The notes below the pieces were generated by a model. The model saw only the letters and a list, made by a program, of their open reading frames with translations. It searched no databases and was not told where the DNA came from. This document shows positions 1 to 64,000 of a DNA stretch of 64,000 bases, in pieces; positions within the stretch are counted from its first letter, which is position 1, and every line of letters begins with the position of its first letter. A program made the position numbers and the translations under genes. Location of the stretch: positions 1-64,000 of the IMG/VR virus record IMGVR_UViG_2895791493_000001; one strand, 5' to 3'. This stretch comes from a virus. Taxonomy: Duplodnaviria > Caudoviricetes.

Positions 1-2151
1 CCCCAGGTCGGGGATGACGTTCGCGTCCGCACGGGCCGCCACGACGTCGCCGTGATCGTCAACGTGCGCGGCGACGAGGTCCAGGTGCTCTACGCCGACG
101 GCACCCGCCCGTGGGTGCCCGCCAGCGCCCTGGAGAAGGCCCACACCGCCGAACAGCCCGAGCAGATCCAGCCCGCTACCGCGACCGCCCCGGAGGCCAG
201 CTGGGCGGTCGGGATGACCGTGGAATTCACGTATCCCCATCCCAACCCTGACTCCCGCGCCCAGGGCATCATCACGAAGATCTTCGACGACGGTAATCGC
301 CGGTACGACAAGGACTGCCAGGTCAAATACGGCAACGCCTTCTACTACCGCAACTTCGACGACCTCACCCTCATCGAAGTTCAGGAGAGCGCCCCGGCCC
401 CTGCGGAACCCGTCAAGGAACCCCAGCCCACGGCGCCGGCCACCGCCGCGCAGTTCGAAGTGCCGCAGTTCGAAGCGCCCACGCTGGGCCTGCAGGCCGT
501 GCCCTGGAACCGGATCCTGAACAGCAGCCTCAACCCCCGCAAGCACTTCGACGCGGACAGCCTGCGGGAACTCGCGGTCAGCATCTACCGCAAGGGCCTC
601 CAGCAGAACCTCGTCGCCCGCCCCCACCCCGACCGCCCCGGCCACTTCGAGATCGCCGCCGGGGAGCGCCGCTGGCGCGCCATCGGCCTGCTCACCCAGG
701 GCTTCGAGGTGGACGGGCACGAGTGGCTGGAATGGCCGGCCAGCACCCCCGTGAACGTCCTGGTGCAGGACCTCACGGACCTGGAACTGCTGGAGGTCGC
801 CACGGCCGAGAACGTCCAGCGGCGCCGCATGACCCCCATCGAGGAGGCCGACGCCTTCGCCGCCCTCGCGGATCACGGCAGCCCGGTCGAGGACATCGCC
901 GCGAAGTTCGGGTACACCCGCCGGACCGTCATCCGCCGCATCCAGATCAGCCGCGCCCTGTCCCCGCTGCTGCGTGACGAGTTCAACACCGGCAACCTGA
1001 CGCTCGCGCAGGTCGAAGTCCTCGTCACGGTCGCGCCGGAAGTGCAGGAGGCCGTCTGGAACGGGTACCTGCGCAGCAACCCGCGCCTGTACCCCCCGGA
1101 GCACATCCGCAAGCACCTACCGAACAACCTGTTCCTCGTCCGGCACCGGCAGTTCCCGCCCGCCTGGTACACCGGCGGGGTCGTCGAGGCGGACCTGTTC
1201 GACGACGTGGAACCGTACTTCCAGGACCCGGCGCAGGCCATGGAATGCCAGCTGCGGCACGCACGGGTCCTGGCGGATCAGGACGTGGCGGGCGGCGCGG
1301 CGTTCGCGGAAGTCGTGCTGAACGCCATGCGCCACCACTACGGCGAGAACGGCAACGGCGTTGTGTACAGCGTCAAGAACGGCGGCGAGATGGAACGCTG
1401 GGAGAACATCGGCGCCCGCCGCAGCTGGTCTCCCCTGCCCGACGGCGGGTACAGCGTCAAGAACCCCACCCCGGACAGCAGCGTCCCGTCCAGCAGCGGC
1501 ACCCAGGGCGCGGCTACCCAGCCCGGTGCGGCCCAGACCAGTGCCGTTCAGGCAGACCGGCCCGCCGTGCCCAGATACCCGGCCCCGTGGTCCCTGGAGG
1601 ACATCCGCATCGATGCGGCCCTGACCGGCCCTGACCGTCGCCGCCGCCTGCAGGCCGCGTACATCCTCGACAGCATGCTGGACCGCGAAGTCCCGCACAT
1701 CACGCCCGAACTCACCAGCGCGGCCGATCGCCTGGAGCTGCTGTTCAGCACGCACCTGAAGCGCAACGGGGACGGCTGGACCCTGAGCGCCGAGCCCAAG
1801 GATGAGACGGCGGAACTCGCGGTCGCCACCGAGATCCTGCGCCTGCTGCTCACCCTGACCAGCGCGGACCTCGACACGCTGTTCTACGGGTACTTCCACC
1901 GCGAGTTGAGCTTCTCGAACACGGCCGCCCCGACCGCGCTGGGCAACCTGGACCCGTTCACGCTGACGGAAGGGTTCATGGGAGGCTGCGACACGCTCGC
2001 CCTTCAGGAGATCTGGGACGACGCGGGCCTGGGCGACCGGGCGAACACCACGGACGAGTACCTGCGGTCGATGCTGCTCGAAGAGGCCCCCACCCTGGCC
2101 GCGCGTGGCTTCCTGCCCCGGCCCCTGCGCCCCGAGGCCGCCGATGACTGA
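1..2151 (+). CDS. Large ParB/RepB/Spo0J-family protein (probably 5'-truncated by the window edge)
   Basis: NPRKHFD..L.ELA.SI...[17 protein letters not shown] and a following HTH; frame is open from base 1. Confidence 0.85.
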   Translation, partial: PQVGDDVRVRTGRHDVAVIVNVRGDEVQVLYADGTRPWVPASALEKAHTAEQPEQIQPATATAPEASWAVGMTVEFTYPHPNPDSRAQGIITKIFDDGNRRYDKDCQVKYGNAFYYRNFDDLTLIEVQESAPAPAEPVKEPQPTAPATAAQFEVPQFEAPTLGLQAVPWNRILNSSLNPRKHFDADSLRELAVSIYRKGLQQNLVARPHPDRPGHFEIAAGERRWRAIGLLTQGFEVDGHEWLEWPASTPVNVLVQDLTDLELLEVATAENVQRRRMTPIEEADAFAALADHGSPVEDIAAKFGYTRRTVIRRIQISRALSPLLRDEFNTGNLTLAQVEVLVTVAPEVQEAVWNGYLRSNPRLYPPEHIRKHLPNNLFLVRHRQFPPAWYTGGVVEADLFDDVEPYFQDPAQAMECQLRHARVLADQDVAGGAAFAEVVLNAMRHHYGENGNGVVYSVKNGGEMERWENIGARRSWSPLPDGGYSVKNPTPDSSVPSSSGTQGAATQPGAAQTSAVQADRPAVPRYPAPWSLEDIRIDAALTGPDRRRRLQAAYILDSMLDREVPHITPELTSAADRLELLFSTHLKRNGDGWTLSAEPKDETAELAVATEILRLLLTLTSADLDTLFYGYFHRELSFSNTAAPTALGNLDPFTLTEGFMGGCDTLALQEIWDDAGLGDRANTTDEYLRSMLLEEAPTLAARGFLPRPLRPEAADD

Positions 2152-2479
2152 ACCCGCCTTCACCCCGGCCGTGCACTTCGAACTGGAGTTCAAGTCCGAC
2201 TACCGCCAGCTGCTGGGTCACCCTGGCCACCCGGCGCAGGTCATGTACGCCAGCGCCCTGCTGGCCGTGTTCGGGCTGCCCCTCAACACGCCCGTCCGCC
2301 TGAGCATCCGCTTCACGGACCGCAACCAGCTGATCGCCGTCAACGGCCCCGTGGCTCACGAGGCCTCTCCGGCGGAGGTCGGCGCGGCGCTGAACGCGGC
2401 GGGCGCCATCGTGGCCACCACCTTCGTCCTGCAGACGCACGTGATCACCGACCTGAACGGGGAGGTCAGTCATGCGTGA
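2144..2479 (+). CDS. hypothetical protein
   Basis: ATG overlaps the upstream gene end; part of the coupled operon. Confidence 0.65.
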   Translation: MTEPAFTPAVHFELEFKSDYRQLLGHPGHPAQVMYASALLAVFGLPLNTPVRLSIRFTDRNQLIAVNGPVAHEASPAEVGAALNAAGAIVATTFVLQTHVITDLNGEVSHA

Positions 2480-2741
2480 CCTGAACCGCCTTCAGTTCAT
2501 GGCCGCCCCCCAGGGCAACCAGACCGCCCGCGTGGCCGTCGCCGTGGTGGGCGGGGAGGTCGTCGCGCACGCCCGCACCCTCGCGGACGCCCTGACGCTC
2601 GAAGCGGGCTGGCACGCCTACATGCGCGGACGGCCCCGCGCTCACGGTGGGAACGCCCGCGAGCGGACGCACTGGTACCGCGGCTGGGACCGCGCGCAGG
2701 CCTGGGTCAAGCAGCGCAGCCGCGCCCGGCAGGTGGCGTGA
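2472..2741 (+). CDS. small protein with Rmf/CrpP-like motif
   Basis: SD GGAGG; AGWHAYMRG...WYRGW pattern. Confidence 0.55.
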   Translation: MRDLNRLQFMAAPQGNQTARVAVAVVGGEVVAHARTLADALTLEAGWHAYMRGRPRAHGGNARERTHWYRGWDRAQAWVKQRSRARQVA

Positions 2742-3277
2742 TGGACGTCCTCACCGCCCACAACGCACGCGGGTACCTGCACGCCGTCACCTGCGACAGC
2801 CCCGCCGGGTTTGGGGAACTGTTCGCCCGCACCATGCGCGCTCAGGGCTGCACCGTCACGCGCCGCAGCATGGCCGACCACCTCGCCCAGATCGCCGCCG
2901 GCCGGGCGGGTCACGTCCGCGCGGACTCGCCCGCGCAGGTGGCCGCGCCCGCCCTTCCGGAAGTCGGAAGCACTCTCACGGTCCCGCACCTGGGCGCCGG
3001 CGTCGTGATCACCGTCCTGACCTGGCCGGACGGCACGCAGGCCGCACTGGTCCGCGCCCGCGATGGCGAGAGCCTCGCCCGGCCGGGCCAGTGGACGCCC
3101 CTGGATGCACCTACTCAGGCCACGCAGGACGCCCCACCACCTGAATCACCCATGCCGCCACCCGAACCACCCATCCAGCTGCCCGAACCACCCATCGACC
3201 CGCCCATGCCCGCCGCGCCCGTCCTCTCCGCCCCCACGTGCATGCCGACGCTGTTCGGCGACTGGAGCCCCGCATGA
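2738..3277 (+). CDS. hypothetical protein with Pro-rich C-terminus
   Basis: GTGA/ATGA coupling at both ends. Confidence 0.65.
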   Translation: MMDVLTAHNARGYLHAVTCDSPAGFGELFARTMRAQGCTVTRRSMADHLAQIAAGRAGHVRADSPAQVAAPALPEVGSTLTVPHLGAGVVITVLTWPDGTQAALVRARDGESLARPGQWTPLDAPTQATQDAPPPESPMPPPEPPIQLPEPPIDPPMPAAPVLSAPTCMPTLFGDWSPA

Positions 3278-4968
3278 CCGATCCCGCCCCCACCTACGCC
3301 ATCCTCGACACCGACCTGCCCGCTGGCGGCAGCCTCAGCGACCGCATGGCCGTTCTGGAAAGCCGCGCCGACCTGATCGAAGGCCTGCGCGTCGAGATCG
3401 ACGAGCACGAAGCCACCATCCGCGACGCGAAGGTCCGCCGCGACGTCGCCGCCAGCCGCCTGAGCGTCGCCCTGCACGCCGCCGACCTGCTGCGCGACAT
3501 CGAGCACTCCATCGCGCCGCTGCTCGGCACGGCCCGCCGCACCCACCTCCCGAGCGGCACCACGGCCGCCAGCCCTGCCCCGGACGGCCTGGCCAGCCTG
3601 ATCGACACGCTCGAACCCGTCACCATCACGCCGGAACTGGAGCCCGCACCCGCCCAGGTGACCGAGTTGTCCGAACCGGACGTCCAGCCCAGCCCTGAAC
3701 CCGTGGCCGTCACGAACACCCTGGACCTGGTGTTCCCCGCCGGGTTCGAACTCACCGCGCGGGCCGTGGTGTACCTCGACGTTCTCGCTCACCCCGGCGC
3801 GACCCTCCCCGAGATCACAGACCGCACGGCCCTGCTGAGCAAGACCGTCAATGGCGTGCTCAGCCGTGGGACGGCCTGCCTGGACTTCTCCCGCGTCGGC
3901 GCGCCCAGCCAGTACACCCTCACGGACAGTGGCGTCAGTTACCTGCGCCAGCTGCACGCCTACGCCGTGAGCCAGACGACCCAGGCGGAGGAAGACAGTC
4001 CCGAAGAGCCGGAAGAGGTTGACCCGGAACCCACTGTCGAAGCACTCGAGTCACCGGAAGTCCCTGCCGAGGAAGTCGCCGCCACGCAAGAACCTGCCGT
4101 GGAAACGCCGGTCGAGGAGAACCCTGCCCCCGCCCCGGATCCGGTCCGCGAGAAGGAGTCGATCAAGGCGGTCAAAGGGGCGCCAACCAAGCGGGCCAAA
4201 CCGGCACCCGCCCAGCCGACTGAACCGACGGCTGGCAGCGCCCAGGCCCGCGCGCTGGACTTCCTGCGCGAACACGGCCCCGCCACCCCGCAGGGACTCG
4301 CCGCGCACCTCGGCATGCCCCGCCTGCCCACCGGCGCCGTGATCTCCCAGCTCGTGAAGCACGGGTACGCCACCCAGACGGACACCGACCCCAGGCTCAT
4401 CCTGATTCCCGGCGACACCCGCCTCCCCGCGAAACCCGCGCAGCAGGCGGCGGCCGGGCCGTCGGTCACGCTGACCGCGCCCGCTGACGCTGGCTCGCCC
4501 AGCCAGGAGGAACTCAAGGCCCGCCTCCGCGAGAACGCCGAAGCGGTCCGCGCGGTCCTCGGCAAGAAACCCATGACGGAACTGGACCTCCGAGCCAAGC
4601 TCCCCGACATGAACCTCAGCCACCTGCGCGCCGCACTCGGGTACCTCGAAGAAGGCGGCACCGTGCGCCGCGTGCCCGGCCCCACGCCCGCCAGCCGCGC
4701 CGCGTACGCCCTGGACGAACTGGACCTGCCCGCCCCGACCCTGGACCACCTGACCGCCGAGGGCCGCATGGTCGAGGTGCACCTCGCGCAGGTCACGGAC
4801 CGCAGCGAACGGGACACCGCGTCGAACATGGCCCTGAAACTCGGCCTGCCCCGCGAGCAGGTCGAGGAGGCCCTCGCGGTCCTGCACGCCCAGGGCCGCC
4901 TCCGCTGGAGCCGCACCGGGATGCTCGTCCACTACTCCCTCACGACCGCCGGCGAGGTGGCCGCGTGA
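3274..4968 (+). CDS. multi-winged-HTH DNA-binding protein
   Basis: Several wHTH-like segments (e.g. ATPQGLAAHLGM, ASNMALKLGL); ATGA overlap. Confidence 0.65.
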   Translation: MTDPAPTYAILDTDLPAGGSLSDRMAVLESRADLIEGLRVEIDEHEATIRDAKVRRDVAASRLSVALHAADLLRDIEHSIAPLLGTARRTHLPSGTTAASPAPDGLASLIDTLEPVTITPELEPAPAQVTELSEPDVQPSPEPVAVTNTLDLVFPAGFELTARAVVYLDVLAHPGATLPEITDRTALLSKTVNGVLSRGTACLDFSRVGAPSQYTLTDSGVSYLRQLHAYAVSQTTQAEEDSPEEPEEVDPEPTVEALESPEVPAEEVAATQEPAVETPVEENPAPAPDPVREKESIKAVKGAPTKRAKPAPAQPTEPTAGSAQARALDFLREHGPATPQGLAAHLGMPRLPTGAVISQLVKHGYATQTDTDPRLILIPGDTRLPAKPAQQAAAGPSVTLTAPADAGSPSQEELKARLRENAEAVRAVLGKKPMTELDLRAKLPDMNLSHLRAALGYLEEGGTVRRVPGPTPASRAAYALDELDLPAPTLDHLTAEGRMVEVHLAQVTDRSERDTASNMALKLGLPREQVEEALAVLHAQGRLRWSRTGMLVHYSLTTAGEVAA

Positions 4969-6140
4969 ACGCCCTCGGCAGCCGCTACCTGATCGCCCAG
5001 GCCGTGCAGGCCTCCCTGCGCGGCAAGGACCAGCGCCTCAAGTCGTACACCGTCGGCGAGCACGACCTCACGCTGCACCTCGACCGGGTGGAACTCACCG
5101 CCAGGAGTGAGCACGCCGCGCGGCGCATCGAGAACGTCATCCGCACCATGCCCGACGCGCAGCTCGGCCGGTACGTGCGCGACGCGGAACACCTCCTGAA
5201 CCGCCTCCTGGCCCAGCAGACCGGGACGGCCTCCGCGCCCCTGATCCGCCTCGCGCTCAGCTGCGTGCAGTCGGGCGTGGCGGGCCTCATGCGCGGCGGC
5301 TCAAAGGTCGCCGTGAGCGACATCAACGCGCAGATCACGCAGTTCGACGAGCAGTTGTTCACCACCCTGAACAGCGAGCTGGAGTACGTCCGCGAGACTG
5401 CCCGTCTCCGCGTCGAACAGAAGGACGCGGACATCCAGCGCCTGATCGCGCAGGCGGATCAGGAGATGAAAGCCGACTACGCCCGCTGCGTGGCGGACCT
5501 CGAAACCCGCAAGGCGGAACTGGACGCCCGTGAGGCCACGCTGCGCGAGCAGGTGGAGGCGGACCTGCAGATGGCCCTGCGTGCCGCCGATCAGGCCCAG
5601 GCGGACGCCAGTGAGGCCCGCCGGCAGCTGGACGCCGCGAGCGCCCAGATCACCCGCGAACGCGCCGCGCACGAACAGGCCCTCGCGGAATTGAAGCGCA
5701 CCCTGGCCGCCGAGCGGACCGCCACCATCAACCGCGACCGGGACACCCGCAACCAGATCCACCAGCTCGAACAGGACAAGCGAACCCTGTCGTCCACGGT
5801 CGGGCACCTCAACCAGGAGTGCGAACGCCTCGAGGCGGAACTCGCGACCGCCCGGACCGCCGCCCCCGAACCCGCCCCCGTTCCCGTCCCGGCTGCCCTG
5901 GAGGTCACCGCCATGCCCACCCCCACCCTGAACCCCCGACTGGCCGCCATGAGCTGCGCCGTGTACCTCACCGCGCACGGCATCCCCACCCGCGCCGACG
6001 GCGACCACCTCACCGGCGAGCAGACCGTCCAGCGCAGCGAACTGATCGTCGCGTGGTCCACCGAGTACCCGACCGACGAAGCCCGCCGCGCCCACCTGCG
6101 CGCCAGTATCCGCCCACTCCTCGCCCAGGACGCCGCGTGA
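4965..6140 (+). CDS. coiled-coil protein
   Basis: Long heptad-rich central region; GTGA coupling. Confidence 0.7.
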   Translation: MNALGSRYLIAQAVQASLRGKDQRLKSYTVGEHDLTLHLDRVELTARSEHAARRIENVIRTMPDAQLGRYVRDAEHLLNRLLAQQTGTASAPLIRLALSCVQSGVAGLMRGGSKVAVSDINAQITQFDEQLFTTLNSELEYVRETARLRVEQKDADIQRLIAQADQEMKADYARCVADLETRKAELDAREATLREQVEADLQMALRAADQAQADASEARRQLDAASAQITRERAAHEQALAELKRTLAAERTATINRDRDTRNQIHQLEQDKRTLSSTVGHLNQECERLEAELATARTAAPEPAPVPVPAALEVTAMPTPTLNPRLAAMSCAVYLTAHGIPTRADGDHLTGEQTVQRSELIVAWSTEYPTDEARRAHLRASIRPLLAQDAA

Positions 6141-6598
6141 CCACCCCGCCCGTCCTCCTGGCGCTGAGCGTTCAGGAACCCTGGAGTACCGCCATCCTGG
6201 ATCTCGGCAAGGACGTCGAGAACCGCGACTGGCACCGCAGCCCCGGCCTGCTCGCCCAGGCCCGCCGCCTCGTCGGCCGGCGACTGATGCTGCACGCCGG
6301 GAAGACCTTCGACGACAGCGGCGTCCCGTTTATCCGCACGCTGACCGGGCAGCGCGTCCTGAAGACGGACTGCACCCTCGGCGCGGTCCTGGGTGTCGTC
6401 ACCCTGAAGGCCGTCACGGTTGACGGCAGGCCCACCAGCCGCTGGGCAGCCTGTGACGCCGTGCACCTGCACCTCGCCGACCCCATTCGCCTGACCGACC
6501 CCATCCGCTGCCGGGGCGCCCTGGGCTTCTTCTGCCCGGACGACACCGTGCAGGAACGGGTGCGCCGCCAGCTGGCCGCGCAGGGCGTGACGCTGTGA
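6137..6598 (+). CDS. ASCH domain protein
   Basis: ALSVQEPWSTAILDLGKDVENR and RGALGFF signature. Confidence 0.85.
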   Translation: MTTPPVLLALSVQEPWSTAILDLGKDVENRDWHRSPGLLAQARRLVGRRLMLHAGKTFDDSGVPFIRTLTGQRVLKTDCTLGAVLGVVTLKAVTVDGRPTSRWAACDAVHLHLADPIRLTDPIRCRGALGFFCPDDTVQERVRRQLAAQGVTL

Positions 6599-7425
6599 CC
6601 ACCCCGCTCAAGCCCGCCGCGCCGGAAACGGAAGGGCGCGGCCCCATGCTCCTGCGGGTCGCGCACGCCAACGCCGGCCGGTGGATCACCGTCACGCAAC
6701 TGCGCGACCTGCTCGGCATGGAAGAAACCAGGCACTACGCCAAACGGGCCGCGTACCTGCACCGCACCGGCCGTCTCGACCGCCAGCACGCCGCCGACCA
6801 CCGCCCCGACCGCCCCCGCTTCGAGTACCGGTTCCGCGCGTGGCCGCAGACCCCGGCCCTGCGCGCCACGACCGAACTCGAAGCCGGCACGGACGCCAGC
6901 GAGGCCGCCCGCACCGCCCGGTACCAGCAGACCGTCACCCGCCGCCGCGCCGCCATCACGGCCGCCGCCGCGCAGATCCTGACCGTCCTGCGCGCCGCGC
7001 CCGGCCCCGTTCCGGAACAGGACCTCCTGGCCGCCGTGTCGCACCTGAGCGTCACCACGGCCCGCGAGACGCTGACGTACCTCGTGCACGAGACGCAGGA
7101 CGCCCTGATGATCACGGGCACCACCCGCCGCGCCCGCGCCACCACGTACGAGGCGGTCCGCAGCGGCCTGCCCCGCGTGGCTGTGCGGCCCCTCACGCCC
7201 GACGCGGAGGCCGTCCAGGGTCTGCTGCGCGCCGCCACGGACCGCGACGCCAGCCTCTCCCGGCAGGCACTGATGGAACAGACCCGCTGGCCCTGGCCAC
7301 GCATCGAGAAGGCCCTGTCCCTCCTGGAAGCGCACGGCCTGCTGGCCCTGCGGCCCGTCGGCGCGTCCGTCCTGTTCCGCCACGCCCCCACCCCCGCCCC
7401 CGCACGCCAGAAGAAGGTCGCATGA
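6595..7425 (+). CDS. winged-HTH-containing hypothetical protein
   Basis: wHTH-like repeats; coupled start and stop. Confidence 0.6.
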   Translation: MTTPLKPAAPETEGRGPMLLRVAHANAGRWITVTQLRDLLGMEETRHYAKRAAYLHRTGRLDRQHAADHRPDRPRFEYRFRAWPQTPALRATTELEAGTDASEAARTARYQQTVTRRRAAITAAAAQILTVLRAAPGPVPEQDLLAAVSHLSVTTARETLTYLVHETQDALMITGTTRRARATTYEAVRSGLPRVAVRPLTPDAEAVQGLLRAATDRDASLSRQALMEQTRWPWPRIEKALSLLEAHGLLALRPVGASVLFRHAPTPAPARQKKVA

Positions 7426-7964
7426 ACCACGTCCCCACCGTCCACCAACTCGCCACCCGCACCCGCCAGATCAACGCCAGCAACGACTGGGGCACCGACT
7501 TCACGCCCGCGCAGATCCCGCAGTTCCTCGCGCTGATCCACAGCGAGATCACCGAGGCGCACCACGAACGCGACCGAGCCAAGCGTGCCCGCGAACTGGG
7601 CGACGTGATCGTCCGTGCCCTTGACCTGTGCGAATTGATTCGCCCCGGCCTGATCGGGAGCCGCCTGACGACACTCGAGCACCACCGACCGGGCCTGCTC
7701 ATGCGTTGGGCAACCCGCCGGCATCGCAGCGTGTACGAGTCGAGCCTGCACGCCCGGACCAGCGCCGCACTGGAAACGTTCCGGAAGGCGCCGGCGGACC
7801 AGATGCCCGGCCAGGTGGTCGTCGATCTGAGCCGCCTGATCTGCGCCGCGAACTTCGTGTTGCTGTGCGAGCAGCCGCGCGGCACGACGCCCACCGACCT
7901 GATCTCCGGAATCCTCGACGCGAACAGCGCACGGGGCAAACGCCATGGCGGTCGCCGATGCTGA
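7422..7964 (+). CDS. MazG-like NTP pyrophosphohydrolase
   Basis: LALIHSEITEA...ELGDVIVRALDL motif. Confidence 0.75.
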   Translation: MNHVPTVHQLATRTRQINASNDWGTDFTPAQIPQFLALIHSEITEAHHERDRAKRARELGDVIVRALDLCELIRPGLIGSRLTTLEHHRPGLLMRWATRRHRSVYESSLHARTSAALETFRKAPADQMPGQVVVDLSRLICAANFVLLCEQPRGTTPTDLISGILDANSARGKRHGGRRC

Positions 7965-8380
7965 CCAGCCCCCGCGACGTGAACGGCAACCCCATCGCCA
8001 CCACCGCCAGTCTGTGCTCCCTTGCCGACTGGGCACTCAGCGACGACACCGGCGCCAGCAGCCTCTGCATTGCCCGCATCCTGGCCGGCCGACCGGACCC
8101 GGGCAGCGCCCACAACTACCCGCACGACACCGGGGACCTGGGCCGCTGCCTGCGCCTCATCCGCGCCGTCCCGCAGGCCCGCGACGCCGTCCGCGCCCTC
8201 GCCGAACGCCCCGGACACCACGTCTGGGCGGAGTTGCATGCCATCTGGGACAACCTCACCGAGCAGGCCCAGCGGGACGGCGTCACCGACCACCGCAGTA
8301 CCTTCGGGAACGGCCCCAGCACCACCGGTCTCATGCTCCGCGCCGCCATCGGCCTCGGCCGCGCCCGGAGCAACCAGTGA
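7958..8380 (+). CDS. phage hypothetical protein
   Basis: DTGASS...YPHDTGDLGRC motif; coupled. Confidence 0.65.
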   Translation: MLTSPRDVNGNPIATTASLCSLADWALSDDTGASSLCIARILAGRPDPGSAHNYPHDTGDLGRCLRLIRAVPQARDAVRALAERPGHHVWAELHAIWDNLTEQAQRDGVTDHRSTFGNGPSTTGLMLRAAIGLGRARSNQ

Positions 8381-8649
8381 CCGGCCCGCACCCCGGCGCG
8401 AGCGTGGCCAACCGGCGCCGCCTCATGGTCCTGGCCGACACCGGCGTCCGCAGCAGCGACCCCCTCACCGCCGCCGAAGCCCTGATCGAACTGCCGAAAG
8501 TTGCCGCCGGGATCCTGGAAGGCATCTCCGGGCAGCCCGTCATGGCCTTCATGGCAATCGGAGAGGAGGACGTGCAGGCCCTGCGGGAGTTCCTCCTCGC
8601 CCGGCAGGGACTCGCAGGCCTGGAACGTCACGTCGAGGCGCAGCCATGA
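8377..8649 (+). CDS. hypothetical protein
   Basis: GTGA/ATGA coupling. Confidence 0.55.
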   Translation: MTGPHPGASVANRRRLMVLADTGVRSSDPLTAAEALIELPKVAAGILEGISGQPVMAFMAIGEEDVQALREFLLARQGLAGLERHVEAQP

Positions 8650-9203
8650 CCGCCCTCACCCCCCGACAGGAAGCGAACCTCGCGCGCCTATGTGATCAGT
8701 GCTGGAAGCCGCAGCGCGAGTGCCAGTGCGTGACGTTCGAAGGCGTGCACGGGCACAGCTACGCGGGCGGCGGTCCTGCCGAGTCGCAGGCGACCTGGGG
8801 CGATCACGCTCCGGACCACCGCACGTGGTGGGGCTGGGCACTCAAGAACGCGATGGACGAAGCGACCCGCCTGGCCGACGCCTTGCCGGGCAGTCCCGCC
8901 GCGCAGGCCTGGCTACTGCATGCCGTCGTTCTCCGGGAGGACCTGCACGCCCTGGGGTACGACTACCCGTTCGCGCCGGCGCCGCAGCACCCGCCCGAGT
9001 ACGAGCAGATCTGGCTGTGGGCTGAGCGGGGGTACTACGTGCAGGTCCTGGCGGCCGACCCGGTCACGCTCACGGGTTTCATCGTCTTCCCTAACCCTGC
9101 CCCCGAAGAGATGAGCGGCGCCTGCAACTGGGAACGCGAACTCCTCACGTACGCCTACCCCGACGCCAAAGCGTTCATCGACGCCGTCGCCCTGAGCAAT
9201 TGA
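8646..9203 (+). CDS. hypothetical protein (Cys cluster CDQC...CQC)
   Basis: ATGA coupling. Confidence 0.6.
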   Translation: MTALTPRQEANLARLCDQCWKPQRECQCVTFEGVHGHSYAGGGPAESQATWGDHAPDHRTWWGWALKNAMDEATRLADALPGSPAAQAWLLHAVVLREDLHALGYDYPFAPAPQHPPEYEQIWLWAERGYYVQVLAADPVTLTGFIVFPNPAPEEMSGACNWERELLTYAYPDAKAFIDAVALSN

Positions 9204-9215
9204 CAAGGACACCCC

Positions 9216-9749
9216 ATGACCCAGCCCGTGAAACCCGTCTGCGCCCTGACCGAAGCCATCAAGCCCCTGCTGCCGCCCCTGCTCGTGCAGGTCGCCGACC
9301 ACCGCGTTCTGGAAGGGTTCCTGAAGTACGGGCAGACGCTCAGTGACAACCACAAGCCACTGCGCAAGAAGGTCGTGCACCACATCCAGGAGCTGATCGA
9401 CGCCCTGAACTACAACGAGTGGAAACTGATGGACCTGCGCCGCCACGAGAACCACTTCGAACTGGTGTTCCAGGCCCTGGAGCGGCGCCGCAGGTACATC
9501 CAACACCTGTCTGAGCTGCTTGACCTTGTGCCCGACCTGACCTTCGAGGAACTGACGTACAAGGAGGGTCACAGCGAGGCCGATCAGCTGCGCGCAGATC
9601 TCGCGGCGGCCCGGGCGGAGCGGGACGCGCTGCTGGGGGCACTGGGGAGCGTGCTCGACGAGGCGTACGACGGGCAGCACTCGTACCGTGTGGACCTCAG
9701 CACCCTCCAGGCAGCGCACGAAACCTTCACCGCCCTGGAGGGCGCGTGA
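9216..9749 (+). CDS. hypothetical protein
   Basis: SD AAGGA; coupled to the next gene. Confidence 0.65.
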   Translation: MTQPVKPVCALTEAIKPLLPPLLVQVADHRVLEGFLKYGQTLSDNHKPLRKKVVHHIQELIDALNYNEWKLMDLRRHENHFELVFQALERRRRYIQHLSELLDLVPDLTFEELTYKEGHSEADQLRADLAAARAERDALLGALGSVLDEAYDGQHSYRVDLSTLQAAHETFTALEGA

Positions 9750-10384
9750 CCGGCGTGCCCCGGCCCCTGTGGGTGGCGTTCGACATCGACGGGACCCTCG
9801 CCTGCGCCCTGCCGGCCCTGCGCGTGGCCCTGGCCGCCCGCCTGGGCCTGCCCGTGGACGCCATCCGGGATGGCGGACCGTACGAGCAGTTCGGCTTCAC
9901 GACCGGCTGCGGCCGCACCGACATCGCCCTGAGCGGCATGGCGCAGCGGGAATGGGAGCAGGTGGCCAGTCAGGCGCAGCCCCTGCCCGGCGCATTGGAC
10001 GCCGTGACCCGCGTGGCGCAGGCCGGGCGACTCCTGGGGTACGTCACGCGGCGCCCGCTGCATATGTGGGACGTCACGTACACCTGGCTGTCCGCGCATG
10101 GCTTCCCGGTCGCCAATTACCTGCTGCGGCACATGCCGGACGAGCACGCCTGCAAGAGCGTCCAGGCGGTGGGCCTCGCCGTCAGCTGGGGCCACAGGGA
10201 TGGCGGACCGAATCACCTCAGCAGCATCACCCTCGTCGAGGACAGCGGCCGCGAGGCCCTCAGCGCCGCCCGCAACGGCCTGCGCGTCCACCTGATCGAC
10301 CAGCCGCACAACCAGGCCGCCCAGCACGAACGCATCACCCGCATTCCCGACCTCACGCACCTGAAGGCGGAACTCCATGACTGA
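9746..10384 (+). CDS. HAD-superfamily 5'(3')-nucleotidase-like protein
   Basis: FDIDGTL motif I, YVTRR motif II, LVED motif IV. Confidence 0.8.
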   Translation: MTGVPRPLWVAFDIDGTLACALPALRVALAARLGLPVDAIRDGGPYEQFGFTTGCGRTDIALSGMAQREWEQVASQAQPLPGALDAVTRVAQAGRLLGYVTRRPLHMWDVTYTWLSAHGFPVANYLLRHMPDEHACKSVQAVGLAVSWGHRDGGPNHLSSITLVEDSGREALSAARNGLRVHLIDQPHNQAAQHERITRIPDLTHLKAELHD

Positions 10385-10802
10385 ACCGACCCCGCTCGCC
10401 CCCCAGCCCCAACCCGCGCCCCTGCCTGAGCGGGTGCAGGCCGCGCTGGCCGTGAAGGCCTGCCCGCCTGTGTACGTTGACATCGTGAACCCGAGCGGGC
10501 GCGTGTCCTACCGCCGCTGGTCGGACCACCCAGACGTACAAGAGGCGCTAGGTACGCAGGGCTACAGCGTGCGCCGCTCGGATTCCCAGTACGAGCTGGA
10601 GGGCGAACCTCACCCGCTCCGCGCTCTCCTCGCCGAGACGGCCGCTGCCCTGGCCTCCGCTGAGGCTGAGCGGGATGCGCTGCGGGAGGCTCTGGGGACG
10701 ATCGGCGCAGGTGTCGAAATTGCCCGGCAGCAGGGCAACGGCAACGCTCACATGGACGCCATCTACAGGATCGCGTGTGAGGCGATGGGGGTCCAGTCGT
10801 GA
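10377..10802 (+). CDS. hypothetical protein
   Basis: Operon context. Confidence 0.6.
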   Translation: MTEPTPLAPQPQPAPLPERVQAALAVKACPPVYVDIVNPSGRVSYRRWSDHPDVQEALGTQGYSVRRSDSQYELEGEPHPLRALLAETAAALASAEAERDALREALGTIGAGVEIARQQGNGNAHMDAIYRIACEAMGVQS

Positions 10803-11452
10803 CCCGCTCCACTGCTGATCTCCTGCGCGACGTGGCGACCGCGCTCACCTGCTACGCCAGCACCAAGCACGCCCAGGCCAGCGTCCAGAAGATCCCCAGC
10901 GTCAAGACGGCCATGCTGGAGGAGGTGGCGCACATCGAGGCGCTGGAACGCGAGGTCCGCGAGGCCATGCGCGCCCAGGCCGAGGCCGGGAACTGGGATC
11001 TGGAGTACTCGTTCAACCCTTCCGAGTACGACATCCACCAGGACGTGCTGTACCAGCAGTACCGCGACCACGTGAACGGCCGGAAGGGCACGGGCGCCAT
11101 CCGGAAGTACGAGGTTCACCGCCGGTTCGGGGAGCTGCTGGCGCGCGCGGACGCCCTGGGCGATCCCGTAGTTTCCGAGGGGTTGATCTGGCTGGCGTGG
11201 CACACGGTCAAGGACCGCGAGATGGCGCAGGGGACGAACGAGGTCCTGCGGTTCAGGCTGATCCGCCAGTCGGAGATCGAGAAGGTCAGTGTGGCCGTGC
11301 CGCGCGAGACCGTTGAGGGCCTGCTCGCCGGGTGGAATGAGGGACTGTGGGGGCCGTACACCCAGGATGCGGGCGTGCCGGACACGGTTCTCGCGCTGGT
11401 GGACGGTCTACGCGCCGCGCTCGTCCAGCGTGACGCCGGAGGCCAGTCGTGA
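10799..11452 (+). CDS. hypothetical protein
   Basis: GTGA coupling. Confidence 0.65.
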   Translation: MTRSTADLLRDVATALTCYASTKHAQASVQKIPSVKTAMLEEVAHIEALEREVREAMRAQAEAGNWDLEYSFNPSEYDIHQDVLYQQYRDHVNGRKGTGAIRKYEVHRRFGELLARADALGDPVVSEGLIWLAWHTVKDREMAQGTNEVLRFRLIRQSEIEKVSVAVPRETVEGLLAGWNEGLWGPYTQDAGVPDTVLALVDGLRAALVQRDAGGQS

Positions 11453-12273
11453 CCCGCCCGCCGACCGCGCTGGAGATCCTGGAGCTCCTGTCCACCCGGG
11501 CACGCTACCGGGAGTGGCTGACCGGCGGGCACCTGGAGGCGGACCACGGGATGATCACCGACAACCTCGCCCGCGTGACCGCGCAGATCGAGGCGCTCAC
11601 GCACCGGCAGGTGGCGGAGGCCCTGGAACAGCTGCGCGCCCAGGCTGCGCCATGGACAGCCGCCGAACTGGAGGACCTGCGCCTTCTCGCCTGGGCACTC
11701 GGTCCGGAGAACGACGGGCAGCTCACCATCACGAGTGGCCGGGCACTGGCTGACACCCTGAGCATCGCCAAGATGGTGGACCCAGCTCCCGGCAGGGGCC
11801 GCCTGCTCCCCGAACTGGAAGCCCTGATGTCCGTCTCGGTGCGCGAATGGCTGCTGATCCACCGCGCCCTGAACGCCCTGCTCGGGCAGGCCCCGCAGGC
11901 ATTGCCAGAACCGGAGGCGCCCGCCGCGGCCCCCACCGCAGGTGAGGAGCCGGAGACCCTGCTGGAACGCATCCTCGACACGCTGCCCAACTGCCGCGAC
12001 TTCAAGCTGACCGCACCTGACCGGGACGGCGAGTGGACGGCGAGCTTCATGTACGACCACTGCGCCTTCGAAGGGCAGGGCAGCTCCCCCGAGGCAGCAC
12101 TCATCGAGGCGTCAGTGGAGCGCACGATCGCCGATCACTACTACTACGCCGACGGGGCGCGGCTGAGCGAGGCGCAGATGACGGACCTGCTGAACACGGC
12201 CTACATGACCCACCTGGGGCACCTGCCCGGGCACGGGTACCGGGGCAGCTACCTGAAGGAGGATGTGGAGTGA
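11449..12273 (+). CDS. hypothetical protein
   Basis: GTGA coupling. Confidence 0.65.
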   Translation: MTRPPTALEILELLSTRARYREWLTGGHLEADHGMITDNLARVTAQIEALTHRQVAEALEQLRAQAAPWTAAELEDLRLLAWALGPENDGQLTITSGRALADTLSIAKMVDPAPGRGRLLPELEALMSVSVREWLLIHRALNALLGQAPQALPEPEAPAAAPTAGEEPETLLERILDTLPNCRDFKLTAPDRDGEWTASFMYDHCAFEGQGSSPEAALIEASVERTIADHYYYADGARLSEAQMTDLLNTAYMTHLGHLPGHGYRGSYLKEDVE

Positions 12274-12512
12274 GTACCCTCACGGAGGAATACGCCGCTC
12301 AGCAGGAGCAGCGTCGTCAGGAGATCGCCGCCCTCAGCCCAGGCCTGCGCCAGGATCTGGAGCTGCTGGCCGTGCTGGCCAGCGAGCCGGACGCCTGGCG
12401 CGGCGTCACGGAAAGCCGGGCGCGTGAGATCCTCGCCTGCACCGTTCCGGAATACAGGCAGCTGATCCGCCGCGTGGACACCGAATTCACGTGGCAGGCG
12501 GACCAGCCGTGA
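12270..12512 (+). CDS. hypothetical protein
   Basis: GTGA coupling at both ends. Confidence 0.55.
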   Translation: MSTLTEEYAAQQEQRRQEIAALSPGLRQDLELLAVLASEPDAWRGVTESRAREILACTVPEYRQLIRRVDTEFTWQADQP

Positions 12513-13279
12513 CCTCGCTTCCGGAAGACCGCGAGGTTGCGGCCCTGCCGACCCTGCACGACCTTGTGACAGGTGACGCGCCTGCGTCGGGGGAGGCCTA
12601 CAGTCAGGCCAGCGCGGCCTGGAAGGCGCGGCGGGTACTGGCCTTCCAGGCGCTGTCCCGAACCCTCAGCGCCGATCAGCAGGCGCTGCTGAAAACACTC
12701 GTCGAAGTTCACGCGCACGAGTCCGCCCTGCGGGGCGCGGCCGTGGGTGCCCAGGCGGCCCGCCGTGAGGCCCGGATCCGGAACGGCGAGCAGTCCCGCC
12801 AGCATGCCGAGGCGGCCGCGCAGGCCCGCCTGGAGAACCGGCAGATCAACGACCTCCTGAAGCGCGCCGCTGACGACAACGCCACCCTGCGGCGCCGCGC
12901 CGACACCGCCGAGAAGGAACTGGCCGCCCTGCGCGCCACGCTGCCCGGCATCGAGCGGGTCATCCGGCAGGACATCATCGCCGCCGCGCCCGCCGACCAC
13001 CGGCCCCTCCCGCGCCTCGCCCCCCGCTCAGCCGTCACGTACCGGTACCTGTCGCACGGGTTCCACGTCCGGCGGATCGCGCGGCGCATCGAGGAGTTCC
13101 TGGCCGGCCCGGACTGTCGCGGGTACGCCAGACCCGAGAAGCTCGCGGAGTTCCTGCTGCCGGAGACGCCACGCCCGACGTTCCAGCAGGCCCTGACGCA
13201 CCTGCTGCTGTCCCGCCGCGTGATCCAGTCACCCTCCGGTGCGTACCGGCTGCGCAACCCCAGCGGGGCGCCCAGGTGA
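12509..13279 (+). CDS. coiled-coil protein with C-terminal wHTH-like region
   Basis: GTGA coupling. Confidence 0.6.
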   Translation: MTSLPEDREVAALPTLHDLVTGDAPASGEAYSQASAAWKARRVLAFQALSRTLSADQQALLKTLVEVHAHESALRGAAVGAQAARREARIRNGEQSRQHAEAAAQARLENRQINDLLKRAADDNATLRRRADTAEKELAALRATLPGIERVIRQDIIAAAPADHRPLPRLAPRSAVTYRYLSHGFHVRRIARRIEEFLAGPDCRGYARPEKLAEFLLPETPRPTFQQALTHLLLSRRVIQSPSGAYRLRNPSGAPR

Positions 13280-13710
13280 CGCCGCCTGCCCTGCTGACGG
13301 CCCTGCGGGAACTGGCGGTCCTGCTGCCCGGCGGACGGCTCCGGCTGCTGCGTCAGGCGGTCCCTGGCGCCGGGCAGACCGAAACGCTGGAATGTATCTA
13401 CGACGGCCGCGCCCACCGGGTGTGCACGATCAGCCACGAACCCCTCGGGCGATTCGGCCTGCTGCACGTCCGCGCCAGCGTCGAGGAGGAGATCCAGGCG
13501 CGCGGGTGGGTCCTGAGCCAGGACTTCCGGCCGCACGCGCGGTTCGCATCGGCCCGCGCGACCATCTACACCCCGAACTTCCACTCCAAAGACGCTACTG
13601 CGCCCGACCATCCCGACATGGACGACCACCAGCTGCGCCTGCACGCCCTGCTCAGCTGCGCTGCGAAGGCCATCCGCAACCCGCACTACCTGGAGGACCG
13701 ACCATCATGA
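13276..13710 (+). CDS. hypothetical protein
   Basis: GTGA coupling. Confidence 0.6.
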   Translation: MTPPALLTALRELAVLLPGGRLRLLRQAVPGAGQTETLECIYDGRAHRVCTISHEPLGRFGLLHVRASVEEEIQARGWVLSQDFRPHARFASARATIYTPNFHSKDATAPDHPDMDDHQLRLHALLSCAAKAIRNPHYLEDRPS

Positions 13711-13847
13711 AGCACCCCACGTTCGCCGAGCGCCTCCGCGCAGCCCTGCAGGCCTTCCGCGATCCGGAAGCAGTCTCCCCTCCCCTGCCGGAACTGGAGG
13801 TGGGCCTCCCGCCACAATTATGGGCCGCGCCGACTCTGAAAATATGA
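13707..13847 (+). pseudogene. short ORF probably truncated by the AT-rich insertion
   Basis: SD GGAGG and ATGA start; runs into AT-rich DNA near 13815 and stops. Confidence 0.45.
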
Positions 13848-13863
13848 CTCAACTACTGGAATT

Positions 13864-14982
13864 CTACCGCAAAAGCTGATTGGCCTTATAAAGGAAATAC
13901 ATTTGATTTTGCTCTGCCTTGGTGCGCTCTTGAAAGTACTCACCGGCAGCCACAGTGCCTAATCCTAAAATGCCCCCAACAATATTTGAGATATTTTTAT
14001 CTATTTCGCTAGGCATCAAAAGATTAGACACCGCCAGAGTGAGTGTACCGGCAGTAGCCGTATTAATTACCGATTTTTGATAGATGTTTTGCACAACTCT
14101 ATTTATACTGACAGCCTCTTCGATTTCCATAACGGCCGGTGCTATTTTTAGATTATACAGCTCGTCAGCCTCTATCGCGAAATCCCTTTCCCAAGTTGCG
14201 CTTTGGATAGTTTTGGAGTATTCAACCATTGCTGCCCGAAATTTTGACAGCGGTCGTACGAGCAGCTTACGTATATCCAATATCTCGTCAACGCCAGCCT
14301 GCTCAAAATGGGGAAGTCTTTGAATAAAATGAGCTGAAAGGCCAGTCTGAGCCGCTCTCTCCTTCCTCATGTTTGACAATTCCGGACGCTTCTCTTTAAT
14401 GTATAAGTCTATTAGATTGGACATTTCCCTATCTAAAAGCGGAAAGCTATTTTGACTAGCAATAGTCTTGAAGACCCCTTCAGTGAACTTCTCAGCAAAA
14501 CTGCCAGAGGCCATTTCGTGCTCATATTTCTCAAGATTGAGCAATCCTCGCCTAACCAGCTTATCGATGTCAAGGATACCTAGTGGGCCAAATATGCCAT
14601 TCATTCCCACTCTCATCGAGGCAAATGCCTGCTCTCTTAGAGCCAAAAATTTCTTTTCTTGAACTCTTCTCTGGCTTCTTGGGAGACCTCTAAGACTCGT
14701 GATAGCATCGTCCAGCTGCTCTATCATATCGGCTACTTGGTAGAATTCCGCTCTTTGCTCCTGTCCAACAATTCCAGCCAACCTTTGAATATTGTGTTTA
14801 GTGGGTTGGTTGACCAATGCTTCCACTGCAATCAAAAGCATTTCTGATTTTGGACTATGAAGGCTTATGGTATCTCCGTAAAGTAAGCCGATCTTAATAA
14901 GTCTTAATTCGCTATGTATTGCCAGATTGCCGCCGCTGCCTATGCCGTGTCCTATTGAAATATTAAATTTACTGTTATCCAC
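13864..14982 (-). CDS. AT-rich moron gene, unknown function, two C-terminal hydrophobic Gly/Ala-rich helices
   Basis: 372-aa ORF in a visibly AT-rich block, antisense to its neighbours. Confidence 0.85.
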   Translation of the reverse strand: MDNSKFNISIGHGIGSGGNLAIHSELRLIKIGLLYGDTISLHSPKSEMLLIAVEALVNQPTKHNIQRLAGIVGQEQRAEFYQVADMIEQLDDAITSLRGLPRSQRRVQEKKFLALREQAFASMRVGMNGIFGPLGILDIDKLVRRGLLNLEKYEHEMASGSFAEKFTEGVFKTIASQNSFPLLDREMSNLIDLYIKEKRPELSNMRKERAAQTGLSAHFIQRLPHFEQAGVDEILDIRKLLVRPLSKFRAAMVEYSKTIQSATWERDFAIEADELYNLKIAPAVMEIEEAVSINRVVQNIYQKSVINTATAGTLTLAVSNLLMPSEIDKNISNIVGGILGLGTVAAGEYFQERTKAEQNQMYFLYKANQLLR

Positions 14983-15173
14983 GCCTTACCCCCTGGCTTA
15001 CTACACAATCAAAACCCATCTAACCGAAAAACAGCTGCCCAAGTACTCGAATTTATGCCATGCGCGTATTACAATACAGAAATTAGCATATATTTTAATT
15101 TGCGACAGCACGCTCGAATTAAGCCTTGCGCCCCGCAGACAAGAGAGAGGTCGATCGGGGTATGCTCCCCCTC

Positions 15174-15941
15174 GTGATCACAGCAACGGTGTTCAACCAT
15201 GCCGGCGGCGCAGGCAAGACCAGCATCACCCGGGACGTCGGGTACGAGCTGTCCCGCGCGGGCCTGCGCGTCCTCCTGATCGACCTCGACCCGCAGGCGA
15301 ACCTGACGTCCTGGCTGGGCGTCCGTGGCGTCACCCTGTCCGCCACGGTGTACGAGGTGGCCACCGAGGGCGAAGGGCTCCCCGAGCCGATCAAGGTGCA
15401 CGGCATGCACCTGATTCCCAGTCAGGTGGACCTGGCGCTCGCCGAGACGGGCATGCTGGGCGCGCCCGGCTCGCAGCTGTTCCTCCGGCAGGCGCTGGAG
15501 CACGTGCGCGAGCAGTACGACGTGGTCCTGATCGACAGCCCACCCAGCGTCGGGCAACTGGCCATCCTGGGCGCCGCGGCCGCCGACCGGCTGATCGTGC
15601 CCATCCCCACCCGGCAGAAAGGCCTGGACGCCCTGCCAGGCCTCCAGAAGGCCACGAAGCTCTACCGGCGACTCCAGCCGGAACTGCGGGTGGCGCTGTA
15701 CGTGCCGACCATGTACAACGACCGGCGCAGTCACGACCGCGAGGTGCTGGCCATGCTCCGCGACGGCCTCACGCCCCTCGGGGAGCCGGTACCGGAGCGT
15801 GCGGCCGTGTGGCTGGATTCCACGACGGATGGCAGCCCCGTGGGCGTCTACGCGCCCGGCAGCCCGGTGCATCAGGACGTGCTGCGCCTCACGGCGGACG
15901 TGGCACGCGCCCTGAACCTGAACGTGGCGGTAACGGCATGA
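15174..15941 (+). CDS. parA: ParA family partition ATPase
   Basis: NHAGGAGKT deviant Walker [16 protein letters not shown]; leaderless TATGCT-7nt-GTG start. Confidence 0.95.
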
Positions 15942-16834
15942 CCCGCAAGCGCCCCGCGCCCCGCACGGGCATCGAAGGCCTGCTGAACGGAGCCTCGGCA
16001 CTGGCGGAAGCGCCCAGCGCCACCCTGCCTGTCACGGACCTGCGACCCTCAGCCTTCCAACCCCGGCGGCACTTTGACGAGACCAGCCTGACCGAACTGA
16101 CCGACTCCATCCGCAAGAACGGCGTCCTGCAACCACTCCTGGCACGCCCGTCAGACAACGGGTACGAGATTGTCGCTGGGGAACGCCGCTGGCGCGCCGC
16201 GCAGCAGGCCGGCCTGACCGAGGTGCCCGTTCACATCCGCGACCTCACGGACGAACAGGCCGTCCGCGCGGCCCTGCTGGAGAACCTGCACCGCGAGGAC
16301 CTCAACCAGTACGAGGAAGCGGCCGCCACCCTGCGCCTCGTCGCCCTGACCCTCGGCGTGGACGAGGACGTCGCGCGCGCCCGGATGTACGCCGCGGCGC
16401 GCGGCACGAACACCGAGGACCGCGAAGTACTCGAGGACCTGTTCGCCGCCGCGAGTCTCGGCAGCTGGCAGTCGTTCACGACGAACAAGCTCCGCATCCT
16501 CAGGTACCCGGACGCCATCGTCACGGCCATGCAGGGCGGACTGCACTACAGCATTGCCGCCGTCATCGCCGCCGCCCCCGACATCCATCAGGCGGAGCTG
16601 CTGGCCATGGCGCAGGGTGGCGCCGGGTACCGGGAAGTCAAGGCCCGCCGCGCCGCCCTGGAGGCCCGCGCAACCCCGCTGAAAGTGGACCCGGCACGCG
16701 TGACGGAAGTCGGTAAGCGCATCAGCAGCGTGAAGTGGCTCGGCACGCTCGACAACAAGGCGCAGAAGGAGCTGCAGGCCTGGCTGAACCGCATGCCCGA
16801 CAGCGTCCGGAAGGCTATGAACCTGCCGGACTGA
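15938..16834 (+). CDS. parB: ParB family partition protein
   Basis: [32 protein letters not shown]; ATGA-coupled to parA. Confidence 0.95.
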
Positions 16835-16845
16835 CGTCAGTGCGG
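16830..16845. promoter_or_regulatory. palindrome ACTGACGTCAGT(GCGG), candidate parS
   Basis: Overlaps the parB stop; identical 16-mer at 63658-63673. Confidence 0.35.
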
Positions 16846-17110
16846 CAGGCGCACGCACCCCTCGGCAGCCGCATGCGCCCCAGCCTTCAAACCCTGATCC
16901 ACCAGACCAGCGTGGACCTGCGCGTCCAGCTGGGCCGGCGCGTACTCCTGGAACGAGTACTCGAGGCGATCATGTAGGAGTATCGCGACGACCCGGACCT
17001 GCGGGCATGCGTGGCCCGGCGAGTTGGGGAAGAGTAGGCCACGTTCATCGCGTCCCCCGAACATGTCGCAATTCACGACGCATTCGGGGGACGTGTCGTC
17101 GATTCCGGGT

Positions 17111-17860
17111 TTACGGCGACACGTTGGGCTCTGCGGCGGGGGGCGCGTCCGGCGTGGGGAAAAGCCGGAGGAAGCTCTCGTGGAGGTTCCTGAGCAGCGG
17201 CAGGACGCTACCCATGCTCAGTGCCTTTTCTTGATTGGGGTGCTGTAGGAGGTTGCGGATATCCTTCCACGCGGTCCACAGATCGCGCTGCGGGTCAGTG
17301 AAGTGCCCGGCAGCATGAAGGGCGTCCACGAGCTTGGCCATGCTCTGGTGTCCCTTGCCGGCGGTGACGCCGTGCTGGGCGGCATAGGCGCGTACGGCGG
17401 CTTCGGCGGCCAGGGCCAGGCGGGAGGCGCCGACGGTCATCATGGAGTACCGGAAACCCGCGTACGCGATGCAGTCGCAGCCCTCGGCGAGGTAGTGGCG
17501 GACGTCTTCCGGGAAGTGGTCGGGAATGGGTCCGAGGACGGCCGCGGCGAGGTCGGCAGGACGCATGGGGCCGAGGCGGCCCTGGCCGTCCGAGGCGACC
17601 ATGCCTGCGAGCGCCGGATCCGTGAAGGTCAGGTTGTCTGGGGTGAGCGGTCCGGTGCGGGTCAGGCCCTGCAGGGTGACTTCGGCGCCGAGGATGTCGA
17701 GGATGGTGTCGACGTGTTCGGGTGGGATGCGGTTGCCGCCGGCGATGAAGGCGGCGACGCTGGCGGTGCTGATGCCGAGGCGGCGGGCGAGTTCGGCCTG
17801 TGCGCCGCGTTTGGCGCGGATGGCGGCGCGCAGGTGGTCGTGAAGTTCGGTCTGGTTCAT
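17111..17860 (-). CDS. Xre-family HTH fused to a HEPN-like domain
   Basis: AQAELARRLGISTASV HTH; C-terminal RNLLQH (RxxxxH). Confidence 0.7.
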   Translation of the reverse strand: MNQTELHDHLRAAIRAKRGAQAELARRLGISTASVAAFIAGGNRIPPEHVDTILDILGAEVTLQGLTRTGPLTPDNLTFTDPALAGMVASDGQGRLGPMRPADLAAAVLGPIPDHFPEDVRHYLAEGCDCIAYAGFRYSMMTVGASRLALAAEAAVRAYAAQHGVTAGKGHQSMAKLVDALHAAGHFTDPQRDLWTAWKDIRNLLQHPNQEKALSMGSVLPLLRNLHESFLRLFPTPDAPPAAEPNVSP

Positions 17861-17869
17861 GGGTTCATC

Positions 17870-17928
17870 CTCCGTCAATACTAGACGCCAGACTAGCATT
17901 GACAGTCATTCTAGTGTATTATTTAGCC
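17870..17928. promoter_or_regulatory. divergent promoter/operator region
   Basis: AT-rich; TATTAT-6nt-ATG; three CTAG-containing motifs; TTGACA present. Confidence 0.55.
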
Positions 17929-18474
17929 ATGAACGGAAACGCAGTGAAGATTTACGCTCACAGCCTCCCCGAGATCGACAGCGACTTCGACACCATCGGC
18001 CTGCTGATCGCCCGCCCCCTCACGCACGAAGAGGCCCTGCGCGCCGCCGGAGCCCTCGGCTACGCCCTGGCCCGCATGAACGGCGAGAGCCTCGGGGACC
18101 CCGTGAGCCTGATCTTCACCCCGGCCAGCACGTACCTGACCTTCCACTTCGACAGCACCAAGTGCCGCCGCAGCAGCTACAGCTTCGAGGAGGCCTTCCG
18201 GGACGCCGCCGCGTACATCGAGACCGGCACGCCCGTCCGCAAGAGCGACCGCGCCGGGCGCGGCACGAAGGGCACCCGCCTGATCGACGGTATCGGCGCC
18301 GTCAGCCTGACCATCCTGCTGGACGTGGACGTGGACGCCGGCCCACAGCCCACCCCGCCCGCCCCGGCCGTCAGCGCCGCCCAGCGCGCCCTGGATGAAG
18401 CCCGCGACCGCCTGAACGCCGCGCAGCACGCCTACGCCCAGGCGGCCATCGCGTACGCCGGAGCGGGCCTGTGA
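17929..18474 (+). CDS. hypothetical protein
   Basis: Leaderless start; GC3-rich codons. Confidence 0.75.
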   Translation: MNGNAVKIYAHSLPEIDSDFDTIGLLIARPLTHEEALRAAGALGYALARMNGESLGDPVSLIFTPASTYLTFHFDSTKCRRSSYSFEEAFRDAAAYIETGTPVRKSDRAGRGTKGTRLIDGIGAVSLTILLDVDVDAGPQPTPPAPAVSAAQRALDEARDRLNAAQHAYAQAAIAYAGAGL

Positions 18475-18662
18475 GCACCCCCGTGGGCGATCAGATCCAC
18501 CTGTGGCCCAGCCGGGACGAGGACGGCCGCTGGGAGGTGGACGCCACGTACCAGGGCCGCGTGGTCGGCATCGGCATCGCCTGGTTCCGTGAGGACGCCG
18601 AGGCGGACGCCCTGGCGCAGGCGCACCGCACCCTGAACCCCGCCCCGGACGTGGCCGCATGA
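18471..18662 (+). CDS. hypothetical protein
   Basis: GTGA/ATGA coupling. Confidence 0.65.
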   Translation: MSTPVGDQIHLWPSRDEDGRWEVDATYQGRVVGIGIAWFREDAEADALAQAHRTLNPAPDVAA

Positions 18663-19066
18663 CCCGCATCCTCGTCATCCGCCCGGACGGGCAGACGCTC
18701 GCCATGGACATGGACTCCGCGGGCGGCGCGGCCGGGCATTTCTGCGGCGGGATGGTCATCCGCCTGCCCGAGGCCTTCCACGCCCTGCACCACTACGAGG
18801 TGTGGCACCTCGACGACTGGGCTGGGCAGCCTGTGAACCGCGCCGCCGGCAACATCATCGGCCTGCCCTTCGCATACGAGCCCCTGCGCGGCACCGTGGT
18901 CCTCACGCGCCTCCCGGACGGCCAGGACACCCGCGCCGAACGGGAGCACCAGCGCCAGTACTTCGGAATGCTCGACGCGGTGGACGCTGGATTCTGCACC
19001 GCCGACGAGGCCGGCATCGACTACCTGATCCGCGTGAATTCAGACGAGGGAGATCATGCTGCCTAG
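18659..19066 (+). CDS. hypothetical protein (DUF3846-like)
   Basis: PVNRAA...LRGTVVL pattern. Confidence 0.55.
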   Translation: MTRILVIRPDGQTLAMDMDSAGGAAGHFCGGMVIRLPEAFHALHHYEVWHLDDWAGQPVNRAAGNIIGLPFAYEPLRGTVVLTRLPDGQDTRAEREHQRQYFGMLDAVDAGFCTADEAGIDYLIRVNSDEGDHAA

Positions 19067-19257
19067 CGCCCCACAGGCAATCTAAACCGCTAACAACGGT
19101 TTGAGGGCACCCGTAAATACAATCAAAATTTCTGAATGGCTCACAGAAATTTTCACTTCAAGCAACCGGCGCAATCCATCAGGATACGCGCCGGTTCAGC
19201 TTTTTGGAAGGCAAATTTGGTCTGGAACTTTCCGTGAATGAACCGCATAGTGATGAC

Positions 19258-19644
19258 ATGACAAGACCCGCACCGGCTACCATCGACTACAGCACCATCA
19301 TCACTGACGCGGCCCTGGAAGGCCGGAAACAAGCATCCGAAGCATTGCAGCCCGTCATCGAAATGTTTACGCGGTCGCTGATGGACGCCGGCTTCGTCAC
19401 GCTGATGGGGGTGGCGCTGATCGTGGCGGTCATGCTGATCGTCGGGGCGTTGCGGTCGGGCCGCATTCACGTTGCGCTGCTGTGCCTGGGCATCCTGGGC
19501 GTGCTGGGAGTGGTCGCCGATCACCTGCTTTCCACCGTCACGTTCACCTGGGCCAGCGCCGGCCTGGGCTTCATGCTGATCGTGGCGGCTGTAGCCAGAG
19601 GCTGGCGGGGTCTGCTGAGCCTCGCGCGGATCCTCACGCCCTGA
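19258..19644 (+). CDS. multi-pass membrane protein
   Basis: Three hydrophobic segments; flanked by AT-richer DNA with inverted repeats; start codon uncertain. Confidence 0.65.
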   Translation: MTRPAPATIDYSTIITDAALEGRKQASEALQPVIEMFTRSLMDAGFVTLMGVALIVAVMLIVGALRSGRIHVALLCLGILGVLGVVADHLLSTVTFTWASAGLGFMLIVAAVARGWRGLLSLARILTP

Positions 19645-19882
19645 ATCGAACCGGCCACTTCCGTCCAATTCCAGACTGACAGCAGCGGCGGGCAGCCCTG
19701 GCATTTGCCAGAATCGCCCGCCGCTGCACCTTGCGTTTGATGCCGAAATTTCTGCCGACCTGCATTCTGGTTGACAAATTCGGCCGAAATCTGCACTTCC
19801 AGCGCTTCTCACGAAGTGCAGAAAACCCAGCCTGAGATCACGCAATGCGTCGTATTGAATCTGCGTCAGCAGGTCGGGAGCT

Positions 19883-20542
19883 TCACTCCCACGCCTCGCT
19901 GTACGTCTCGCCCACGCCGTCGAGCAGGCCGCCGCGCTGGCGGTAGCGGAGCAGCTCGTCCGAGTCCATGCCCAGCGCCCGACCCACGTCGTCGAGCGCC
20001 ACGCCCTGGGCCAGCAGCGCCTCCACGAGGTCCTGCGTGCCCTGCACCGAGTGCGACCCGCGCGCCTCGTTGTGCAGCACGGTCGCCTCGATACGGCTCG
20101 CCACGTCCTGCCGGTCCCCGCGCGCCGTCGTGACCGGCAGGTACCCGTGCGTGCTCGCGCGAACCTTCGGGCGTTCCAGGACCACGCGGGTCCGGTGGAA
20201 CCCGTCGATGATCTCGCGGCGCTGCCCCTCCTCGCCCGGCCAGGTGGCGACCGGCATGGTGTACCCGCTGCGTTCGATGCTGCGGGTCAGGGCGCGCATC
20301 TCGGGCGGCGCGACGGTGTTGGGGTTGTAGGCGTTCGCCTGCACGTCGGTGGCCGGCACCCACTCCACGAGGTCCACAGGATGGTGGCGCAGGGGGCTGA
20401 CGGCGTGCAGGGCGCGGCGGGCGGTGTTCAGGGCCTGCACCTGGGCGTCGGTGCTGGGCAGCGCGGCGATGGCCTCGGCCAGCTGCGCGGCGAGGGCGGC
20501 GATGTCGGGCGCGGCCGGGTCGATCAGGCGGGGCTGGGTCAT
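19883..20542 (-). CDS. IbrB/YbdM-like ParB/Srx-domain protein
   Basis: SPLRHHPVD.V.WV, NAYNPNTVAPPEM..L..SI...GYTMP, EIIDGFHR, HNEARG. Confidence 0.9.
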   Translation of the reverse strand: MTQPRLIDPAAPDIAALAAQLAEAIAALPSTDAQVQALNTARRALHAVSPLRHHPVDLVEWVPATDVQANAYNPNTVAPPEMRALTRSIERSGYTMPVATWPGEEGQRREIIDGFHRTRVVLERPKVRASTHGYLPVTTARGDRQDVASRIEATVLHNEARGSHSVQGTQDLVEALLAQGVALDDVGRALGMDSDELLRYRQRGGLLDGVGETYSEAWE

Positions 20543-21027
20543 GGCGTCATGGCCTCCGGGTCGGCGTGGATGCGTTCGAGGGCGCGGACGTGCAGGGGAG
20601 CGACCTGGAACTGGTAGTCGGGGGCGTACAGGGCGTCGTGGATCAGGTAGAGCCGGGTGGGTTCCGGGTCCGGGTCCGTTTCGGCGCGCGTGAAGTGCCC
20701 GCCGCGCCAGGCGTAGACGGGACCGCGTTCGCTGCGGCGGTCGCCGGTCACGGAGACGCTGAACCGGGCCGCGTGGGTCAGGGCGTGCCAGGAGTGGCGG
20801 TGCAGGTCCCGCACGAGCTGCAGGTCGGCCAGGGCGCGCGCCTCGGTCATGGTGGGGGGAAGCGGTCCGATGGTGTCGAGGGCGTGCTGCATGCGCAGGG
20901 CGTGCCGGATCATGGCGGGCAGTCCGCGCGGGCTGCCGGCGATCATGGTGATGACATCCTCGGTCAGCATGGCCTGGACGCGCTGCGTGCGCCCTTCCGG
21001 TCCGACGGGGCGGCCGGGCCCGGTCAC
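20539..21027 (-). CDS. hypothetical protein
   Basis: GTGA-coupled to the GNAT-like gene, ATGA-coupled to the IbrB-like gene. Confidence 0.55.
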   Translation of the reverse strand: MTGPGRPVGPEGRTQRVQAMLTEDVITMIAGSPRGLPAMIRHALRMQHALDTIGPLPPTMTEARALADLQLVRDLHRHSWHALTHAARFSVSVTGDRRSERGPVYAWRGGHFTRAETDPDPEPTRLYLIHDALYAPDYQFQVAPLHVRALERIHADPEAMTP

Positions 21028-21422
21028 AGGGCCTTCTCCAGGGCGATGAACCCGCCGCGCAGGGCGCCGCTTTCGAAGCCCAGGTCGCGGTAGAAGTCGG
21101 CGTTCTCCAGCTTGGCCAGGATCTTCACGCGGCTCAGGCGCTGGCCCTTGGCATCGTCGAGCGCCGCCTGCACGGCGAGGCGCTTGGCGTCCACGTTGCC
21201 GCCCTGGGCGTACACGGCGACGAACTCTGCCCCGCCGTTCTTCTGGGGCTTGATGCCCGCGAACGCGACGGTCTGCCCGGCGTCCTGCACGGCTGTCCAG
21301 CGGTAGGTGGGCTCGCTGGTCATGGCGCTGCCGGTCGCCTGCCGGACCTCGGCAGACACGAAGAACGGCCCGAAGGTGGGGTAGAAGCCGGGGTCGGTCT
21401 GGCTGAGCGTCTCGGTTCGCAT
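21024..21422 (-). CDS. GNAT-fold acetyltransferase-like protein
   Basis: C-terminal NADFYRDLGF motif; SD GGAGG and its own AT-rich promoter. Confidence 0.6.
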   Translation of the reverse strand: MRTETLSQTDPGFYPTFGPFFVSAEVRQATGSAMTSEPTYRWTAVQDAGQTVAFAGIKPQKNGGAEFVAVYAQGGNVDAKRLAVQAALDDAKGQRLSRVKILAKLENADFYRDLGFESGALRGGFIALEKAL

Positions 21423-21429
21423 GCCTCCA

Positions 21430-21453
21430 TTTAATTACATACAAAATTAAATA
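21430..21453. promoter_or_regulatory. inverted repeat ATTTAATT...AATTAAAT in the promoter of the 21422 gene
   Basis: Direct reading. Confidence 0.5.
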
Positions 21454-21495
21454 GCAAGCGGGGGACGGGTCGCCCGCCCCCACCCATCCCATCCG

Positions 21496-21687
21496 CTAGG
21501 AACTCAACCGCAGGACCTCCAGCACGAACGGCAGCACCCGGTCCACCAGCGCCAGGAACGTCATCGACCCCAGCGCCCCCTGCGCCAGAGCCAGGACCGC
21601 GTCCCCCTGCGCCGGCGACCCGCGCCCCGACCAGAAGAAGACCAGCACGAACATCAGAACACCCGCTGTTTCCATTGAAACCTCCAC
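21496..21687 (-). CDS. small membrane protein
   Basis: Two hydrophobic stretches. Confidence 0.4.
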   Translation of the reverse strand: MEVSMETAGVLMFVLVFFWSGRGSPAQGDAVLALAQGALGSMTFLALVDRVLPFVLEVLRLSS

Positions 21688-21869
21688 TCAGGGCAGCGTG
21701 CCCTGGTGGAGAAATGATCGTGCAGGCCGGGATTTTCGTTTTACCAGATCTGGTACGGCCCCCAGAGGCCCAGATCCGCCCGTCGCCATACCCCGAGGGC
21801 CACTTCCCATGGCATTCCGCGCCGATCTCATGCCGTCCGGGCACGCGCCCATGCCCGGACCACCACCCT

Positions 21870-22349
21870 TCAATGCACGCTGCGCTCCGGCAGGTCGTCC
21901 AGATCCAGCCGACCGGCCAGCACCACGCCGTCCGCCTCCATGACCGTGTACCCGCCCCGTTGCCCCGTCCCGACGAACCCCAGGCGCACCAGGCGCGGGA
22001 AGCTGTGTGCGTTCGCCATCACCCGCACCCGCCGCGCCTGCGCCAGCACCGCCAACCCCAGCCGCGCGTCCACCAGCGCCCCATGCACGCCCTGCCCCCG
22101 GAAGGCCGGCAGCACGAACGCATGGTCGAGCAGTGCCACACTCCCCTCCACCCGGACGCTCGCGACGCCCTGCACCTGCCCGCCATCCACCGCGACCGCC
22201 CAGCTGGTCCGGTCATCGTCCGTGAACGGCCCGCCCAGCTCCCGCTGCGCGGCGCGGGACGCGAAGACCGGCCCCGCCCACTCCCAGAACTCGGCGGGCC
22301 GGTGCCCGGGCAGGAACGTCAGGACTTCGAGGGTGTCAGAGATCGGCAT
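21870..22349 (-). CDS. GNAT family N-acetyltransferase
   Basis: AFVLPAFRGQGV motif A; RLGF. Confidence 0.85.
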   Translation of the reverse strand: MPISDTLEVLTFLPGHRPAEFWEWAGPVFASRAAQRELGGPFTDDDRTSWAVAVDGGQVQGVASVRVEGSVALLDHAFVLPAFRGQGVHGALVDARLGLAVLAQARRVRVMANAHSFPRLVRLGFVGTGQRGGYTVMEADGVVLAGRLDLDDLPERSVH

Positions 22350-23577
22350 ACTTTTCCTTTCGCGCGGCCGTCCTGGCCGCGTCTTTCTTCGTGACGCCGA
22401 AACTCAGTCTCTGGCACCAGTAGTCGTTCTTCAGGAGCGTGATGCACACGTTCCGCCAGCTGCCCGCCGTGCCCGCCCGCTCGTACCGCTCCTCGGACAC
22501 GTCGTTCAGGTCCTCCCAGCCCCGGTTGACCTTGAACCAGTCCAGGAACACGCCGATCTTCCCCTCGTAGTGCGCGCGCAGCTCGGGCGGCAGGCTGGCC
22601 AGGATCGCCTGCGCGTACGCCCGCCACGTCGGGTACGTCGGCGGCAGCACGAACTGCCCCCGTGCGGCCAGCAGCTCGCTGTCCCCACGCCGCGCCCCGA
22701 AGTTCGCGCCCTGCACGCGCGCCACCAGCCGCGCCCACGTCTGCGGCTCCAGCCGGCGGATCAGCGCCAGGTTCTTCCTGGCTTCCGGCCCGAACGGCTC
22801 GTCGATCCGCATCTCCGCGAGACTCAGGCCCGCGAGGTGCATCATCTCGTACACTCGGTTCACCGGAATGCCCGCGTCCCGGTGGTACCGCCAGACGTCC
22901 TCGACCTCCCAGTCGTAGATGGGGTAGAAGTTCCACAGCTCGTGCGCCGGGTCGCGCTTGAGGGGCTTGACCACGCGGGTACTCCAGGCGCGGCCGCCGT
23001 AGCTTTCGCGGTCCCGGCTGCTCTTCCGGACCGTGGCGTACCGGTGCAGGCTCTCAGCGGCCCGCAGGCCCACCAGGAACGCCGCGCGGCCCCCTGCGAC
23101 CTCCAGGCCGTACCAGCGGCTGAACGCCGGCAGGAACGACTCGAACGTCATGTCGGTCCGGTACCAGTCCCAGTGCGCCGGGTCCGACACGACCCCCGCC
23201 CCGGTCGGCAGGTCCCGCACCCACACGTCCCGCCGCGCCGGATCCCACGCCGTCCACAGCGGCTCGTACACACTGCTCGCGTTGTCGGTCGTCAGGGGCA
23301 GCGCCACCCAGATCGGGTTCACGCCCGGCCGGCCCAGCATGGCCTGCACGTGCGCGATGGTCCCGGCGTACTGCGCCTCCCAGTCGATGAACAGCACGTC
23401 CACGGTCCGGCCCCGGCTCACGGCTTCCAGGCGCGCGAGTTCCAGCAGCACCGTGCTGTCCTTCCCGCCGCTGAAACTCACGCACACCCGGTCGAACTCG
23501 TCGAACAGCCCCCGCACCCGCGCCCGCGCCGCGTCCAGCACGCTCAGGCCCAGCGGCGTCTTCTTCGCGGCCTTCAC
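22336..23577 (-). CDS. PAPS-reductase-like / DUF3440 protein (IbrA/YbdN-like)
   Basis: SFSGGKDS PP-loop, FIDWEAQY, GLRAAESLHR, YPIYDW, LKNDYWCQRLSF. Confidence 0.92.
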   Translation of the reverse strand: MKAAKKTPLGLSVLDAARARVRGLFDEFDRVCVSFSGGKDSTVLLELARLEAVSRGRTVDVLFIDWEAQYAGTIAHVQAMLGRPGVNPIWVALPLTTDNASSVYEPLWTAWDPARRDVWVRDLPTGAGVVSDPAHWDWYRTDMTFESFLPAFSRWYGLEVAGGRAAFLVGLRAAESLHRYATVRKSSRDRESYGGRAWSTRVVKPLKRDPAHELWNFYPIYDWEVEDVWRYHRDAGIPVNRVYEMMHLAGLSLAEMRIDEPFGPEARKNLALIRRLEPQTWARLVARVQGANFGARRGDSELLAARGQFVLPPTYPTWRAYAQAILASLPPELRAHYEGKIGVFLDWFKVNRGWEDLNDVSEERYERAGTAGSWRNVCITLLKNDYWCQRLSFGVTKKDAARTAARKEKYADL

Positions 23578-24986
23578 GCGACCCGCCGGACGAACAGATC
23601 CCCGAGGCGCGACCGGACGGCCTGCAGGTCATTCACGCGGCCCACCTCCCGCCGGAACTGCGCGCTCACGCTGCTCTTGCGGTCGTACGCCGCCGCGATG
23701 CGGTCCTCGATGCCGCAGACCGCCCGGACGTCCAGGTACGTCACGGCGCTCCGCTGCCCGATCCGGTGGTTGCGCAGCTCCGCCTGGTAGTTCTCGGTGT
23801 ACGAGAACCCCCGCTGGTAGAACGCCGCGTACCGCGCCTCGTTCAGCGTCAACGCCCGCCCACCGGTCCCAGGAGTGCCCAGCAGGAACCGCGGCCCCGC
23901 CGGATCCCGCCACGCCGCCAGCGCCGCGTCCCGCGCCCGGACGGTCATCTGCCCGTGATGCAGCGCGGCGCCACCCAGTTCGTCGAGGAGTCCCTGCACC
24001 TCGCGGAGGCTGTGGTGGAACTTCACCCAGACGATCACCTTCTCCCCGGCCGGCACGCGGCCCAGCGCGTACCGCAGCGCCTCCAGGCGGCGGTGCCGGA
24101 ACGTCAGGTGCTCCACCGCGCCCGTCTTCGAGTCGCGGCGGTTGTAGAACCCGCTCGCGATCTCCTGCAGCGCCGTGAACAGCCGGTAGATGTGCGCGCT
24201 GGTCAGCTCCTCGTCCGGCACGCCGTCCAGCAGGTCCCAGCGGGCCTGCCCGTACGCCTCGTCCTGCTCGCCCGTGAGGTCCAGGAACACCGGGTCCCAC
24301 AGTTGCGCCGGCAGGTCCAGGCACTCCTCCCGCGTCACCTGGTACGTGTACGGCCCGATCCGGCTGGCCAGGACGTCCTGATCCCGGATCCGCTCGATCT
24401 GCCCCTTGAACTTCTCGCTCCAGTCCACGTGGTCGAGGCTGAACGCCGTCCAGCTCCGGTACCCGAGGATGCGGGAGTCGAGGAAGCGCATCTGCGCGAA
24501 CAGGTTGTGCACCCCTTCCGGGACGGGCGTGCCGGTCAGGATCAGGCGGCCCCAGGCGGGCGCGGCGAGCATCGTGGCGCGCAGCGTGCGCCGGGCGTGC
24601 GGGGTGCGGAGCATGTCGCTCTCGTCCGCCACGACCAGCGTCGCGTCGTCGATCAGACCCGAGAGGGCCAGGGTCACGCGGTCGCTGCTGCTCAGGCTCT
24701 CCATGCCGACCACGTACCAGTACGCCTCCGGCACCCGCCCCGGACGGGTCCGGTCGCTGAACACGTGAATGTCCGCCGCCCCGAACGTCGTGTGCTTCAG
24801 GATCTCCTGCCGGATCGTCTCTTTCGCTGCGACCGGGCACAGCCAGACCACGCGCCGCACCCGGTGCTGCCGCCGGGCGGCCAGCTCGATCGCCGTGCGG
24901 GTCTTCCCGGTGCCGGGATCCTGGAACAGCGCCCCGACCCGCAGGCCCTGGAGTTTGTCCGCAGCGGCCCGCTGGTGCGCCATCAT
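23574..24986 (-). CDS. SNF2-family helicase
   Basis: PGTGKT, VADES, LTGTP, QAELRNHRIGQ. Confidence 0.9.
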   Translation of the reverse strand: MMAHQRAAADKLQGLRVGALFQDPGTGKTRTAIELAARRQHRVRRVVWLCPVAAKETIRQEILKHTTFGAADIHVFSDRTRPGRVPEAYWYVVGMESLSSSDRVTLALSGLIDDATLVVADESDMLRTPHARRTLRATMLAAPAWGRLILTGTPVPEGVHNLFAQMRFLDSRILGYRSWTAFSLDHVDWSEKFKGQIERIRDQDVLASRIGPYTYQVTREECLDLPAQLWDPVFLDLTGEQDEAYGQARWDLLDGVPDEELTSAHIYRLFTALQEIASGFYNRRDSKTGAVEHLTFRHRRLEALRYALGRVPAGEKVIVWVKFHHSLREVQGLLDELGGAALHHGQMTVRARDAALAAWRDPAGPRFLLGTPGTGGRALTLNEARYAAFYQRGFSYTENYQAELRNHRIGQRSAVTYLDVRAVCGIEDRIAAAYDRKSSVSAQFRREVGRVNDLQAVRSRLGDLFVRRVA

Positions 24987-24997
24987 CTTCCGATCTT

Positions 24998-25843
24998 CTA
25001 GTCTGCCAGGAGGTCATCGGGGACGCTCACCTCCCTGGGTTTCTTCGCGCGGGGCTTGCGCTTGGGCTGGAGGGGTTCCGGCACGTCCAGCACCAGCAGC
25101 TGGCGGCGCTCCGCCTCGGCGGCGGCCAGCAGCAGCGCGTCCGCCTCGGGCGTCGCCGCGAACGCGAACCGCTCCGCGAAATCCCGGACGTCCGCGTACC
25201 GGGCAGCGCTGATCACGGTGCCCTGCAGGGCCGTGTCCCAGTGGGCGCCGCGCAGGTGTTTGGTGGCCTCCCACACCTCGTCCCCGCCCTTCTCCCAGCG
25301 CAGCAGTACGTCCCCGGACTTCAGCGGCAGGATCCAGCGTTTCGTGGCGGGAATCCAGCGGCCCGTCACGATCAGGTCCGCGATGGTCGCGCTGCTGACC
25401 GACACGATGAACCCGGCGCGCAGCAGGTCCGCGCCGAGTTCCGCCACGCGGTGCTGCGCGGGGCCTTCCAGGACGTTCAGGGTGCGGGTCCAGCAGAACT
25501 CCCGCTCGTTCCACTCGAACCCGGCGGCGCGGACCACGGCGCGGAACGCTTCGTTCTTCTCGCGCAGGCGGGCGCGCAGGCCCCGGCCGTCCTGGGTGGG
25601 CCACACGCTGGCCACCTCGACGGTGACGGGGGAGGCGGGCCGCAGCACCGTGGCGCCCTCCGACACGGCCGCGTCATCGGACGTGACCGGCAGCAGCGCG
25701 TACCGGGGGCGGGCCCAGCCGATCAGGCGACCCAGTTCGTCCGGGCCGATCGCATCGATGAATGCCGCGAGGTCGGCGCTGACGATCATCTGCACGCGCT
25801 TCCTGACCCCTTCTTTTCTCGGTCGCCCTCTCTTCTTCATCAT
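24998..25843 (-). CDS. helicase-associated protein with N-terminal RHH-like DNA-binding segment
   Basis: KKRGRPRK...VQMIVSADL; leaderless TATAGT-7nt-ATG. Confidence 0.65.
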   Translation of the reverse strand: MMKKRGRPRKEGVRKRVQMIVSADLAAFIDAIGPDELGRLIGWARPRYALLPVTSDDAAVSEGATVLRPASPVTVEVASVWPTQDGRGLRARLREKNEAFRAVVRAAGFEWNEREFCWTRTLNVLEGPAQHRVAELGADLLRAGFIVSVSSATIADLIVTGRWIPATKRWILPLKSGDVLLRWEKGGDEVWEATKHLRGAHWDTALQGTVISAARYADVRDFAERFAFAATPEADALLLAAAEAERRQLLVLDVPEPLQPKRKPRAKKPREVSVPDDLLAD

Positions 25844-25883
25844 TTGTGCCACTATATTACGCCACTTGAGCATTTTATGCCAC
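25843..25883 (-). promoter_or_regulatory. three direct repeats GTGGC(A/G)(T/C)AA overlapping the promoter
   Basis: Copies at 25843-52, 25856-65 and 25874-83. Confidence 0.55.
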
Positions 25884-25901
25884 CAAAATAAGAGGAAAAC
25901 A

Positions 25902-25926
25902 GGCGGACCCCGCCCGGAGGTCCGCC
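25902..25926 (-). terminator. intrinsic terminator
   Basis: GGCGGACC...GGTCCGCC hairpin followed by TGTTTT on the - strand. Confidence 0.6.
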
Positions 25927-25935
25927 CACACGCAT

Positions 25936-26316
25936 TTATTCCCGGTTCAGTTCTTCCAGCAGCTCGGCGGCCTTCGCGCCGGCCTGTTCGAGTGCCTGCA
26001 CCATCACGCTGTTCACGCCTGCCCGGCCACCCGTGGCCCGTCCGAGCACCAGGCCCCGGTACGTTACCGTGACGCTCACCTGTCCGCGTGACACGCTGCC
26101 CCGACCGTCCTGCCGGACGATCCGCAGCGGGCTCGCGTCGCCGGTCGGCATCTCGCCGTCGTACGCCTCATCCGCGAGTTCACTGGCCGCGCCCACGACG
26201 TCCTCCAGTTGTAGCGCCGCTTCCACCAGCTGCTCGCCGGGTGTGCCGCCGCTGGCCAGGGTGGCCACGCGCCCACCCAGGGCCAGCTCAATCCGGCCAT
26301 CCAGGATGCGGATCAC
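25936..26316 (-). CDS. hypothetical protein (internal duplication of a ~60-aa unit)
   Basis: GTGA coupling. Confidence 0.6.
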   Translation of the reverse strand: MIRILDGRIELALGGRVATLASGGTPGEQLVEAALQLEDVVGAASELADEAYDGEMPTGDASPLRIVRQDGRGSVSRGQVSVTVTYRGLVLGRATGGRAGVNSVMVQALEQAGAKAAELLEELNRE

Positions 26317-26888
26317 CCGTCCACCGCCGGTCCAGGCAGCTCGATCTGCCAGCGCACCTGGCCCGCCCCGCTGATCTCCACGCCGCCGATCAGCCAGCAG
26401 GGCGCCCCGTTGCCCTGATCGCCGAGCGGCCGCACGCGGTAGTCGGCGGGCGCGTCACTCAGGTCGGCGTCCAGGTGCGCGGGCAGCCGGGCGTACAGCG
26501 GGCCGGCGTGCTGAAACCGGGCGCCCTCGCTGGGGCCGTTCCCGGTCTGGAGGAGGCCCTGCAGGGAGGTCAGGAGCGTGACGGCCTCCTCCAGATCCCC
26601 GAGCGGCCGGGCGGGGCGCTGGGCGGGCCGGGCGTAGGCGACGAGTGTCAGGCCGCGCGGCGTGGGGCGCAGGATCTCCACGGTGTCCCGCTGCCGGCGG
26701 GGGTCGTGCGGGTCGAACGCGGCGACCTGCTCGGGCGTCAGGACGGCGAGGGCCTGAACGTTCACGGGGCTGAACGGCTCGGTGCCGCTGAGTTCGGGCA
26801 GGTGGACGTACAGGTGGCCGGTCCCGGCGAGGGGCAGGGCGCGCAGCTGGAGGTTCGTGCCGAGGGGCGTGACGGTGGGCTGGTTCAT
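26313..26888 (-). CDS. hypothetical protein
   Basis: ATGA coupling. Confidence 0.6.
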   Translation of the reverse strand: MNQPTVTPLGTNLQLRALPLAGTGHLYVHLPELSGTEPFSPVNVQALAVLTPEQVAAFDPHDPRRQRDTVEILRPTPRGLTLVAYARPAQRPARPLGDLEEAVTLLTSLQGLLQTGNGPSEGARFQHAGPLYARLPAHLDADLSDAPADYRVRPLGDQGNGAPCWLIGGVEISGAGQVRWQIELPGPAVDG

Positions 26889-27208
26889 GGGGTCACCTCG
26901 CCCGCAGTGTCCGGAATCGACGCGTCTTTGAGTGACGCCTGTCCGGGGCGCAGGCTGGCGCACACGGCGCGGCCCAGGCCCAGTTCCTCGAACGCCACGC
27001 TGGTCAGGGTGATCGTGTCCGGGCTCCACGCGGTCGCTTCCATGCGGCGCATCACGTCGGCCGGGGTGACACCGTCCGGGACGCCGGTCACGTCGAGCAC
27101 CTGCGGGACGTTCCGGGCGCGGTTCATGGGGCGGGGCTGCCAGTTGCCGATCACGCACGGACGCCACTGGAAGGTCATCGGGCCGCGCTGCATGCGGACC
27201 GTGCTCAC
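26885..27208 (-). CDS. hypothetical protein
   Basis: GTGA coupling. Confidence 0.55.
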   Translation of the reverse strand: MSTVRMQRGPMTFQWRPCVIGNWQPRPMNRARNVPQVLDVTGVPDGVTPADVMRRMEATAWSPDTITLTSVAFEELGLGRAVCASLRPGQASLKDASIPDTAGEVTP

Positions 27209-27582
27209 GCGCGGCTCCCGGCGCGGCGGGTGAGATCGCGGGCGGCAGCCGTCAGGCCGTCGAGGTCGGGGGTGCGCACGTAGGCGCCAGTCTCCCGCCC
27301 GCGGTTGGGGTACCACCCGACGTACTCTGCGGGGCGGTCCAGGACGTCCTGCTCGGCCAGCAGGGACTCGCCACGCATCAGGCGCAGGCGGTAGCCGATG
27401 GGGGTGTCGTAGCGGTCCAGCAGGGCGGCGAACCGCAGCACTGGCTCGGTCAGGCCGGGCCGGGAGTTGCCGTGAATGACGGCAACGGCAGCGCCGGCCG
27501 TCAGGGCGCGGTAGGCGAGGGTGGGGGCGAGACGGACGAACTGACCGGTGGGCTGCTGGGCGGGGCGGGTGGTCTGGGGCAT
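27205..27582 (-). CDS. hypothetical protein
   Basis: SD AGGAG. Confidence 0.65.
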   Translation of the reverse strand: MPQTTRPAQQPTGQFVRLAPTLAYRALTAGAAVAVIHGNSRPGLTEPVLRFAALLDRYDTPIGYRLRLMRGESLLAEQDVLDRPAEYVGWYPNRGRETGAYVRTPDLDGLTAAARDLTRRAGSRA

Positions 27583-27634
27583 GGCGGGTCTCCTGTGGGG
27601 GCGGGTGGGGGCCGGGCGGCCCCCTGGGCGGGGT

Positions 27635-27805
27635 TCAGGAAGCGCGGGCGGTGGGGGCGTCGAGGCGGGCGCGGTGGAAGGCTTCGGCGCGGTCGAGTTC
27701 GGCGAGGAGCTTCTGGTAGTCGGCGTGAGCCTGGGCGCGGGCGGCGGCGATGGCGGTCAGGGCGGCGTGGGACTCGGCGGGCGTGGGGTTCAGGGGGGAG
27801 TTCAT
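27635..27805 (-). CDS. small helical protein
   Basis: SD GAGG before MNSPLNP. Confidence 0.55.
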   Translation of the reverse strand: MNSPLNPTPAESHAALTAIAAARAQAHADYQKLLAELDRAEAFHRARLDAPTARAS

Positions 27806-27855
27806 GTCGGACCTCGTGGGGGGTGGGTGGGGGCCGGTGTGGCCCCCGGTCGTGG

Positions 27856-28206
27856 TTACTGGTGGGTGAGTTTCAGCAGGGCCCATTCCTGGACGGTGAG
27901 GCCGTGGTCGGCGGCTTCCTGCTGGAGGCGGGTCCAGGCGTCGTGGGGGACGTGCAGGCTGAGCTGGTGGGGTTCCTGGCCGTGGGTGTGGACGCGGTTG
28001 CCGTTCTTGGCGCTGAGGCGGGCGCTGGTGAGGGCCTTCTGGGCGGCTTTGATCGGGTCGGCGTGCAGTCCGGCGGGGCGGTGGCGGTGGGTGTCGAGGA
28101 TGCTGGTGCGGCCGTGGGCGTCTTGGGTGGCCTCGTACCGGTTGGGGAAGAGGGCGTTGGCCTGGTCGAGCAGGTCCTGTGCTTCCGGGGGGAGCGTTGC
28201 CTTCAT
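27856..28206 (-). CDS. protein with C-terminal ribbon-helix-helix-like domain
   Basis: LSLHVPHDAWTRLQQEAADHGLTVQEW; leaderless promoter. Confidence 0.65.
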   Translation of the reverse strand: MKATLPPEAQDLLDQANALFPNRYEATQDAHGRTSILDTHRHRPAGLHADPIKAAQKALTSARLSAKNGNRVHTHGQEPHQLSLHVPHDAWTRLQQEAADHGLTVQEWALLKLTHQ

Positions 28207-28207
28207 G

Positions 28208-28241
28208 CCACTAGGATATATATCCTAGTGGAGCAAGTCAA
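28208..28241 (-). promoter_or_regulatory. sigma70 promoter TTGACT-17-TATCCT overlapped by a perfect 24-bp palindrome CCACTAGGATATATATCCTAGTGG
   Basis: Direct reading; palindrome at 28208-28231. Confidence 0.85.
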
Positions 28242-28267
28242 GAGGGGGCACACGGCCCCCCAACCGA

Positions 28268-29056
28268 TCAGAGCGTGTCGCCCTCGTCCTCGTCTGCCTG
28301 CGCGCTGTCCCAGCCGGTGTAGAACTCCGACAGGAAGGCGCGGCGCTCCGGCGTGACCGGCAGGCGCACACCGATCGCCCCGGCGCCGCCCGTGGCCACG
28401 TTGTTCGCACCCCAGAAGTCGCCGTCCATGCCGTTGTTCCGCAGGTGCCACACGACCTGGGCGCCCGGCTCGACGTGCAGCTCCTCGCCGCCACCGTAGA
28501 TGGTGAAGCCCGCACCGATCTTCAGGCGACGGCCCTCGATCAGGCGGTGGTGCCCGCCCGGAATCTCGCCGTCCGCCTGGGCTGCCTGGAACAGCTGGCG
28601 CAGGCCCTCGTCGTGGCGCCGCCGGCGCTCCAGGGCATGGAGGCTGGCTTCACGGCGGGCGATGAGGGGTGCGGCCTCCTCGGGCGTGGCGCGGCGGGCC
28701 AGGGCCGAGTACAGGTAGCCGTTGTCGTCACCCACGCCGAAGCTCAGGCCGTCCTGGCGGATGTAGCGGCGGCTGGCGCGGGTGATGACCAGCGCGTGGC
28801 CGGGATCGCGGGTCTGGGTTTCGGCGTTCCAGGGTTCGTGCCAGACGACCTCACCGATCCTCCAGCCGTCGCAGTCGTACCCGCTGCCGCCGGAGAGGCG
28901 GATGTCGCCGCCGGGGTTGGGGACGTCGGCGCGGTAGTAGCCGAATTCGTCGCGGGCGATGCGGGTGCCGGCAGGGTAGGGCTGGCCGGTGCGGGTGCAG
29001 ACGCCCTTGTACTGGGCCGTGATGACTTCACCGGGAACGGGCTGGGATCGGGTCAT
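28268..29056 (-). CDS. hypothetical protein
   Basis: SD AGGAGG; own promoter. Confidence 0.75.
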   Translation of the reverse strand: MTRSQPVPGEVITAQYKGVCTRTGQPYPAGTRIARDEFGYYRADVPNPGGDIRLSGGSGYDCDGWRIGEVVWHEPWNAETQTRDPGHALVITRASRRYIRQDGLSFGVGDDNGYLYSALARRATPEEAAPLIARREASLHALERRRRHDEGLRQLFQAAQADGEIPGGHHRLIEGRRLKIGAGFTIYGGGEELHVEPGAQVVWHLRNNGMDGDFWGANNVATGGAGAIGVRLPVTPERRAFLSEFYTGWDSAQADEDEGDTL

Positions 29057-29072
29057 GGGGTGGGCCTCCTAA

Positions 29073-29106
29073 CCAGTAGGATATATATCATTATGGAGAT
29101 ATTCAA
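29073..29106 (-). promoter_or_regulatory. promoter TTGAAT-17-TATCCT with a 20/24 copy of the operator
   Basis: CCAGTAGGATATATATCATTATGG at 29073-29096. Confidence 0.8.
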
Positions 29107-29127
29107 GCGGTTCTTCCCGCCTGCCGC

Positions 29128-29922
29128 TCATGCCTTCGGTTTCTCCGGGAACTGCCGGCGGTCCACCATGCCCAGGTCCTCGTCGTACCCCAGCAGGCGC
29201 ACTGGCACGTCCGGCCCGAATCCTGGATCGACGTACCACGCCTCCCCGTCCCGCTCCTCGAGGTGGGCTTCGCCCCGCCCGATCGCCTCGGCCACCACCT
29301 CGCGGATGCGCTCGTCAGCGATCAGGTCATGCAGCCCCAGGGTGTCCGCGATATCCGCCTGCGCTTCCCGCATGGACTCCGTGACGGGCACCGTGATGCC
29401 GGCCTGCTCGGTGATCCATGCGCGGCGCACCAGGGCCTGCGCCGTGAACCGCTGCTGGTACGCGGCGACGTCCGCGTCGTACGTGGCGCGGCGGAACGGC
29501 CGGGCTGCCTGACCTTCCAGGAGTTCGTGCAGCTGCGCCGTGAACTGCGGCGTGACGGTCGCGCTCCGAATGCCGCGCAGGATGCCGGTTTTCGCGTCCA
29601 CCAGCAGCCACTGGATCAGGGTGTGCCCGATCACGGGCAGGCCCCGTTCGTCGGCCGGCATCAGCCGCGCGTCGTACGGTGCGTCACTCCAGTCCATCAC
29701 GCCCGGCATCCTGGCCAGCAGGATCACGACGCTGCCGTGACTGGCCAGCCCCACCTCGAAGGGACGGGTGGTATCCCGGAACGCGGCAGCTTCCGCGTCC
29801 GTGACGCCGCCCAGCGCGACCATGACTTCCATCCGCTGGGCGCTCAGGCCGAACACGTGCAGGCCTTCAGGCCAGACCGAGACGTTCGGGTGGTAGCGCT
29901 GCCCGACTTCCAGCAGCGGCAT
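29128..29922 (-). CDS. hypothetical protein
   Basis: TGATG coupling to the upstream gene. Confidence 0.7.
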   Translation of the reverse strand: MPLLEVGQRYHPNVSVWPEGLHVFGLSAQRMEVMVALGGVTDAEAAAFRDTTRPFEVGLASHGSVVILLARMPGVMDWSDAPYDARLMPADERGLPVIGHTLIQWLLVDAKTGILRGIRSATVTPQFTAQLHELLEGQAARPFRRATYDADVAAYQQRFTAQALVRRAWITEQAGITVPVTESMREAQADIADTLGLHDLIADERIREVVAEAIGRGEAHLEERDGEAWYVDPGFGPDVPVRLLGYDEDLGMVDRRQFPEKPKA

Positions 29923-30281
29923 CAGCGGGCCGCCAGGGCGCGGCGCAGGGCAGCGTTGAAGTGCGCGGTGCGCGTACCGGGCAGCGCGCCCAGCGCCGTC
30001 CACTGGGCGTCTTCGATGTACACGCCGACCTGGGTGGGCGGGGCCGTCTCGCCGGTCCGGTACCGGCCGCTCCCATCACGCGGGCGGGCGAGGTCGGGTT
30101 CCGGGTCGAGGAGGTACGCGGCGAGCGCGTCGCGGACGAACGGGCTCTTCGGGCTGGGTACCTCGTTCCAGAGGTCCGGGTCGGCGTAGGGGTTGCGGCT
30201 GCGGCCGTTCTTCAGGATGTTGGGTCGCCCGCCGACTTTCGGGGCGGGGGCCGGGCTGGGGGTGGTGTCGCCGTCCGTCAT
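29922..30281 (-). CDS. tandem RHH-like putative repressor
   Basis: Two similar units (NPYADPDLW..FVRDALAAYL / GVYIEDAQW..FNAALRRAL); leaderless TATGCT-6-ATG. Confidence 0.55.
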   Translation of the reverse strand: MTDGDTTPSPAPAPKVGGRPNILKNGRSRNPYADPDLWNEVPSPKSPFVRDALAAYLLDPEPDLARPRDGSGRYRTGETAPPTQVGVYIEDAQWTALGALPGTRTAHFNAALRRALAAR

Positions 30282-30290
30282 GCGCCGAGC

Positions 30291-30314
30291 ATAACAAAAT
30301 ATATATCCTAGTGG
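30291..30314 (-). promoter_or_regulatory. third, partial copy of the operator (ATATATATCCTAGTGG)
   Basis: 16 contiguous matches, just upstream of the 30281 gene. Confidence 0.75.
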
Positions 30315-30378
30315 CGTGAGGGCTCAGGCCGTGAACAGCTCCGCCGGCAGTGGCCCCCACGCCTGCAGCTCGCCCTAC

Positions 30379-30543
30379 TCAGCAACCCGCGCAGGGATCG
30401 ACCAGCGCCACCGGCGCGCAGCCGTAACAGGGCGGACCGGCTGTCACCGTGCCCCACGCCAGCGCGGCCAGCAGGAGCAGCGCCATGCCCCAATACCGGA
30501 CTGCCAAGGGCCAAACCTGCAACTGTTCCACGCTGTGAGTCAT
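30379..30543 (-). CDS. 54-aa membrane peptide with CxxC..CxxC tail (not in the ORF track)
   Basis: TAGCCT-6nt-ATG; MALLLLAALAWG hydrophobic core; CYGC, CAGC. Confidence 0.4.
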   Translation of the reverse strand: MTHSVEQLQVWPLAVRYWGMALLLLAALAWGTVTAGPPCYGCAPVALVDPCAGC

Positions 30544-30674
30544 ACCCGCAGGCTACTCGCGTTTCTCGTCCGGCGCTGCTGGAAGTCGCTCCAGGGTCAG
30601 CCGGAAGCGCAGGGCGACCTCTGACGCGCAGAGGCCGCGCCCCATGTCCACCTCGTGTCAGCAGGCCCATCTGT

Positions 30675-30890
30675 TCAGGACTGAGCCAGCCACTTCTGCA
30701 GGTCACTCCACCCGCCGGTCCCGTACGCTTCCACGGTCTCCCCGTGCAGCTGCCGCCACTGCCACGTCCCGCCCTCACGGGTCATGGTGGCCAGGGCGCC
30801 GGTCGAACGGAGCGCGTGGTACAGCGTGCGCTCCTGAGTGGTCTGCGGGTCGGCAGGAAGCGGACGGCCGGGCTGGAAGGTCATGGTCAT
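30675..30890 (-). CDS. hypothetical protein
   Basis: MTMTFQPG... 3' part of ORF 30675..31289. Confidence 0.5.
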   Translation of the reverse strand: MTMTFQPGRPLPADPQTTQERTLYHALRSTGALATMTREGGTWQWRQLHGETVEAYGTGGWSDLQKWLAQS

Positions 30891-31174
30891 GCCGGCCAGG
30901 ATAGGCCCAGGCGCATCCGGCCTGTCTGGCCTTCCTGCCGACAGCACGCGGATGCCCGTCGCTGTCGCCCAGGCAGGTTCATGCGCCATCCGCGCGATTG
31001 ATAGACCAGGCCGCGCACGATCACTTTGAAATTCCGGACCGATCTGCCCGACCAACATCCCGCATCCCGCCCAGACGGAAGAGGGCATCCAGGCAGCATC
31101 AGAGCCTGCGACAGCGCAAGTGAACGGTCCCTGCCGAATCATGCAGACCAGCAGAGACCGCCAGAACCGCAAAG

Positions 31175-31591
31175 TTAGTCCGTTCGGGAATCGTTGCCAG
31201 GAACGGGCGGCACGACCTGCGACCCCTGCGCCTGAACGCGCGGCCCGCCCTGCTGCTCGGCGCGCTTCCGCAGGTACACGGCGATCCACTCAACTTCCCC
31301 GGCCACCTTCGACAGGTTGGCTTCCAGTCGGTCCAGGCGTTGCGTGATGTCCCGAACGCTCTTGGACGGAACCGGATCGGTGTACTGGCCAAGGGCGCGA
31401 CTGATCGCTTCCCGCCAATTTTTCGCCGAGTGGTTTTCCATGAACCGCGCCGCTTTTCTCAGATGCTCAACCGTCTCGGCGCTGAGCACACGCTCGTCTG
31501 GCTTGCCTGACGCGGCGAAGTACTCTCTGCATTTTTTAGACATTACGCTGGCGTCGAGTCCCAATTCTCGCGCAAGTTCCGACTTCAACAT
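31175..31591 (-). CDS. HTH + coiled-coil protein
   Basis: KSELARELGLDASVMSK HTH; leaderless start. Confidence 0.65.
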   Translation of the reverse strand: MLKSELARELGLDASVMSKKCREYFAASGKPDERVLSAETVEHLRKAARFMENHSAKNWREAISRALGQYTDPVPSKSVRDITQRLDRLEANLSKVAGEVEWIAVYLRKRAEQQGGPRVQAQGSQVVPPVPGNDSRTD

Positions 31592-31846
31592 GCCTGACGA
31601 TAGTCGAACAGACGTCATTCTGCTGTGAACTTTCACGCGTATGTCTAACGAGTGGGTTGGTGTCTGATTCCAGGCTGGACGTAGCTTGACAGACCGTCCA
31701 ACTTGCAAAGCGATGAGTTTTTCGCCATACAAAAAACTCATCACACCCATTCCGAGCCGCGCCGCCCCCAACCGGATTGCCCTCGCCCTGCACGAGCGGC
31801 GCGGGTTCTTCACAGCATTTTCGGATGCCGGAGGCCATGATGCGGC

Positions 31847-32545
31847 ATGGACAGCGCCCAGCAGTTCCACCCAGCAGCGCAGCGGGCCCAGACGCGGACG
31901 CTCTTTCGGCATCACCGGGTGGTGACGACCGTGCAGCTGGAGCGGCTGGAGTTGATGCGCGCGGCGGACACGCTGCGGCTGCCGCGCGTCGACCTGGATG
32001 TCCGGACGCAATCGGATCAGGCCAGCAGCCTGACCGGCGTCACGTTCGTCGCGGCTGACGAGCGCTGGTTGAGGCAACCGCCCCGCGAGTTGCTACATCA
32101 CTCACTGCTGGCCGAAACGCACGTCCGGCTGATTGGAGAGAGTGCGCTCCCAGTCCCCCATCCGAGTTTCGAGTACCTGGACCTGCGGGGGCGCTCGGGC
32201 GTCTGGCCGGACGCGCAGTTCCGGTTACCGGCAGGGGGCGGCCACGACTGGTCGGTGGAGGTTGACACCGGGTACTCACCCAAGCGCAGGGACCAGAAAC
32301 TAATCGCTGCGGCTCAGGACGGGTACGGCACGCTGGTCTGGGCGACCAGCGTGCACGGCCGCGTGGAGAAAGTCGCGCGGCGCATCCGTGAACTGCACCG
32401 CGCACGAGAACTCCGGCAGGTGCAGCAGGCGATCGTGCTGTACGTGAATGTGCACACCGCCGACCGGGATCCGTACGCGCCGCGCCGCCGCCTCAACAAG
32501 TCGAGCCTAATCCACATTGACCTGGCCGGGTCGGCGGACGAGTGA
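31847..32545 (+). CDS. Replic_Relax-like PD-(D/E)XK-fold protein
   Basis: LLHH..LAE, WPDA, VEVDTG motifs. Confidence 0.6.
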   Translation: MDSAQQFHPAAQRAQTRTLFRHHRVVTTVQLERLELMRAADTLRLPRVDLDVRTQSDQASSLTGVTFVAADERWLRQPPRELLHHSLLAETHVRLIGESALPVPHPSFEYLDLRGRSGVWPDAQFRLPAGGGHDWSVEVDTGYSPKRRDQKLIAAAQDGYGTLVWATSVHGRVEKVARRIRELHRARELRQVQQAIVLYVNVHTADRDPYAPRRRLNKSSLIHIDLAGSADE

Positions 32546-33265
32546 CGGCAGGGGCAACGTGAACACCGTGATCACTGGGTGGAAGGGGGCGTCGGGGCAG
32601 TTCCCGCGCTGGCGCCGATCCCGAGCATCCTCGTTGACCCGTCGCACGTAGGCGCGCAGGGCAGCGGTCTCCTCAGGCACGACAAGCAGGAGCGGGGAGT
32701 GCCAGTAGCCGGCGATGTGCGTGCCGTGCAACTTGAGCAACCCGCGCGCCTCGGTCACCTTGATGCCGCCGCCTGAGCAACGGGCGTACAGGCGCGGCTC
32801 CCCCAGCATTTCCAAACGGGTTCCGTCCTCCCGAGTACGCCGGTTGCCGGTGTACCGGTTCTGCAGGGGCCAGTACTCCTCCTCGGGCACACGCATGTAG
32901 GCGCTGGTGATGTGACCGGTCAGGCCCTGGTCGCGATATGCCTTGTAGTTCCACTCGACCCACTCGTACCCGAGTTTCTGTAGAAGCTGCACGGCGTCCA
33001 TCATGTACGCCCGGTCCGCCAGGGAGGCCGGTCCGCGCAGCCGGTACTGGATCCCTGCACGCTGGAGTTCGGAGTCCGTCAGGGTCAGGACCGGGCCGTA
33101 CGTGGTCCGCACCTCACGGATCGCACCACGTGTGAGCAGGCCTCCCCAGTTGACTCGGGGGCCGTAGGTCGCCGTGATGCGGCGGCTCGTCAGGGCCACG
33201 CAGTCCCGCAGAGCGCCGAGTACTGCCTGCTCGTTCTGCTCTTTCCGGGTGCCCTCCTCCGACAT
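32507..33265 (-). CDS. hypothetical protein (wHTH-like N-terminus; possible inactive Replic_Relax relative)
   Basis: Leaderless TACTGT-5-ATG; 3' overlap with the previous gene. Confidence 0.6.
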   Translation of the reverse strand: MSEEGTRKEQNEQAVLGALRDCVALTSRRITATYGPRVNWGGLLTRGAIREVRTTYGPVLTLTDSELQRAGIQYRLRGPASLADRAYMMDAVQLLQKLGYEWVEWNYKAYRDQGLTGHITSAYMRVPEEEYWPLQNRYTGNRRTREDGTRLEMLGEPRLYARCSGGGIKVTEARGLLKLHGTHIAGYWHSPLLLVVPEETAALRAYVRRVNEDARDRRQRGNCPDAPFHPVITVFTLPLPSLVRRPGQVNVD

Positions 33266-33372
33266 GCCGCACAGTAGAGCGGCCGTCAACTCGGCGGCTG
33301 CGAAAAACCCCTCCTCCAAACCCGTGAGGCCCGGCCTGCCGGCCGGGTGGAGAGCGGCGGAGGAAATCCGCT

Positions 33373-34458
33373 GTGAAAAAGAAGGACAAGAAGAACCGCA
33401 ATCTGAAGAACAAGGACAAGCCCACCTCACCGCCCGCCGAGTTCGTGGCGCCCGCCCCGCACGTGTGGGTGGAAGTGGACATCGAATGGGACTCCCTGGA
33501 CAAGGCGGCCCGCCGGCGCCTGGTCCTGCAGGCCCTGGAGGACGGGGACATCGACGTGCTGTGGAGTGCGACGCATCACAACCTGCTGCTGTACGGACGC
33601 GGTGGCAGTCACACCAGCCAGCACACCGTGCGCGGGTACCGGACCGGCGTGGCTGCCTTCCTGGCGTTCGCGTTGCCGCTCGGATGGCAGAGGATGACGG
33701 ACCACGACACGGACCTGACGATCGGGTACCTGCGGGCGCTGGAGCGCACCGGCCTGACCCCCGGCACCATCAACGCCCGCCGGTCAGCCGCCCGCGCCCT
33801 GTACCGGGCACTCCGCTGGGCGGGCGTGCTGTTGGCGGATCCGTTTGCGGACACGCCGCGCGTGGCGGACCGCGAGGACCGCTGGGCGAAACGCGAGGCC
33901 TACTCACGGGAGGACATCGCGGCGCTGCTGGCGGTGGCCACGCCGGAGGAGCAGCGCATGATCCTGCTGGGCAGCCACGCGGCGCTGCGGATGTCGGAGA
34001 TGACCAGCCTCACGTGGGACGCCGTGGACCTCGCGAAGAAGGTCATGGTCGTGACCGGCAAGGGAAGGAAAACGGCGCGGGTGCACCTCAGCGGCCCCCT
34101 TCACGCGGCGCTGTCCGCCGTGCCGGCAGGGGAGCGGGAGGGGCACGTGCTGCCGTGGCAGGACCCGAAGACGATCCGGGTGTTGTTGCGGGCCCTGTGC
34201 AGTCTGGCCGGCGTGCAGTACGCCCGGAGGCAGGTGCACGGGCTGCGGCATGCGGCGGCGACCATGCTGCTGGCTCAGACGGGTGACATCTACGTGGTGT
34301 CCCGTCACCTGCGGCACTCGTCGATCAGCAGTACTGAGATCTATGCCAAACTCAGCAGCACCAAGCTCAGCGATGCCCTGGACGCCTGGGACGCCCCCGA
34401 GCCTCCGGAAGACGACGCGCCCGCGACGCCGGACGAAGACGACGAGGCGGCCGACTGA
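33373..34458 (+). CDS. tyrosine recombinase/integrase (XerC/D-like)
   Basis: Catalytic R (ALRMSE), K (GKG), HGLRH, LRH and Y (TEIY). Confidence 0.93.
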   Translation: MKKKDKKNRNLKNKDKPTSPPAEFVAPAPHVWVEVDIEWDSLDKAARRRLVLQALEDGDIDVLWSATHHNLLLYGRGGSHTSQHTVRGYRTGVAAFLAFALPLGWQRMTDHDTDLTIGYLRALERTGLTPGTINARRSAARALYRALRWAGVLLADPFADTPRVADREDRWAKREAYSREDIAALLAVATPEEQRMILLGSHAALRMSEMTSLTWDAVDLAKKVMVVTGKGRKTARVHLSGPLHAALSAVPAGEREGHVLPWQDPKTIRVLLRALCSLAGVQYARRQVHGLRHAAATMLLAQTGDIYVVSRHLRHSSISSTEIYAKLSSTKLSDALDAWDAPEPPEDDAPATPDEDDEAAD

Positions 34459-34477
34459 GGAGGCCTGAAACGACGAA

Positions 34478-34520
34478 AGGCCCCACCCGCCCCGGCCGAA
34501 GCTGGGAGCGGGTGGGGCCT
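34478..34520. terminator. bidirectional terminator hairpin
   Basis: AGGCCCCACCCGC...GCGGGTGGGGCCT between convergent units. Confidence 0.75.
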
Positions 34521-34642
34521 CGATTGTTGGATGTCGGATGTTGGAAGCACAAACCCCACGCGTGCTGGAGCGGGCGCAGCCACGCGGGATTGATGCGGGA
34601 TTGATGACGACGGAAGGCGAACGCCACAAAGGCGCAATACGG

Positions 34643-34951
34643 TCAGGTGCCCGGCCAGTCCGGAAGCGGCACGGTCTGACCGGCCAGGGCGTGCGTGCAG
34701 TCGGACAGGAACACGATGTGCCCCGCCGGCGCGCCACCCATCCCAACGAACGAATGGCAGACCCGCCGCCCATCCGGGTACTCGGCCTGCACCAGGACCG
34801 AGGGGCTGAACACCGGCGCATCCAGGTCCCCGTTGAAGGTCCAGGCACCCGGCCCGCGCGTCGTGACCGCATGCGGCCCCTGGCAGCCCGGGCACCAGAA
34901 CGTCAGGCCCTCACGCTCCCCGGCCCGATCCCCCCAGCGGCGCAGTTTCAC
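34643..34951 (-). CDS. DUF6527-like Cys/His protein
   Basis: WCPGC..H, WTFNGDLDAPVFSPS, CHSFV, DCTH. Confidence 0.75.
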   Translation of the reverse strand: MKLRRWGDRAGEREGLTFWCPGCQGPHAVTTRGPGAWTFNGDLDAPVFSPSVLVQAEYPDGRRVCHSFVGMGGAPAGHIVFLSDCTHALAGQTVPLPDWPGT

Positions 34952-35061
34952 GCTGCCCCTGCCGCGACCTGGGCGGGCACGTCGAACAGCGGGCGGTCCA
35001 CATCACACCCGGCCGCCTGGGCGATCAGCAGCAGCGCCGTGAGCAACTGGCGGAGGCTCAC
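34948..35061 (-). CDS. 37-aa lipoprotein, spanin-like candidate (not in the ORF track)
   Basis: MSLRQLLTALLLIAQAAG|C lipobox; GTGA-coupled at both ends. Confidence 0.55.
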   Translation of the reverse strand: MSLRQLLTALLLIAQAAGCDVDRPLFDVPAQVAAGAA

Positions 35062-35444
35062 GCGCCGCGCTCGATGGTCACGGTCGGCGCGGCGTCCGTG
35101 GGAGCATCAGCGCCGGACTTCCGGGTGGCTTTGACCTGCACGTTCACGTCCCGCTCGTAATCACCCGTCGCCTTCAGGTACGCCAGCGCAGCAGCCACGA
35201 CCGCGTTCCCGACGCCGCGCAGATCCAGGGTGTACGCGCCGGTCGCGAAGCCCAGCGCGACGACCACCAGGACGGTCAGGATCTTGGCGACCATGCGCGT
35301 ACTGGGGCCGGTCGTCTTCAGCCAGCGTTTAGCGACGGCGGTCAGCGGGCCGACCAGGCGCGGCGCGAGGTACGCGATCACGGCCGTCACGAGTTCCGGC
35401 GGAATGCCCGCCTGCGTCAGTTGTGCGTTCAAATCCTGATCCAT
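35058..35444 (-). CDS. holin-like membrane protein
   Basis: 2-3 TM segments directly after the endolysin. Confidence 0.65.
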   Translation of the reverse strand: MDQDLNAQLTQAGIPPELVTAVIAYLAPRLVGPLTAVAKRWLKTTGPSTRMVAKILTVLVVVALGFATGAYTLDLRGVGNAVVAAALAYLKATGDYERDVNVQVKATRKSGADAPTDAAPTVTIERGA

Positions 35445-36235
35445 ACGTCACCGTCCTCTTCGGTCGCGTTGATGACGACCGTCTTCGCGTTCTTGATTTC
35501 CACGCGGGCGCCACTGATGTCCTCCCATGGCTGCCCACCCTGGCTCAGCAGCACGCGCCGCTGCCCAGGCGCGGGATCCGGGGCAGGGGCAGGGGCAGGG
35601 GCTGCCGGGGCGGGCGTGTCCGGCAGGGCCGCCAGGGCCCGGCGGTAGTAGACGCGGACCTCCTTGATGCCCAACATGGCCGGGCCGTTCACCATGCGCC
35701 GCGTCTCGTTGATGTCCCCTGCGTCCGCCGGGCCGTTGCATCCACGTTTCACCCAGTAGTTCGCCGCAGTTCGGGCGCTCACCAGGGCGTCGTTGATGCG
35801 CTCCGGCTGGCGCGAGAGATCCACTCCGGCCGGACTGTACGACTCGAACAGCGCCCGGCCCGTCAGTTGGATGTACCCGGCGCCCCTGAATGCCCAGCCG
35901 TCGCCGCTGGCCTCGTTGCCGTTGCCCAGGCGGTTCGCGTACACGCGGTTCGCGCAGGCCACCTCGTTCCGGACGTACGGCCGCGCAGCTGCCGCGCTGC
36001 CCCGGAAGGCCGTGCGAAAAATCGCGGCCAGTCGGGCCGGATCTGTGTAATACACGCTCTCCCGGACGTTCCGGAAGCCGCACTCGTGCGCGATATTGGC
36101 CAGCCACGCTGCGAGGCGCAGGCGGGTCGTGATGCCGTACTCCTGCGCCGCGGCGCTCAGGACGCGGGCGGCCAGTTCCGCATCAGCGGGCGCTGTCCCG
36201 GGCCGGATGGTTTGGAGCTGTCTTGCAGTGATCAT
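35429..36235 (-). CDS. GH19 chitinase-like endolysin
   Basis: LANIAHECG, YANRLGNG, GDGWAFRGAGYIQLTGR, VNG. Confidence 0.9.
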   Translation of the reverse strand: MITARQLQTIRPGTAPADAELAARVLSAAAQEYGITTRLRLAAWLANIAHECGFRNVRESVYYTDPARLAAIFRTAFRGSAAAARPYVRNEVACANRVYANRLGNGNEASGDGWAFRGAGYIQLTGRALFESYSPAGVDLSRQPERINDALVSARTAANYWVKRGCNGPADAGDINETRRMVNGPAMLGIKEVRVYYRRALAALPDTPAPAAPAPAPAPDPAPGQRRVLLSQGGQPWEDISGARVEIKNAKTVVINATEEDGDVWIRI

Positions 36236-36585
36236 TTCAACCTCCCGGCGGGCACCCAGGCCCGCCCGTTCCAGTACTCGACGGACCAGCTGCGGCCCAC
36301 CCATTCGTTGCGGACGCCGCCGCTCGGGATCTCCCACGCGCCTCGCAGCGGGTAGATCGGCTGGTACGGCCCCTCGGCGTTCAGGACGCTGCGTTTGCGC
36401 GCGCGGACCACGCCCCGGGCCGGGCAGTCCACGGCGGGGCGGATGGCGAGCCGTTCGACGATGCCGAGGGTCGCGGTGCGCTCGACGGTCGCCGCGCAGT
36501 ACGTCGCTGGCGTCGGGAGCCGCTGGGCGATCAGGCCGCCGCTGACGGCGAGGGCCACTCCGGCCAGGACGGTCCGGCCGATCAC
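36232..36585 (-). CDS. exported/membrane-anchored protein in the lysis cassette
   Basis: N-terminal hydrophobic segment; coupled at both ends. Confidence 0.6.
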   Translation of the reverse strand: MIGRTVLAGVALAVSGGLIAQRLPTPATYCAATVERTATLGIVERLAIRPAVDCPARGVVRARKRSVLNAEGPYQPIYPLRGAWEIPSGGVRNEWVGRSWSVEYWNGRAWVPAGRLK

Positions 36586-37055
36586 GCGGTCCGCTGCTGC
36601 ACCCTGGACTGCACGCGGATCACCTCCTGCAGGAGGCTGCAACCCCGGCCGATGCCGAGGCACAGGGCCGCCAGTCCGGCGTAGATGACCAGCAGGTACA
36701 GCGTCAGGTGCCCCAGGGGACTCCCGGCCACCTGCCCCGCCAGGATCTGCCCGCCGAGACAGATGATCAGCAGCGCGACCCCCGCCACGGCGCTGATCAC
36801 GGCTGGCCGCCAACGTTCCAGGCCGCCGTACTCCAGCAGCGCCAGGATGGTGAGGGGCGGGTGCGTGCGCCGGGCTTCCAGGACGACCGCCACGATCCGC
36901 TGGGCGAGCATGGCCAGCAGCGCGATGATCAGCACCCGGTAGATGCTCACCGCCAGGTACGACCACTCCGGATCGGCGATCAACGGCGTGTTCATGAGGG
37001 CGTCCAGGGCTCGGGTGGTGTCGACGAGTGCGGCGTGCCAGGGGCTGTCAGTCAT
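36582..37055 (-). CDS. membrane protein (3 TM)
   Basis: Hydrophobic helices; lysis operon. Confidence 0.7.
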   Translation of the reverse strand: MTDSPWHAALVDTTRALDALMNTPLIADPEWSYLAVSIYRVLIIALLAMLAQRIVAVVLEARRTHPPLTILALLEYGGLERWRPAVISAVAGVALLIICLGGQILAGQVAGSPLGHLTLYLLVIYAGLAALCLGIGRGCSLLQEVIRVQSRVQQRTA

Positions 37056-37371
37056 GAGGGTCTCCTTTGCGCCAGCGGATGGCGAGGGCCAGCAGCAGCC
37101 ACGTGACGGCGACCGCGCCGACCACCCGACCGAACGCGCTCGGATCGGCGGTCCGGGCGGGCAGTTGCAGTAACAGGGCGGCCGCGAGCGCCAGTGAGCC
37201 CCAGCGGATGCCGGGGGCGGGGTGGTGGCGCAGGCGGCGGGCCGTGATGACGCTCACGCCGGTCATGACGACCGTGACGCTCGCGAGAATGACGGGCGGC
37301 CCGATGATCCAGCGGTTCAGGTCCACTGCGGCGATGTACAGCGCGATCAGCAGGTCAAGCACGACCGTCAC
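37048..37371 (-). CDS. membrane protein
   Basis: Hydrophobic; lysis operon. Confidence 0.65.
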   Translation of the reverse strand: MTVVLDLLIALYIAAVDLNRWIIGPPVILASVTVVMTGVSVITARRLRHHPAPGIRWGSLALAAALLLQLPARTADPSAFGRVVGAVAVTWLLLALAIRWRKGDPHD

Positions 37372-37726
37372 CTCCGGGCGGCGCGGACGGGTCCGGCGGG
37401 TCCAGCGGGGCCGGCGGGGGCGCGTCGGGGATGTACTTCTGCACGCCGTACCGCGCGGCGAGCAGGAGCCCGGTCGGGCCGTACGCGAAGCCGACGATGC
37501 ACGCGCCGATGGCCTTGCTCATCACGTCCAGCGCGCCCTGCGACACCCAGTCCAGGCCCCGCTCGACGCCGGCGCCGACGACGAACGTGGCGACCATCTC
37601 CGCGAAGAGCTTGCCGGGCGGGACGCGGCGGGCGCGGGTAACAACCCCGGCCCAGTGAAGAAACGCGGCGCTGAGGCCGCAGCCGATGGTGGTGGCGGCC
37701 TGCAAACCGATCAGTTCAGCGGCCAT
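37355..37726 (-). CDS. holin-like membrane protein
   Basis: SD AGGAGG; 3 TM segments. Confidence 0.65.
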   Translation of the reverse strand: MAAELIGLQAATTIGCGLSAAFLHWAGVVTRARRVPPGKLFAEMVATFVVGAGVERGLDWVSQGALDVMSKAIGACIVGFAYGPTGLLLAARYGVQKYIPDAPPPAPLDPPDPSAPPGGDGRA

Positions 37727-37911
37727 CCAACACCTCCTACGTGCTGTCTACACAACATCTGGTCTCTCCTGGCAGCTTTTTTGCCGCGTGGAGCGCATGA
37801 TTCGAGGCAGGACAGGGGGCGCGATCCCCTGTCCGCTGCTGTTGGTGCCCTGTCCGCTGCTCCTGACGGCCGTGAACCTCGCGCCGGTCAGGGGCAGCGC
37901 GAGGAATGAAG

Positions 37912-37935
37912 AACCCCCGCGCAGCGGCGGGGGTA
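37912..37935 (-). terminator. intrinsic terminator
   Basis: CCCCCGC...GCGGGGG followed by TTCTT on the - strand. Confidence 0.55.
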
Positions 37936-37961
37936 CCGGACTACTCAGGCGGTTCGTGTGT

Positions 37962-38468
37962 TCAGAGGCTGAAGGGGATGTCGTTCGGGTGGGGCGGGGC
38001 AGCGCATCTCGAAGGAGTCGGGTCTTTCCAGCCCAGGGCGCGCAGGCTCTCCCCGCAGGCCCGCAGGTACGCCTGGGCGTACCCTTCAGGCCAGCGTTCG
38101 AGCAACTGGTGCGTGTAAGCGTCATCACTTCGAGGATCCGCGAACACCCGGAGGTACCGGGCCTGCAGGCAGTGCCCGGCCTCGTGCGCTGCCATCCGCG
38201 CCAGTTCCGACCGGACCGCAGTTGGATCGATGTCCACCACGCAGCTCGTGCCGCCCGGCAGCGCATGCGCGTGCCCACTGGGAGCTCGGTAGCGTCCGTC
38301 TGCGTCATACACCGGCCCGCCAAGGGCGCCCGGTTCCGTCCAGCGCCAGGTGATGGCGACCCCGTGCACTTCGGTGGTCCACTGGGCGTTGTCGCGGGGC
38401 GGGGCGGTCACGCTGCAACCAGCGAGGCCCAGGGCGAGTGCGGCGGCGGACAGGATGCGCTTGATCAT
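37962..38468 (-). CDS. lipoprotein with HEXXH zinc-metallopeptidase motif
   Basis: LAG|C lipobox; HEAGH and a downstream E. Confidence 0.75.
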   Translation of the reverse strand: MIKRILSAAALALGLAGCSVTAPPRDNAQWTTEVHGVAITWRWTEPGALGGPVYDADGRYRAPSGHAHALPGGTSCVVDIDPTAVRSELARMAAHEAGHCLQARYLRVFADPRSDDAYTHQLLERWPEGYAQAYLRACGESLRALGWKDPTPSRCAAPPHPNDIPFSL

Positions 38469-38688
38469 GGGTGGACCTCCAGAGGAAAGGCCCGCCGCAG
38501 GGCCTGCGGGCGGGACGGGAAGGCGACCCCAGCGTGAACTGTGGGCCGGACGGCTTGTCTTGATTCCACCATTTCGGTTGAATCTTTGTCAAGGCGTGCA
38601 CGGGAGACACCCGGACGTCCAGGCTCCCGCGCCGCCATGACGTCCACCACTTCGGGAGAACACCAACTGGAGGGCTACCTTGAGAGGA

Positions 38689-38889
38689 ATGACCGACGAG
38701 ATTCGAGCCGAGATCAAGCGCCTGATGAAGGAGAAAGGCCTCTCCCAGCGCGCCCTTGCCGAGAAACTCGGCGTGAACGAGAAGAGCCTCAGCCGCACCC
38801 TGCTCGACCGGGGGAAGCCCGCCGGCATCTGGCCGGACATCCTCGACGAGCTGGGTGTCGAACTGACCCTGAAACGCAAGGGCAGTTGA
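38689..38889 (+). CDS. Xre/Cro-like HTH regulator
   Basis: KEKGLSQRALAEKLGVNEKSLSR. Confidence 0.85.
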   Translation: MTDEIRAEIKRLMKEKGLSQRALAEKLGVNEKSLSRTLLDRGKPAGIWPDILDELGVELTLKRKGS

Positions 38890-38897
38890 CGACCAGA

Positions 38898-38920
38898 GGG
38901 AGCCGCACGGCTCCCCCTTT
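38898..38920 (+). terminator. intrinsic terminator
   Basis: GGGAGCCG-CA-CGGCTCCC then CCTTT. Confidence 0.6.
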
Positions 38921-38964
38921 CCTTCGTGTTCTGGGCCTGATACCGGGCCTGATTCTGTGTGGCG

Positions 38965-39876
38965 TCAGTAGTTCAGCCGTTTCAGGGCTCCCACCACAGT
39001 CTGTGCGGCCAGGAGCTGCCCGGCATCGTTCAGGTGGATGCCGTCGAACCGCAGTGCCTCCGGCACCGTATCGTCCGCTGCGGTTCCCACCAGCGCGGCG
39101 CGGACATCCACGAACCGCTCCCCGAATGCTGAGGCCAGAGCGACGTTCGTCCGCTGGATCGCCGCGTGCGCATTCGTACCACGCACCTCGCCGCGTCCGT
39201 TCAGCACGCTCAGCACGATGTACCTCGGCGTTTTCAGCGTGGCGACGATGGCCCGCACATCCTGCACGACCGTGTCCGTCTGCGCGTAATTGTTCCGGCC
39301 CGCCCAGATGATCGTCGTGTGCGTAGGACGCTCCCCCAGCGGTACGGCCAGCGGGTACACGCCTGGGTTGATTGCCGCGCCGGCGGCGGCCCGCTGGAAC
39401 ACGTACGGCTGCGCAGCGTTCAGGCTGCCGTCCGGGTTGTGGTTGCTGTGCACGAGCGTCCCAGTCACCCCGCCCACCGTGACCGTCAGGCGGCGGTCGT
39501 TGCCCGCCCCGTCGAGCAGGCGGACGGACGGGATAACCTCCACGCTGCCGCTCTGCGGGAGGCCGCCAGGGGCCGCGACCGTGACGGGCAGCGCGCCCAC
39601 GCGGGCCGCAATGGCGGTGCTGGTCGTGCCGCCCTGAGCGTCCACCACGACCGTCCGTCCGGTGAGCGTCCGCACGTGCGTGTAGATCCGGGTGGCCTCG
39701 CTGGTTGCGCCCGCGCCGATGGTCAGGCTGTCCCCGATCATCCAGATCGGGCTGGGCGCGACGACGGGCACAGGGGCAGGAGTGGGTACGGGGGCGGAAA
39801 CAGGTGCAGGCGCAGGGGTGACGCTGCCCGCGCAGGAGGCGAGCAGCAGGGTCAGGACGGGGAGAAGGCGGGCCAT
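38965..39876 (-). CDS. SGNH/GDSL hydrolase lipoprotein
   Basis: LLAS|C lipobox, Pro-rich linker, GDSL, GRNN, DGIH. Confidence 0.88.
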   Translation of the reverse strand: MARLLPVLTLLLASCAGSVTPAPAPVSAPVPTPAPVPVVAPSPIWMIGDSLTIGAGATSEATRIYTHVRTLTGRTVVVDAQGGTTSTAIAARVGALPVTVAAPGGLPQSGSVEVIPSVRLLDGAGNDRRLTVTVGGVTGTLVHSNHNPDGSLNAAQPYVFQRAAAGAAINPGVYPLAVPLGERPTHTTIIWAGRNNYAQTDTVVQDVRAIVATLKTPRYIVLSVLNGRGEVRGTNAHAAIQRTNVALASAFGERFVDVRAALVGTAADDTVPEALRFDGIHLNDAGQLLAAQTVVGALKRLNY

Positions 39877-39941
39877 ACAGGCACCGTAGGAGGGTTCTGG
39901 CGGCCGCGTTGCCTCACATGACGCAGCTGGACCTTCATTAA

Positions 39942-40787
39942 CTACAGCCCGAACGCGGCGCGGTTGTTCGCCCAGTCGCTCGCCACAACAGTGGCAGGGG
40001 TGCGACCGCTCAGGATCAGGTCCTCCTGGAGGCTGCGGTAGTACCGGAGGTTCGTGGCGAACCCCGTGCCGTTCGCACCACCCGTGAACGCCCCAATGGC
40101 GTTGTTCCGGGTGCTGTTGAATAGCGCCGTCGTGCCCGTGATGGTCTGGGTCTTGATGCTCACGCCGTTGCGGTACAGGGTGACCACGGTGTCCGCTCCG
40201 CTGACCGCCGTGCTCATGGCGAGTTGCACGGGCATCCCCAGCACGAACGCAGTCGGGTCCACGACCTCCGTGATAGCCGTATCCGCACTGTTCCAGAGTT
40301 TCCAGCTGAACACCTGCGTCGTCTTGTTCGCCACGGCCAGCAGGAACTGACTGTTGCTGCCCGTGTTGCTGCTGCCCGCCCGCGCCCAGATGGCCGCGCC
40401 GCTGTTCGTCGGGAGACTCACCACGGTCAGCCAGATGATCTTCAGGTTCGGCCCTGTGAGCGCCGCCGGTTGCCCCTGATCGATGTACCCGACCGGGTTC
40501 GCCACCGTCTGTCCAGGCAGCACCAGGCCGCGCACGGGTGTGGTCGTTTCGGTCATGGTGGTCGGCGTGATGATCGTCGCCGTGGGCGCAGCGGTCTGAC
40601 TGGCCCGCACGAGGTTATTCAGGGTGTTTTTGCTGGCACTCGGTGCGCCGGGCGTCCAGCACGCGGCGTTGCGGACGTCGTAGAGACTGACGACGCCCGG
40701 CACGATCAGGGCGTCACGTTCAGCGAACGGCAGGCTGGGATTGTTGATGGTCAGACCGTCAATCGTGATGACACTGCTCTGGGGCAT
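39942..40787 (-). CDS. tail fibre/receptor-binding accessory protein (LamG-like beta-rich)
   Basis: Position after the tail spike; T/S/N/G-rich beta pattern. Confidence 0.55.
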   Translation of the reverse strand: MPQSSVITIDGLTINNPSLPFAERDALIVPGVVSLYDVRNAACWTPGAPSASKNTLNNLVRASQTAAPTATIITPTTMTETTTPVRGLVLPGQTVANPVGYIDQGQPAALTGPNLKIIWLTVVSLPTNSGAAIWARAGSSNTGSNSQFLLAVANKTTQVFSWKLWNSADTAITEVVDPTAFVLGMPVQLAMSTAVSGADTVVTLYRNGVSIKTQTITGTTALFNSTRNNAIGAFTGGANGTGFATNLRYYRSLQEDLILSGRTPATVVASDWANNRAAFGL

Positions 40788-40790
40788 GGG

Positions 40791-42638
40791 CTATACACCG
40801 TCCTGTGTGAATCGGGTTTTGATGACCTGCGCCTCGGCCTGCCGTCCAGCGGCGTTCGGGTGCAGCTGGTCACCGCGCAGACTGGCGGGGATCAGGTCGT
40901 CCGTGGTGTTGGCGGCCAGGGCGCTGCGCCAGTCGATCAGGCGGTAGCGGCTGCCCAGGTAGTCGTTCAGGGCGAGGATGTTGACGTACATGGTGTTCGG
41001 GGCGTCGGTCTTGTGCTCCTGGGCGTAATCGCCGTTCGGAATACTCAGGAGGTAGACCCGGCCCGCCACGCCCCGGAGTTGCAGCGTCACGGCGTCCACG
41101 TCGGCCCGGACCGTCGTCGGGTCGGTGTAGTTGTTCCGGCCCATGCTGATGAGCACGAGTTTGTCCCGGTAGGGGGTCAGGTCCGGCACCCACAGGTCAC
41201 CATTGCTGTTCATGGTCGTGGCGCCGCCTGCCGCTACGCTGCGCGTGAACGTGTAGGCGACGGTGTAGATGCCCGCGCTGGGACTCGTGGTGGTGGCGCT
41301 CAGCGTGCCGTACACCCCGCCCAGCCACCCGGCGCGGCTGACCGGCGTGCCCAGGCCCGCGCGGGAGATCAACAGCGACGGCCCGCGCAGCAGGGTGATG
41401 GGCGCAGCGGTGACCGTGGCGGGCAGTGAGCCTCCATTCACGGTGAACCAGACGTTCGCCGCGCCCAGCCGCGCTGCGATCTCTGTACTGGTCTGCCCGC
41501 CGATGCCGTACCCGGCGCAGGTGCGGCCTGTGGCGGTGGCGATCTCTGCGGCCAGCGAGGACGTGCCGAGGCTGTCGCCGTCTACCACCACGTCCGCCAG
41601 GGGTACGTTCCGGACGCCGTTCACTCGCGCCCGCCCATCGCTGTCGAGCGTGTACCCACCGGGCAACAGCGTGTTCCCGACGTTTGGCGCAACCACTCCC
41701 CCTGGGGCGATCAGTGCGCCGTCCGTGCTGAGGGCCAGCAGCACCCGGCCTGTCTGATCCTGCACGAGAGGCGCGGCAATCTGAGCGCCATTCAGGTACA
41801 GCACATCCGGAGTGGCTGGGACGCGCAGGCCCGTCGTGCTGAGCGTGGTGATCGTCGCAGCGGCGAGGCTCAGCGCCTGCGAAAGCGTGAGGGTGATCCC
41901 GGCGAGATCATTGGCGTGCATCCCACCGGCCGCATCCCACCACACGAGAGGCCGCCCGGCGCTGTCGAGCCACGCCGCGATGACCTCAACGCCGCCGATG
42001 AACACGCCGGACGGGTACGTCACCCCACGAAACGGAGCGAGCCGCGCTTCCGTGGCAGCCGCCGTCGTGTCGTTCACATCCTGCCGGGCGTCATTCGCCT
42101 CCTGCTGCTGCGCGGTATCAGCGATGATATCGGCCACCGCCTGGCGCTCCGCCGACAGATCCAGAATGGCGTCGTTCACCCGTCCAGCGGCGGTGTTCGC
42201 CGCGGCCGCTGCCTGCTCTGCGTCGGCGGTCAGGGCCTGCAGACTGGCGGTCGTGGTGTACGCCTCCGGATCCTGATCGCGGGTCAGATCGAGCGTCCCA
42301 TCTTCGCCAGCAGCGGGCCGGAAGCGCAGCTGCTCGCTCTGGCGGCGCCCTGCCTCGTCCGTCCAGGTCAGGTCGATGTACAGCCAGCCCTGCGGCTTCG
42401 CGGCGGCGAGCACGTCGCCGCGCGCCAGGGGCAGTTCCAGCGGTCCGTCTGTGTTCGAGTTCTTCCAGCCGCTGCTGGCGGTGTCCCACTCGAAGGGGAT
42501 GCTGCCGATGCCCGCGCCGACGGGGCCGCCCAGGTAGGGGCCGTCGAAGGTCGCCTGTCCGCGCAGCGTGGCGAGGTTCGTGATCGTGGCCGGGACGCCC
42601 ACCACGGGAGTGAGCGTCGGGGTGCTGGGTTGGGTCAT
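40791..42638 (-). CDS. tail spike/receptor-binding protein with C-terminal SGNH esterase
   Basis: Putative N-terminal attachment region + coiled coil; GDSL, GRNN, DQLH. Confidence 0.8.
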   Translation of the reverse strand: MTQPSTPTLTPVVGVPATITNLATLRGQATFDGPYLGGPVGAGIGSIPFEWDTASSGWKNSNTDGPLELPLARGDVLAAAKPQGWLYIDLTWTDEAGRRQSEQLRFRPAAGEDGTLDLTRDQDPEAYTTTASLQALTADAEQAAAAANTAAGRVNDAILDLSAERQAVADIIADTAQQQEANDARQDVNDTTAAATEARLAPFRGVTYPSGVFIGGVEVIAAWLDSAGRPLVWWDAAGGMHANDLAGITLTLSQALSLAAATITTLSTTGLRVPATPDVLYLNGAQIAAPLVQDQTGRVLLALSTDGALIAPGGVVAPNVGNTLLPGGYTLDSDGRARVNGVRNVPLADVVVDGDSLGTSSLAAEIATATGRTCAGYGIGGQTSTEIAARLGAANVWFTVNGGSLPATVTAAPITLLRGPSLLISRAGLGTPVSRAGWLGGVYGTLSATTTSPSAGIYTVAYTFTRSVAAGGATTMNSNGDLWVPDLTPYRDKLVLISMGRNNYTDPTTVRADVDAVTLQLRGVAGRVYLLSIPNGDYAQEHKTDAPNTMYVNILALNDYLGSRYRLIDWRSALAANTTDDLIPASLRGDQLHPNAAGRQAEAQVIKTRFTQDGV

Positions 42639-42646
42639 GGATCTCC

Positions 42647-43078
42647 TCAGATGGGGTACAGGTCAGTGCTGTCGTCGTCGTCAACGAGGTGCCAGTAGGG
42701 GTCGCGCAGGGCGAGGGTGACGGTCAGGAGGCGCGTGGTGCCGCCCCGGTAGTCCTGCACGCGCGGCTCCCCGATCAGGCCCTGCGTGATCAGGTACCGC
42801 TCCGGGTGGCGCCGCCGGTCCCGGAAGCCCGTGGCGGCCCGCAGCAGACTCAGGACGCGTCCGCTCTCGCGGTCGCAGGCGCGGACCGTGACGGCGCTGA
42901 TGTACACGCGCAACGTCAACCGGGTTTCCTTCGGGCTGCCCAGGCCGTCCACCCAGCTCAGCCCGTACGGCGTGCGGTCCTGCGTCAGGTCGCTCGACCA
43001 GGTCGGCTGGTCGTAATCCACCACCGCCGGCAGCCGCTCCCCCCACCCGGCGTTGTCGGTGCGGACTTCGAACGTCAC
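42647..43078 (-). CDS. minor tail protein (Dit-like)
   Basis: Position; C-terminal DPYW. Confidence 0.55.
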   Translation of the reverse strand: MTFEVRTDNAGWGERLPAVVDYDQPTWSSDLTQDRTPYGLSWVDGLGSPKETRLTLRVYISAVTVRACDRESGRVLSLLRAATGFRDRRRHPERYLITQGLIGEPRVQDYRGGTTRLLTVTLALRDPYWHLVDDDDSTDLYPI

Positions 43079-44682
43079 ATCGGACCTCGCGTGTTCACGG
43101 CCTGCGAGACCGCCTGCTGGTCCTGGCGGTCCACCACGACCTTCAGCACCTGAGCGTCATACGATTCGTCCGGCTGGCCGATCATGTACTCCGTTCGCAT
43201 CGGCTCGCGGATCAGGTACCGGACCCCCACGACCTTCTCCGTGATGTCCGCGCGGCCGGGGCGCTGGACGGTCAGCGTGCCGGGTTGATCCTGGATGCCC
43301 GACACGCTGGCGATCCCCACGTGCTGGCTGGGCACCCTGTAGAGCTGTTCTGCGCTGGCGTCAAGCAACTCCCGGTCCAGGCGCTTGGCAATCAGCTCCG
43401 TCGCAGTCCCGGCAGTGTCGCCCGAGATGTTCCACAGGTCGAAACGCCGGTATCCGGCACTGACGACCAGTTCCTGCCAGTAGTTGGTGCGGATCACGGT
43501 GTCGCCGCCGCCCAGGAAGTCGTTCCCCAGGTAGGTGTCATCCAGGTCGTAGAAGTCCATCTGCAGCGTGCCGGGCGCGGAGATGACTCCCGCCCATTCC
43601 AGCCAGTCCGCGTCCATGGCGGTCGTGTACGTCAGGTGGCTGCCGTTCAGCGGTACGCCGCCAGTGGTGGCCGAGTCGCGCAGTTTAGTAATTTCGCTCT
43701 CGCTCAGCGGGGTGGCCGTCCCGCCTGGAGGCGTGAGCGTGTATGTCCCGCCGAGCACCTGCACGACACTGGGAGCGCTCCGTTGATCGATGTACCGCGT
43801 GACGCTGCTGCGGCCCAGTTCCGCGATGCGCGGGTGCTGGCTCTCGTACACGATCTCGCGGGGCGCGATGCGGGACGGGTCGCGGGGGTCGCCTGGCAGT
43901 CGCCAGATCCACCGGACGGCGGTCAGCAGCCCCTCGCTGACGACCTCCTTCAACTGGATGCGCACGCCGGTCATGGCGGCGTTCACCGTAACGACGTTTG
44001 ATGGCGGTGGCCCGATCCACACGCGGTCGTCCGCGCGGACGGTCCAGCCCCATCCGCTTTTCAGGGCCAGGAGGCCGTCGAGTGCGGCCGCGACACTCTC
44101 CCCGTTGTGCTGCCGCTGCCCCAGCACCCCCGAGTCCGGCAGGCTGGTTGCGGTGTAGGTGAGGTGTGGCAGGTCGGCGCGCGCGTCGTCGATCACTCCG
44201 CGCATCTGCTCGCTGATCTCAGTGCCGAAGTTGATGTAGTTCACGCGCGTGACCGGGATCTCTTTGAGTCGGAGGTACTTGTCGCCCACCGCTTCCCACT
44301 GCCCGTTGAGTTCGTCGGGGCGCCGGGTCAGGGTGCCGCTGAACACGGTGCGCCAGTCTCCTGGGGTCGCCGTGTCGGCCACGTCGACCCAGACGCGAGC
44401 GCGGTCGCGGTCCGGGCCGGTGAGGCCCTGCCAGGTGACGTCCTTGCATCCTCCCCACTCGTCGAGCGTGATGGTGAGTCCCGCGCTGGCCACCTGCGCC
44501 TGCGTGGCGGTGATGGTGTCGAGGGGGGCGCTGGTGGCCGGGTGGCCGAATCGGAATCTCCACATGGTGACGGCCTCCTGGGTAGGTGTGACCTGCCAGT
44601 CGTGACCGGCGGGCGGGGTGGGGTGCGGCGCGCAGGCCGCCAGGATGACGGCCAGCAGCGCCAGCAGGAATCGTTGGATCAT
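43075..44682 (-). CDS. baseplate hub/tail protein with in-frame N-terminal lipoprotein leader (second start at 44565)
   Basis: Follows the tape measure; LAA|C lipobox; two SD-equipped ATGs. Confidence 0.7.
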   Translation of the reverse strand: MIQRFLLALLAVILAACAPHPTPPAGHDWQVTPTQEAVTMWRFRFGHPATSAPLDTITATQAQVASAGLTITLDEWGGCKDVTWQGLTGPDRDRARVWVDVADTATPGDWRTVFSGTLTRRPDELNGQWEAVGDKYLRLKEIPVTRVNYINFGTEISEQMRGVIDDARADLPHLTYTATSLPDSGVLGQRQHNGESVAAALDGLLALKSGWGWTVRADDRVWIGPPPSNVVTVNAAMTGVRIQLKEVVSEGLLTAVRWIWRLPGDPRDPSRIAPREIVYESQHPRIAELGRSSVTRYIDQRSAPSVVQVLGGTYTLTPPGGTATPLSESEITKLRDSATTGGVPLNGSHLTYTTAMDADWLEWAGVISAPGTLQMDFYDLDDTYLGNDFLGGGDTVIRTNYWQELVVSAGYRRFDLWNISGDTAGTATELIAKRLDRELLDASAEQLYRVPSQHVGIASVSGIQDQPGTLTVQRPGRADITEKVVGVRYLIREPMRTEYMIGQPDESYDAQVLKVVVDRQDQQAVSQAVNTRGPM

Positions 44683-47600
44683 CGGAAGGCTCCTCGGTAG
44701 TTGCCGCTGCTGTCGATCAGGGGGATGCCGTCGCGCATCAGGCGTTCGAGCGCGTCGATGTGTCGGGTCAGGACCTCGCCGTGCCTGGTCAGGATCACCT
44801 CGTGCCGCATGTACATGGCGTCGATGCGGGTGACGGTGGCGTCGAACAGGTCGATCTTGCTGCTGTTCGCCACGATGAACGTCGCGCCGGTGACGGGGCT
44901 GCTGGCGGCATTGGCGGCGGTGCCGCCGTCCTCCGCTCCGGCGCCGTACCCCTCGAGTCCGCTGAGGGCGTCCTGGGCGGTTCCGGTCACGGCCTTGATT
45001 TCGGCGCGCAGGTCCGCCATCTCGCTGTCGCCGGATTCCCCTCGAGCCCGCGCTTCCGCGTAGGCCTTGCTGAGGGCCGCGACCTTGCTCTGCGCCAGGA
45101 TGCCCTGGATCACGAGGCGGGCCGCGAACTGGTTCAGGCCCCGCTCGATCTTCTCGCTGACCTTGCTGAAGTCCCCCATGTCGAACCCTTCCAGGAGGCT
45201 GGATTCGAAGGTGTTCCCCAGCTCGCTGCCAAGCTGATCGAAGATCGTGGCGGCCTTGATCTTGAATTTCGCGGTCGCTTCGTCCAGCATCTTCGGCCCG
45301 CCGCCCGTGATCCCCCACCACGCCCGCTGGTACCACTTGCTGTTCGCCATCTGGTCCCGCGCGTTCGCGTCCGCCTGCAGGTCCTTGTAGTACGGGTTCT
45401 CCAGCCACCCGTTGTACTTGGCCTGCCCGGCCGCCTCGCGTTGCAGCTTGGCGACTTCGGCGAGGTCCTTCTTCCAGGCCTTCATGTCGGGGCTGAGATT
45501 CTCGAACGCGTCCCCGATGTTCATCAGCCATTCGACTGTGGTCATGGCCATCCCGACGAAGTCGCCGGCGAGGAACTGCCCGAACGCCTCGACGCCCAGC
45601 TGCGCGTTCTTCACGAGGTACCCGATGACGTTGCCGTCGTCCCCCTCGGTGAACTTCCCAAGGATGGCGCCGGCCTTGTTGATGTAGCCGTTCAGGGACT
45701 GGAGTTCCTGCTGCTGCAACTGCTCGCGACTGGCGACCCCGTCGGCGGCGGCCTGGGTGCGGGCGTTCTCCAGGCGTTGCTGCGCGGCCCTGTACGCGGG
45801 AGTGCCTTCGACGAGACCTTCGATCTCACGTTCGAAGGTCCGCTGCGCCCCTTCCACCGTGAGGCGTTCGCGTTCGTTGATGTACTGGCGTTCGCTGATC
45901 AGGCGCTGGGCGCGCCGCTGCTCCAGCCCCTGGGCCGCACCGTCGGCCACGGCGTCCTCCAGGTCACGGGTGCCCTTCACGGTGTCATCCACGAGGGAGA
46001 GCAGTCGTTTGGCCGTCTCGTCTCCCGCGTCGGCCAGCACCTGCAGCTCGGCGCGGACTGCTGCCAGACCAGCGCGGAACCCGTCCATGCCCATCTCTCC
46101 GGCCGCGAACCCGTCCATCAGGGCGGTGAGGGTCTCCACGGCCGGCGTGCGCGCTTCGTCCATCGCGGCGATTTCCTGCCCCGCCTGATGGAATTCACGC
46201 CACCCGGCCGTGATGGCCTGGATCTGGTCCGGTTCGAGTCCGCTGGCGGTCAGCAGGGCGTTCAGTTCGTCCCACGGGAGGGTCAGGACGTTCTGAATGG
46301 CGTTCTCCAGGTCGAAGTAACTTTCGGCGGCGTCCTCGGCGGGCACGCCGATGCCGCGGACTTCCGCGTCGGTGGGGAACGCCTCGGTGGTGGTGGCGTT
46401 CCCGTCGGCGTCGATGCCCTGGCGTTGGCTCATCGCGCCGCTGGCCAGCAGCCCGTCCGTGATGGCGTTCGCCTGGTCGTTCAGGTACTCGCGCATCAAC
46501 TTCACTAGCGGCGTCTCGCCGGTTCCGCTGGGGTCAAGTTCGTCGAGGATGGCCTGCACTTCCGCGAGGTTCAGGGCGTCCATGCGGTCCCGCAGGGACT
46601 GCGCCTCGGCGTCCGTGAGGTTCCCGGTGGCCGGGTCGTCCGGATCCAGGGACGCCACGTCCGGCACGCCCCGCCCCTGCAGGTTGTCCGGCAGTTGCGG
46701 GCCGGTGTCGATGCTGTCGTAGATGGCGTCCCACGCCGCCTGGAGGCGTTCGGCCTCGTCGGCCGCTAGGCCGGACTGCTGGATCAGGTCGGCGAGTTCG
46801 GAGCGGCTGAACTGCCCGACCACGTCGATCGCGGCGCCCAGGTCGTAGTAGCTGTCGGCGGCGTCCTCTGCGGCGACGCCGATGCCGCGCACCTCCTCCT
46901 CGGTCTTGTACAGCAGCTCCCCGGTGTTGGGGTCGACGATCGCGCCCCCGTTGGTGAGCATCCCCATCCGGAACGTCGCCTCTTCGGCCGCGCCGACCAG
47001 CCCCCAGACGCTCTTACGGGCGCCCGTGATGTACTGGTCGGTGTCCAGCCCGGCGACTTTCGCGGCGCGGCCCAGCGCGTTGAATTCCTTCACGGCCTTC
47101 TGGCGAGCCTCGGCGTCGAACGTGCCCGCCTCGGCCTGCTGACGGATGCTGTCCGCCAGCTGCGAGTACTGGCCGCGCAGGTCCCGCACGGCCTGCGCCT
47201 CCTTCTCGCGGGCCTGGGTGGTGGTCTGGGTGCGGGCGCCGCCCGCTTCGAGGACAGCCTGATCGTAGGCGCGGTTCGCGGCGGCTTCCCGTCCGGGCCG
47301 CAGCTGGGCTTCCCCGTTGCGGGCGTCGGCCAGGGCCTTGTCGCGCGTGGCGGCCGCCACCCGGATCCGGGCGGCTTCCTCGTCGCGCGCCTGCCGCTCG
47401 ATCAGGGCCAGGCGCTGGGCGCTCGTGCCCTTGAACACCGCGAGTTCCTGCTGGTTCAGTTCGCGGGTGCGGGCGAGCGCGTCGGCGGCCTGCTGAATGC
47501 TCATCTGCCGGAGTTCGTTGGCGATCCGGGCGCGCAGCGCGGCCTGTTCCTCCGCTCGGCGCTTGGCCTCCGCCGCAGCTCGCTCGGCGTCGCGATCAGC

Positions 47601-50600
47601 CTGTTCGGCGTCACGTTCGGCCTCTTGGGCTGCCTGCTTGCGGCTCTGGTACGCGGCGCCTTCCACCTGCAGCACGCCCGCCTTGGCCTTGCTCTCGCCC
47701 TGCCAGGCCTTCACGGCGTTGTCGGCCGCCAGGATGCGGGCCGCGTTGCCGCTGGCCTGCGCGGCCTCCTGGTCCTTGAGGAGTCGCAGGGCCTGCGCGC
47801 CGTGCCGGTTCAGGTCGGCCTGCGTGACGATGTAGTCCTCGGAGGTTTTTTTTAGGGTGCTCTGCGCGGCGTTGACGGCCGTGAGGGCACGGGCGTTGGT
47901 GTCGGACTTCTCGCCCCAGTCCTTGGCTTTCTCCTTCGCGCTGTCGAGGGCCTTGATCAGGGCGACGTTCTTGGGGTCGGCGTTGAGGGCCTTCTGGGCC
48001 TTGTCGATGGCGGCATTCAGGGCCTGGGCCTGGGCGATCTGAGCGGCAGTCAGGCCAGCGTACGCGGCAGCGGGCGGCGGGACCCCGGCCGGGGCTTTCT
48101 CGGTACCCAGCACCTGCGGGACGCTGACGAACCCGGCGACGGTGCCGAGGCTGCTCATCTTCTCGGTGCTGACGACGCCGCGACCGTTCTGCACGCCCCA
48201 CTGGTTGTTGCCGCGCACCATGTCCACGCCGTTCTGTTTCCCGACGTAGATCCCGATGTGGTTGTCGTCGTAGATGACGACGTCGCCGGGTTTGAGTTTG
48301 CTCATGTCGCGGTTCAGGACGCCTGACGCGATGGCCTTGTTCTTGACGACGTCGGCGGACGCGCCGCCGAACAGCTTCTCGATTTCCTTGCTGGCGGCCG
48401 GGTCGGCCTTCTGCAAGGTGAGCTTCACCCAGCGGGCGCACCAGCCGGCCACGGTGTCCGCGACGTTGTTGCCGGTCTTACCGAGGAGGGCCTGTCCGAC
48501 AATGTCGCTCCGCAAGCCCTCCAGGGTGCCGGTGGCGATGGGCGTTCCTGTCGCAGGCGCGAGGGGTCCGGTAGGATTCTTGATGCCAGCCTGGAAGCGT
48601 GCGTCGTTCTCAAGAGCGAGCTTGAGCCACTCCGCGTAGTTCCGCTCGATGTCCTTTCGCTGGGCGAGGGCGCCGCCGGGCGTGTTCGGCGTTTCGATCA
48701 GCCCGCCGCGCTGAAGGGACTGCTGCAGCGCGGACACGTTCATCTGCTGGCCTATAGCCATGCCGCCCGCGATGGGCATGCCGAGCAGGCTCAGGATGTT
48801 CCCGGTGGCGTTGTCTCCGGGGGTGAACAGGACACTGAGTTTCACGGTCCCGGTCTCTTTCATCTGCTGGAGCTTCTCGAACAGGGTTCCGAGATCCTTG
48901 AGCAGCGGGGTCATGGTGTTCGTCAGGAAGCTGGCCAGGGGGTCCGCGAAGGTCTTCACGAACTCGCCGCCGGCTTCTGCGAACGCGTTCTTCACGCGAT
49001 TCATGGCGGGCGCGACGCCCTGCTGCATGGTTTCGCTGTACTCGATCAGGTACCCGTTGCTGTCCTGGACCTGCGCGCCGTACTTCTTCCAGTCGCCGGT
49101 CAGGTTGATCACGGCGGCCGCGGCGCGGTTGTCCATCAGACTGCTGACGGTGCGCAGGGCCTCGCCGTTTCCGGAGAGGGTGCCGGTGGTCTTGTCGACC
49201 ACGATGCCCATGCCGCGCATCTTCACGCCGAGGTCGATCATGATGTCACCGGCCGGGCGGGCCTTCCCAGCGGCGTCATCAATGTCAATTCCGAGGCCTT
49301 TCAGAACACCCTGGCCCTTGAGTGTGATGTCGGCCAGGGCGGAGAGCGCGGCGCGCAGGCCGTTGGCGCCCACGTCGGCGGCGGACATGCCCTTGTTGTC
49401 GAGTTCGACCAGCATGCCGAGCAGGTCGTACATCTCGATTTTCGCCTGGTAACCGGTGCCGCCGACGATGCCCAGGCCGATGCTGAGGTCGTTGGCCGTG
49501 CCGGCGGCGAGGTTGCCGGACTTCGCGAGCATATCGCCCACGCGGGCGGCCTCGCCGATGTCCTTGCTGTACTGGCGGATGTTCTTCAACAGCAGGCCGC
49601 TGGCGTCGTTCAGGCCGATCTGTTCTGCGGCGGCAAGGCGGCTGCTGCTGGCCATCAGTGTCAGCGCGGAGTCCGCGTCGACGCCCGCTTTGATGGTGTC
49701 AGCGAGGCTGTTGACCAGGTCCCCGCGACTGAACGATTCTCCGACGAGGCCGAGCTTCTCCTGGAGGCTCTTGACGCTGTCCTCAATGGCTCCAAGGTCC
49801 TTGACGCCGTTGGCCTGGAGGATGTTGAGGCCCTGCTGGAGTTTCTTGATCTCGCCCATGCCGGTGGCGCCCAGGGCGACGAGCGCACCGCCCGCCATGA
49901 GACCGGCCGCGCCGACCCCGGCCATGGCGAGCGCAGCGGGTCCGGCGGTCGCCTGGATGGACCGGAACATGGCGACCATGGCGGCGCCCTGGGCGACGAT
50001 CATCCCGAACTGCCCGCCCAGCGCACTGAAGCTGTTCACGACGCCGCCGCTGAGGCCAGCGTGGTTGATGTTGCCGTTGATGGTGTTCGCCTCGCGCGCC
50101 AGGCGCTGGAGTTCGCGGTTGACCTGCCCGAGCTGCTGCACGGTGAGCTCGCTACTGGAGCGGATGGCCTGGAGGCGCGCGATGATCGTGGCGGACGCGG
50201 CGCTGTACGTGGCCTGCGCGGCGTTGAACGCGGCGCTGTTGCGGTCGACGCCAGCGGTGGCCTGGTCGAACGCGGCGCGCATGGCTCCGGCGTCGGTCCG
50301 GATTCGCTGCAGGGTGTCGGTGTTGATGCTGCGCAGGCTGCGGGTGATGCGGGTGATCCCGGCGTCCGCCTGCGCGAACTCGCGCGTGCCGACGCCAGCG
50401 GCGGCCGCTGCGGCCTGAAGGCGGGTCTGCACGGCGGTCAGCTCACGGGCGTAGTCGGCCGCGTTGATCTGGCCTCGCGTCCAGAGGTTGTTCAGGCGCT
50501 CCAGTTCCGCGAGGTCGGCGCGGGTGGCCGGGTTGAGCCCTCCGCTGCCGCCCGCTCCGCCACCGCCGGGCGGAGTAGGACCAGGACCGGGGCGTGGGCC

Positions 50601-51032
50601 GGCGCCGAGCGCGCGCAGCTGGCTGATCAGGGATTGCAGGGCGAGGATGTTGGTGTGGATGTCGCTGTTCAGGGCGCTGAGGGCCGTGGTGTTCACGGTG
50701 ACCACGTACTGGGTGTTCGTGCCGATGCTGCCCAGCAGGGCCCGCAGGGTGTTGACGTCGTTCTGCACCTGCGCCTGGTCCGCGACCTTGACCTTCAGGT
50801 TCACGGTGCGGCTGCTCAGGCGCCGGAGCTCCTGGTCAAGCGCGGCCGTGTCGAATCTCAGGCGGACGGTGGCGGTCTTGTCACGCAGGTTGCCCAGCAC
50901 GTCGCCGTTCCGTTTGATCTGGTCCTGCACGCGCAGGAGGTCGGTCAGGCTCCGCTGGAATCGCTCCAGGCCGGCCACGCCGGTGCTGCGGGCGGCGAGG
51001 GTGTACGTGACGGTGCGGGTCGCTGCGGTCAA
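44679..51032 (-). CDS. tail tape measure protein with internal CHAP/NlpC-P60 domain
   Basis: ~2100 aa, Ala-rich, TP901-like core; WCARWV...PGDVVIY..HIGIY...GNN; TTG start after GGAGG. Confidence 0.92.
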   Translation of the reverse strand: MTAATRTVTYTLAARSTGVAGLERFQRSLTDLLRVQDQIKRNGDVLGNLRDKTATVRLRFDTAALDQELRRLSSRTVNLKVKVADQAQVQNDVNTLRALLGSIGTNTQYVVTVNTTALSALNSDIHTNILALQSLISQLRALGAGPRPGPGPTPPGGGGAGGSGGLNPATRADLAELERLNNLWTRGQINAADYARELTAVQTRLQAAAAAAGVGTREFAQADAGITRITRSLRSINTDTLQRIRTDAGAMRAAFDQATAGVDRNSAAFNAAQATYSAASATIIARLQAIRSSSELTVQQLGQVNRELQRLAREANTINGNINHAGLSGGVVNSFSALGGQFGMIVAQGAAMVAMFRSIQATAGPAALAMAGVGAAGLMAGGALVALGATGMGEIKKLQQGLNILQANGVKDLGAIEDSVKSLQEKLGLVGESFSRGDLVNSLADTIKAGVDADSALTLMASSSRLAAAEQIGLNDASGLLLKNIRQYSKDIGEAARVGDMLAKSGNLAAGTANDLSIGLGIVGGTGYQAKIEMYDLLGMLVELDNKGMSAADVGANGLRAALSALADITLKGQGVLKGLGIDIDDAAGKARPAGDIMIDLGVKMRGMGIVVDKTTGTLSGNGEALRTVSSLMDNRAAAAVINLTGDWKKYGAQVQDSNGYLIEYSETMQQGVAPAMNRVKNAFAEAGGEFVKTFADPLASFLTNTMTPLLKDLGTLFEKLQQMKETGTVKLSVLFTPGDNATGNILSLLGMPIAGGMAIGQQMNVSALQQSLQRGGLIETPNTPGGALAQRKDIERNYAEWLKLALENDARFQAGIKNPTGPLAPATGTPIATGTLEGLRSDIVGQALLGKTGNNVADTVAGWCARWVKLTLQKADPAASKEIEKLFGGASADVVKNKAIASGVLNRDMSKLKPGDVVIYDDNHIGIYVGKQNGVDMVRGNNQWGVQNGRGVVSTEKMSSLGTVAGFVSVPQVLGTEKAPAGVPPPAAAYAGLTAAQIAQAQALNAAIDKAQKALNADPKNVALIKALDSAKEKAKDWGEKSDTNARALTAVNAAQSTLKKTSEDYIVTQADLNRHGAQALRLLKDQEAAQASGNAARILAADNAVKAWQGESKAKAGVLQVEGAAYQSRKQAAQEAERDAEQADRDAERAAAEAKRRAEEQAALRARIANELRQMSIQQAADALARTRELNQQELAVFKGTSAQRLALIERQARDEEAARIRVAAATRDKALADARNGEAQLRPGREAAANRAYDQAVLEAGGARTQTTTQAREKEAQAVRDLRGQYSQLADSIRQQAEAGTFDAEARQKAVKEFNALGRAAKVAGLDTDQYITGARKSVWGLVGAAEEATFRMGMLTNGGAIVDPNTGELLYKTEEEVRGIGVAAEDAADSYYDLGAAIDVVGQFSRSELADLIQQSGLAADEAERLQAAWDAIYDSIDTGPQLPDNLQGRGVPDVASLDPDDPATGNLTDAEAQSLRDRMDALNLAEVQAILDELDPSGTGETPLVKLMREYLNDQANAITDGLLASGAMSQRQGIDADGNATTTEAFPTDAEVRGIGVPAEDAAESYFDLENAIQNVLTLPWDELNALLTASGLEPDQIQAITAGWREFHQAGQEIAAMDEARTPAVETLTALMDGFAAGEMGMDGFRAGLAAVRAELQVLADAGDETAKRLLSLVDDTVKGTRDLEDAVADGAAQGLEQRRAQRLISERQYINERERLTVEGAQRTFEREIEGLVEGTPAYRAAQQRLENARTQAAADGVASREQLQQQELQSLNGYINKAGAILGKFTEGDDGNVIGYLVKNAQLGVEAFGQFLAGDFVGMAMTTVEWLMNIGDAFENLSPDMKAWKKDLAEVAKLQREAAGQAKYNGWLENPYYKDLQADANARDQMANSKWYQRAWWGITGGGPKMLDEATAKFKIKAATIFDQLGSELGNTFESSLLEGFDMGDFSKVSEKIERGLNQFAARLVIQGILAQSKVAALSKAYAEARARGESGDSEMADLRAEIKAVTGTAQDALSGLEGYGAGAEDGGTAANAASSPVTGATFIVANSSKIDLFDATVTRIDAMYMRHEVILTRHGEVLTRHIDALERLMRDGIPLIDSSGNYRGAFR

Positions 51033-51061
51033 GTGGAGGCCACCTCCTCGGTGGTGCATGG

Positions 51062-51084
51062 AAAAGCCGCCCGTGGGGGGCGGC
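51062..51084 (-). terminator. terminator-like hairpin upstream of the tape measure gene
   Basis: GCCGCCC...GGGCGGC followed by TTTT on the - strand. Confidence 0.5.
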
Positions 51085-51103
51085 GTCCGTGTTAGAAGGG
51101 GGC

Positions 51104-51463
51104 GTGGAAACGACGTTCTATGAGGGTCCGGGGGTGACGGTCACGCAAACGCGGTTCGTGTCGGGCCGGGAGACGTACGCGATTGCGGGGATCACGTCCG
51201 TGTCGGTGGCGCGTGAGCCGACGCTATGGACGGGTCCGGCGCTGCTGATCATCGCGGGGCTGGCCGCGTGGGCGTCGAGTTCGTGGATGATCGGCGTGCC
51301 GGCCGTGATGGTCGGGGTGCTGTGGGGCCTGTTGCAGCCGCGTGACTGGGTGGTCAGCATCCGGACTGCGTCGGGTGAGGTGAAGGCCCTGACGGATCGG
51401 AGTGAGAAGCGCGTGCAGGCCGTGGTGGACGCTATCAGCCGGGCGATTGTCGCGCGGGGGTAG
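51104..51463 (+). CDS. DUF6232-like membrane protein (antisense moron in the tail operon)
   Basis: ETTFY..GVTVTQTRF...TYA...ITSV followed by 2 TM segments. Confidence 0.75.
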   Translation: METTFYEGPGVTVTQTRFVSGRETYAIAGITSVSVAREPTLWTGPALLIIAGLAAWASSSWMIGVPAVMVGVLWGLLQPRDWVVSIRTASGEVKALTDRSEKRVQAVVDAISRAIVARG

Positions 51464-51465
51464 CG

Positions 51466-51642
51466 TCAGCTTTTGGGTTTGTTGCTGAGGTCCCAGGCTT
51501 CGCGGTAGGCGCTGCGGCCCTGCGCGAACGTCCACACGGCTGCCTGCCACGCGAGTTCATCGACGTAGCAGTGCGCGACCTGCAGGGCGGGGCTGCCGTA
51601 CCCGCCGCCCATGCCGCCGCTGCTCATGGCGTGGAGGGTCAT
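51466..51642 (-). CDS. tail assembly chaperone extension (T-like ORF, 58 aa)
   Basis: In the -1 frame of the chaperone; ATGA overlap. Confidence 0.5.
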   Translation of the reverse strand: MTLHAMSSGGMGGGYGSPALQVAHCYVDELAWQAAVWTFAQGRSAYREAWDLSNKPKS

Positions 51643-52142
51643 GGCGGCACGGAGTTCCCGCTGGGTGAGTCCGGCGATTCAGGTACCTCCCGGCCCCACG
51701 TGACCAGTTCGCGGGCCAGGGCGGTCCGGTACGGTCCGAGGATGGTCCCGGCGTCCTCGAAGGTGGGGCTGAGCATGCCGAGGTCGAGGAGGGCTTCCTC
51801 GACGGCGATTTCCAGGGCGACGGTGTGGGCGCGCCATTCGCCGTCGTCGGGCAGGGTGTCGTCGAAGGGCGCGGGGTCGCCGGGTTTGTGACTGGCCGCT
51901 TCGGCGGCAGCCAGGGCTTTCTGCGCCTCGGCGTTGAACCAGTTCGCGTACGCGTAGTACCCGTCGCGGCCCAGCGCGGCGTACAGCAGGTTCGCGCGAA
52001 TGTCGCGGGCCGGCACGCGGGCCAGGAGGAACGCGAGGGCGCCGGGCGTGCCGGGCGGGACGCTGCGGGCGGTGTCGCCGTCGGCGAGCAGGTGGACGGT
52101 GCGGGTGTTCTGTGCCCGGAGGGCGGCGAGGGTTTCGTTCAT
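51639..52142 (-). CDS. tail assembly chaperone (G-like)
   Basis: Position between the major tail and tape measure genes. Confidence 0.7.
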   Translation of the reverse strand: MNETLAALRAQNTRTVHLLADGDTARSVPPGTPGALAFLLARVPARDIRANLLYAALGRDGYYAYANWFNAEAQKALAAAEAASHKPGDPAPFDDTLPDDGEWRAHTVALEIAVEEALLDLGMLSPTFEDAGTILGPYRTALARELVTWGREVPESPDSPSGNSVPP

Positions 52143-52217
52143 GGGCCTGCCTGTGTGTGGTCGGTGACGGCCCGCGATGGCGTCACCGGTGAGCAGGACG
52201 CGCGCCCCATGGTCGGC

Positions 52218-52565
52218 GGGCAGCGCGCGCCCTGTCGCGGGCGGAAGGTCAGGGTCTTATGGCTCCGCTGGGCAGTCCAGCCGCGCCCTCCTCGAGGAGG
52301 TTCATGCAGGAAGGCCTCGTTCCGGAGGGCGCATGAGGTCGGCCAGGACTCGCCGGAGGCCCGCTTCCGGGTGCGGGTCGCCCAGCTGGTGCAGGGCGTC
52401 CAGCAGCAGGTCGGCCGAGATGCAGGCAGCGTGGGCGTCGGCGGCGCGGCGCTCCAGTTCGGCAGCGATGACATGGGGTGAAATCATGACTCTCCTGTTG
52501 GGTGGTAACCCCGCGCACGAAAAGGGGCAGCGCGCGCCCTGTCGCGGGCGGGGGGGGTCAGGGTC
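52218..52565. repeat. 27-bp identical direct repeat (52218-52244 / 52525-52551), each followed by GGTCAGGGTC
   Basis: GGGCAGCGCGCGCCCTGTCGCGGGCGG occurs twice. Confidence 0.85.
52302..52487 (-). CDS. small hypothetical protein inside the duplicated segment
   Basis: SD AGGAG; 61 aa. Confidence 0.45.
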   Translation of the reverse strand: MISPHVIAAELERRAADAHAACISADLLLDALHQLGDPHPEAGLRRVLADLMRPPERGLPA

Positions 52566-53535
52566 AGGTGTCTTTGGTCTTGATGCTGAACGGGCTGACG
52601 CCGGGCGTCTGGTTGCGGGCGCGGAGCGTGGCGGTCGTGCGGACCCGGCCGGGGCTGACGGGCACTTCGCGGGCGCTGACCTGCACCTGGGCGGTGATCT
52701 CGATCAGTTTGGTGGTGCCGACGGCGAGTTTCCAGACGAGGGTGGTGAAGGCCTTGCTCTTGCCGAGCGCGAGGATGGCTTCGACGGGCCGGGCGAAGCT
52801 CATGCCGAATTCCGCGCCGATGGGCTGCTCGCTGGGCGCGAAGCCGCTGACGAACTCGCCGTTGGCGGGCAGGGGTTCGACGGGGTTGTACAGGCGGGCG
52901 GTGCTGGTGCTGTCGGGGACGTAGGAGATGCCGCCGATGGTGACGGTGTGTTCCAGTCGGCCCAGGCCGCCGCTGTAGCCGGGGATGACGGGCACGATGG
53001 GCGCGAAGGGCGCGATGGGCGCACCTTCGGGGTGCCGGACGCCCTTGGCTGCGTGGAAGGAGTACTGGGCGGTGACGTACTCGGTGCGCTGCTCAGGGAC
53101 GGTCAGGAGCATCTCGTGCAGCTGGCCGTCGGTGATCTGCACGTGGCCGGCGCCGGGGACGTACCACTGACCGCTGAACGCGGTGAGCGGGAAGTACTCG
53201 GCCCACTGGGTGCTGTCGACGGGCGTGATGACGCCCTGCGCGTCCGGCGTGCCGAACATGGCCTTCATGGCCAGGATGACGTCGGCGGCGGTCGCTTCGG
53301 TGGTGACGCTGCGGCCCTGGTAGTCGCTGCCGGCGTACTCGGCGGGGTTCTCGAACGCGTTGCCCCGGAAAGCCTGGCTCATGCGTTCCAGGTCGTCGGG
53401 CAGGAAGCCGCTGCCGCCCGTTTCGCGCAGGAAGTGGGTGGGGGGGACGTACACGCCGGGTTCGGTCTGGAGGGCCATGCCGAAGTGGCCGCGGCGGCCC
53501 TGGTTGCGGATGGCGGTGTTGGCGGTGAAGGTCAT
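52564..53535 (-). CDS. major tail tube protein
   Basis: Position; G.A.Q..PG....PTHFL N-terminal pattern; followed by a terminator. Confidence 0.75.
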   Translation of the reverse strand: MTFTANTAIRNQGRRGHFGMALQTEPGVYVPPTHFLRETGGSGFLPDDLERMSQAFRGNAFENPAEYAGSDYQGRSVTTEATAADVILAMKAMFGTPDAQGVITPVDSTQWAEYFPLTAFSGQWYVPGAGHVQITDGQLHEMLLTVPEQRTEYVTAQYSFHAAKGVRHPEGAPIAPFAPIVPVIPGYSGGLGRLEHTVTIGGISYVPDSTSTARLYNPVEPLPANGEFVSGFAPSEQPIGAEFGMSFARPVEAILALGKSKAFTTLVWKLAVGTTKLIEITAQVQVSAREVPVSPGRVRTTATLRARNQTPGVSPFSIKTKDT

Positions 53536-53798
53536 GCGGTCTCCTCGGCGGGCGCGGTGGCCTCGTCTTCAACGGGCGCAGTGGCTTTGGCGGTCGTCCG
53601 TTCGAAGTGCCCGGTTTTCAGGATGGCCTGGGCGTGGGCGGCGCTGTCGGGCGCAATGACGATGCCAGGGGCCACCTGCACGGGCGGGTAGCCTTTCAGG
53701 GGGACGACGCCGGTGGTCTGACTGGTGTAAGCGAGGTTCTCGCCGCGCGGCTCCGGGGTTTTCTGGGCGGCTGCCGGTTCGGGCTTGGTCTTGGTCAT
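53532..53798 (-). CDS. hypothetical virion morphogenesis protein
   Basis: Coupled at both ends. Confidence 0.65.
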   Translation of the reverse strand: MTKTKPEPAAAQKTPEPRGENLAYTSQTTGVVPLKGYPPVQVAPGIVIAPDSAAHAQAILKTGHFERTTAKATAPVEDEATAPAEETA

Positions 53799-54250
53799 GG
53801 GGTCTCCGTGATGGTCAGGTCGACCTCGAGGGTGAAGTCGAACGCGAGGGTCAGGACGGGCGGGAGGCCCGCTTCGACCGGGACGGGGTTCAGGAACCAG
53901 TTGCTGGGCGCGCCGCCCAGACCCCGGAATGCGGGGTTGCCCTGCACGTCGGGGAGGCGGTCGAAGCTGGTCAGCGCGCGGAACACGGCCGCCTCGTCCT
54001 TGAACGTTTTGCTCTGGTCGGTTTCGGCGGCGTAGTGCACGGCGATGTAGCCCTGGTACGCGCGGGGCACGAGCAGGCCGCCGCTGCCCCAGCCGCCGCC
54101 GGGGCTGTCCTGGCCGGCCGTGATCACGAACTCGGACGTCCCGCCCCTGAGTTCCTTGCTGGCGAGCGGGCGGGGCGTCAGGCCGGGCAGGTTCGCCTGG
54201 GTCCTGACGTGCTGGTACAGCAGGCGGAACAGTGGGGCGGGGTCGATCAC
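53795..54250 (-). CDS. tail terminator-like protein
   Basis: Position; GTGA coupling. Confidence 0.6.
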   Translation of the reverse strand: MIDPAPLFRLLYQHVRTQANLPGLTPRPLASKELRGGTSEFVITAGQDSPGGGWGSGGLLVPRAYQGYIAVHYAAETDQSKTFKDEAAVFRALTSFDRLPDVQGNPAFRGLGGAPSNWFLNPVPVEAGLPPVLTLAFDFTLEVDLTITETP

Positions 54251-54723
54251 GGGGTCTCCAGTGCGAAGTTCACGAACGCGGGGATCAGGTTGGTGGCCTG
54301 CAGGGCGGCGTCGCGGACCATGTGACGGGGCCGCAGTCGCACCTGTCGGACCCGCACCCAGTTCCCGGTGGCCTCCGCGCCGTCCCAGGGGTTCCGGAGT
54401 CGGAAGGTCAGCCACTTGCCACGCCGGGGCCGGATGGCTCCGCCGGGCAGTCCGGCTGTACCTTCCTCGAGGAGGTTCATGCCGGGGCCGGTGGCGCTGA
54501 TGCTGCTGCCGGCGCTGGTGTGGGTGGCGGTGACGCTCTGGCGGGCCGCGCCGGTGCGGGCGGTGAGGTAGCGGGTCATGGGGCCGCCGCCGACGTACTC
54601 GCGCAGTCGCTCGGCGGCCGCGTCGGCCCAGCGGGCGTTGACCTCGGCCGTGACGCGGTCGGGCAGTTGCTGTTCCACGTCACGGATCAGGGCGCGCAGG
54701 TCCCCCTGGATGTTCAGGGTCAC
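54247..54723 (-). CDS. tail completion protein (HK97 gp10-like)
   Basis: RTG..R.S, LEEGT, PRHM pattern. Confidence 0.7.
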   Translation of the reverse strand: MTLNIQGDLRALIRDVEQQLPDRVTAEVNARWADAAAERLREYVGGGPMTRYLTARTGAARQSVTATHTSAGSSISATGPGMNLLEEGTAGLPGGAIRPRRGKWLTFRLRNPWDGAEATGNWVRVRQVRLRPRHMVRDAALQATNLIPAFVNFALETP

Positions 54724-55421
54724 TGGTTCCACCACGGGTCGATGGCGGGGGGCGTGACGGGCACGCCGGGGTCGGGGGTGGGGTCGTTGCCGGGCGTGGG
54801 GGCGCGCGCGCCGGTGCGTCCGCGCCAGCTGAGGCCGAGGGTGTCGCCGAGCGTGTCCCGCTGGATGGGCGGCACGACCTCGTACTCGTCGCCGTCCGTG
54901 GTGCTGATGACGGTGCCGGGGTCGAGGGTCACGCCGGGCGGCAGGTGCGCGCGGTGGCTGTCGTCCACGCTGGCGGCCAGGTCGTTGCCGGACTGCGCGC
55001 CGCCGGGGAGCGTGGCGGTCGCCTGGACGCGCAGGCGGACGCTCTGGCCTGCGGCGGTCGCCTGAACCGGGTAGGCGCGGGCGTCCACGAGTCGGCAGAC
55101 GCCGACGCTCCGGCCGGTGTACTGGCTTTCGTCGCTCCATACGCCAAACACCAGCTGCCCGCCCTGATGGGGGACGCTGGTGCCGGGAGTGGGTTCGCTC
55201 TGCCCTGGCGCGAGACGAAGAAGGCGCAGACTGGCGGGCATCGGGTCCGTCTGGAGTTTCAGGAGACCGCGTCCGCCGTTGCCCCGGTTCGGGTCCCTCA
55301 CGCCGAACTGCCGGGTGATCCCGTCCGACCAGACGGCGCGCAGCGGGTAGCGCAGGGCGTTCAGGTCCGCATCCGAGTCCACGGACGCCACGGCGGCCTG
55401 CACGTCGTCCAGGAGGCTCAT
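54720..55421 (-). CDS. head-tail joining/stopper protein
   Basis: Position. Confidence 0.6.
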   Translation of the reverse strand: MSLLDDVQAAVASVDSDADLNALRYPLRAVWSDGITRQFGVRDPNRGNGGRGLLKLQTDPMPASLRLLRLAPGQSEPTPGTSVPHQGGQLVFGVWSDESQYTGRSVGVCRLVDARAYPVQATAAGQSVRLRVQATATLPGGAQSGNDLAASVDDSHRAHLPPGVTLDPGTVISTTDGDEYEVVPPIQRDTLGDTLGLSWRGRTGARAPTPGNDPTPDPGVPVTPPAIDPWWNQ

Positions 55422-55858
55422 CGCGCCGCTCCGGGGAACAGCGGCCGGCGCGGAGCGGACGGGAAGGCCAGCAGCAGGAATTTCTCAGCGAGTCCCGCCC
55501 AGTGCGTGGAGGTGAGGGTGAGCGTTTCGTCTTTCGACGCGGCCGCGCGGTACTTCACTTCCAGCTCGTCCGGGATCTTGATGGACTCGATGACTTTCGC
55601 GGGTCCGCTCGTCGCCACATGATGCAGGGTGATCCCGCTGTCCGTTCCGGCCCGGAGTTCCAGGGCCTTGGCGGCGATGGCGGTACGTGCCGCCAGTCGC
55701 TGGGGCGTGTCGAGGGCCGTGTCGCTGACGTTGCGTTCCGCGAGGCGCTGTGCGACCCATAGGGCGGCGAGGGTGAGGTGTCCTTCGGTCACGTCCGTCA
55801 CGTCCGCTGGCGCGTCGGGGATGAGCTGGGGCACCTCGGCGGGCGTGACGGTGATCAC
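55418..55858 (-). CDS. head-tail adaptor protein
   Basis: Position; IESIKIP...VKY pattern. Confidence 0.65.
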   Translation of the reverse strand: MITVTPAEVPQLIPDAPADVTDVTEGHLTLAALWVAQRLAERNVSDTALDTPQRLAARTAIAAKALELRAGTDSGITLHHVATSGPAKVIESIKIPDELEVKYRAAASKDETLTLTSTHWAGLAEKFLLLAFPSAPRRPLFPGAAR

Positions 55859-55861
55859 GGG

Positions 55862-56356
55862 TCAGTCCTGCGCTTCGACGAGGGTGCCGTCGCGCAGGCC
55901 GCGCGCGAGGGCGGGCGTCCAGTGGGCGGTGACGGGGTCCGCGCCGATCACGCGGCTGCCCTGCGCCTGGTCGGGGTCGGTGAACGTGCCGCCGTACGCG
56001 GCGATGGTGTCGTTCACGCGGACCGTGAAGGTCGGCGCGTCCGGTGCGGGCTCGGCGCTGCCTGTGCTGGCGCTGCCGCCCTGCAGTTCGGCCAGGGCAG
56101 CGCGCGCGGCGTCCGCGTCCGGTTCGTCCAGCAGCGCCTGGAGTTGCTCGCTGGTCAGGGTGGCGTCCGTGAGTTCGACATCCAGCGCGTCCTGCACCTG
56201 CGTGGTGAGGATTTCGCGCTTGACGCCTTCGGGGTCCGTTTCGACGCGGTCCGCCCAGCCCTGCAGGACGTCCGCTTTCGGGTTGGTGGCCTCGGTGTTG
56301 ATGGTGACGCCGAGTTTCTCGCCGAGCAGTCCGGCGTTCTCTTTCCTGGTGGCCAT
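55862..56356 (-). CDS. hypothetical protein after the capsid gene
   Basis: SD AGGAG. Confidence 0.7.
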   Translation of the reverse strand: MATRKENAGLLGEKLGVTINTEATNPKADVLQGWADRVETDPEGVKREILTTQVQDALDVELTDATLTSEQLQALLDEPDADAARAALAELQGGSASTGSAEPAPDAPTFTVRVNDTIAAYGGTFTDPDQAQGSRVIGADPVTAHWTPALARGLRDGTLVEAQD

Positions 56357-56406
56357 GGGTGATCTCCTGCGCCGGGCCTGCTGGGGTCAGCGGCCCGGCG
56401 TGACGC

Positions 56407-57507
56407 TTACTGGAGGGTGAGGGTGGTGGCGGCGCCGGTGTCGGGCTTGCTGAAGCCGAGCATCTCGGTGATCTGCACGGCCTGCAGGTCGCGGCGGATG
56501 ATGTCCTCGTACCGGACGAGGTCGAAGCGGGGGTCGTAGTGCATGGTCAGCGCGGCGGCCGGGTCGATGGCGAGCAGCTGGTCGGTGCCGGTCAGGACGC
56601 TGCGCTGGGGCGGCAGCTTGGGGCGCATGCCGAACAGGGTGGGGAACGTGCCGGTGTCGCGGAAGTCGGCGGCGGCGGCGGTGCTGCCCGTGCCGGTCAC
56701 GACGTCCATGCTCAGCGCCTGCCCGAGCGCGGCGGTCGCGCCGGTCAGGATGGTGGGTTCCGCGCCGTACTCCTCGGCTTTCATCAGCAGCGCGACGAAG
56801 TCGGCGGCGGTCAGGGTCGCGCCGGCGGCGTTGACGTTCGGGGCGGCGTTGTTGTTGCCGTCGCCGTTCTTGAGGATGTCGAGCGCCTTGCGGATCTTGT
56901 TCCGGTCGGCCTGACGGCGGACCTTCAGCAGCCAGCGGTCGAAGGTGCTGAGGCTGGCGTTCAGGATCGCCTCGAGGCTGGCTTCCAGGCGCCCGCCGCA
57001 CTTGAACAGGCGGACGACGGCGTCACCCTGCGTGATGGTCAGCACGGGGTACTCGGCGCCTTCGGCGACGCGGGCCAGGTCGGCGTTCTCGTCGTCCTGG
57101 AAGCTGAGCAGCTGGGTGTTGACGACGCTGGCCTCGACGGGCTGGGTGTCGGTGACGACGTCGGCGAGCGTCAGGCCGTTGCGGCTGTCACGGCCGACTT
57201 CGCGGTAGCGTTCCTCGATGTACAGGGGGAACAGGATGCGGTTGTCTTCCTGGCGGAAGAACGCGTCGTTGACGGTCGCGGCGGCGTGACGGCCGCGGGG
57301 TTCGAGGCCCGCGCCGCGCACCATGACCTGCTTCCACGCGGCGACGCTCGCGCCGGTGCTGTCGCGGGTGGCGGGGTCGTACAGGCTGCTGTCGATCTCG
57401 CCGTTGTCCGCGAGGTGCTGGATCTGCTGCGCGAACGTGCGGCGCTCGGCGTGCGCGTCGGCTTTCAGGGCGAGGGTGAGGTCGTTGATCTTCTTGATTT
57501 TCGGCAT
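56407..57507 (-). CDS. major capsid protein (HK97 fold)
   Basis: RVAEGAEYP, K.GGRLE.S.E motifs; position. Confidence 0.9.
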   Translation of the reverse strand: MPKIKKINDLTLALKADAHAERRTFAQQIQHLADNGEIDSSLYDPATRDSTGASVAAWKQVMVRGAGLEPRGRHAAATVNDAFFRQEDNRILFPLYIEERYREVGRDSRNGLTLADVVTDTQPVEASVVNTQLLSFQDDENADLARVAEGAEYPVLTITQGDAVVRLFKCGGRLEASLEAILNASLSTFDRWLLKVRRQADRNKIRKALDILKNGDGNNNAAPNVNAAGATLTAADFVALLMKAEEYGAEPTILTGATAALGQALSMDVVTGTGSTAAAADFRDTGTFPTLFGMRPKLPPQRSVLTGTDQLLAIDPAAALTMHYDPRFDLVRYEDIIRRDLQAVQITEMLGFSKPDTGAATTLTLQ

Positions 57508-57588
57508 GGGCTGGCCCTCCTGCGGGCGTCATGGGAGCGCCCACCCCTGCTGCAGGGTGGGCGCGGTTCGTGGTGCCGGGGGCGGGGG

Positions 57589-57936
57589 TTACAGCTTGAT
57601 GTTGGCGAGGCCGTTCTGGGCGATGTTCACGAGCACGCGGGTGCCGCCCGCGCCGACCTTGGCTTTCCCGGCGCCGTCCACGACGAGCGTCTGGTAGCCG
57701 AGGGGGAGGGTGCCGACCGTGGCGATGTCGGTGAAGCCGGCACCTTCGAGGGCGACGGCGCCGACGCCGTCGGCTTCCTTGGTGAGGACCTTGCCGAGCA
57801 GGGGGTTGCCGTCCGCACCGCGTCCGGCGGTGGCGGCGCCGGTGTGGGCGACGGCGTCACCGACGACGGTGCCGGCGGCGAGGTTCATGGTGGGGAAGTG
57901 GTTCTGGCCGTTGAAGACGAGTTCTCCGAGTTTCAT
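57589..57936 (-). CDS. capsid decoration/cement protein
   Basis: Small G/A/V-rich beta protein before the capsid gene. Confidence 0.7.
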   Translation of the reverse strand: MKLGELVFNGQNHFPTMNLAAGTVVGDAVAHTGAATAGRGADGNPLLGKVLTKEADGVGAVALEGAGFTDIATVGTLPLGYQTLVVDGAGKAKVGAGGTRVLVNIAQNGLANIKL

Positions 57937-57980
57937 GGTGTTCCTCCAGGGGAAGCGGGATGGGGCGGTGAGCGGGGGGC

Positions 57981-58478
57981 TTAGAAGTTGAAGGCGGTCG
58001 GGGGAACGGCGGGCGCGGCGGGTTTGGTGTCGTCGGCCTGGGGGGGCGCGCCGGCGTCGGGTTTGCTCTGGCGTCCGGCGGGGTACAGGGCGGATTTCTG
58101 GGCGGTGAGGTCGTCGATCATGCCGGGCAGGTCGGCCGTGTCAGCCTTGCTGGCGAGGCGCGCGGCGCGTTCGATGGCGGCGGTAGCGTCGGCGCCGTAG
58201 ACGCTGGTGGCGAGCGCTTCGACTTTCTCGATGAGGCTGGCGCGGTAGGCGGCGCCGTCGGCGGCCTGGGCGCGCAGCTGGGTGAGGCGGTCGGCGGTGA
58301 GGTCGTTCACTTCGACGCCGAGGGCGGCGGCAGTGAGTTCCCGCTGGGCCTGGATGCCCGCTTCGTACGCGCCGCTTTCGAGGGTGGCGGTGAGGGTCTG
58401 CGCGTCGGTCTGGGCGGCGTCGGTGGTGGTGTCGAGGGTGTGAGTCTTGCCGGTGCGGTCTTTGACGGTGATGAGCAC
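57981..58478 (-). CDS. nested in-frame scaffolding protein (lambda Nu3-like)
   Basis: Internal AGGAGG-5nt-GTG, in frame. Confidence 0.6.
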   Translation of the reverse strand: MLITVKDRTGKTHTLDTTTDAAQTDAQTLTATLESGAYEAGIQAQRELTAAALGVEVNDLTADRLTQLRAQAADGAAYRASLIEKVEALATSVYGADATAAIERAARLASKADTADLPGMIDDLTAQKSALYPAGRQSKPDAGAPPQADDTKPAAPAVPPTAFNF

Positions 58479-59423
58479 GGTGTCCTCCTGGTGCGGGTCT
58501 TCCGCGCTGGCGCTGCGGCCGAGGCGGAGGGTGGGGGCGGGTTGGGGCGTGGCGGCCTGGAGGTGTTCGGTGATGATGTCGTTGAGCGTGCCGACCCGGT
58601 CGGCGAGGCCGGCGGTGACGGCTCCGTCTCCGAACCAGACGTCCCCGGTCGCCCAGGTGCTGGCCTTCGCGACGCTGACGTTGCGTCCGGCGGCGACGGC
58701 CTGCACGAACAGGTCGTGCACGGTGGCCATTTCCGCCTGCCACTGCGCGAGCACCGTGCCGTCCATGGCTTCGGCGGGCTGCCCGAGCGCTTTGCGTTCC
58801 GTGCTGCGGACGTACGTGACCTTCAGGCCTTCCCCTTCGAGGGCGGCGGTCTGGTCGGTGTGCGTGCCGATCACGCCGATACTGCCGACCTCGCCGGCGG
58901 GCGTGACGATGAACTCGGTGGCCTGCGCGCCGATCCAGTACGCGGCGCTGCACGCCATGGTGTTGGCGATGGCGGTGACGGTCTTGGCCTGCGCGGCTTC
59001 CGCGACGGCCTGCGCGGCCACGTCGATGCCGGACACGGCGCCGCCGCCACTGTCGATGTCGATGATGATGCTCGTCACGGCCGGGTCCTGCGCGGCCGCG
59101 CGGACGCGGTCGGCGAAGGTGTGCGGGTCGACGGCGCCGCACATCCAGACCATCATGCTGCCGCGCGGGAAGATCGTGCCGTGCAGGGGGATGATGGCGA
59201 CGCTGGGCGTGGCGTCCTGCGCGTCCTGCGTGGCGGCGGCGCGGCCCTCGCGCGCGGCCCTGAGTTCACGGAGGGTGTCTTCGCTGGGGCCGTGCCCGGC
59301 GAGGTACGCGCTGAAGCCCGTGACGATGTCCTGCAGCTGGTCGCCTTTGATGGCCCAGCGGCCGTTGGCGATCAGGGCGGTGACGCCGCTGAGGTGGGTG
59401 GGACTGCGGGTCTTGGTGGTCAT
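57981..59423 (-). CDS. S49-family prohead protease fused to scaffold
   Basis: IDIDSGGG, ACSAAYWI, GSIGV, GLAD. Confidence 0.9.
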   Translation of the reverse strand: MTTKTRSPTHLSGVTALIANGRWAIKGDQLQDIVTGFSAYLAGHGPSEDTLRELRAAREGRAAATQDAQDATPSVAIIPLHGTIFPRGSMMVWMCGAVDPHTFADRVRAAAQDPAVTSIIIDIDSGGGAVSGIDVAAQAVAEAAQAKTVTAIANTMACSAAYWIGAQATEFIVTPAGEVGSIGVIGTHTDQTAALEGEGLKVTYVRSTERKALGQPAEAMDGTVLAQWQAEMATVHDLFVQAVAAGRNVSVAKASTWATGDVWFGDGAVTAGLADRVGTLNDIITEHLQAATPQPAPTLRLGRSASAEDPHQEDTVLITVKDRTGKTHTLDTTTDAAQTDAQTLTATLESGAYEAGIQAQRELTAAALGVEVNDLTADRLTQLRAQAADGAAYRASLIEKVEALATSVYGADATAAIERAARLASKADTADLPGMIDDLTAQKSALYPAGRQSKPDAGAPPQADDTKPAAPAVPPTAFNF

Positions 59424-59425
59424 GG

Positions 59426-60967
59426 TCACTCCTGGGGGGTGGGGGCGTGCACGTACCGTCGTTCGCGGGGGTGGTACGCGTACCGGGCGGTGATCTGGGC
59501 GTCCGGGTCGCTGGTGGGGGCGGGCGGTGGGGGTGCGGGGGTGCCTGCGCTGTCGTCCCAGGTGTCCGCCCAGGCGGGGGCGTGCTGGTCCTCGTCGTCG
59601 CTGAAGTCCAGGTCGTCCGCGAACCGGCGGGCGTACGCCTTGCCGGCGATGGCCTTGCCGATCTGGTGGGCTTCCATGCGGGTCTTGTACGCTTCGGCTT
59701 CTGCCTGCTTGAACGCACTTTCGGCCTGCTGGAAGCGCACGTACGCCACGGCGCGAATGCCGCGCAGGCGCAGGTGCAGGTTCAGCCCGAACTCCAGTTG
59801 CCGCGCGATGACGGCCTGGATGTTCGTGGCGCGCGCCTCGATCATCGGGTAGACGATCTTCGCGAGTGCCTCGGTGGTGCTGTCCATGTGCCCGCGCAGG
59901 AATCCGACGGTGCTCAGGCCGCTCCAGACGCGGCGGTTGTTCTCCCCGACGATGTCCTGCAGGCCGGTGAGGCTGTGGCTGATGTTGTTGATCGTGAACT
60001 TCGTGCCTTCCGGTCCGACGAACAGGCCCTCGTCCGCGAGGCCGAGGATCATGTCGGCCGCCTGGTTGGTGTACTCGGCTTTCAGTTCCGCGTACCGGGG
60101 GTCTTGAGCGTCCGTCAGGCCGAGTTCCTGCGGACTGGGCAGGGGCAGTTCGACGCCGACGAGCGCGATCTTGCGCATCAGGTCGATCACGCGGTCCACG
60201 TTGTCGATCAGGCGGGTCTTGCGGTCCAGGCTCCGCAGGGCGCTGAGGAACATCGGAATGCCGTGCGGGTCGCCGCCCATCGTGAGGAGCGGCGCGTACA
60301 GGTACGTGGCCGGGTCCAGTTCGATGGGGTTGATGGCGACGCCCACCTGGTGGTACGTGCGCGCTCCGGTGGTGGGGTCGTACCCGACGGCGATGCGTTC
60401 GGCGGGCACGACGACCGCGCCGATCACGCCGCTGCGGGTGTCGTCGGTGGGCCACTCGACGCTGCTGGCGGGACTGGCGAGCAGTTCGAGGATCTGGTTG
60501 TTGATCAGGCCGTCCAGTCCGCCTCCCTCGGGGAAGATGGTGGTGGCCCAGGTGTCCAGTTCCGCGCGGGCGGCCTTGACGGCCTTGCGACTGCCGGTGA
60601 ATTCGATGGTGTGGCCGGGGTTGACGATGGCGAGGTAGTCGCTGGCGGCGCCGCTGACGTCCTCGTCGCTCTGCAGGAGCATCCGCAGGACGCCGGTGAG
60701 GCGGGTGCGGGTGTCGCCGGGGTACCCGAGGTACGCGCCGGCGATCCGGTCGAGCATCGCGCCGGGGTTCTCGGCGCTGCGTTGCGTGCCGAGTTGCCGT
60801 CCGCTGCTGCGGAGGCTGCGGGTGAGGTTCGCGATGCCCCAGGAGGCGCGGCCCGTGACGGCCTGCCGGGCGTGGGGGCTGGCGCGGGCGCGGCGGCGCG
60901 GGAGGAGGTCCTGGACGGGGGTGTTCAGGGTCCGCCAGGCGCGGGTCAGGGAGTCTCGAATGCCGAT
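59426..60967 (-). CDS. portal protein (probable non-canonical ATC start; first ATG at 60757)
   Basis: Position between terL and the protease; PHGIP motif. Confidence 0.8.
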   Translation of the reverse strand: MGIRDSLTRAWRTLNTPVQDLLPRRRARASPHARQAVTGRASWGIANLTRSLRSSGRQLGTQRSAENPGAMLDRIAGAYLGYPGDTRTRLTGVLRMLLQSDEDVSGAASDYLAIVNPGHTIEFTGSRKAVKAARAELDTWATTIFPEGGGLDGLINNQILELLASPASSVEWPTDDTRSGVIGAVVVPAERIAVGYDPTTGARTYHQVGVAINPIELDPATYLYAPLLTMGGDPHGIPMFLSALRSLDRKTRLIDNVDRVIDLMRKIALVGVELPLPSPQELGLTDAQDPRYAELKAEYTNQAADMILGLADEGLFVGPEGTKFTINNISHSLTGLQDIVGENNRRVWSGLSTVGFLRGHMDSTTEALAKIVYPMIEARATNIQAVIARQLEFGLNLHLRLRGIRAVAYVRFQQAESAFKQAEAEAYKTRMEAHQIGKAIAGKAYARRFADDLDFSDDEDQHAPAWADTWDDSAGTPAPPPPAPTSDPDAQITARYAYHPRERRYVHAPTPQE

Positions 60968-60974
60968 GGTGGGT

Positions 60975-62732
60975 TCACCTCCTCTGCTTCAGTCGGTTCA
61001 TGAAGGCGGACTGGACGTTCACGACGTCCTGGCCCGTCACGGTGGATTGCGTGTCGGCGGGTGGGCGGAAGATTTCCTCGGGCGCGGCGGCCAGCGCGGC
61101 CCCGTCCCCGTCGTCAGGGCTGCGGGCGGGCTTGATGCGGCTCTTGAACTCGTCCTTCCCTTCGAGCTTCCGAACGATGCGCCGCGCCGCTCCGGCGTTC
61201 TTCGCGACGAAGCGTGCGCGCCGTTCGGTGAGGTCCGCCTGCAGGTGCTCGGGCGGGTTGGGGACACTGAGGATCAGGAGCTGGTCGTTGGTGGTGCCGT
61301 ACAGCTCCGTCGCGCGGTCGTAGTAGCGCTCCGGGTCATGCGGGGTGTGGTTGAACTGCACCTCGTGGAAGACCAGGACGCACCCGGCGACCTGCGCGGC
61401 TTCCATCAGTTCCGCGTCGGCTTTGGTGATGTCGATCTTGCCGCTGCCATACCCGCCGGTGCCGTCCACGCGGAAACTGACGCGCTGCGCCCCGGCGCGG
61501 ATGGCTTTCAGTGCGGCGAGTTTCATCTGGTGCGCGTACTGGAAGTCGTCCGCCTGGCGAAGTTCCGCCTCGCGGGTCAGGACCTGTCCCTGATTCAGCC
61601 ACACGTTCCCGGCGTCTGGGCCAAAGCGGGCGCAGTCCACGCCGATCTGCGCGACCGTCATATCCCGCACGGCCGGAATCGGCCGCTGCGCGGCCGCCTC
61701 GAAGCGCGCCGTGCTGATCAGGGCGTCCCCGGCGTTCGTTGCGGGCGGCACGCCAAGCGCACGGAACTGGAAGTCCGCGCTCGGCGCGAAGATCGTTCCG
61801 GCGGGGTAGGAGATTTCCTCCCCGTCCGCGAACACTTCCCACTCCACCTCAAACGTCAGGCGGTCCGGGTCGTGTTCCGAAACGACGTCGCAGTGCTTGA
61901 AGATCATGCCGTTCAACCACGCACGGCTCGTGCCGCCCGGCACCACGTCCACGCCCTCGACGACGTTCGGGAAGTCCAGCAGGCTGAACAGGTAGTTCTG
62001 CACGCCGGGCTGCTTCCCGAGCTTGTGGAAGGCGCTGGTGCGGGTCTGCGGGTTGGCGATCAGGAGCCAGATCATCACGACGCCGCCGGTCATCATGGCG
62101 TTGATCGCCTCGAACTGGTACGCCGGAACGCCTTCCGCTTCGTCCACCACGAAGAACATGTACTTCGCGTGTTGACCCTGCGCGCGCGCCGTGCCCTGGC
62201 CGCCCGCGTCGCTGGTGGTCCGGCCGATCGCCCAGTGATTCTCGGCTTTCACCATGCGCGGCGTTTCCGGCAGGACGCGTCCCGGCAGGCCCCGGCCTTT
62301 GCGCTGGCTCTTGATGTCCTTCCAGAGCAGCAGTTCCACCTGGTCCTTCGTGGGGGCCGTGGTGATCGTGATGCCCGGCGTGAACACGTCGAAGAACCAG
62401 TTCACCAGTCCGGCGGCAATGTACGTCTTCCCGACGCCGTGGGCGCTGTCCACCCGGAAGATCTTCGGAGCGTACTCGTCCCCGGCCAGCTGGCGGCGCA
62501 CGCTCTCGCCGATGTCCTGCACGAGTTCGTACTGCCCGCGCTTCCCATTCCGGCCTTTCCAGGGGCGGATGCTCAGGATGTCCTGCAGGTACCCGAGGGG
62601 GTTCGTCTGGTACTGCGTGAACCGCTCAGCCTGCTTCCGCGCCTGCTTCAGCGCGGCGGCTGGCGAGTTCTGCGAGGCTGATCGTTCCCCACCGGCTTTC
62701 CACGGCGGTGAGGAGAGCGCTCCGAATGTCAT
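60975..62732 (-). CDS. terL: terminase large subunit
   Basis: SAHGVGKT Walker A, VVDEA Walker B, IANP, IGVDCA, SPDDGD. Confidence 0.9.
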   Translation of the reverse strand: MTFGALSSPPWKAGGERSASQNSPAAALKQARKQAERFTQYQTNPLGYLQDILSIRPWKGRNGKRGQYELVQDIGESVRRQLAGDEYAPKIFRVDSAHGVGKTYIAAGLVNWFFDVFTPGITITTAPTKDQVELLLWKDIKSQRKGRGLPGRVLPETPRMVKAENHWAIGRTTSDAGGQGTARAQGQHAKYMFFVVDEAEGVPAYQFEAINAMMTGGVVMIWLLIANPQTRTSAFHKLGKQPGVQNYLFSLLDFPNVVEGVDVVPGGTSRAWLNGMIFKHCDVVSEHDPDRLTFEVEWEVFADGEEISYPAGTIFAPSADFQFRALGVPPATNAGDALISTARFEAAAQRPIPAVRDMTVAQIGVDCARFGPDAGNVWLNQGQVLTREAELRQADDFQYAHQMKLAALKAIRAGAQRVSFRVDGTGGYGSGKIDITKADAELMEAAQVAGCVLVFHEVQFNHTPHDPERYYDRATELYGTTNDQLLILSVPNPPEHLQADLTERRARFVAKNAGAARRIVRKLEGKDEFKSRIKPARSPDDGDGAALAAAPEEIFRPPADTQSTVTGQDVVNVQSAFMNRLKQRR

Positions 62733-63618
62733 CGTTCTCAATCACCTCCATCGCCGCGTCCGTCAGGTGACCGCCCATCACGGCCCACAGGCGCGTGATC
62801 GTGTCCATGCTGAACGTGCTCTCCTGCTGACCCTTCCGGATCCGGTCCACCATCGCCCCGACTTCCTTGATCAGCCGGGCCGCGTCCGTGATGTCCGCCA
62901 TGCGCAGCGGCTTACTCGGCAGGTACGTCATCGGGTCCGGCATGCGCTCCAGCAACTCCGCGCTGAGGTCATCCTCCCGCTCCAACGCGTCCGCCCGGAC
63001 TGTCCGCCACCACTCATTCCAGTCCGACTGGAACGCCTTCTCGAAACTCAGGTTCCAGCGGGTCAGCATCCGGTCCTGCTCCTCGAACCGGTTGATGTAA
63101 TCCAGCATCAACGCCCGCAGCAGCTGCGCCTCCGGCAGGAGGTTCAGCGGGTCCGGATCCGACTCGAACTGCTCCAGCAGCTCCCGCACACGCGGACGCT
63201 CCACCGACGAGTACCGACCCGTCGGCGCTGGCGTCCGCCCCCCATGCAAGTAGCAGCGGCCCGAGCCTGGATGATCCGTCCGGAAACCCGCCGGATGCCG
63301 ACACGGCTCCCCACGGTGCTTCCCATGCGCCCCGCACGTCAGGCCCGGCTCCCGCTTCTTCCGACCGGAGCGCGCAGGTTCTGTATGAGGTTCCTGCCCG
63401 GACGGATTCTGTATGAGGTTCCCGCCGTTCGTGACCTGCGGTTTGCTGCGGGTCTTGGCGAGGTACTCGGCGGTTCGTTTCTGGCTGGGGGGGTCGTTCT
63501 TGGGTTGGGCAGTGCCCGGCTTGTGCGGTGGGGTCTTGGTGGTTGGGGTGGGTTTCTTGGTGTTGTTCTTGGTGGCCTGTGCTTGGGCCTTCGCGGGTTT
63601 CTTCTTGGGTGTGGGCAT
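62626..63618 (-). CDS. terS: terminase small subunit (HGGxSTG-like)
   Basis: CGA...C...GRCYLHGG; upstream of terL. Confidence 0.75.
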   Translation of the reverse strand: MPTPKKKPAKAQAQATKNNTKKPTPTTKTPPHKPGTAQPKNDPPSQKRTAEYLAKTRSKPQVTNGGNLIQNPSGQEPHTEPARSGRKKREPGLTCGAHGKHRGEPCRHPAGFRTDHPGSGRCYLHGGRTPAPTGRYSSVERPRVRELLEQFESDPDPLNLLPEAQLLRALMLDYINRFEEQDRMLTRWNLSFEKAFQSDWNEWWRTVRADALEREDDLSAELLERMPDPMTYLPSKPLRMADITDAARLIKEVGAMVDRIRKGQQESTFSMDTITRLWAVMGGHLTDAAMEVIENDDIRSALLTAVESRWGTISLAELASRRAEAGAEAG

Positions 63619-63653
63619 CAGGTCACCTCCTGGGGTGGCGTGCGCGGGGTGGG

Positions 63654-63729
63654 CCGCACTGACGTCAGTGCGGTGGGGTCCATGGGATTTCCCATGGACG
63701 TAGTGGGCGATATGGGGATCCCCATATCG
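63654..63729. repeat. three adjacent palindromes
   Basis: CCGCACTGACGTCAGTGCGG; GTCCATGGGA-TT-TCCCATGGAC; CGATATGGGGATCCCCATATCG. Confidence 0.9.
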
Positions 63730-63740
63730 TGATTGGTGCG

Positions 63741-63817
63741 TGGTCCCTCTCGCAGGGTTCGAACCTGCACTGGGCCGGGTTTGAGCCGGCTGCCTCTGCC
63801 GGTTGGGCTAGGGAGGG
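63741..63817 (-). tRNA. tRNA-Leu(CAA), short variable loop
   Basis: Cloverleaf: acceptor CCCTCCC/GAGAGGG, anticodon stem GCCGG/CCGGC with loop CTCAAAC, TTCGAAC T-loop, A73, encoded CCA. Confidence 0.85.
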
Positions 63818-63876
63818 AGGCTGGGCACGGCGGGTACCGTGCCTGGATCGACTGCCTGCGCGTGGCAGGAGTCTCG

Positions 63877-63970
63877 TGGGGGGAAGGGCAGGACTTGAAC
63901 CTGCACGCCCTTGCGGGCAAGCGAGCGCCGTGAGGCTGCCAGCCAACTCTGCCAGTTCGTTCACCTTCCC
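63877..63970 (-). tRNA. tRNA-like gene with degenerate anticodon arm and long variable arm
   Basis: GGGAAGG/CCTTCCC acceptor, GCAGG-TTCAAGT-CCTGC T arm, CCA end; anticodon loop lacks U33. Confidence 0.6.
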
Positions 63971-64000
63971 AGGTGTCGGGGCGCTCGCCCCTACCGGATG

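Follow-up and report, generated by a model that had tools for sequence, protein, structure and literature searches.

The cassette described here lies in the window, the whole 64,000-nucleotide stretch of DNA that was analysed, of an element of about 100 kb (99.7 kb) that is probably a phage or phage-plasmid of Deinococcus origin. On the minus strand it encodes, in this order, p291, an SNF2 ATPase, an IbrA-type enzyme, the acetyltransferase-like protein GNAT1, a 59-aa ORF, the related GNAT2, a 162-aa protein and a ParB protein of the IbrB type. The gene calls rest on GC3 frame analysis combined with family scans (Pfam and PHROG), and they bear out the gene set and the minus-strand positions given by a first-pass annotation, to which they add the 59-aa ORF. 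The operon upstream is closed by a terminator-like hairpin on the same strand (25899..25929) with a 13-bp stem and a T tract, which also shows where the cassette begins. Transcription of the cassette probably ends at an inverted repeat with 22-nt arms (19682..19727), located between it and a convergent gene. The genes are organised in two units, with p291, SNF2, IbrA and GNAT1 forming unit 1 and the 59-aa peptide, GNAT2, the 162-aa protein and IbrB forming unit 2.

The first gene of unit 1, p291 (24998..25873, minus strand; 291 aa), encodes the partner of the SNF2 protein. Its true start is likely the ATG at 25843, which would be of the leaderless type with a TAATAT sequence 11 nt upstream. 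The protein has a basic, AT-hook-like N-terminus and tandem beta-beta-alpha domains and gave no match in the Pfam scan. The first-pass annotation regarded it as led by an RHH domain, but none of the tools supported this and only the AT-hook-like KKRGRPRK and two subsequent helices were found. Homologs of p291 are numerous (970 representatives), and in P0033 and P0120 the p291 domain is fused to the N-terminus of SNF2 in the manner of a Rosetta stone. The AF2 model (pLDDT 88) matches the structures 2fz4 (Z 6.1) and 1rif (Z 6.0), and N-termini of phage helicases match p291 in BFVD and Atlas. p291 is a split-off N-terminal DNA-binding module of a helicase, resembling the damage-recognition domain of XPB and the N-domain of T4 UvsW. 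The SNF2 ATPase (23574..24986, minus strand) is a minimal core (SNF2-rel_dom 1.8e-9, Helicase_C 2.8e-6, phrog_62 4.8e-79) with the Walker A motif GTGKT, a DESD box and the motif VI QAELRNHRIGQ.

The SNF2 gene overlaps by 4 nt with the gene of the IbrA/YbdN-type enzyme (22336..23577, minus strand; DUF3440 1.9e-26, PAPS_reduct 1.4e-14, phrog_2302 4e-77), a PP-loop ATP pyrophosphatase of the PAPS-reductase family with a DUF3440 domain. Copies in phages of Escherichia, Pseudomonas, Microcystis, Clostridium, Streptococcus and Mycobacterium share 31-42% identity with it. The PP-loop SGGKDS is present here as in all of 94 IbrA homologs, in which many tryptophans are invariant as well. Our literature search found no biochemical function for IbrA or IbrB. 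One could assume a phosphorothioation of the Dnd/Ssp kind, with IbrA adding sulfur to the backbone as an analogue of DndC or SspD and IbrB in the role of DndB. In DndC-DndB, too, a PP-loop enzyme of the PAPS-reductase family is paired with a member of the ParB superfamily (PMC10853773), and IbrA shows weak local matches to the DndC and BrxP models. However, IbrA reaches only 22.8 bits with the DndC equivalog, for which the cut-off is 290.4, and the DndC cysteine set is missing, since a single cysteine is conserved among the 94 IbrA sequences. No DndD or DndE model matched any of the cassette proteins scanned with PADLOC. The lack of a cysteine desulfurase, noted before for the window, extends to the entire 99.7-kb genome, although IscS or SufS of the host could serve instead. 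The analogy with Dnd and Ssp drawn earlier is therefore weak, and we regard phosphorothioation as highly improbable.

The gene for GNAT1 (21870..22349, minus strand) overlaps that for IbrA by 14 nt, just as the earlier description of an acetyltransferase gene overlapping the PP-loop DUF3440 gene had it; the protein exceeds the Acetyltransf_1 cut-off (28 bits versus 20.7) and has an intact acetyl-CoA loop, RGQGVHG. Between the two units there is a structured intergenic region (21676..21869, minus strand; z -3.1), of which positions 21686-21758 are nearly identical in the relative L012, whereas the coding DNA of L012 is only approximately 85% identical. The region is the probable promoter or operator of unit 2. 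Unit 2 begins with the hydrophobic 59-aa ORF (21496..21675, minus strand), which is 53% identical in L012 and 98% identical in L101 and is absent from L013. An AT-rich, conserved gap of 73 bp precedes GNAT2 (21024..21422, minus strand). The earlier designation of this second gene as GNAT-like holds for the fold, as the Pfam matches are below threshold but BLASTP links it to GNAT1 (8e-7), its AF2 model has a pLDDT of 95.4 and Foldseek finds GNAT structures (E 2e-8, TM 0.73); it does not hold for the RxxGxG/A CoA loop, which is missing. GNAT2 is thus a degenerate paralog from the subfamily of GNAT1 that has kept the fold and lost the CoA-binding loop. The lineage-specific 162-aa protein (20539..21027, minus strand) starts with a GTG overlapping the GNAT2 stop; overlaps of 4 nt couple its translation to that of GNAT2 and of ParB. 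A 317-aa ORF listed at 20539-21492 is over-extended, the real gene being 20539-21027. The last gene encodes the IbrB/YbdM-type ParB/Srx protein (19883..20542, minus strand; phrog_2159 2.3e-52), which has the motifs NxYNPN, DGFHR (conserved as DGxHR) and RHNxARG and an HTH-like C-terminal segment. This copy has no Pfam match itself, but PF02195 is found in its homologs. Synonymous outnumber nonsynonymous codon differences in ParB (14:5) and GNAT2 (11:5), and the genes of unit 2 are under purifying selection.

The order p291-SNF2-IbrA-(GNAT)-ParB with overlapping stops and starts also occurs in viral contigs of 51-61% GC, in a Synergistota prophage and in Bacillota MAGs. The first-pass annotation stated that genes of the ybdN/ybdM type are normally adjacent and are split here by GNATs. 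Adjacency is indeed the rule, as IbrA and ParB are neighbors in 77 of 80 species-representative loci, but loci with a GNAT between the two recur, and this variant is not peculiar to the present phage. GNAT1 and GNAT2 belong to one small IbrAB-associated subfamily, which comprises 20 clusters among 5.8 billion proteins and occurs in eight of the 80 IbrA loci, from five phyla; in one locus it is fused to the C-terminus of SNF2, again as a Rosetta stone. Wherever the surroundings were read (contigs of the clusters P0014, P0024 and P0015 and the viral loci L005-L009 and L011), its members were found beside IbrA/IbrB only, and all eight HMM matches within approximately 1 Mb of flanking sequence lie no more than 1.5 kb from IbrA. 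A dedicated GNAT subfamily thus recurs in IbrA/IbrB cassettes of unrelated phages and prophages, contrary to the refuting outcome named earlier, in which GNATs would not be conserved beside homologous modules. At tblastn sensitivity, no record of INPHARED (isolated phages and some metagenome-assembled genomes) matched the GNAT-bearing form. Approximately 90% of the IbrAB loci have no GNAT, and where one is present it is often degenerate, so that adenylation followed by acyl transfer, as suggested before, cannot be the core mechanism.

A Deinococcus seoulensis element that is 92% identical is informative with regard to the two units. Its homology starts within the intergenic region 21676..21869, and of the cassette it keeps only the 59-aa ORF, GNAT2, the gene of unknown function and ParB, in agreement with the separate promoter assumed earlier for the second half. 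In place of unit 1 and the adjacent small genes it carries a type I-C cas3-5-8c-7 operon with a 27-repeat array, and the position of the cassette thus behaves as a hot spot for conflict cargo. As IbrA, SNF2 and GNAT1 are absent from this element, the seven genes do not form a single, inseparable machine. The D. seoulensis genome encodes a second, divergent IbrA-ParB pair elsewhere, so that IbrB and GNAT2 either work without the proteins of unit 1 or borrow this pair, a finding that counts against the joint action proposed below. It could also be argued that unit 2 stands on its own and has nothing to do with IbrA, for instance as a GNAT-type toxin-antitoxin or a partition or regulatory set that merely lies next to an SNF2-IbrA-GNAT1 cargo. 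Its retention alone under purifying selection and its own conserved upstream element speak for this, and AtaT/TacT-type toxin-antitoxin pairs are likewise laid out as a GNAT and a small DNA-binding partner. However, GNAT2 comes from the subfamily linked to IbrAB, and its CoA loop, which would be needed in a toxin, is gone; the gene order is the reverse of that in GNAT-RHH pairs, and no RHH was detected. Moreover, ParB is an IbrB ortholog that elsewhere directly follows IbrA or the GNAT, and in L013 only 32 bp lie between the two units, which are contiguous there. An independent unit 2 is therefore distinctly unlikely.

A DNA-directed function, as already assumed in the first-pass annotation, is well supported by the SNF2 core, the XPB/UvsW-like partner domain and the ParB fold with its HTH-like C-terminal segment, and the cassette probably marks DNA. 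Its proteins would act together on duplex DNA, where the p291/SNF2 pair might translocate or open the duplex and IbrB might load as an NTP-dependent clamp or nickase. IbrA would use ATP to adenylate a base carbonyl or a backbone group of the DNA, which a nucleophile would then replace, and the resulting covalent mark could be of use to the element when it is confronted with restriction or defence systems. The two GNATs, which most likely form a heterodimer with one active and one pseudo-enzyme subunit, would be an optional add-on outside the core chemistry; they might acylate either the group that was installed or a partner protein, or they might have a regulatory effect on the complex. The recurrent gene order, the two fusions and the hot-spot position speak for this proposal. 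We put forward this proposal as a whole, together with the view that the cassette is a lineage-specific elaboration of a widespread phage IbrA/IbrB-SNF2 cassette, tentatively and at somewhat less than even chances. The target might instead be RNA or tRNA, in which case IbrA would be a counterpart of TilS, TtcA or ThiI, the GNAT would correspond to TmcA and translation would be reprogrammed during infection. Characterized PP-loop enzymes acting on nucleic acids are mostly tRNA-directed, and in TmcA a helicase module and a GNAT are joined. Yet duplex DNA is the track of SNF2 motors, the partner domain p291 is similar to the N-terminal DNA-binding domains of XPB and UvsW, IbrB is a DNA-binding protein of the ParB fold and tRNA-related genes were linked in none of the inspected loci, which makes this very unlikely.

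Among solved structures, those closest to the GNAT profile are acetyltransferases of small molecules or of proteins (the latter including RimI, Ard1 and the Sulfolobus PAT 3f8k) and not DNA modifiers, an observation that counts against DNA marking. The protein acetyltransferases among them would fit a gene-expression or chromatin device that remodels protein-DNA complexes, for instance by counter-silencing nucleoid proteins, and thereby switches on phage or cargo genes. SNF2 enzymes are classic remodellers of protein-DNA complexes, and here SNF2 would strip or slide proteins, IbrB would bind DNA, the GNAT would acetylate a nucleoid or transcription protein and IbrA would act on a protein or cofactor in a step that requires ATP. 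Such a device has no obvious part for an adenylating PP-loop enzyme, the GNAT is lacking in most loci, and the cassette is also present in Streptococcus thermophilus Moineauvirus phages, which we take to be lytic and in whose annotated stretch there is no integrase or repressor. In Enterobacteriaceae, chromosomal ybdNM is a stable operon with a LysR-type repressor and without SNF2 (PMC9068703). This regulated operon is in line with remodelling; it does not look like anti-restriction and counts against the DNA-marking proposal. Altogether, we consider a remodelling device unlikely.

Among known systems, E. coli IbrA/IbrB (prophage or island) and YbdN/YbdM of K-12 belong to the same families, PAPS_reduct plus DUF3440 with a PP-loop and IbrB-type ParB, as do phage genes annotated as IbrA/IbrB or as "PAPS reductase" and "ParB-like partition protein". 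The reference IbrA/IbrB pair is known for a regulatory phenotype, and here the pair is split across two transcription units by GNAT1, the 59-aa ORF, GNAT2 and the 162-aa protein. Four-gene phage cassettes such as genes 28-31 of Clostridium phage phiCs5676-1 (unknown protein-SNF2-IbrA-IbrB) have the same order and coupling as here, but our cassette adds the GNAT pair and two lineage-specific genes to these four. The DndB-DndC, SspB/D and BrxP modules likewise couple a PP-loop enzyme from the PAPS-reductase family, which acts on DNA, to a member of the ParB superfamily (PMC10853773); in contrast to Dnd, the cassette stays below the DndC cut-off, lacks the cysteine set, DndA, DndD and DndE and has SNF2 and GNAT partners foreign to Dnd. 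The Dpd 7-deazaguanine system unites the ParB-like ATPase DpdB, an SNF2-type helicase (DpdE) and a base-modifying enzyme (PMC12839542), and our SNF2 weakly matches DpdE models (7.5e-12); here, however, the enzyme is of the PP-loop type, and no TGT/DpdA or preQ0 genes were seen in the gene list of the cassette. With phage Mu Mom and other GNAT-fold DNA acyl-modifiers the cassette shares the GNAT fold and the phage conflict context (PMC7824862), whereas Pfam and PHROG scans gave no sequence link to Mom and the GNAT is optional here and often without a CoA loop. What is new in the present cassette is the nature of p291, the IbrAB-linked GNAT subfamily, a GNAT2 devoid of the acetyl-CoA loop and the construction from two units.

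The cassette on the minus strand consists of two gene units. Unit 1 contains p291 (24998-25873), an SNF2 helicase (23574-24986), IbrA (22336-23577) and GNAT1 (21870-22349), and the latter three score above curated cut-offs. Unit 2 contains a 59-aa hydrophobic ORF (21496-21675), GNAT2 (21024-21422), a 162-aa protein (20539-21027) and an IbrB-type ParB (19883-20542; phrog_2159, 2.3e-52). Overlaps of 4-14 nt couple SNF2 to IbrA, IbrA to GNAT1, GNAT2 to the 162-aa protein and the latter to ParB. A terminator-like hairpin (25899-25929) lies just before the cassette and an inverted repeat (19682-19727) just after it. Since ORF listing yields many artefacts in such G+C-rich DNA (approximately 70% G+C in the window), genes were called by third-position G+C and families were assigned by Pfam, PHROG and NCBIfam scans. 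Frame plot and family scans bear out the minus-strand set of SNF2, PP-loop DUF3440, GNAT, unknown and ParB genes proposed in the first-pass annotation. A 317-aa ORF (20539-21492) from the mechanical list was rejected as an over-extended high-G+C artefact that is coding only in its last 162 codons. In its upstream part another frame (21024-21422) is in use, and frame plot, relatives and the Atlas record agree on the GTG start at 21027 for the 162-aa protein, for which the Atlas holds neither a model nor neighbours. Third-position G+C also suggests a plus-strand gene (19204-19644) that converges on the cassette, in place of a listed minus-strand ORF (19153-19845); this region shows 71% protein-level identity in the sister element of Deinococcus seoulensis (L101, contig BMQM01000017.1).

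The window covers the initial 64 kb of an IMG/VR virus record of 99,725 bp that has direct terminal repeats. The host of this element is probably Deinococcus, since the 162-aa protein has a 93%-identical homolog in D. seoulensis and blocks of 83-95% nucleotide identity are common to the window and an 88.7-kb D. seoulensis contig. A few kb downstream of the cassette, a ParA-type ATPase (AAA_31, 5.5e-34) and an Xre/YdaS-type HTH protein are encoded at 15126-15941 and 17111-17899, which fits a plasmid-like lifestyle. The G+C content falls to 55% at 14001-16000.

The identity of IbrA is clear from both of its domains, a PAPS-reductase core (PF01507, 54.9 bits, cut-off 22.5) and a C-terminal DUF3440 (PF11922, 93.3 bits, cut-off 25; phrog_2302 over the full length, 4.1e-77). 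IbrA carries SFSGGKDS, and the PP-loop SGGKDS is invariant in all 94 homologs, as are many tryptophans. Similarity to solved structures (CysD, FAD synthase) is confined to the N-terminal 70 residues. By analogy with other proteins of the PP-loop fold, ATP-dependent adenylation of some substrate would be the natural expectation. IbrB was identified by the motifs DGFHR, NxYNPN and RHNxARG, which are invariant in the alignment of ParB homologs; the copy in the window has no Pfam match, though its orthologs carry PF02195. The statement that ybdN/ybdM-type genes are normally adjacent but split here holds true, as ParB immediately adjoins IbrA in 77 of 80 species-representative loci, whereas in the window approximately 1.8 kb and four genes on the same strand separate the two.

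The PP-loop protein had been likened to the Dnd/Ssp enzymes, and this parallel could not be upheld. Dnd-type phosphorothioation is not supported, because IbrA scores far below the cut-off of the DndC equivalog (TIGR03183, 22.8 bits, cut-off 290.4) and the genome has no desulfurase. The conserved cysteine set is missing as well, with C388 as the single cysteine conserved across the 94 IbrA sequences. The absence of a cysteine desulfurase, first noted for the window, extends to the whole 99.7-kb genome (PF00266; the control was detected in 14 of 14 genomes). A host cysteine desulfurase could serve instead, but we regard true phosphorothioation by this cassette as very improbable. PADLOC made no defence-system assignment and returned only weak similarities to DndC, BrxP, ZorD and DpdE.

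The SNF2 protein (PF00176, 37.5 bits, cut-off 24.9; PF00271, 28 bits, cut-off 23.5) carries GTGKT, DESD and QAELRNHRIGQ, corresponding to Walker A/B and motif VI. Its neighbor p291 had been described as RHH-led, but no RHH family is found in Pfam at E ≤ 5. An RHH reading of the 162-aa protein has no Pfam support either, and BLASTP of the two N-termini against each other gives an E-value of 9. The 970 representative p291 homologs are typically 370-400 aa long, with a conserved domain of approximately 215 aa at the C-terminus. The p291 model (pLDDT 88) consists of tandem beta-beta-alpha units, of which residues 177-245 align structurally with the XPB damage-recognition domain (Z 6.1, rmsd 1.8 Å over 55 residues); the T4 UvsW N-domain gives a Z-score of 6.0. 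Searches of the viral library and the Atlas led to N-terminal parts of phage helicases. While these Z-scores alone are modest, in two of the 970 homologs the conserved domain is fused in front of an SNF2 helicase. These fusions make it convincing that p291 represents a split-off DNA-binding arm of the SNF2 motor. The p291 start is probably the ATG at 25843 and not at 25873; the hexamer TAATAT precedes this ATG by 11 nt, as in leaderless-type starts. The Atlas record begins at residue 11, and the ortholog in L012, a relative with a twin-GNAT cassette, has 279 aa.

The two GNATs differ from each other. GNAT1 matches PF00583 (28 bits, cut-off 20.7) and PF13673 (27.7 bits, cut-off 23.6), and its acetyl-CoA loop (R/Q-x-x-G-x-G/A) is intact as RGQGVHG. 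GNAT2 has only sub-threshold Pfam matches (E 0.04-0.13), but aligns to GNAT1 (BLASTP, 8e-7). Its AF2 model (pLDDT 95.4, pTM 0.90) has the canonical topology b1-a1-a2-b2-b3-b4-a3-b5-a4-b6-b7, and a Foldseek search of the PDB yielded 471 matches (E ≤ 1e-3), all those listed being GNAT-fold proteins (best 5jph, E 2e-8, TM 0.73). However, throughout the clade of 132-aa GNAT2 proteins, which are 63-94% identical to each other, the acetyl-CoA loop is replaced by QGGNVDAKR of different length. The claim of two GNATs holds with respect to the fold of both proteins, with the correction that GNAT2 lacks the CoA loop. An N-terminal signature, F-Y/W-x-x-x-G-x-x-F-x-S ... G ... W, is common to GNAT1, GNAT2 and the proteins between IbrA and IbrB elsewhere. 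A tree of the subfamily is compatible both with an origin of GNAT2 by tandem duplication and with its separate acquisition, and indicates long-branch attraction with other degenerate copies. Since one intact and one degenerate copy are paired, we infer that they might form a catalytic/pseudo-enzyme heterodimer.

The profile of this GNAT subfamily found only 20 clusters among 5.8 billion proteins, and all contigs fetched for them show the order p291-like, SNF2, IbrA, GNAT, ParB; in a Synergistota prophage among them the cassette adjoins terminase and capsid genes. The twin-GNAT form also occurs in L012 (GNAT1 identity 84%) and in a second relative, L013 (56%). In the neighborhood survey of 80 species-representative genomes with IbrA, SNF2 was present in 16, p291 in four and a GNAT of the subfamily in eight, namely in Desulfovibrio, Nitratidesulfovibrio, Coproplasma, Caccovicinus, a planctomycete, a proteobacterium, an uncultured Bacilli MAG and Streptomyces griseocarneus. 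Several of these GNATs lack the CoA loop, as does GNAT2, and no further subfamily GNAT was found in the flanks of the 80 loci. In the Bacilli MAG locus (L052, 1-636), one ORF joins the SNF2 C-terminus with motif VI to an IbrAB-type GNAT and is followed by IbrA and ParB, the N-terminus of the fusion being cut off by the contig end. Longer, fused GNAT forms were not found in the 5.8-billion-protein set, which is weak evidence; the L052 fusion was detected among the genome loci. Searches of the INPHARED phage collection gave no match in tblastn with two GNATs, and only a chance-size match of 55 bp with the cassette DNA. Judged by gene neighborhoods, the association with IbrA/IbrB is real. The GNATs recur at homologous modules, in line with the module outlined in the first-pass annotation, and are an optional but recurrent accessory of IbrA/IbrB cassettes.

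The division into two units is also evident from the comparison with relatives. Between the window and L012, the non-coding positions 21686-21758 are almost unchanged, compared to approximately 85% identity for coding DNA, and this stretch probably serves as a promoter/operator or as an RNA element. Within it are the palindrome CCAGATCTGG and, ahead of the ribosome-binding site of the 59-aa ORF, a hairpin of 7 bp. Folding of the complete 194-nt spacer gives a z-score of -3.1. Rfam at E ≤ 1 gave no match over 19000-27000, and a sigma-70 consensus scan found no promoter, so that the suggested separate promotion of the second half finds its support in this conservation and in the structure of the sister element. 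Homology to the latter covers 19070-21884, so that it includes just the last 12 nt of GNAT1, and resumes at 30614. At the position of window 21885-30613, which holds GNAT1, IbrA, SNF2, p291 and a small-gene cluster, the D. seoulensis element (L101, 1429-9076) carries a type I-C cas3-cas5-cas8c-cas7 operon and a CRISPR array of 27 repeats of 37 nt. No cas1, cas2 or cas4 was seen in this stretch, and none of the 26 spacers matches the window convincingly (best 20/22). Because a CRISPR-Cas locus stands in its place, unit 1 behaves as exchangeable conflict cargo. Both elements have kept all four unit 2 genes intact, with mostly synonymous differences (ParB 14:5, GNAT2 11:5). Unit 2 can therefore persist without unit 1, which weakens the view of a single indivisible seven-gene machine. 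That unit 2 is independent of unit 1 is nevertheless rather unlikely in our estimation. D. seoulensis also possesses a second, divergent pair of IbrA (449 aa) and ParB (172 aa) on a separate contig (L103, 8203-10067), where the pair immediately precedes the terminase-like genes of a different prophage. At L101 13821-15433, a CBASS-like pair (a CD-NTase C-terminal domain protein and a Cap15-type effector) lies beside an HTH gene, and the window carries other genes there.

The most likely target of the cassette is DNA, because of the SNF2 core, the XPB/UvsW-like arm, the ParB fold and the fusions; RNA as the target seems improbable. The single explanation that fits best is a covalent modification, activated by ATP, from which the element benefits in conflicts, although we would put it slightly short of an even chance. 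A role in chromatin or gene expression is clearly less probable, but deserves consideration. A more specific proposal, to which we give about the same low weight, is that the cassette installs a DNA modification not yet described. TilS and ThiI adenylate base carbonyls on tRNA and are the model for the first step, in which the split SNF2 motor would open the DNA duplex and IbrA would adenylate a base carbonyl in it. Addition of an amine or thiol would follow. In GNAT-bearing versions, the active/pseudo-GNAT heterodimer might acylate the added group. Such swappable counter-defence cargo would share its hot spot with the type I-C CRISPR-Cas locus of sister elements.

Of the phage enzyme sets to which no reaction has been assigned, IbrA/IbrB with an SNF2 partner is one of the most common; it is present in 224 INPHARED phage records and hundreds of bacterial species and usually mislabelled as sulfur metabolism or partition. 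The literature searched, which did not cover Maindola 2014 and Iyer 2013, contained no biochemical function for IbrA/IbrB. The present analysis offers a fold and a role for p291, the conserved "unknown" first gene of the cassette. The dedicated GNAT subfamily offers a natural contrast between intact and degenerate copies, and the SNF2-GNAT fusion ties the GNAT to the motor. Moreover, the window element and the D. seoulensis element form a natural near-isogenic pair that differs by the presence of SNF2-IbrA-GNAT1.

The cassette was compared with known systems. Dnd/Ssp systems have a DndC/SspD-type enzyme at the equivalog cut-off with its cysteine set and a desulfurase partner, whereas the cassette has neither. 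With regard to Mom-type GNATs, Pfam and PHROG scans of the cassette GNATs returned generic acetyltransferase families only. A type II toxin-antitoxin system of the AtaT/TacT kind, in which an RHH antitoxin gene precedes an active GNAT, does not fit the cassette, as here GNAT2 precedes the 162-aa protein, no RHH family was detected at E ≤ 5 and the CoA loop is lost. Comparative papers on Dnd and BREX (PMC10853773, PMC12839542) deal with DndB/DndC, BrxP and GNAT/TGT systems and do not mention the present cassette. New in this analysis are the pair of GNATs, the fold found for p291 as the first gene, the fusion of SNF2 to a GNAT, the organization in two units and the exchange with type I-C CRISPR-Cas. 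If the cassette indeed marks DNA, it would represent a new class of phage anti-restriction chemistry.

What the first reader, a model, noticed from the sequence alone, without database searches (positions are those of the whole stretch)
38965..42638. Tail-spike SGNH esterase has a separately promoted, lipoprotein-anchored paralog: candidate receptor-erasing superinfection exclusion system
Seen: the C-terminal domain of tail protein 40791-42638 and the body of 38965-39876 align block by block (GDSL; GGQTSTEIAARLGA/GGTTSTAIAARVGA; GRNNY; IDWRSAL/VDVRAAL; DDLIPASLRGDQLH/DDTVPEALRFDGIH), and both keep the Ser, Asn and DxxH residues. The second copy replaces the virion N-terminus with a lipobox (LLAS|C) and a Pro-rich tether, and has its own leaderless -10 (TACGGT-6nt-ATG). 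Known: some phage tail spikes are SGNH esterases that deacetylate surface polysaccharide receptors. Inference: the lysogen displays a copy of its own receptor-modifying enzyme on its envelope, removing the O-acetyl groups that related phages need, or stopping progeny from re-adsorbing.
Basis: partly seen in the sequence, partly recalled or inferred. Interest (0 to 1): 0.82.

Follow-up and report, generated by a model that had tools for sequence, protein, structure and literature searches.

The report
Lipid-anchored esterase beside phage tail fibre
A temperate Deinococcus-type phage carries, between its tail-fibre and lysis genes, a separately signalled gene for a membrane-anchored sugar-esterase related to its tail fibre's enzymatic tip. 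It probably alters the host's surface sugars so that phages cannot attach, but this has not been tested.

Summary
The 303-aa product of 38965-39876 and the C-terminal domain of the 615-aa tail fibre (40791-42638) are SGNH paralogs: 35% identity over 262 aa, E 1e-19, all catalytic blocks intact. The short copy starts with a textbook lipobox and a Pro/Ala tether; the public gene call starts at V36 and misses both.

It is the only late-region gene examined with a TAnnnT box 6 nt before its ATG, and it has no Shine-Dalgarno motif. An 18-nt upstream element is conserved, at the same spacing, in a sister phage. A hairpin follows the gene.

It is not shown to be a copy of the phage's own enzyme. Its nearest relatives are lipoproteins in the same slot of other phages, and the fibre heads of other fibres of this family.

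Exported SGNH genes recur at the fibre-lysis junction in unrelated phages, and earlier notes of this scan report similar pairs on other DNA. The position matches the proven JBD44 O-antigen-acetylating anti-Kronos genes.

Best reading (about 0.45): a moron-type, envelope-anchored glycan O-acetylesterase used for surface conversion or superinfection exclusion. Expression timing, lipidation, substrate and effect on adsorption are untested. I rate it a new variant of a known kind, interest about 0.6.

The parts
40791..42638 (-). Tail fibre gene (615 aa): N-terminal virion-attachment part, shaft, C-terminal SGNH head
   Evidence: phrog_11419 'tail fiber protein' 4.1e-15. It is syntenic after the tape-measure, Dit-like and 143-aa genes in L003 and in Deinococcus plasmid NZ_CP092193.1, where its N-terminus is 55.6% identical. 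Its shaft is homologous to fibre P0008.
40806..41600 (-). SGNH domain of the tail fibre (residues about 347-611), 'type A' head
   Evidence: phmmer envelope 347-611. GDS, GGQTS, GRNN and DQLH are present. It groups with P0026/P0031.
39942..40787 (-). ConA-like/Laminin_G_3 protein (281 aa) that follows the fibre gene in this phage and its relatives
   Evidence: PF13385 1.2e-04 and phrog_19357 4.7e-08. Counterparts follow the fibre in L003 (271 aa, PF13385) and L006 (292 aa, E 7e-07). The 263-aa counterpart in L035 is a weak match (E 0.008).
39905..39922 (-). 18-nt element GTCATGTGAGGCAACGCG, ending 28 nt before the ATG; candidate promoter or operator element
   Evidence: It is identical in L003 at the same 28-nt distance from the ATG of a different downstream gene, while the flanks diverge. 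It is unique in the 92.6-kb genome. It does not form a stable RNA structure.
39883..39888 (-). TACGGT, a TAnnnT -10-like box 6 nt upstream of the ATG (leaderless arrangement)
   Evidence: Only 1.2% of ATG triplets in the genome have TAnnnT 5-8 nt upstream, and none of the 27 other gene starts examined do. [quoted passage not shown]
38965..39876 (-). SGNH lipoprotein gene (303 aa)
39832..39876 (-). Lipoprotein signal peptide MARLLPVLTLLLAS and lipobox Cys15
   Evidence: Meets the PS51257-type rule. The closest homolog P0005 has the same layout, MRRIVLLLCCLLVAC followed by a Pro/Ala linker.
39751..39831 (-). Pro/Ala-rich tether (residues 16-42)
   Evidence: Sequence. Low pLDDT and no secondary structure.
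38968..39750 (-). SGNH catalytic domain with a beta-rich insert (residues 43-303), 'type B' head
   Evidence: AlphaFold2 mean pLDDT 93.6. VIA-align Z 21 to SGNH esterases. A PDB sequence profile gives tail spike proteins 9sij/9sim at E 1.9e-41. It sits in a 99%-supported clade with P0005, P0006 and P0008.
38898..38915 (.). GC-rich hairpin between the convergent SGNH gene and the HTH gene; candidate bidirectional terminator
   Evidence: a 10-bp stem on the - strand, with a better T-tract on the + strand.
38680..38889 (+). Small XRE-type HTH gene on the opposite strand, separating the SGNH gene from the lysis operon
   Evidence: PHROG transcriptional repressor/regulator families, about 7e-08.

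Best explanation
The gene at 38965-39876 is a moron-type accessory gene of a temperate Deinococcus phage-plasmid. It is transcribed from its own promoter as a leaderless mRNA. Its product is exported by Sec and lipidated at Cys15. That leaves a catalytically competent SGNH carbohydrate O-acetylesterase tethered to a membrane by a roughly 27-residue Pro/Ala linker. There it removes O-acetyl groups from an envelope glycan that SGNH-tipped tail fibres of this fibre family recognise. The cell therefore stops adsorbing such phages, which amounts to superinfection exclusion, and progeny are not lost on lysogens or debris (the 'anti-Kronos' logic). Shown: the paralogy, intact catalytic residues, the lipobox and tether, the SGNH fold, the gene's position, unusual start signals, recurrence of the layout in other phages, and integrase/ParA in the genome. 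Inferred: promoter activity and timing, lipidation and final location, substrate, direction of the reaction, and any effect on adsorption.
For: The paralogy and catalytic blocks are confirmed, as are the lipobox and tether. The fold is SGNH, and the family is the tail-spike SGNH family: PDB tail spikes 9sij/9sim at E 1.9e-41 and phrog_11419 at 1e-35. Two Klebsiella prophage tail fibres with SGNH domains were shown to be esterases, and G7C gp63.1 deacetylates O-antigen (PMC13123978). A cellular homolog in Devosia (L011) sits in an apparent polysaccharide-synthesis locus, judged from neighbouring N-terminal sequences only.

The gene has TAnnnT 6 nt before its ATG and no SD motif, whereas neighbouring late genes have SD motifs and no -10 box. 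An 18-nt element and its 28-nt spacing are conserved with L003, and a hairpin lies downstream.

Exported envelope-acting genes fill the same slot in relatives. L003 has a Sec-secreted SGNH. L004 has the lipoprotein P0005 directly before two small genes I take for holins and an amidase. L005 has Wzy_C, SGNH P0006 and an AT3 gene between fibre and lysis genes. L035 has a fibre SGNH, a secreted SGNH and an oppositely oriented lipoprotein SGNH.

The position is the same as JBD44 genes 40-41, between tail spike and endolysin. Those genes acetylate O-antigen, and deleting them cuts free phage about 10^4-fold (bioRxiv 10.1101/2024.03.05.583538). Integrase, ParA and a ParB-like protein are present. 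The host lineage is supported by a syntenic Deinococcus plasmid.
Against: There are no expression, lipidation, activity or adsorption data. No terminator separates the gene from the tail operon, so late read-through transcription is possible. The -35 region does not resemble the sigma-70 consensus. The enzyme is only 35% identical to the phage's own fibre head and groups elsewhere, so its substrate may differ from the phage's own receptor. The fold cannot separate esterases from SGNH acetyltransferases such as OatA and PatB (Z 15.7-17.8). A presumed structural gene of the same phage, the Dit-like gene, also starts with a conserved lipobox, so a lipobox alone does not prove a non-virion fate. 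The related Deinococcus plasmid and L006 lack an exported SGNH. No tyrosine integrase, resolvase or rve transposase was found in L035's 96%-complete record, so the layout is not tied to proven lysogeny.
Confidence: 0.45

Rival explanations
1. It is a late-cycle helper rather than a lysogen function. The gene is expressed with the tail and lysis genes. The anchored esterase would strip acetyl groups from peptidoglycan (Ape1-like), helping the GH19-type endolysin, or from receptors on the dying cell and its debris, so that released virions are not trapped.
For: The gene has the same orientation as the tail operon, lies 65 nt after it, and has no intervening terminator. It sits next to the lysis cassette, made up of holin-like proteins and an endolysin matching phrog_181 at 8.5e-59. 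P0005 lies directly before two small genes I take for holins and an amidase. The Foldseek top hit is the peptidoglycan O-acetylesterase Ape1. L035's record has no detected integrase.
Against: A hairpin and an opposite-strand gene separate it from the lysis operon. It lacks the SD motif that the late genes use, so translation from a polycistronic late mRNA should be poor. The Ape1 match is weak (TM 0.37), and the sequence family is that of tail-spike glycan esterases. The virion fibre already carries an esterase that could free trapped particles.
Confidence: 0.2
2. It is the extracytoplasmic transferase half of an O-acetylation system. The SGNH lipoprotein would receive acetyl groups from a host AT3 or MBOAT membrane protein and ADD them to a surface glycan, giving classical serotype conversion as with Oac, OafA or JBD44 gp40-41.
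For: Its clade-mate P0006 sits between a Wzy_C gene and an Acyl_transf_3 gene in a prophage conversion cassette. SGNH domains are the transferase module of AT3-SGNH enzymes, and soluble SGNH proteins can work with separate AT3 proteins (PMC9558356). OatA and PatB domains are good structural matches (Z 15.7-17.8). Deinococcus radiodurans encodes AT3 proteins (control row).
Against: No AT3 gene exists in the phage record. The closest characterised sequence relatives are tail-spike esterases, and the family is used on virions, where no acetyl donor is available.
Confidence: 0.12
3. It is not exported. Translation would start at V36, as in the public gene call, or later, and the protein would be a cytoplasmic or virion-associated accessory esterase, such as a second receptor-binding component mounted on the fibre or the ConA-like protein.
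For: The public annotation starts at V36 (P0001). Standalone SGNH genes next to receptor-binding protein genes are noted in Klebsiella prophages (PMC13123978). The Dit-like gene shows that lipobox-like N-termini occur on presumed structural proteins here.
Against: No SD motif or -10 box precedes V36 or M46. The upstream 35 codons form a textbook lipobox, and this layout is shared with P0005 and with many standalone family members. The protein has no virion-attachment domain.
Confidence: 0.08
4. It is a general fitness or nutritional esterase or lipase unrelated to phage receptors. Examples would be a NanS-p-like O-acetylesterase or an outer-membrane lipid esterase, or it could simply be a host-derived lipoprotein carried as cargo.
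For: Homologs occur as cellular lipoproteins or secreted proteins outside phages, for example P0007 in L008 and proteins of Burkholderiaceae and Devosia. Prophage-encoded esterases with non-receptor roles are known; Stx-phage esterases appear in the literature hits.
Against: Exported SGNH genes recur beside SGNH-tipped fibre genes in unrelated phages. The protein is also clade-related to fibre heads of the same fibre family.
Confidence: 0.1

Closest known systems
Pseudomonas phage JBD44 genes 40-41 (O-antigen acetylation; 'anti-Kronos' superinfection exclusion; bioRxiv 10.1101/2024.03.05.583538)
   Same: [quoted passage not shown] They change the acetylation state of a surface glycan that serves as the phage receptor, and they protect progeny from re-adsorbing to lysogens.
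   Different: JBD44 adds acetyl groups with two genes. Here a single lipoprotein of the esterase-type tail-spike SGNH family would most likely remove them. Nothing has been tested here.
T5 Llp and phi80/N15 Cor superinfection-exclusion lipoproteins
   Same: Phage-encoded lipoproteins, encoded next to receptor-binding protein genes, that inactivate the phage receptor (papers listed; gene positions are from my own knowledge).
   Different: Llp and Cor are small non-enzymatic binders of the protein receptor FhuA. This is a 29-kDa enzyme presumed to act on a glycan.
Tail-fibre/tailspike SGNH esterases (G7C gp63.1; Klebsiella prophage receptor-binding proteins 164_08 and 174_38; PDB 9sij/9sim)
   Same: Same SGNH subfamily: profile E 1.9e-41 to 9sij and phrog_11419 at 1e-35. 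Members have proven esterase or deacetylase activity.
   Different: Those enzymes are C-terminal heads of virion fibres. This one has a lipobox and tether instead of a virion-attachment domain, so it should act from the cell side.
Serotype-converting O-acetyltransferases (Sf6 Oac, D3, OafA/OafB; AT3 and AT3-SGNH)
   Same: Prophage morons that alter glycan acetylation and phage susceptibility. SGNH domains are the extracytoplasmic catalytic module (PMC9558356).
   Different: No AT3 partner is present in this phage. The likely direction of the reaction is the opposite.
Peptidoglycan O-acetylesterase Ape1
   Same: An exported SGNH esterase with an inserted beta domain that acts in the envelope. 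It is the top Foldseek hit.
   Different: The structural match is weak (TM 0.37), there is no sequence-level relationship beyond the superfamily, and Ape1 has a housekeeping role.

Membership tests
SGNH/GDSL hydrolase superfamily | Conserved blocks I (GDS, Ser nucleophile), II (Gly), III (GxN, Asn) and V (DxxH) | tested here: met
   S50, G83, N195 and D278/H281 are invariant or nearly so in alignments A2-A4. The fibre copy has GDS, GGQTS, GRNN and DQLH.
SGNH/GDSL hydrolase superfamily | Three-layer alpha/beta/alpha SGNH fold | tested here: met
   The AlphaFold2 model has mean pLDDT 93.6. VIA-align gives Z 19-21 and rmsd 2.2-2.8 over 164-178 residues to solved SGNH esterases. The Pfam PF13472 score (30.1 bits) is just under the 32.9-bit gathering cut-off.
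Tail-fibre SGNH esterase subfamily (phrog_11419; PDB 9sij/9sim) | Significant sequence match to the family profile | tested here: met
   phrog_11419 at 1e-35. The family profile hits the 9sij tail spike at E 1.9e-41. There are 1761 relatives, many of them C-terminal heads of long fibre-like proteins.
Tail-fibre SGNH esterase subfamily (phrog_11419; PDB 9sij/9sim) | Attachment to the virion through an N-terminal fibre/shaft part | tested here: not met
   In the 303-aa protein only a signal peptide and a 27-residue linker precede the domain. The 615-aa copy does have the shaft.
Bacterial lipoproteins | N-terminal signal peptide with a lipobox [LVI][ASTVI][GAS]C, Cys at position 15-35 and a basic n-region | tested here: met
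   MARLLPVLTLLLAS|C fits the PS51257-type rule, which has a 1.2% background in this record. No SignalP run was available.
Bacterial lipoproteins | Actual diacylglyceryl modification and signal-peptidase II cleavage | not testable with these tools
   This needs lipid labelling, globomycin treatment or mass spectrometry.
Phage morons (own promoter, own terminator, variable presence among relatives) | Independent promoter and terminator flanking the gene | tested here: inconclusive
   Present: a TAnnnT box at -6, no SD motif, a conserved 18-mer at fixed spacing, and a downstream hairpin. No transcript data are available, and the consensus promoter scan found nothing.
Phage morons (own promoter, own terminator, variable presence among relatives) | Presence or absence, or replacement, in otherwise syntenic relatives | tested here: met
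   L003 has a different SGNH in the slot. L006 and the Deinococcus plasmid have none. The flanking fibre, ConA-like and lysis genes are conserved.
Superinfection exclusion / anti-Kronos surface-modification systems | Expression from the prophage, with reduced adsorption or protected progeny | not testable with these tools
   Only the genomic position matches, namely between fibre and endolysin as for JBD44 genes 40-41. PADLOC gave no hit.
AT3-SGNH / PatAB-type O-acetyltransferase systems | A membrane acyltransferase partner (AT3 or MBOAT) encoded with, or fused to, the SGNH module | tested here: not met
   PF01757 is absent from the whole 99.7-kb record; MBOAT was not searched for. Clade-mate P0006 does have an adjacent AT3 gene. 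A host-encoded partner cannot be excluded.

The most novel reading that the evidence does not exclude
Temperate phages of unrelated lineages repeatedly take the enzymatic head of SGNH-tipped tail fibres and re-issue it as an exported, membrane-anchored enzyme from a separate promoter. Here the head is of a type carried by OTHER fibres of the same fibre family. The lysogen would then enzymatically erase the O-acetyl mark that such fibres need. This would be superinfection exclusion by receptor destruction from the cell side: the mirror image of acetylating conversion genes and the bacterial-virus counterpart of receptor-destroying enzymes of animal viruses.
Probability: 0.3. Interest if true: 0.8.

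Novelty: new variant of a known kind. Interest (0 to 1): 0.6.

Why it matters
Known phage surface-exclusion devices either mask a protein receptor (Llp, Cor, Zip) or add groups to a glycan (Oac, Gtr, JBD44 gp40-41). An exported esterase that removes the mark read by SGNH-tipped fibres would be a third logic. It would also explain why standalone SGNH genes keep turning up beside receptor-binding genes in prophages.

The case here is directly testable: one gene, one catalytic serine, and one adsorption or free-phage assay. It also links fibre-head exchange to exclusion specificity. That link matters for predicting host range and phage-phage competition from sequence.

Finally, it adds to the very sparse knowledge of Deinococcus phages and their receptors.

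Tried and rejected
1. Recent in-genome duplication. The free tree separates the two copies and closer relatives exist elsewhere. The AU test does not reject sisterhood (p 0.20), so this is unlikely but not excluded.

2. Co-divergence of fibre and lipoprotein. This is rejected for the one close relative found. L003 has an orthologous fibre but a non-homologous secreted SGNH, which gives no hit to the family HMM.

3. The 18-mer as a repeated late promoter or operator. It occurs only once in the genome.

4. The intergenic region as a terminator or RNA structure. Fold z-scores are +0.65 and +1.0.

5. Known defence or NCBI families. PADLOC and NCBIfam gave no hits.

6. Close relatives in IMG/VR through the fibre protein. 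None were found.

7. The genome-contig scan gave only relatives at about 31-40% full-length identity in Proteobacteria and other phyla, and none in Deinococcus.

8. Contexts of standalone lipoprotein members P0017, P0025 and P0022. The contigs are under 2 kb and uninformative.

9. Caballeronia plasmid context. The record is unannotated.

10. The genome search 'relatives' is not available for a virus record.

11. The fold search could not separate esterase from transferase.

12. Lifestyle of L035's phage. No integrase, resolvase or rve transposase was found, but the locus lies at a contig end, so this is inconclusive.

13. A search for a paper on PDB 9sij found nothing relevant.

Full report
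**What the record is**

The window is the first 64 kb of an IMG/VR virus record of 99,725 bases. Its last 7,117 bases repeat its first 7,117 exactly, so the unit genome is 92,608 bp. GC content is about 70%.

The record encodes a tyrosine integrase (33373-34458), a ParA ATPase (15126-15941), a ParB-like protein (52-2151) and a Cro/CI-type HTH protein. A temperate or phage-plasmid lifestyle is therefore plausible.

The N-terminal 120 residues of the tail fibre are 55.6% identical to a region of the 104-kb circular plasmid NZ_CP092193.1 of Deinococcus sp. KNUC1210. That plasmid has the same gene order: tape-measure, a 544-aa protein, a 139-aa protein, the fibre, then small exported proteins, holin-like proteins and a GH19-type endolysin. 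A Deinococcus host and a phage-plasmid lineage are the best-supported reading.

**Anatomy of the region**

On the minus strand the order is as follows:
- tape-measure gene (44679-51059);
- a Dit-like gene (43075-44682);
- a 143-aa gene (42647-43078);
- the 615-aa fibre gene (40791-42638);
- a ConA-like 281-aa gene (39942-40787);
- a 65-nt gap;
- the 303-aa SGNH gene (38965-39876);
- a GC-rich hairpin (38898-38915).

A 69-aa XRE-type HTH gene then lies on the plus strand (38680-38889). The minus strand resumes with a 168-aa lipoprotein carrying an HEAGH motif (37962-38468), three small holin-like membrane proteins, and a GH19-like endolysin (35429-36337, phrog_181 8.5e-59).

**Checking the observation**

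The two SGNH products align at 35% identity over 262 residues, E 1e-19. They are the only two copies in the record. Both keep Ser, Gly, Asn and Asp/His of blocks I, II, III and V.

The short copy begins MARLLPVLTLLLAS|C, which fits the PROSITE-type lipobox rule. Only 1.2% of all start/ORF combinations in the record fit that rule, mostly in spurious frames. The three hits with good hydrophobic cores are real genes of this same region. A Pro/Ala-rich stretch of 27 residues follows.

An AlphaFold2 model built with 77 homologs has mean pLDDT 93.6. Residues 1-40 are unstructured, and residues 43-303 form an SGNH fold with a beta-rich insert at about residues 98-177. The public gene call starts at V36 and omits the signal peptide. 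No Shine-Dalgarno motif or -10 box supports that start.

**Is it separately expressed?**

TACGGT lies 6 nt before the ATG. Only 1.2% of ATG triplets in the genome have TAnnnT 5-8 nt upstream, and none of 27 other gene starts I examined do. Most late genes instead have GGAG/GAGG/AGGA motifs, and this gene has none.

In Deinococcus deserti 60% of mRNAs are leaderless. [quoted passage not shown]

In the sister phage L003 the intergenic region after the ConA-like gene contains the same 18-nt sequence, GTCATGTGAGGCAACGCG. It is again exactly 28 nt before the ATG, and it is followed by CATTAT 6 nt before the ATG. Yet the downstream gene there is different. The element is unique in this genome and does not form a stable RNA structure.

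These features point to a promoter. However, no terminator separates the gene from the tail operon, so late read-through cannot be excluded.

**What the enzyme is related to**

A full phmmer scan of 1.8 billion representative proteins gives 1761 relatives. Many are C-terminal heads of 450-900-aa fibre-like proteins. Many others are proteins of about 300 aa with signal peptides or lipoboxes.

A profile of the family hits the solved 'tail spike protein' structures 9sij/9sim at E 1.9e-41, and the tail-fibre family phrog_11419 at 1e-35. Two Klebsiella prophage tail fibres with SGNH domains are proven esterases, and G7C gp63.1 deacetylates O-antigen (PMC13123978).

Structure search confirms the SGNH fold (Z 21) but does not separate esterases from the SGNH acetyltransferase modules OatA and PatB.

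**Not shown to be a copy of the phage's own head**

In an IQ-TREE of 56 domains the lipoprotein falls in a 99%-supported clade with three proteins:
- P0005, a 601-aa lipoprotein with Big_7 domains;
- P0006, a 308-aa membrane-anchored protein;
- P0008, a 680-aa fibre.

The phage's own fibre head groups with its orthologs P0026 and P0031. Per-region identity to its own fibre is 29-41%, against 37-52% to clade members. The fibre pair also shares insertions that the lipoprotein lacks.

P0008 and P0009 have shafts homologous to this phage's fibre, but their heads are of the lipoprotein's type. So this fibre family carries at least two head types, and the lipoprotein has the type that this phage's fibre does not. 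Forcing the two window copies together costs 18 log-likelihood units, but the AU test does not reject it (p 0.20). This conclusion is therefore likely rather than proven.

**Recurrence of the layout**

- L003 is a close relative, with an orthologous tape-measure gene, a Dit-like gene with a lipobox, the fibre P0026 and a ConA-like gene. In the same slot it has a 379-aa Sec-secreted SGNH of a different family (PF13472 8.9e-21) with an extra C-terminal domain.
- In L004, P0005 lies directly before two small genes I take for holins and an amidase.
- In L005, a prophage in an NCBI assembly, P0006 lies between a Wzy_C gene and an Acyl_transf_3 gene. These come after the fibre and before holin-sized genes and an amidase, which is a typical glycan-conversion cassette.
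- L035 comes from a 96%-complete 54.9-kb IMG/VR genome. It has a 664-aa fibre with an SGNH head, a ConA-like gene, a secreted 155-aa protein and a Sec-secreted 625-aa SGNH. On the opposite strand it has a 376-aa SGNH lipoprotein with an RR motif, an LTAC lipobox and a Ser-rich tether, next to a lysozyme gene. The three copies are 36-40% identical and share head-specific motifs.
- L006 and the Deinococcus plasmid have other small exported proteins in the slot, and no SGNH.

The slot is therefore a variable site for exported, envelope-acting genes, and SGNH enzymes have been placed there repeatedly.

**Mechanism and rivals**

A lipoprotein is exported before virion assembly, and this one has no fibre-attachment part. 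It should therefore act on the producing cell's envelope.

The same position in Pseudomonas phage JBD44, between tail spike and endolysin, holds two genes that acetylate O-antigen. Their deletion lowers free phage about 10^4-fold, because progeny re-adsorb to lysogens.

The most economical reading here is the mirror image: an anchored esterase removes acetyl groups read by SGNH-tipped fibres, giving exclusion and progeny protection. I put this at about 0.45.

The rivals are:
- a late-cycle receptor-destroying or peptidoglycan-deacetylating helper (0.2);
- a transferase working with a host AT3 or MBOAT protein (0.12), noting that the phage record has no AT3 gene;
- a non-exported or virion-associated accessory enzyme (0.08);
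- an unrelated fitness esterase or cargo gene (0.1).

One caveat applies to all of these. The Dit-like gene of this phage and of L003 also begins with a conserved lipobox, so lipobox-bearing products in the tail module need experimental localisation.

**Novelty**

Full-text searches found no described phage lipoprotein SGNH esterase used for exclusion or conversion. PADLOC and NCBIfam have no model for it.

Each component is known: SGNH fibre heads, lipoprotein exclusion factors, and acetylation-based conversion at this locus. The combination is a new variant.

Earlier notes of this scan report comparable exported-SGNH and fibre-SGNH pairs in Rhizobium, Curtobacterium-like and Bacteroidota phages. 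I did not re-test those. They are consistent with the recurrence I found independently in L003 and L035.

Noticed in passing
window 43075-44682 (- strand); L003 5843-7438: The Dit-like gene that follows the tape-measure gene starts with a textbook lipobox: MIQRFLLALLAVILAAC here and MIRTLIALLTVLVTAC in the sister phage. The lipobox is kept despite substitutions. The L005 homolog lacks it but shares the WQ(V/L)TPT motif just downstream. A lipoprotein signal on a presumed baseplate protein is unexplained.
   Followed up: partly
window 37962-38468 (- strand): A 168-aa lipoprotein (MIKRILSAAALALGLAGC) with an HEAGH zinc-protease-like motif is the first gene of the lysis cluster. It has no Pfam, PHROG, PADLOC or NCBIfam family. 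L006 has an HELGH protein in the same slot, but without significant similarity (E 0.12).
   Followed up: partly
window 38563-38592 (- strand) and 38680-38889 (+ strand): A TTGACA-18-TGGAAT promoter-like site, preceded by TGn, lies upstream of the HEAGH lipoprotein and lysis genes. A small XRE HTH gene is transcribed divergently from it. Together these suggest a separately regulated lysis operon. The -10 lacks the conserved A2, so the consensus scan did not list it.
   Followed up: no
whole record G000: The record's 'direct terminal repeat' is an exact 7,117-bp overlap (1-7117 = 92609-99725). The unit genome is therefore 92,608 bp, and genes in the first 7 kb are counted twice in the record.
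   Followed up: yes
L029 (NZ_CP092193.1, Deinococcus sp. KNUC1210 plasmid unnamed6): This 104-kb 'plasmid' carries a full siphovirus tail module (annotated tape-measure gene), holin-like genes and a GH19-like endolysin, syntenic with the window. It looks like a related phage-plasmid. Its fibre N-terminus is followed by a different 940-aa C-terminal gene.
   Followed up: partly
L005 6749-10033: This prophage cassette has Wzy_C (7.6e-21), SGNH P0006 and Acyl_transf_3 (1.3e-23) between the tail fibre and the holin/amidase genes. It is a likely three-gene glycan conversion module in which the SGNH may be the transferase partner of the AT3 protein.
   Followed up: partly
L035 2261-8544 (IMGVR_UViG_3300044684_000175): One phage carries three SGNH paralogs: a fibre head, a Sec-secreted 625-aa form that shares the fibre's extra insert, and an oppositely oriented lipoprotein with a Ser-rich tether. 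No integrase, resolvase or rve transposase was found in the 96%-complete record.
   Followed up: partly
window 63741-63970 (- strand): Two phage-borne tRNA genes lie near the end of the window: tRNA-Leu(CAA) and an unusually long tRNA-Gly(GCC) call of 94 nt.
   Followed up: no

Follow-up and report, generated by a model that had tools for sequence, protein, structure and literature searches.

Virion proteins are assembled in the cytoplasm, and a conserved signal for export and lipidation on a core tail protein is therefore unexpected. The tail hub gene of a Deinococcus prophage appears to carry such a signal, followed by a second start, which raises the question of whether one virion gene supplies two products and, if so, what the second is for. 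The gene lies within a window of 64 000 nt (positions 1 to 64 000 of IMG/VR record IMGVR_UViG_2895791493_000001), the whole stretch of DNA analysed here, and the tape measure, hub, fibre and SGNH esterase features given below are on its minus strand. Our study indicates that the gene has two conserved in-frame starts, from which a normal virion protein and a lipid-anchored envelope copy are probably made, with the reservation that there is no protein or RNA evidence.

Organization of the hub locus

The tape measure gene (44679–51059; 2126 aa in the ORF list; Pfam PhageMin_Tail, E 4e-23) ends in a TGA stop (44681–44679) that is overlapped by an ATG of the hub gene (44682–44680), and the resulting ATGA (44679–44682) is proposed to couple translation of a long form of the hub to the end of the tape measure gene. 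A GAGGAG Shine–Dalgarno sequence is located 7 nt before this ATG (44690–44695), within the last tape measure codons. Further upstream, the hub frame is open solely as an Arg-rich off-frame of the tape measure gene, and 44682 is therefore the outermost sensible start. A preliminary description of this DNA had proposed both this coupled start and a second in-frame start with its own ribosome-binding site, and both were confirmed in the sequence: the internal ATG (44565–44563) lies 39 codons after ATG 44682 and is preceded, at a distance of 8 nt, by AGGAGG (44574–44579). Inspection of the sequence between the two starts revealed no other in-frame ATG, GTG or TTG. The core that begins at the internal ATG (43075–44565) comprises 496 aa and is presumed to be the virion form, and the gene ends at 43075, where its stop is overlapped by the GTG of the following gene.

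Lipoprotein signals of the PROSITE type combine a positively charged n-region with a hydrophobic core and a lipobox, [LVI][ASTVI][GAS]C, whose Cys lies at about position 15–35. This rule was applied by script to the window and to the related loci that bear a leader, and it was satisfied by the window leader, in agreement with the signal peptide claimed previously, and by 12 of the 13 other leaders. In the window, the signal occupies residues 1–17 (44632–44682), with an Arg at position 4, a hydrophobic core of 12 residues, a predicted helix at residues 2–16 and an L-A-A-C lipobox whose Cys17 codon is at 44634–44632. Residues 18–39 (44566–44631) form a Pro-rich tether of 22 residues that is predicted to be disordered (pLDDT <50 for residues 20–33) and contains, immediately 5' of the internal Shine–Dalgarno sequence, an aromatic-x-hydrophobic-Thr-Pro motif that is conserved in alignments.

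Two other accounts of this junction were set aside. A frameshift fusion of the tape measure and hub proteins was rejected, as hub-frame stops occur 4–10 codons upstream of the leader start in three related loci (L009, L010 and L012), there is no visible slippery site and a lipobox would not function internally. The suggestion that translation of the leader unmasks the internal Shine–Dalgarno sequence was also dropped, the RNA fold at the junction being not unusual (z = −0.07).

The gene after the hub (42647–43078), whose GTG overlaps the hub stop, encodes a conserved 143-aa protein, and a gene of 139–143 aa follows the hub in most related loci. Beyond it lies a fibre-like tail protein of 615 aa (40791–42638; PHROG 11419, tail fibre) with a C-terminal SGNH esterase domain, for which the Pfam Lipase_GDSL_2 match was below the curated cut-off. 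A separate SGNH esterase of 303 aa (38965–39876; PHROG 11419, E 1e-35) has its own lipoprotein signal, with an L-A-S-C lipobox, and shares 35 % identity with residues 354–606 of the fibre protein (E 1e-19). The parallel that had been drawn with an SGNH lipoprotein thus holds within the same phage, in that this protein is a paralogue of the fibre SGNH domain and, its anchoring being predicted, a second, envelope-anchored copy of a tail-tip module. A candidate lysis cassette at 36582–38468 contains a further lipoprotein, of 168 aa, and small membrane proteins.

Identity and predicted fold of the protein

The AlphaFold model of the protein (pLDDT 84) bore out its earlier assignment as a baseplate hub. 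Foldseek matched it in the PDB, with probability 1.0 and E values of 1e-9 to 1e-5, to the HFTV1 tail (9h4p), 3d37, 3gs9, Mu gp44 (1wru and 9ki1), T4 gp27 (1k28), p2 ORF16 (2wzp), 80alpha Tal (6v8i) and VgrG, with TM-scores that were moderate (query, 0.36–0.47; target, up to 0.64). Matches in BFVD, also with probability 1.0, were tail, endopeptidase-tail and minor tail proteins. The hub gene directly follows the tape measure gene, an order that is the same in all related loci for which context was available, and a hub next to the end of the tape measure gene is a textbook pair. The PHROG scan gave no match and the Pfam scan gave only DUF6349, below the cut-off; without a match to a curated hub-family profile, membership of the gp27/Tal group therefore rests on fold and position alone. 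On these two lines, the identification of the protein as a tail hub of the gp27/Mu gp44/Tal type is supported by the model.

The first beta strand of the predicted fold begins exactly at the internal Met (Met40). The short form is the counterpart of the gp27-like hub/Tal N-terminal domain known from T4 gp27, Mu gp44, ORF16 of lactococcal phage p2, 80alpha Tal, gp18 of a Listeria prophage (3gs9) and HFTV1, which has the same fold and the same gene position. To our knowledge, no solved hub has a signal peptide or a second upstream start.

Conservation across related loci

In a comparison of 46 related loci at the DNA level, an in-frame lipobox leader adjoining the tape measure stop was kept in 14, and a further 8 metagenomic proteins, some only ~20 % identical, also bear one, complete with positive n-region, hydrophobic core and lipobox Cys. 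The 14 leaders are 108–129 nt long and differ from each other always by multiples of three; they begin at ATGA (TTGA in L017) or, in L014 and L015, 1–2 nt past the stop, and the lipobox Cys is invariant both here and in the 8 additional proteins. An internal ATG or GTG with GGAGG or AGGAG 4–8 nt upstream was present in all 14, including L014 and L015 at ~50 % GC, and the residues encoded there differ. As a base rate, 5 of the 328 internal in-frame ATG or GTG codons (1.5 %) in the 14 coding regions of the window had GGAGG or AGGAG ending 3–9 nt upstream, and none of the 101 ATG codons did. Judged from these alignments and counts, the pairing of Shine–Dalgarno sequence and start at the hub locus is more than chance, the internal start appears to be selected at the nucleotide level, and the leader appears to be a selected coding feature. 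The comparison thus lends support to two functional starts.

These features also bear upon whether the long form could itself be a virion component, with an uncleaved hydrophobic N-terminus sitting in the tail tip and inserting into the host membrane at DNA ejection. Tail-tip and tape measure proteins of siphophages often have membrane-inserting segments, and translation of the leader is linked to the tape measure gene, both of which would be in keeping with such a role. However, this would leave the invariant lipobox Cys and the conserved internal Shine–Dalgarno sequence and start unexplained, a signal peptide of this kind would direct the nascent protein out of the cytoplasm, and the hubs of leaderless relatives look functional. 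We regard this explanation as highly improbable.

The leader is not universal. About 28 loci lack it and start at the internal position behind GGAGG, namely L001, L004, L024 and ~25 more distant Deinococcaceae, and its presence on the family tree requires at least six gains or losses. In L007 (D. arenicola), a relic of the leader remains without a start codon, next to an intact internal start. The only start of the L017 leader is TTG, its signal is 11 residues long and a charged n-region is lacking, so that this leader may be non-functional. The preliminary description had held that two starts would be refuted by homologs with a stop between the starts or by homologs without the leader. The first was not encountered (no stop in any of the 14 leader-bearing loci), and the second was, in L001, L004, L024 and the majority of the distant clades. 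The many family members without a leader count against the two-isoform view; they show the leader to be an accessory and the short form to suffice for the virion, but they do not show that the leader is meaningless. As it is absent from many loci in which the internal start is kept, the leader can be seen as an old, dispensable accessory, a view with which the gains or losses on the tree and the mosaic junction described below are also in accord.

The same pattern could be read as that of a fused remnant, left by the insertion of a lipoprotein moron or a recombination module, in which the upstream start sees little or no use, the long form is a tolerated by-product without function and only the internal start matters. 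Absence from most of the family and decay in L007, and possibly in L017, are as expected for a remnant, as is a mosaic junction that resembles a gene boundary: the window is ~95 % identical to L010 and L011 through the 3' end of the tape measure gene and the leader, whereas identity falls to ~55–65 % at the internal start. Gene callers and NCBI choose the internal start in several homologs, and the pairwise dN/dS of the leader in close pairs is 0.6–1.0, near to 1, although few changes over 39 codons give this estimate low power. Such values would place constraint upon the general character of the leader, rather than upon specific residues. However, a useless leader should gain frameshifts and stops or lose its lipobox, and instead it is intact in 14 loci and 8 proteins whose hub cores are down to ~20 % identical; the tether contains a conserved motif; and the leader was never found as a free-standing gene, nor on any protein outside the hub family, in word-based searches of limited reach. 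A remnant is accordingly possible but unlikely in our assessment. The alternative offered earlier, in which the stop codon of a tiny lipoprotein gene was lost, has no support, because no free-standing small protein with the leader was found within the reach of these searches.

The hub family is present in roughly one third of Deinococcaceae genomes and also outside this group in other bacteria, and the homologous upstream genes encode PhageMin_Tail together with a peptidase M23 or M15 domain. Contigs from sequencing runs, probably of DNA, contain a related prophage in which the tape measure end, leader and downstream gene are preserved and the hub core has diverged; they are informative on gene content only and not on expression. 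No match was obtained by tblastn against phage GenBank records, nor by IMG/VR scans with P0025 and P0018. Of three Deinococcus genomes searched, two have signal peptidase II (PF01252), as does the D. radiodurans control; on this basis the host appears able to process lipoproteins, with actual lipidation and cleavage remaining inferences.

Two proposed products and the role of the long form

We consider it likely that the hub gene yields two real products, and we lean, somewhat less firmly, towards a mechanism of two isoforms in which the long one has some accessory role in the envelope. For the short form, ribosomes would bind the internal AGGAGG and start at ATG 44565, producing a 496-residue cytoplasmic hub that joins the tape measure protein at the tail tip. 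This step is well supported, and on the homologs and the model the short form is presumed to be the virion form. For the long form, ribosomes finishing the tape measure gene would restart at the overlapping ATG 44682, and the product would undergo Sec export, Lgt lipidation at Cys17 and cleavage by signal peptidase II, to be held, with its flexible 22-residue tether, on one of the cell-envelope membranes, apart from virion assembly. Export, lipidation and anchoring are inferred from sequence features and their conservation. The efficiency with which a 496-residue, trimer-forming protein can be exported is a caveat on the long form.

A leader that is old yet repeatedly lost suggests that the long form is an accessory fitness factor, not a part of assembly. 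Its most likely role, by inference, is to act as a tail-tip copy that is anchored in the envelope and impedes later infections, either by capturing the incoming tape measure protein or tail tip or by masking the entry site. Superinfecting relatives would thereby be excluded, or progeny would be kept from being wasted on infected cells and debris, and the lipoprotein copy of the fibre SGNH esterase fits the same strategy. Even granted two products, we place such an exclusion or decoy role slightly below an even chance. No sigma-70-like promoter site was seen upstream of the long form in a scan that is crude for Deinococcus, and, in a late operon and with no RNA data, expression in the lysogen, which classical exclusion requires, is not indicated.

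The apparent want of a promoter for lysogenic expression, the late-operon position and the translational coupling to the tape measure gene would suit a lipoprotein hub that serves lysis or egress rather than exclusion. A protein made to breach the envelope from without would, once anchored there late in infection, assist a spanin- or disruptin-like disruption of the Deinococcus outer membrane or wall layers from within. The envelope of Deinococcus is complex, and homologous tape measure proteins have wall peptidase domains. Nevertheless, a candidate lysis cassette is already present in the phage, close relatives with similar genomes do without the leader, and the hub model revealed no enzymatic or membrane-active domain. 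We therefore think a lysis function improbable, and retain interference with later infections as the working proposal for the long form.

Relation to known systems and implications

Phage-encoded exclusion lipoproteins include Llp of T5, Cor of phi80, N15 and T1, and Ltp of Streptococcus phage TP-J34, of which Ltp targets the incoming tape measure protein and Llp masks the receptor, sparing progeny (PMC9586334, PMC3952083). These are envelope lipoproteins with genes in or beside tail or receptor-binding genes, and they serve as a model for the long form. However, each is a small dedicated protein encoded by a separate gene, with expression early in infection or from the prophage, whereas the long form would comprise the entire tail hub and come from the virion gene itself, within a late operon. 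No similarity of the hub to Llp, Cor or Ltp was seen in the Pfam and PHROG scans, and the long form is proposed, by analogy and with exclusion inferred, to work like these proteins and not to be one of them.

In-frame dual-start genes are known from phages, as in the S107/S105 holin–antiholin of lambda, gp4A/4B of T7 and the internal-start isoforms of endolysins (PMC9430671, PMC12203907). The likeness lies in a single frame with two starts, each with a ribosome-binding site, and in products with different roles. The known products share a compartment or membrane, whereas the two hub isoforms would sit on opposite sides of the cytoplasmic membrane. We did not find a lipoprotein-isoform arrangement described in the literature for any phage tail protein.

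Gene callers and NCBI do not settle on one start for this gene, so that several database entries conceal the leader. Ordinary phage genetics can address the case directly, as either start can be abolished by a single-base change that leaves the tape measure protein unaltered. A general strategy can be envisaged, although we hold it to be doubtful, whereby some phages fashion exclusion or decoy factors from the tail tip itself: with an optional lipoprotein leader set after the tape measure stop and before the hub ribosome-binding site, part of the hub output would be anchored in the envelope, together with the SGNH lipoprotein paralogue, and the strategy would recur across the hub family. Should the long form be real, a single late gene would supply two compartments, and the phage would make use of a copy of its entry device in the envelope of its host. 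This would open a new route to superinfection exclusion or to the protection of progeny, and would add a new class of dual-localized bacterial isoforms.

The tail hub gene and its product

The window contains a temperate siphophage-like prophage of a Deinococcus, with a capsid gene. A tyrosine integrase (33373-34458, plus strand; Phage_integrase, E 1.5e-17), with the structural genes encoded on the other strand, marks its temperate nature and probably one prophage end. The closest protein is from Deinococcus sp. 12RED42 (94 % identity). For the product of the minus-strand hub gene (43075-44682), neither Pfam nor PHROGs gave a family. An AlphaFold model, built on 44 relatives, had a mean pLDDT of 84, and its best Foldseek matches in the PDB all had a probability of 1.0. 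These comprised the tail hub of Haloferax virus HFTV1, the Neisseria and Listeria prophage tail proteins 3d37 and 3gs9, Mu gp44, T4 gp27, lactococcal p2 ORF16, 80alpha Tal, the hubs of contractile injection systems and VgrG, while the BFVD matches were tail, endopeptidase-tail and minor tail proteins. As these predicted fold matches coincide with a position directly after the tape measure gene, the product is identified as a gp27/Tal-type tail hub on the basis of fold and gene position, rather than sequence family. The same two lines of evidence uphold the baseplate hub assignment made in the preliminary description.

Two in-frame starts

The upstream start of the hub gene, ATG 44682, overlaps as ATGA the TGA stop of the 2126-aa tape measure gene (44679-51059, minus strand), whose product matches Pfam PhageMin_Tail. 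GAGGAG lies 7 nt 5' of this start, from which the frame extends to 43075 and encodes 535 residues. Residues 1-17 of this long form constitute a lipoprotein signal, with an Arg4, a hydrophobic core of 12 residues and the lipobox L-A-A-C, and the leader satisfied a PROSITE-type lipoprotein rule applied by script. The internal ATG 44565 is in frame, 39 codons further on, and is preceded by AGGAGG at 44579-44574. There are no other in-frame start codons between the two, and 5' of 44682 the hub frame is open only as an Arg-rich off-frame of the tape measure gene. The two starts, their Shine–Dalgarno motifs, the ATGA overlap and the lipobox had all been described previously from the sequence alone, and each was found as reported. 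Two other readings of the junction were rejected: a tape measure–hub frameshift fusion, because the hub frame stops upstream of the leader start in three related loci (L009, L010 and L012), and an RNA-structure coupling device, as folding showed no unusual structure (z = -0.07).

Distribution of the leader among related loci

DNA was compared for 46 loci, drawn from metagenome assemblies with close homologues (12), remote relatives (2), GTDB genomes (1), IMG/VR (1) and Deinococcaceae (30); the last came from 125 Deinococcaceae genomes that were searched with a profile, 41 of which contained a family member. Anchoring all loci on the conserved Trp that follows the internal start resulted in three classes. 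An in-frame leader bearing a lipobox was present in 14 loci (the window, L003, L005, L006, L008-L015, L017 and L022), none of which has a stop between leader and core. Overlap of the leader start with the tape measure stop takes the form ATGA (TTGA in L017), except in L014 and L015, where the start lies 1-2 nt past the stop; leader lengths (108 to 129 nt) differ by multiples of three only. A decayed leader was found in a single locus, L007 (D. arenicola): its start codon and N-terminal part are gone, while the lipobox, the tether and an intact internal start persist. The remaining class, of about 28 loci, is leaderless and starts at the internal Met position, mostly behind GGAGG; three of these (L001, L004 and L024) belong to the window's own clade. 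An open leader, for which the preliminary description asked homologous loci to be checked, is kept in 14 loci, the window included, but not in the leaderless class or in L007. As the leader is absent or decayed in close relatives, it appears to provide an accessory function.

Eight further metagenomic proteins, with identities down to ~20 % and assessed at the protein level only, have the same plan, and one of them was binned to a cyanobacterial MAG. Each has a lipobox signal and a short Pro-containing tether; in most of them an aromatic-x-hydrophobic-Thr/Ser-Pro motif is conserved, and a Met or Val immediately precedes the core. The leader could be regarded as a tolerated remnant of a fused module, and the dN/dS of the leader (0.6-1.0 for close pairs, with very few changes) was counted against a functional long form; the remnant explanation is opposed by the frame, the lipobox and the tether motif all having stayed intact across long divergence.

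Several loci showed features of their own. L017, identical to the Deinococcus peraridilitoris protein P0020, has a reduced leader, as its sole possible start, the TTG overlapping the tape measure stop, gives an 11-residue signal with no charged n-region. An ATC with a preceding GGAGG is located further upstream, within the tape measure gene, and the NCBI annotation places the hub start at the internal GTG. The tail regions of two related phages contain apparent morons: the fibre gene of L011 is followed by a Wzy_C (O-antigen polymerase-like) gene (7451-7638), and in L015 a HicA toxin pair (1361-2019), encoded on the other strand, precedes the tape measure gene. In four Deinococcaceae loci (L031, L034, L037 and L038), the matched part of the hub homologue is interrupted by one or two in-frame stops (TAG or TGA); these are probably decaying prophages.

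Selection on the internal start and exchange of the hub core

Every one of the 14 loci with a leader has an ATG or GTG one or two codons ahead of the anchor Trp and, 4-8 nt upstream of that codon, GGAGG or AGGAG; this arrangement is also kept in both loci of ~50 % GC (L014 and L015). The residues encoded by this stretch vary between clades, which indicates that conservation acts at the nucleotide level. Such a motif precedes only 1.5 % of the internal in-frame ATG or GTG codons in genes of the window itself (0/101 for ATG). We infer from this sequence comparison that the internal start is itself a target of selection.

A maximum-likelihood tree of 75 family members, from a quick search with weak deep nodes, required at least six changes in leader presence. 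Members with a leader fall into at least four regions of this tree that are separate from one another, and are missing from three large Deinococcus clades. Between the window and L010/L011, identity is ~95 % over the 3' end of the tape measure gene and across the leader, then drops to 55-65 % at the internal start, which thus acts like the boundary of a module. Hub cores only 46 % identical are served by the same leader, and a contig of sequencing run X12, from another organism, keeps the flanks with the core replaced by a diverged segment of similar length. With flanks ~95 % identical, including a conserved 143-aa gene downstream, the hub core (43078-44565) behaves as a swappable cassette. 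Word-index searches of limited reach found neither a free-standing small protein nor any other protein family with the hub leader.

Interpretation of the two predicted forms

The short form is the virion hub, an assignment made without protein data, because its start matches both the start of the fold and that of every leaderless relative. In the model, a helix spans residues 2-16, disorder is predicted for residues 20-33 and the first beta strand begins exactly at Met40; the tether resembles the linker by which the folded domain of a lipoprotein is normally joined to its lipid anchor. Export and lipidation of the long form are expected, since the signal is canonical and the lipobox Cys is invariant across deep divergence; signal peptidase II is present in Deinococcus, and this is an inference from sequence, with no protein or RNA data. 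If the long form were instead a virion protein with an uncleaved, membrane-inserting N-terminus, the lipobox Cys and the internal start would be left unexplained. For the exported long form, coupling to the tape measure stop would mean synthesis whenever tape measure is made, late in infection. A scan for sigma-70-like sites, crude for Deinococcus, found no promoter-like site for lysogenic expression upstream, which is a point against this interpretation, as is the weak leader of L017.

Downstream of the hub gene are also a 615-aa fibre-like protein with a C-terminal SGNH esterase domain (40791-42638, minus strand), a lectin-like protein and a 303-aa SGNH esterase with its own lipobox (38965-39876, minus strand). 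The two SGNH domains are paralogues (35 % identity, E 1e-19), with one virion-borne and one envelope-anchored copy, which suggests receptor modification from the cell side. The region 36582-38468 (minus strand) encodes a 168-aa lipoprotein (lipobox L-A-G-C), then three small proteins that contain hydrophobic stretches, and a protein of 302 aa, all without Pfam matches; this may be a lysis cassette in which the lipoprotein plays a spanin-like part. A lysis role for the long form of the hub is opposed by this separate candidate cassette and by the dispensability of the leader in close relatives.

Full-text literature searches found no lipoprotein or signal-peptide form of a tail hub and no dual-localized phage isoforms of this kind, only exclusion lipoproteins, signal-peptide endolysins and endolysin isoforms. 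Hubs, lipoprotein signals and dual-start logic are each known, but no description of their combination was found. The lipoproteins Llp of T5 and Ltp of TP-J34 interfere with later infections or protect progeny, and Ltp acts on the tape measure protein (PMC9586334, PMC3952083). By analogy, the most likely role inferred for the long form of the hub is likewise interference with later infections or progeny protection. It would differ from these systems in that the phage would do this job with its own tail tip, as an anchored copy, an idea that the lipoprotein paralogue of the fibre esterase fits.
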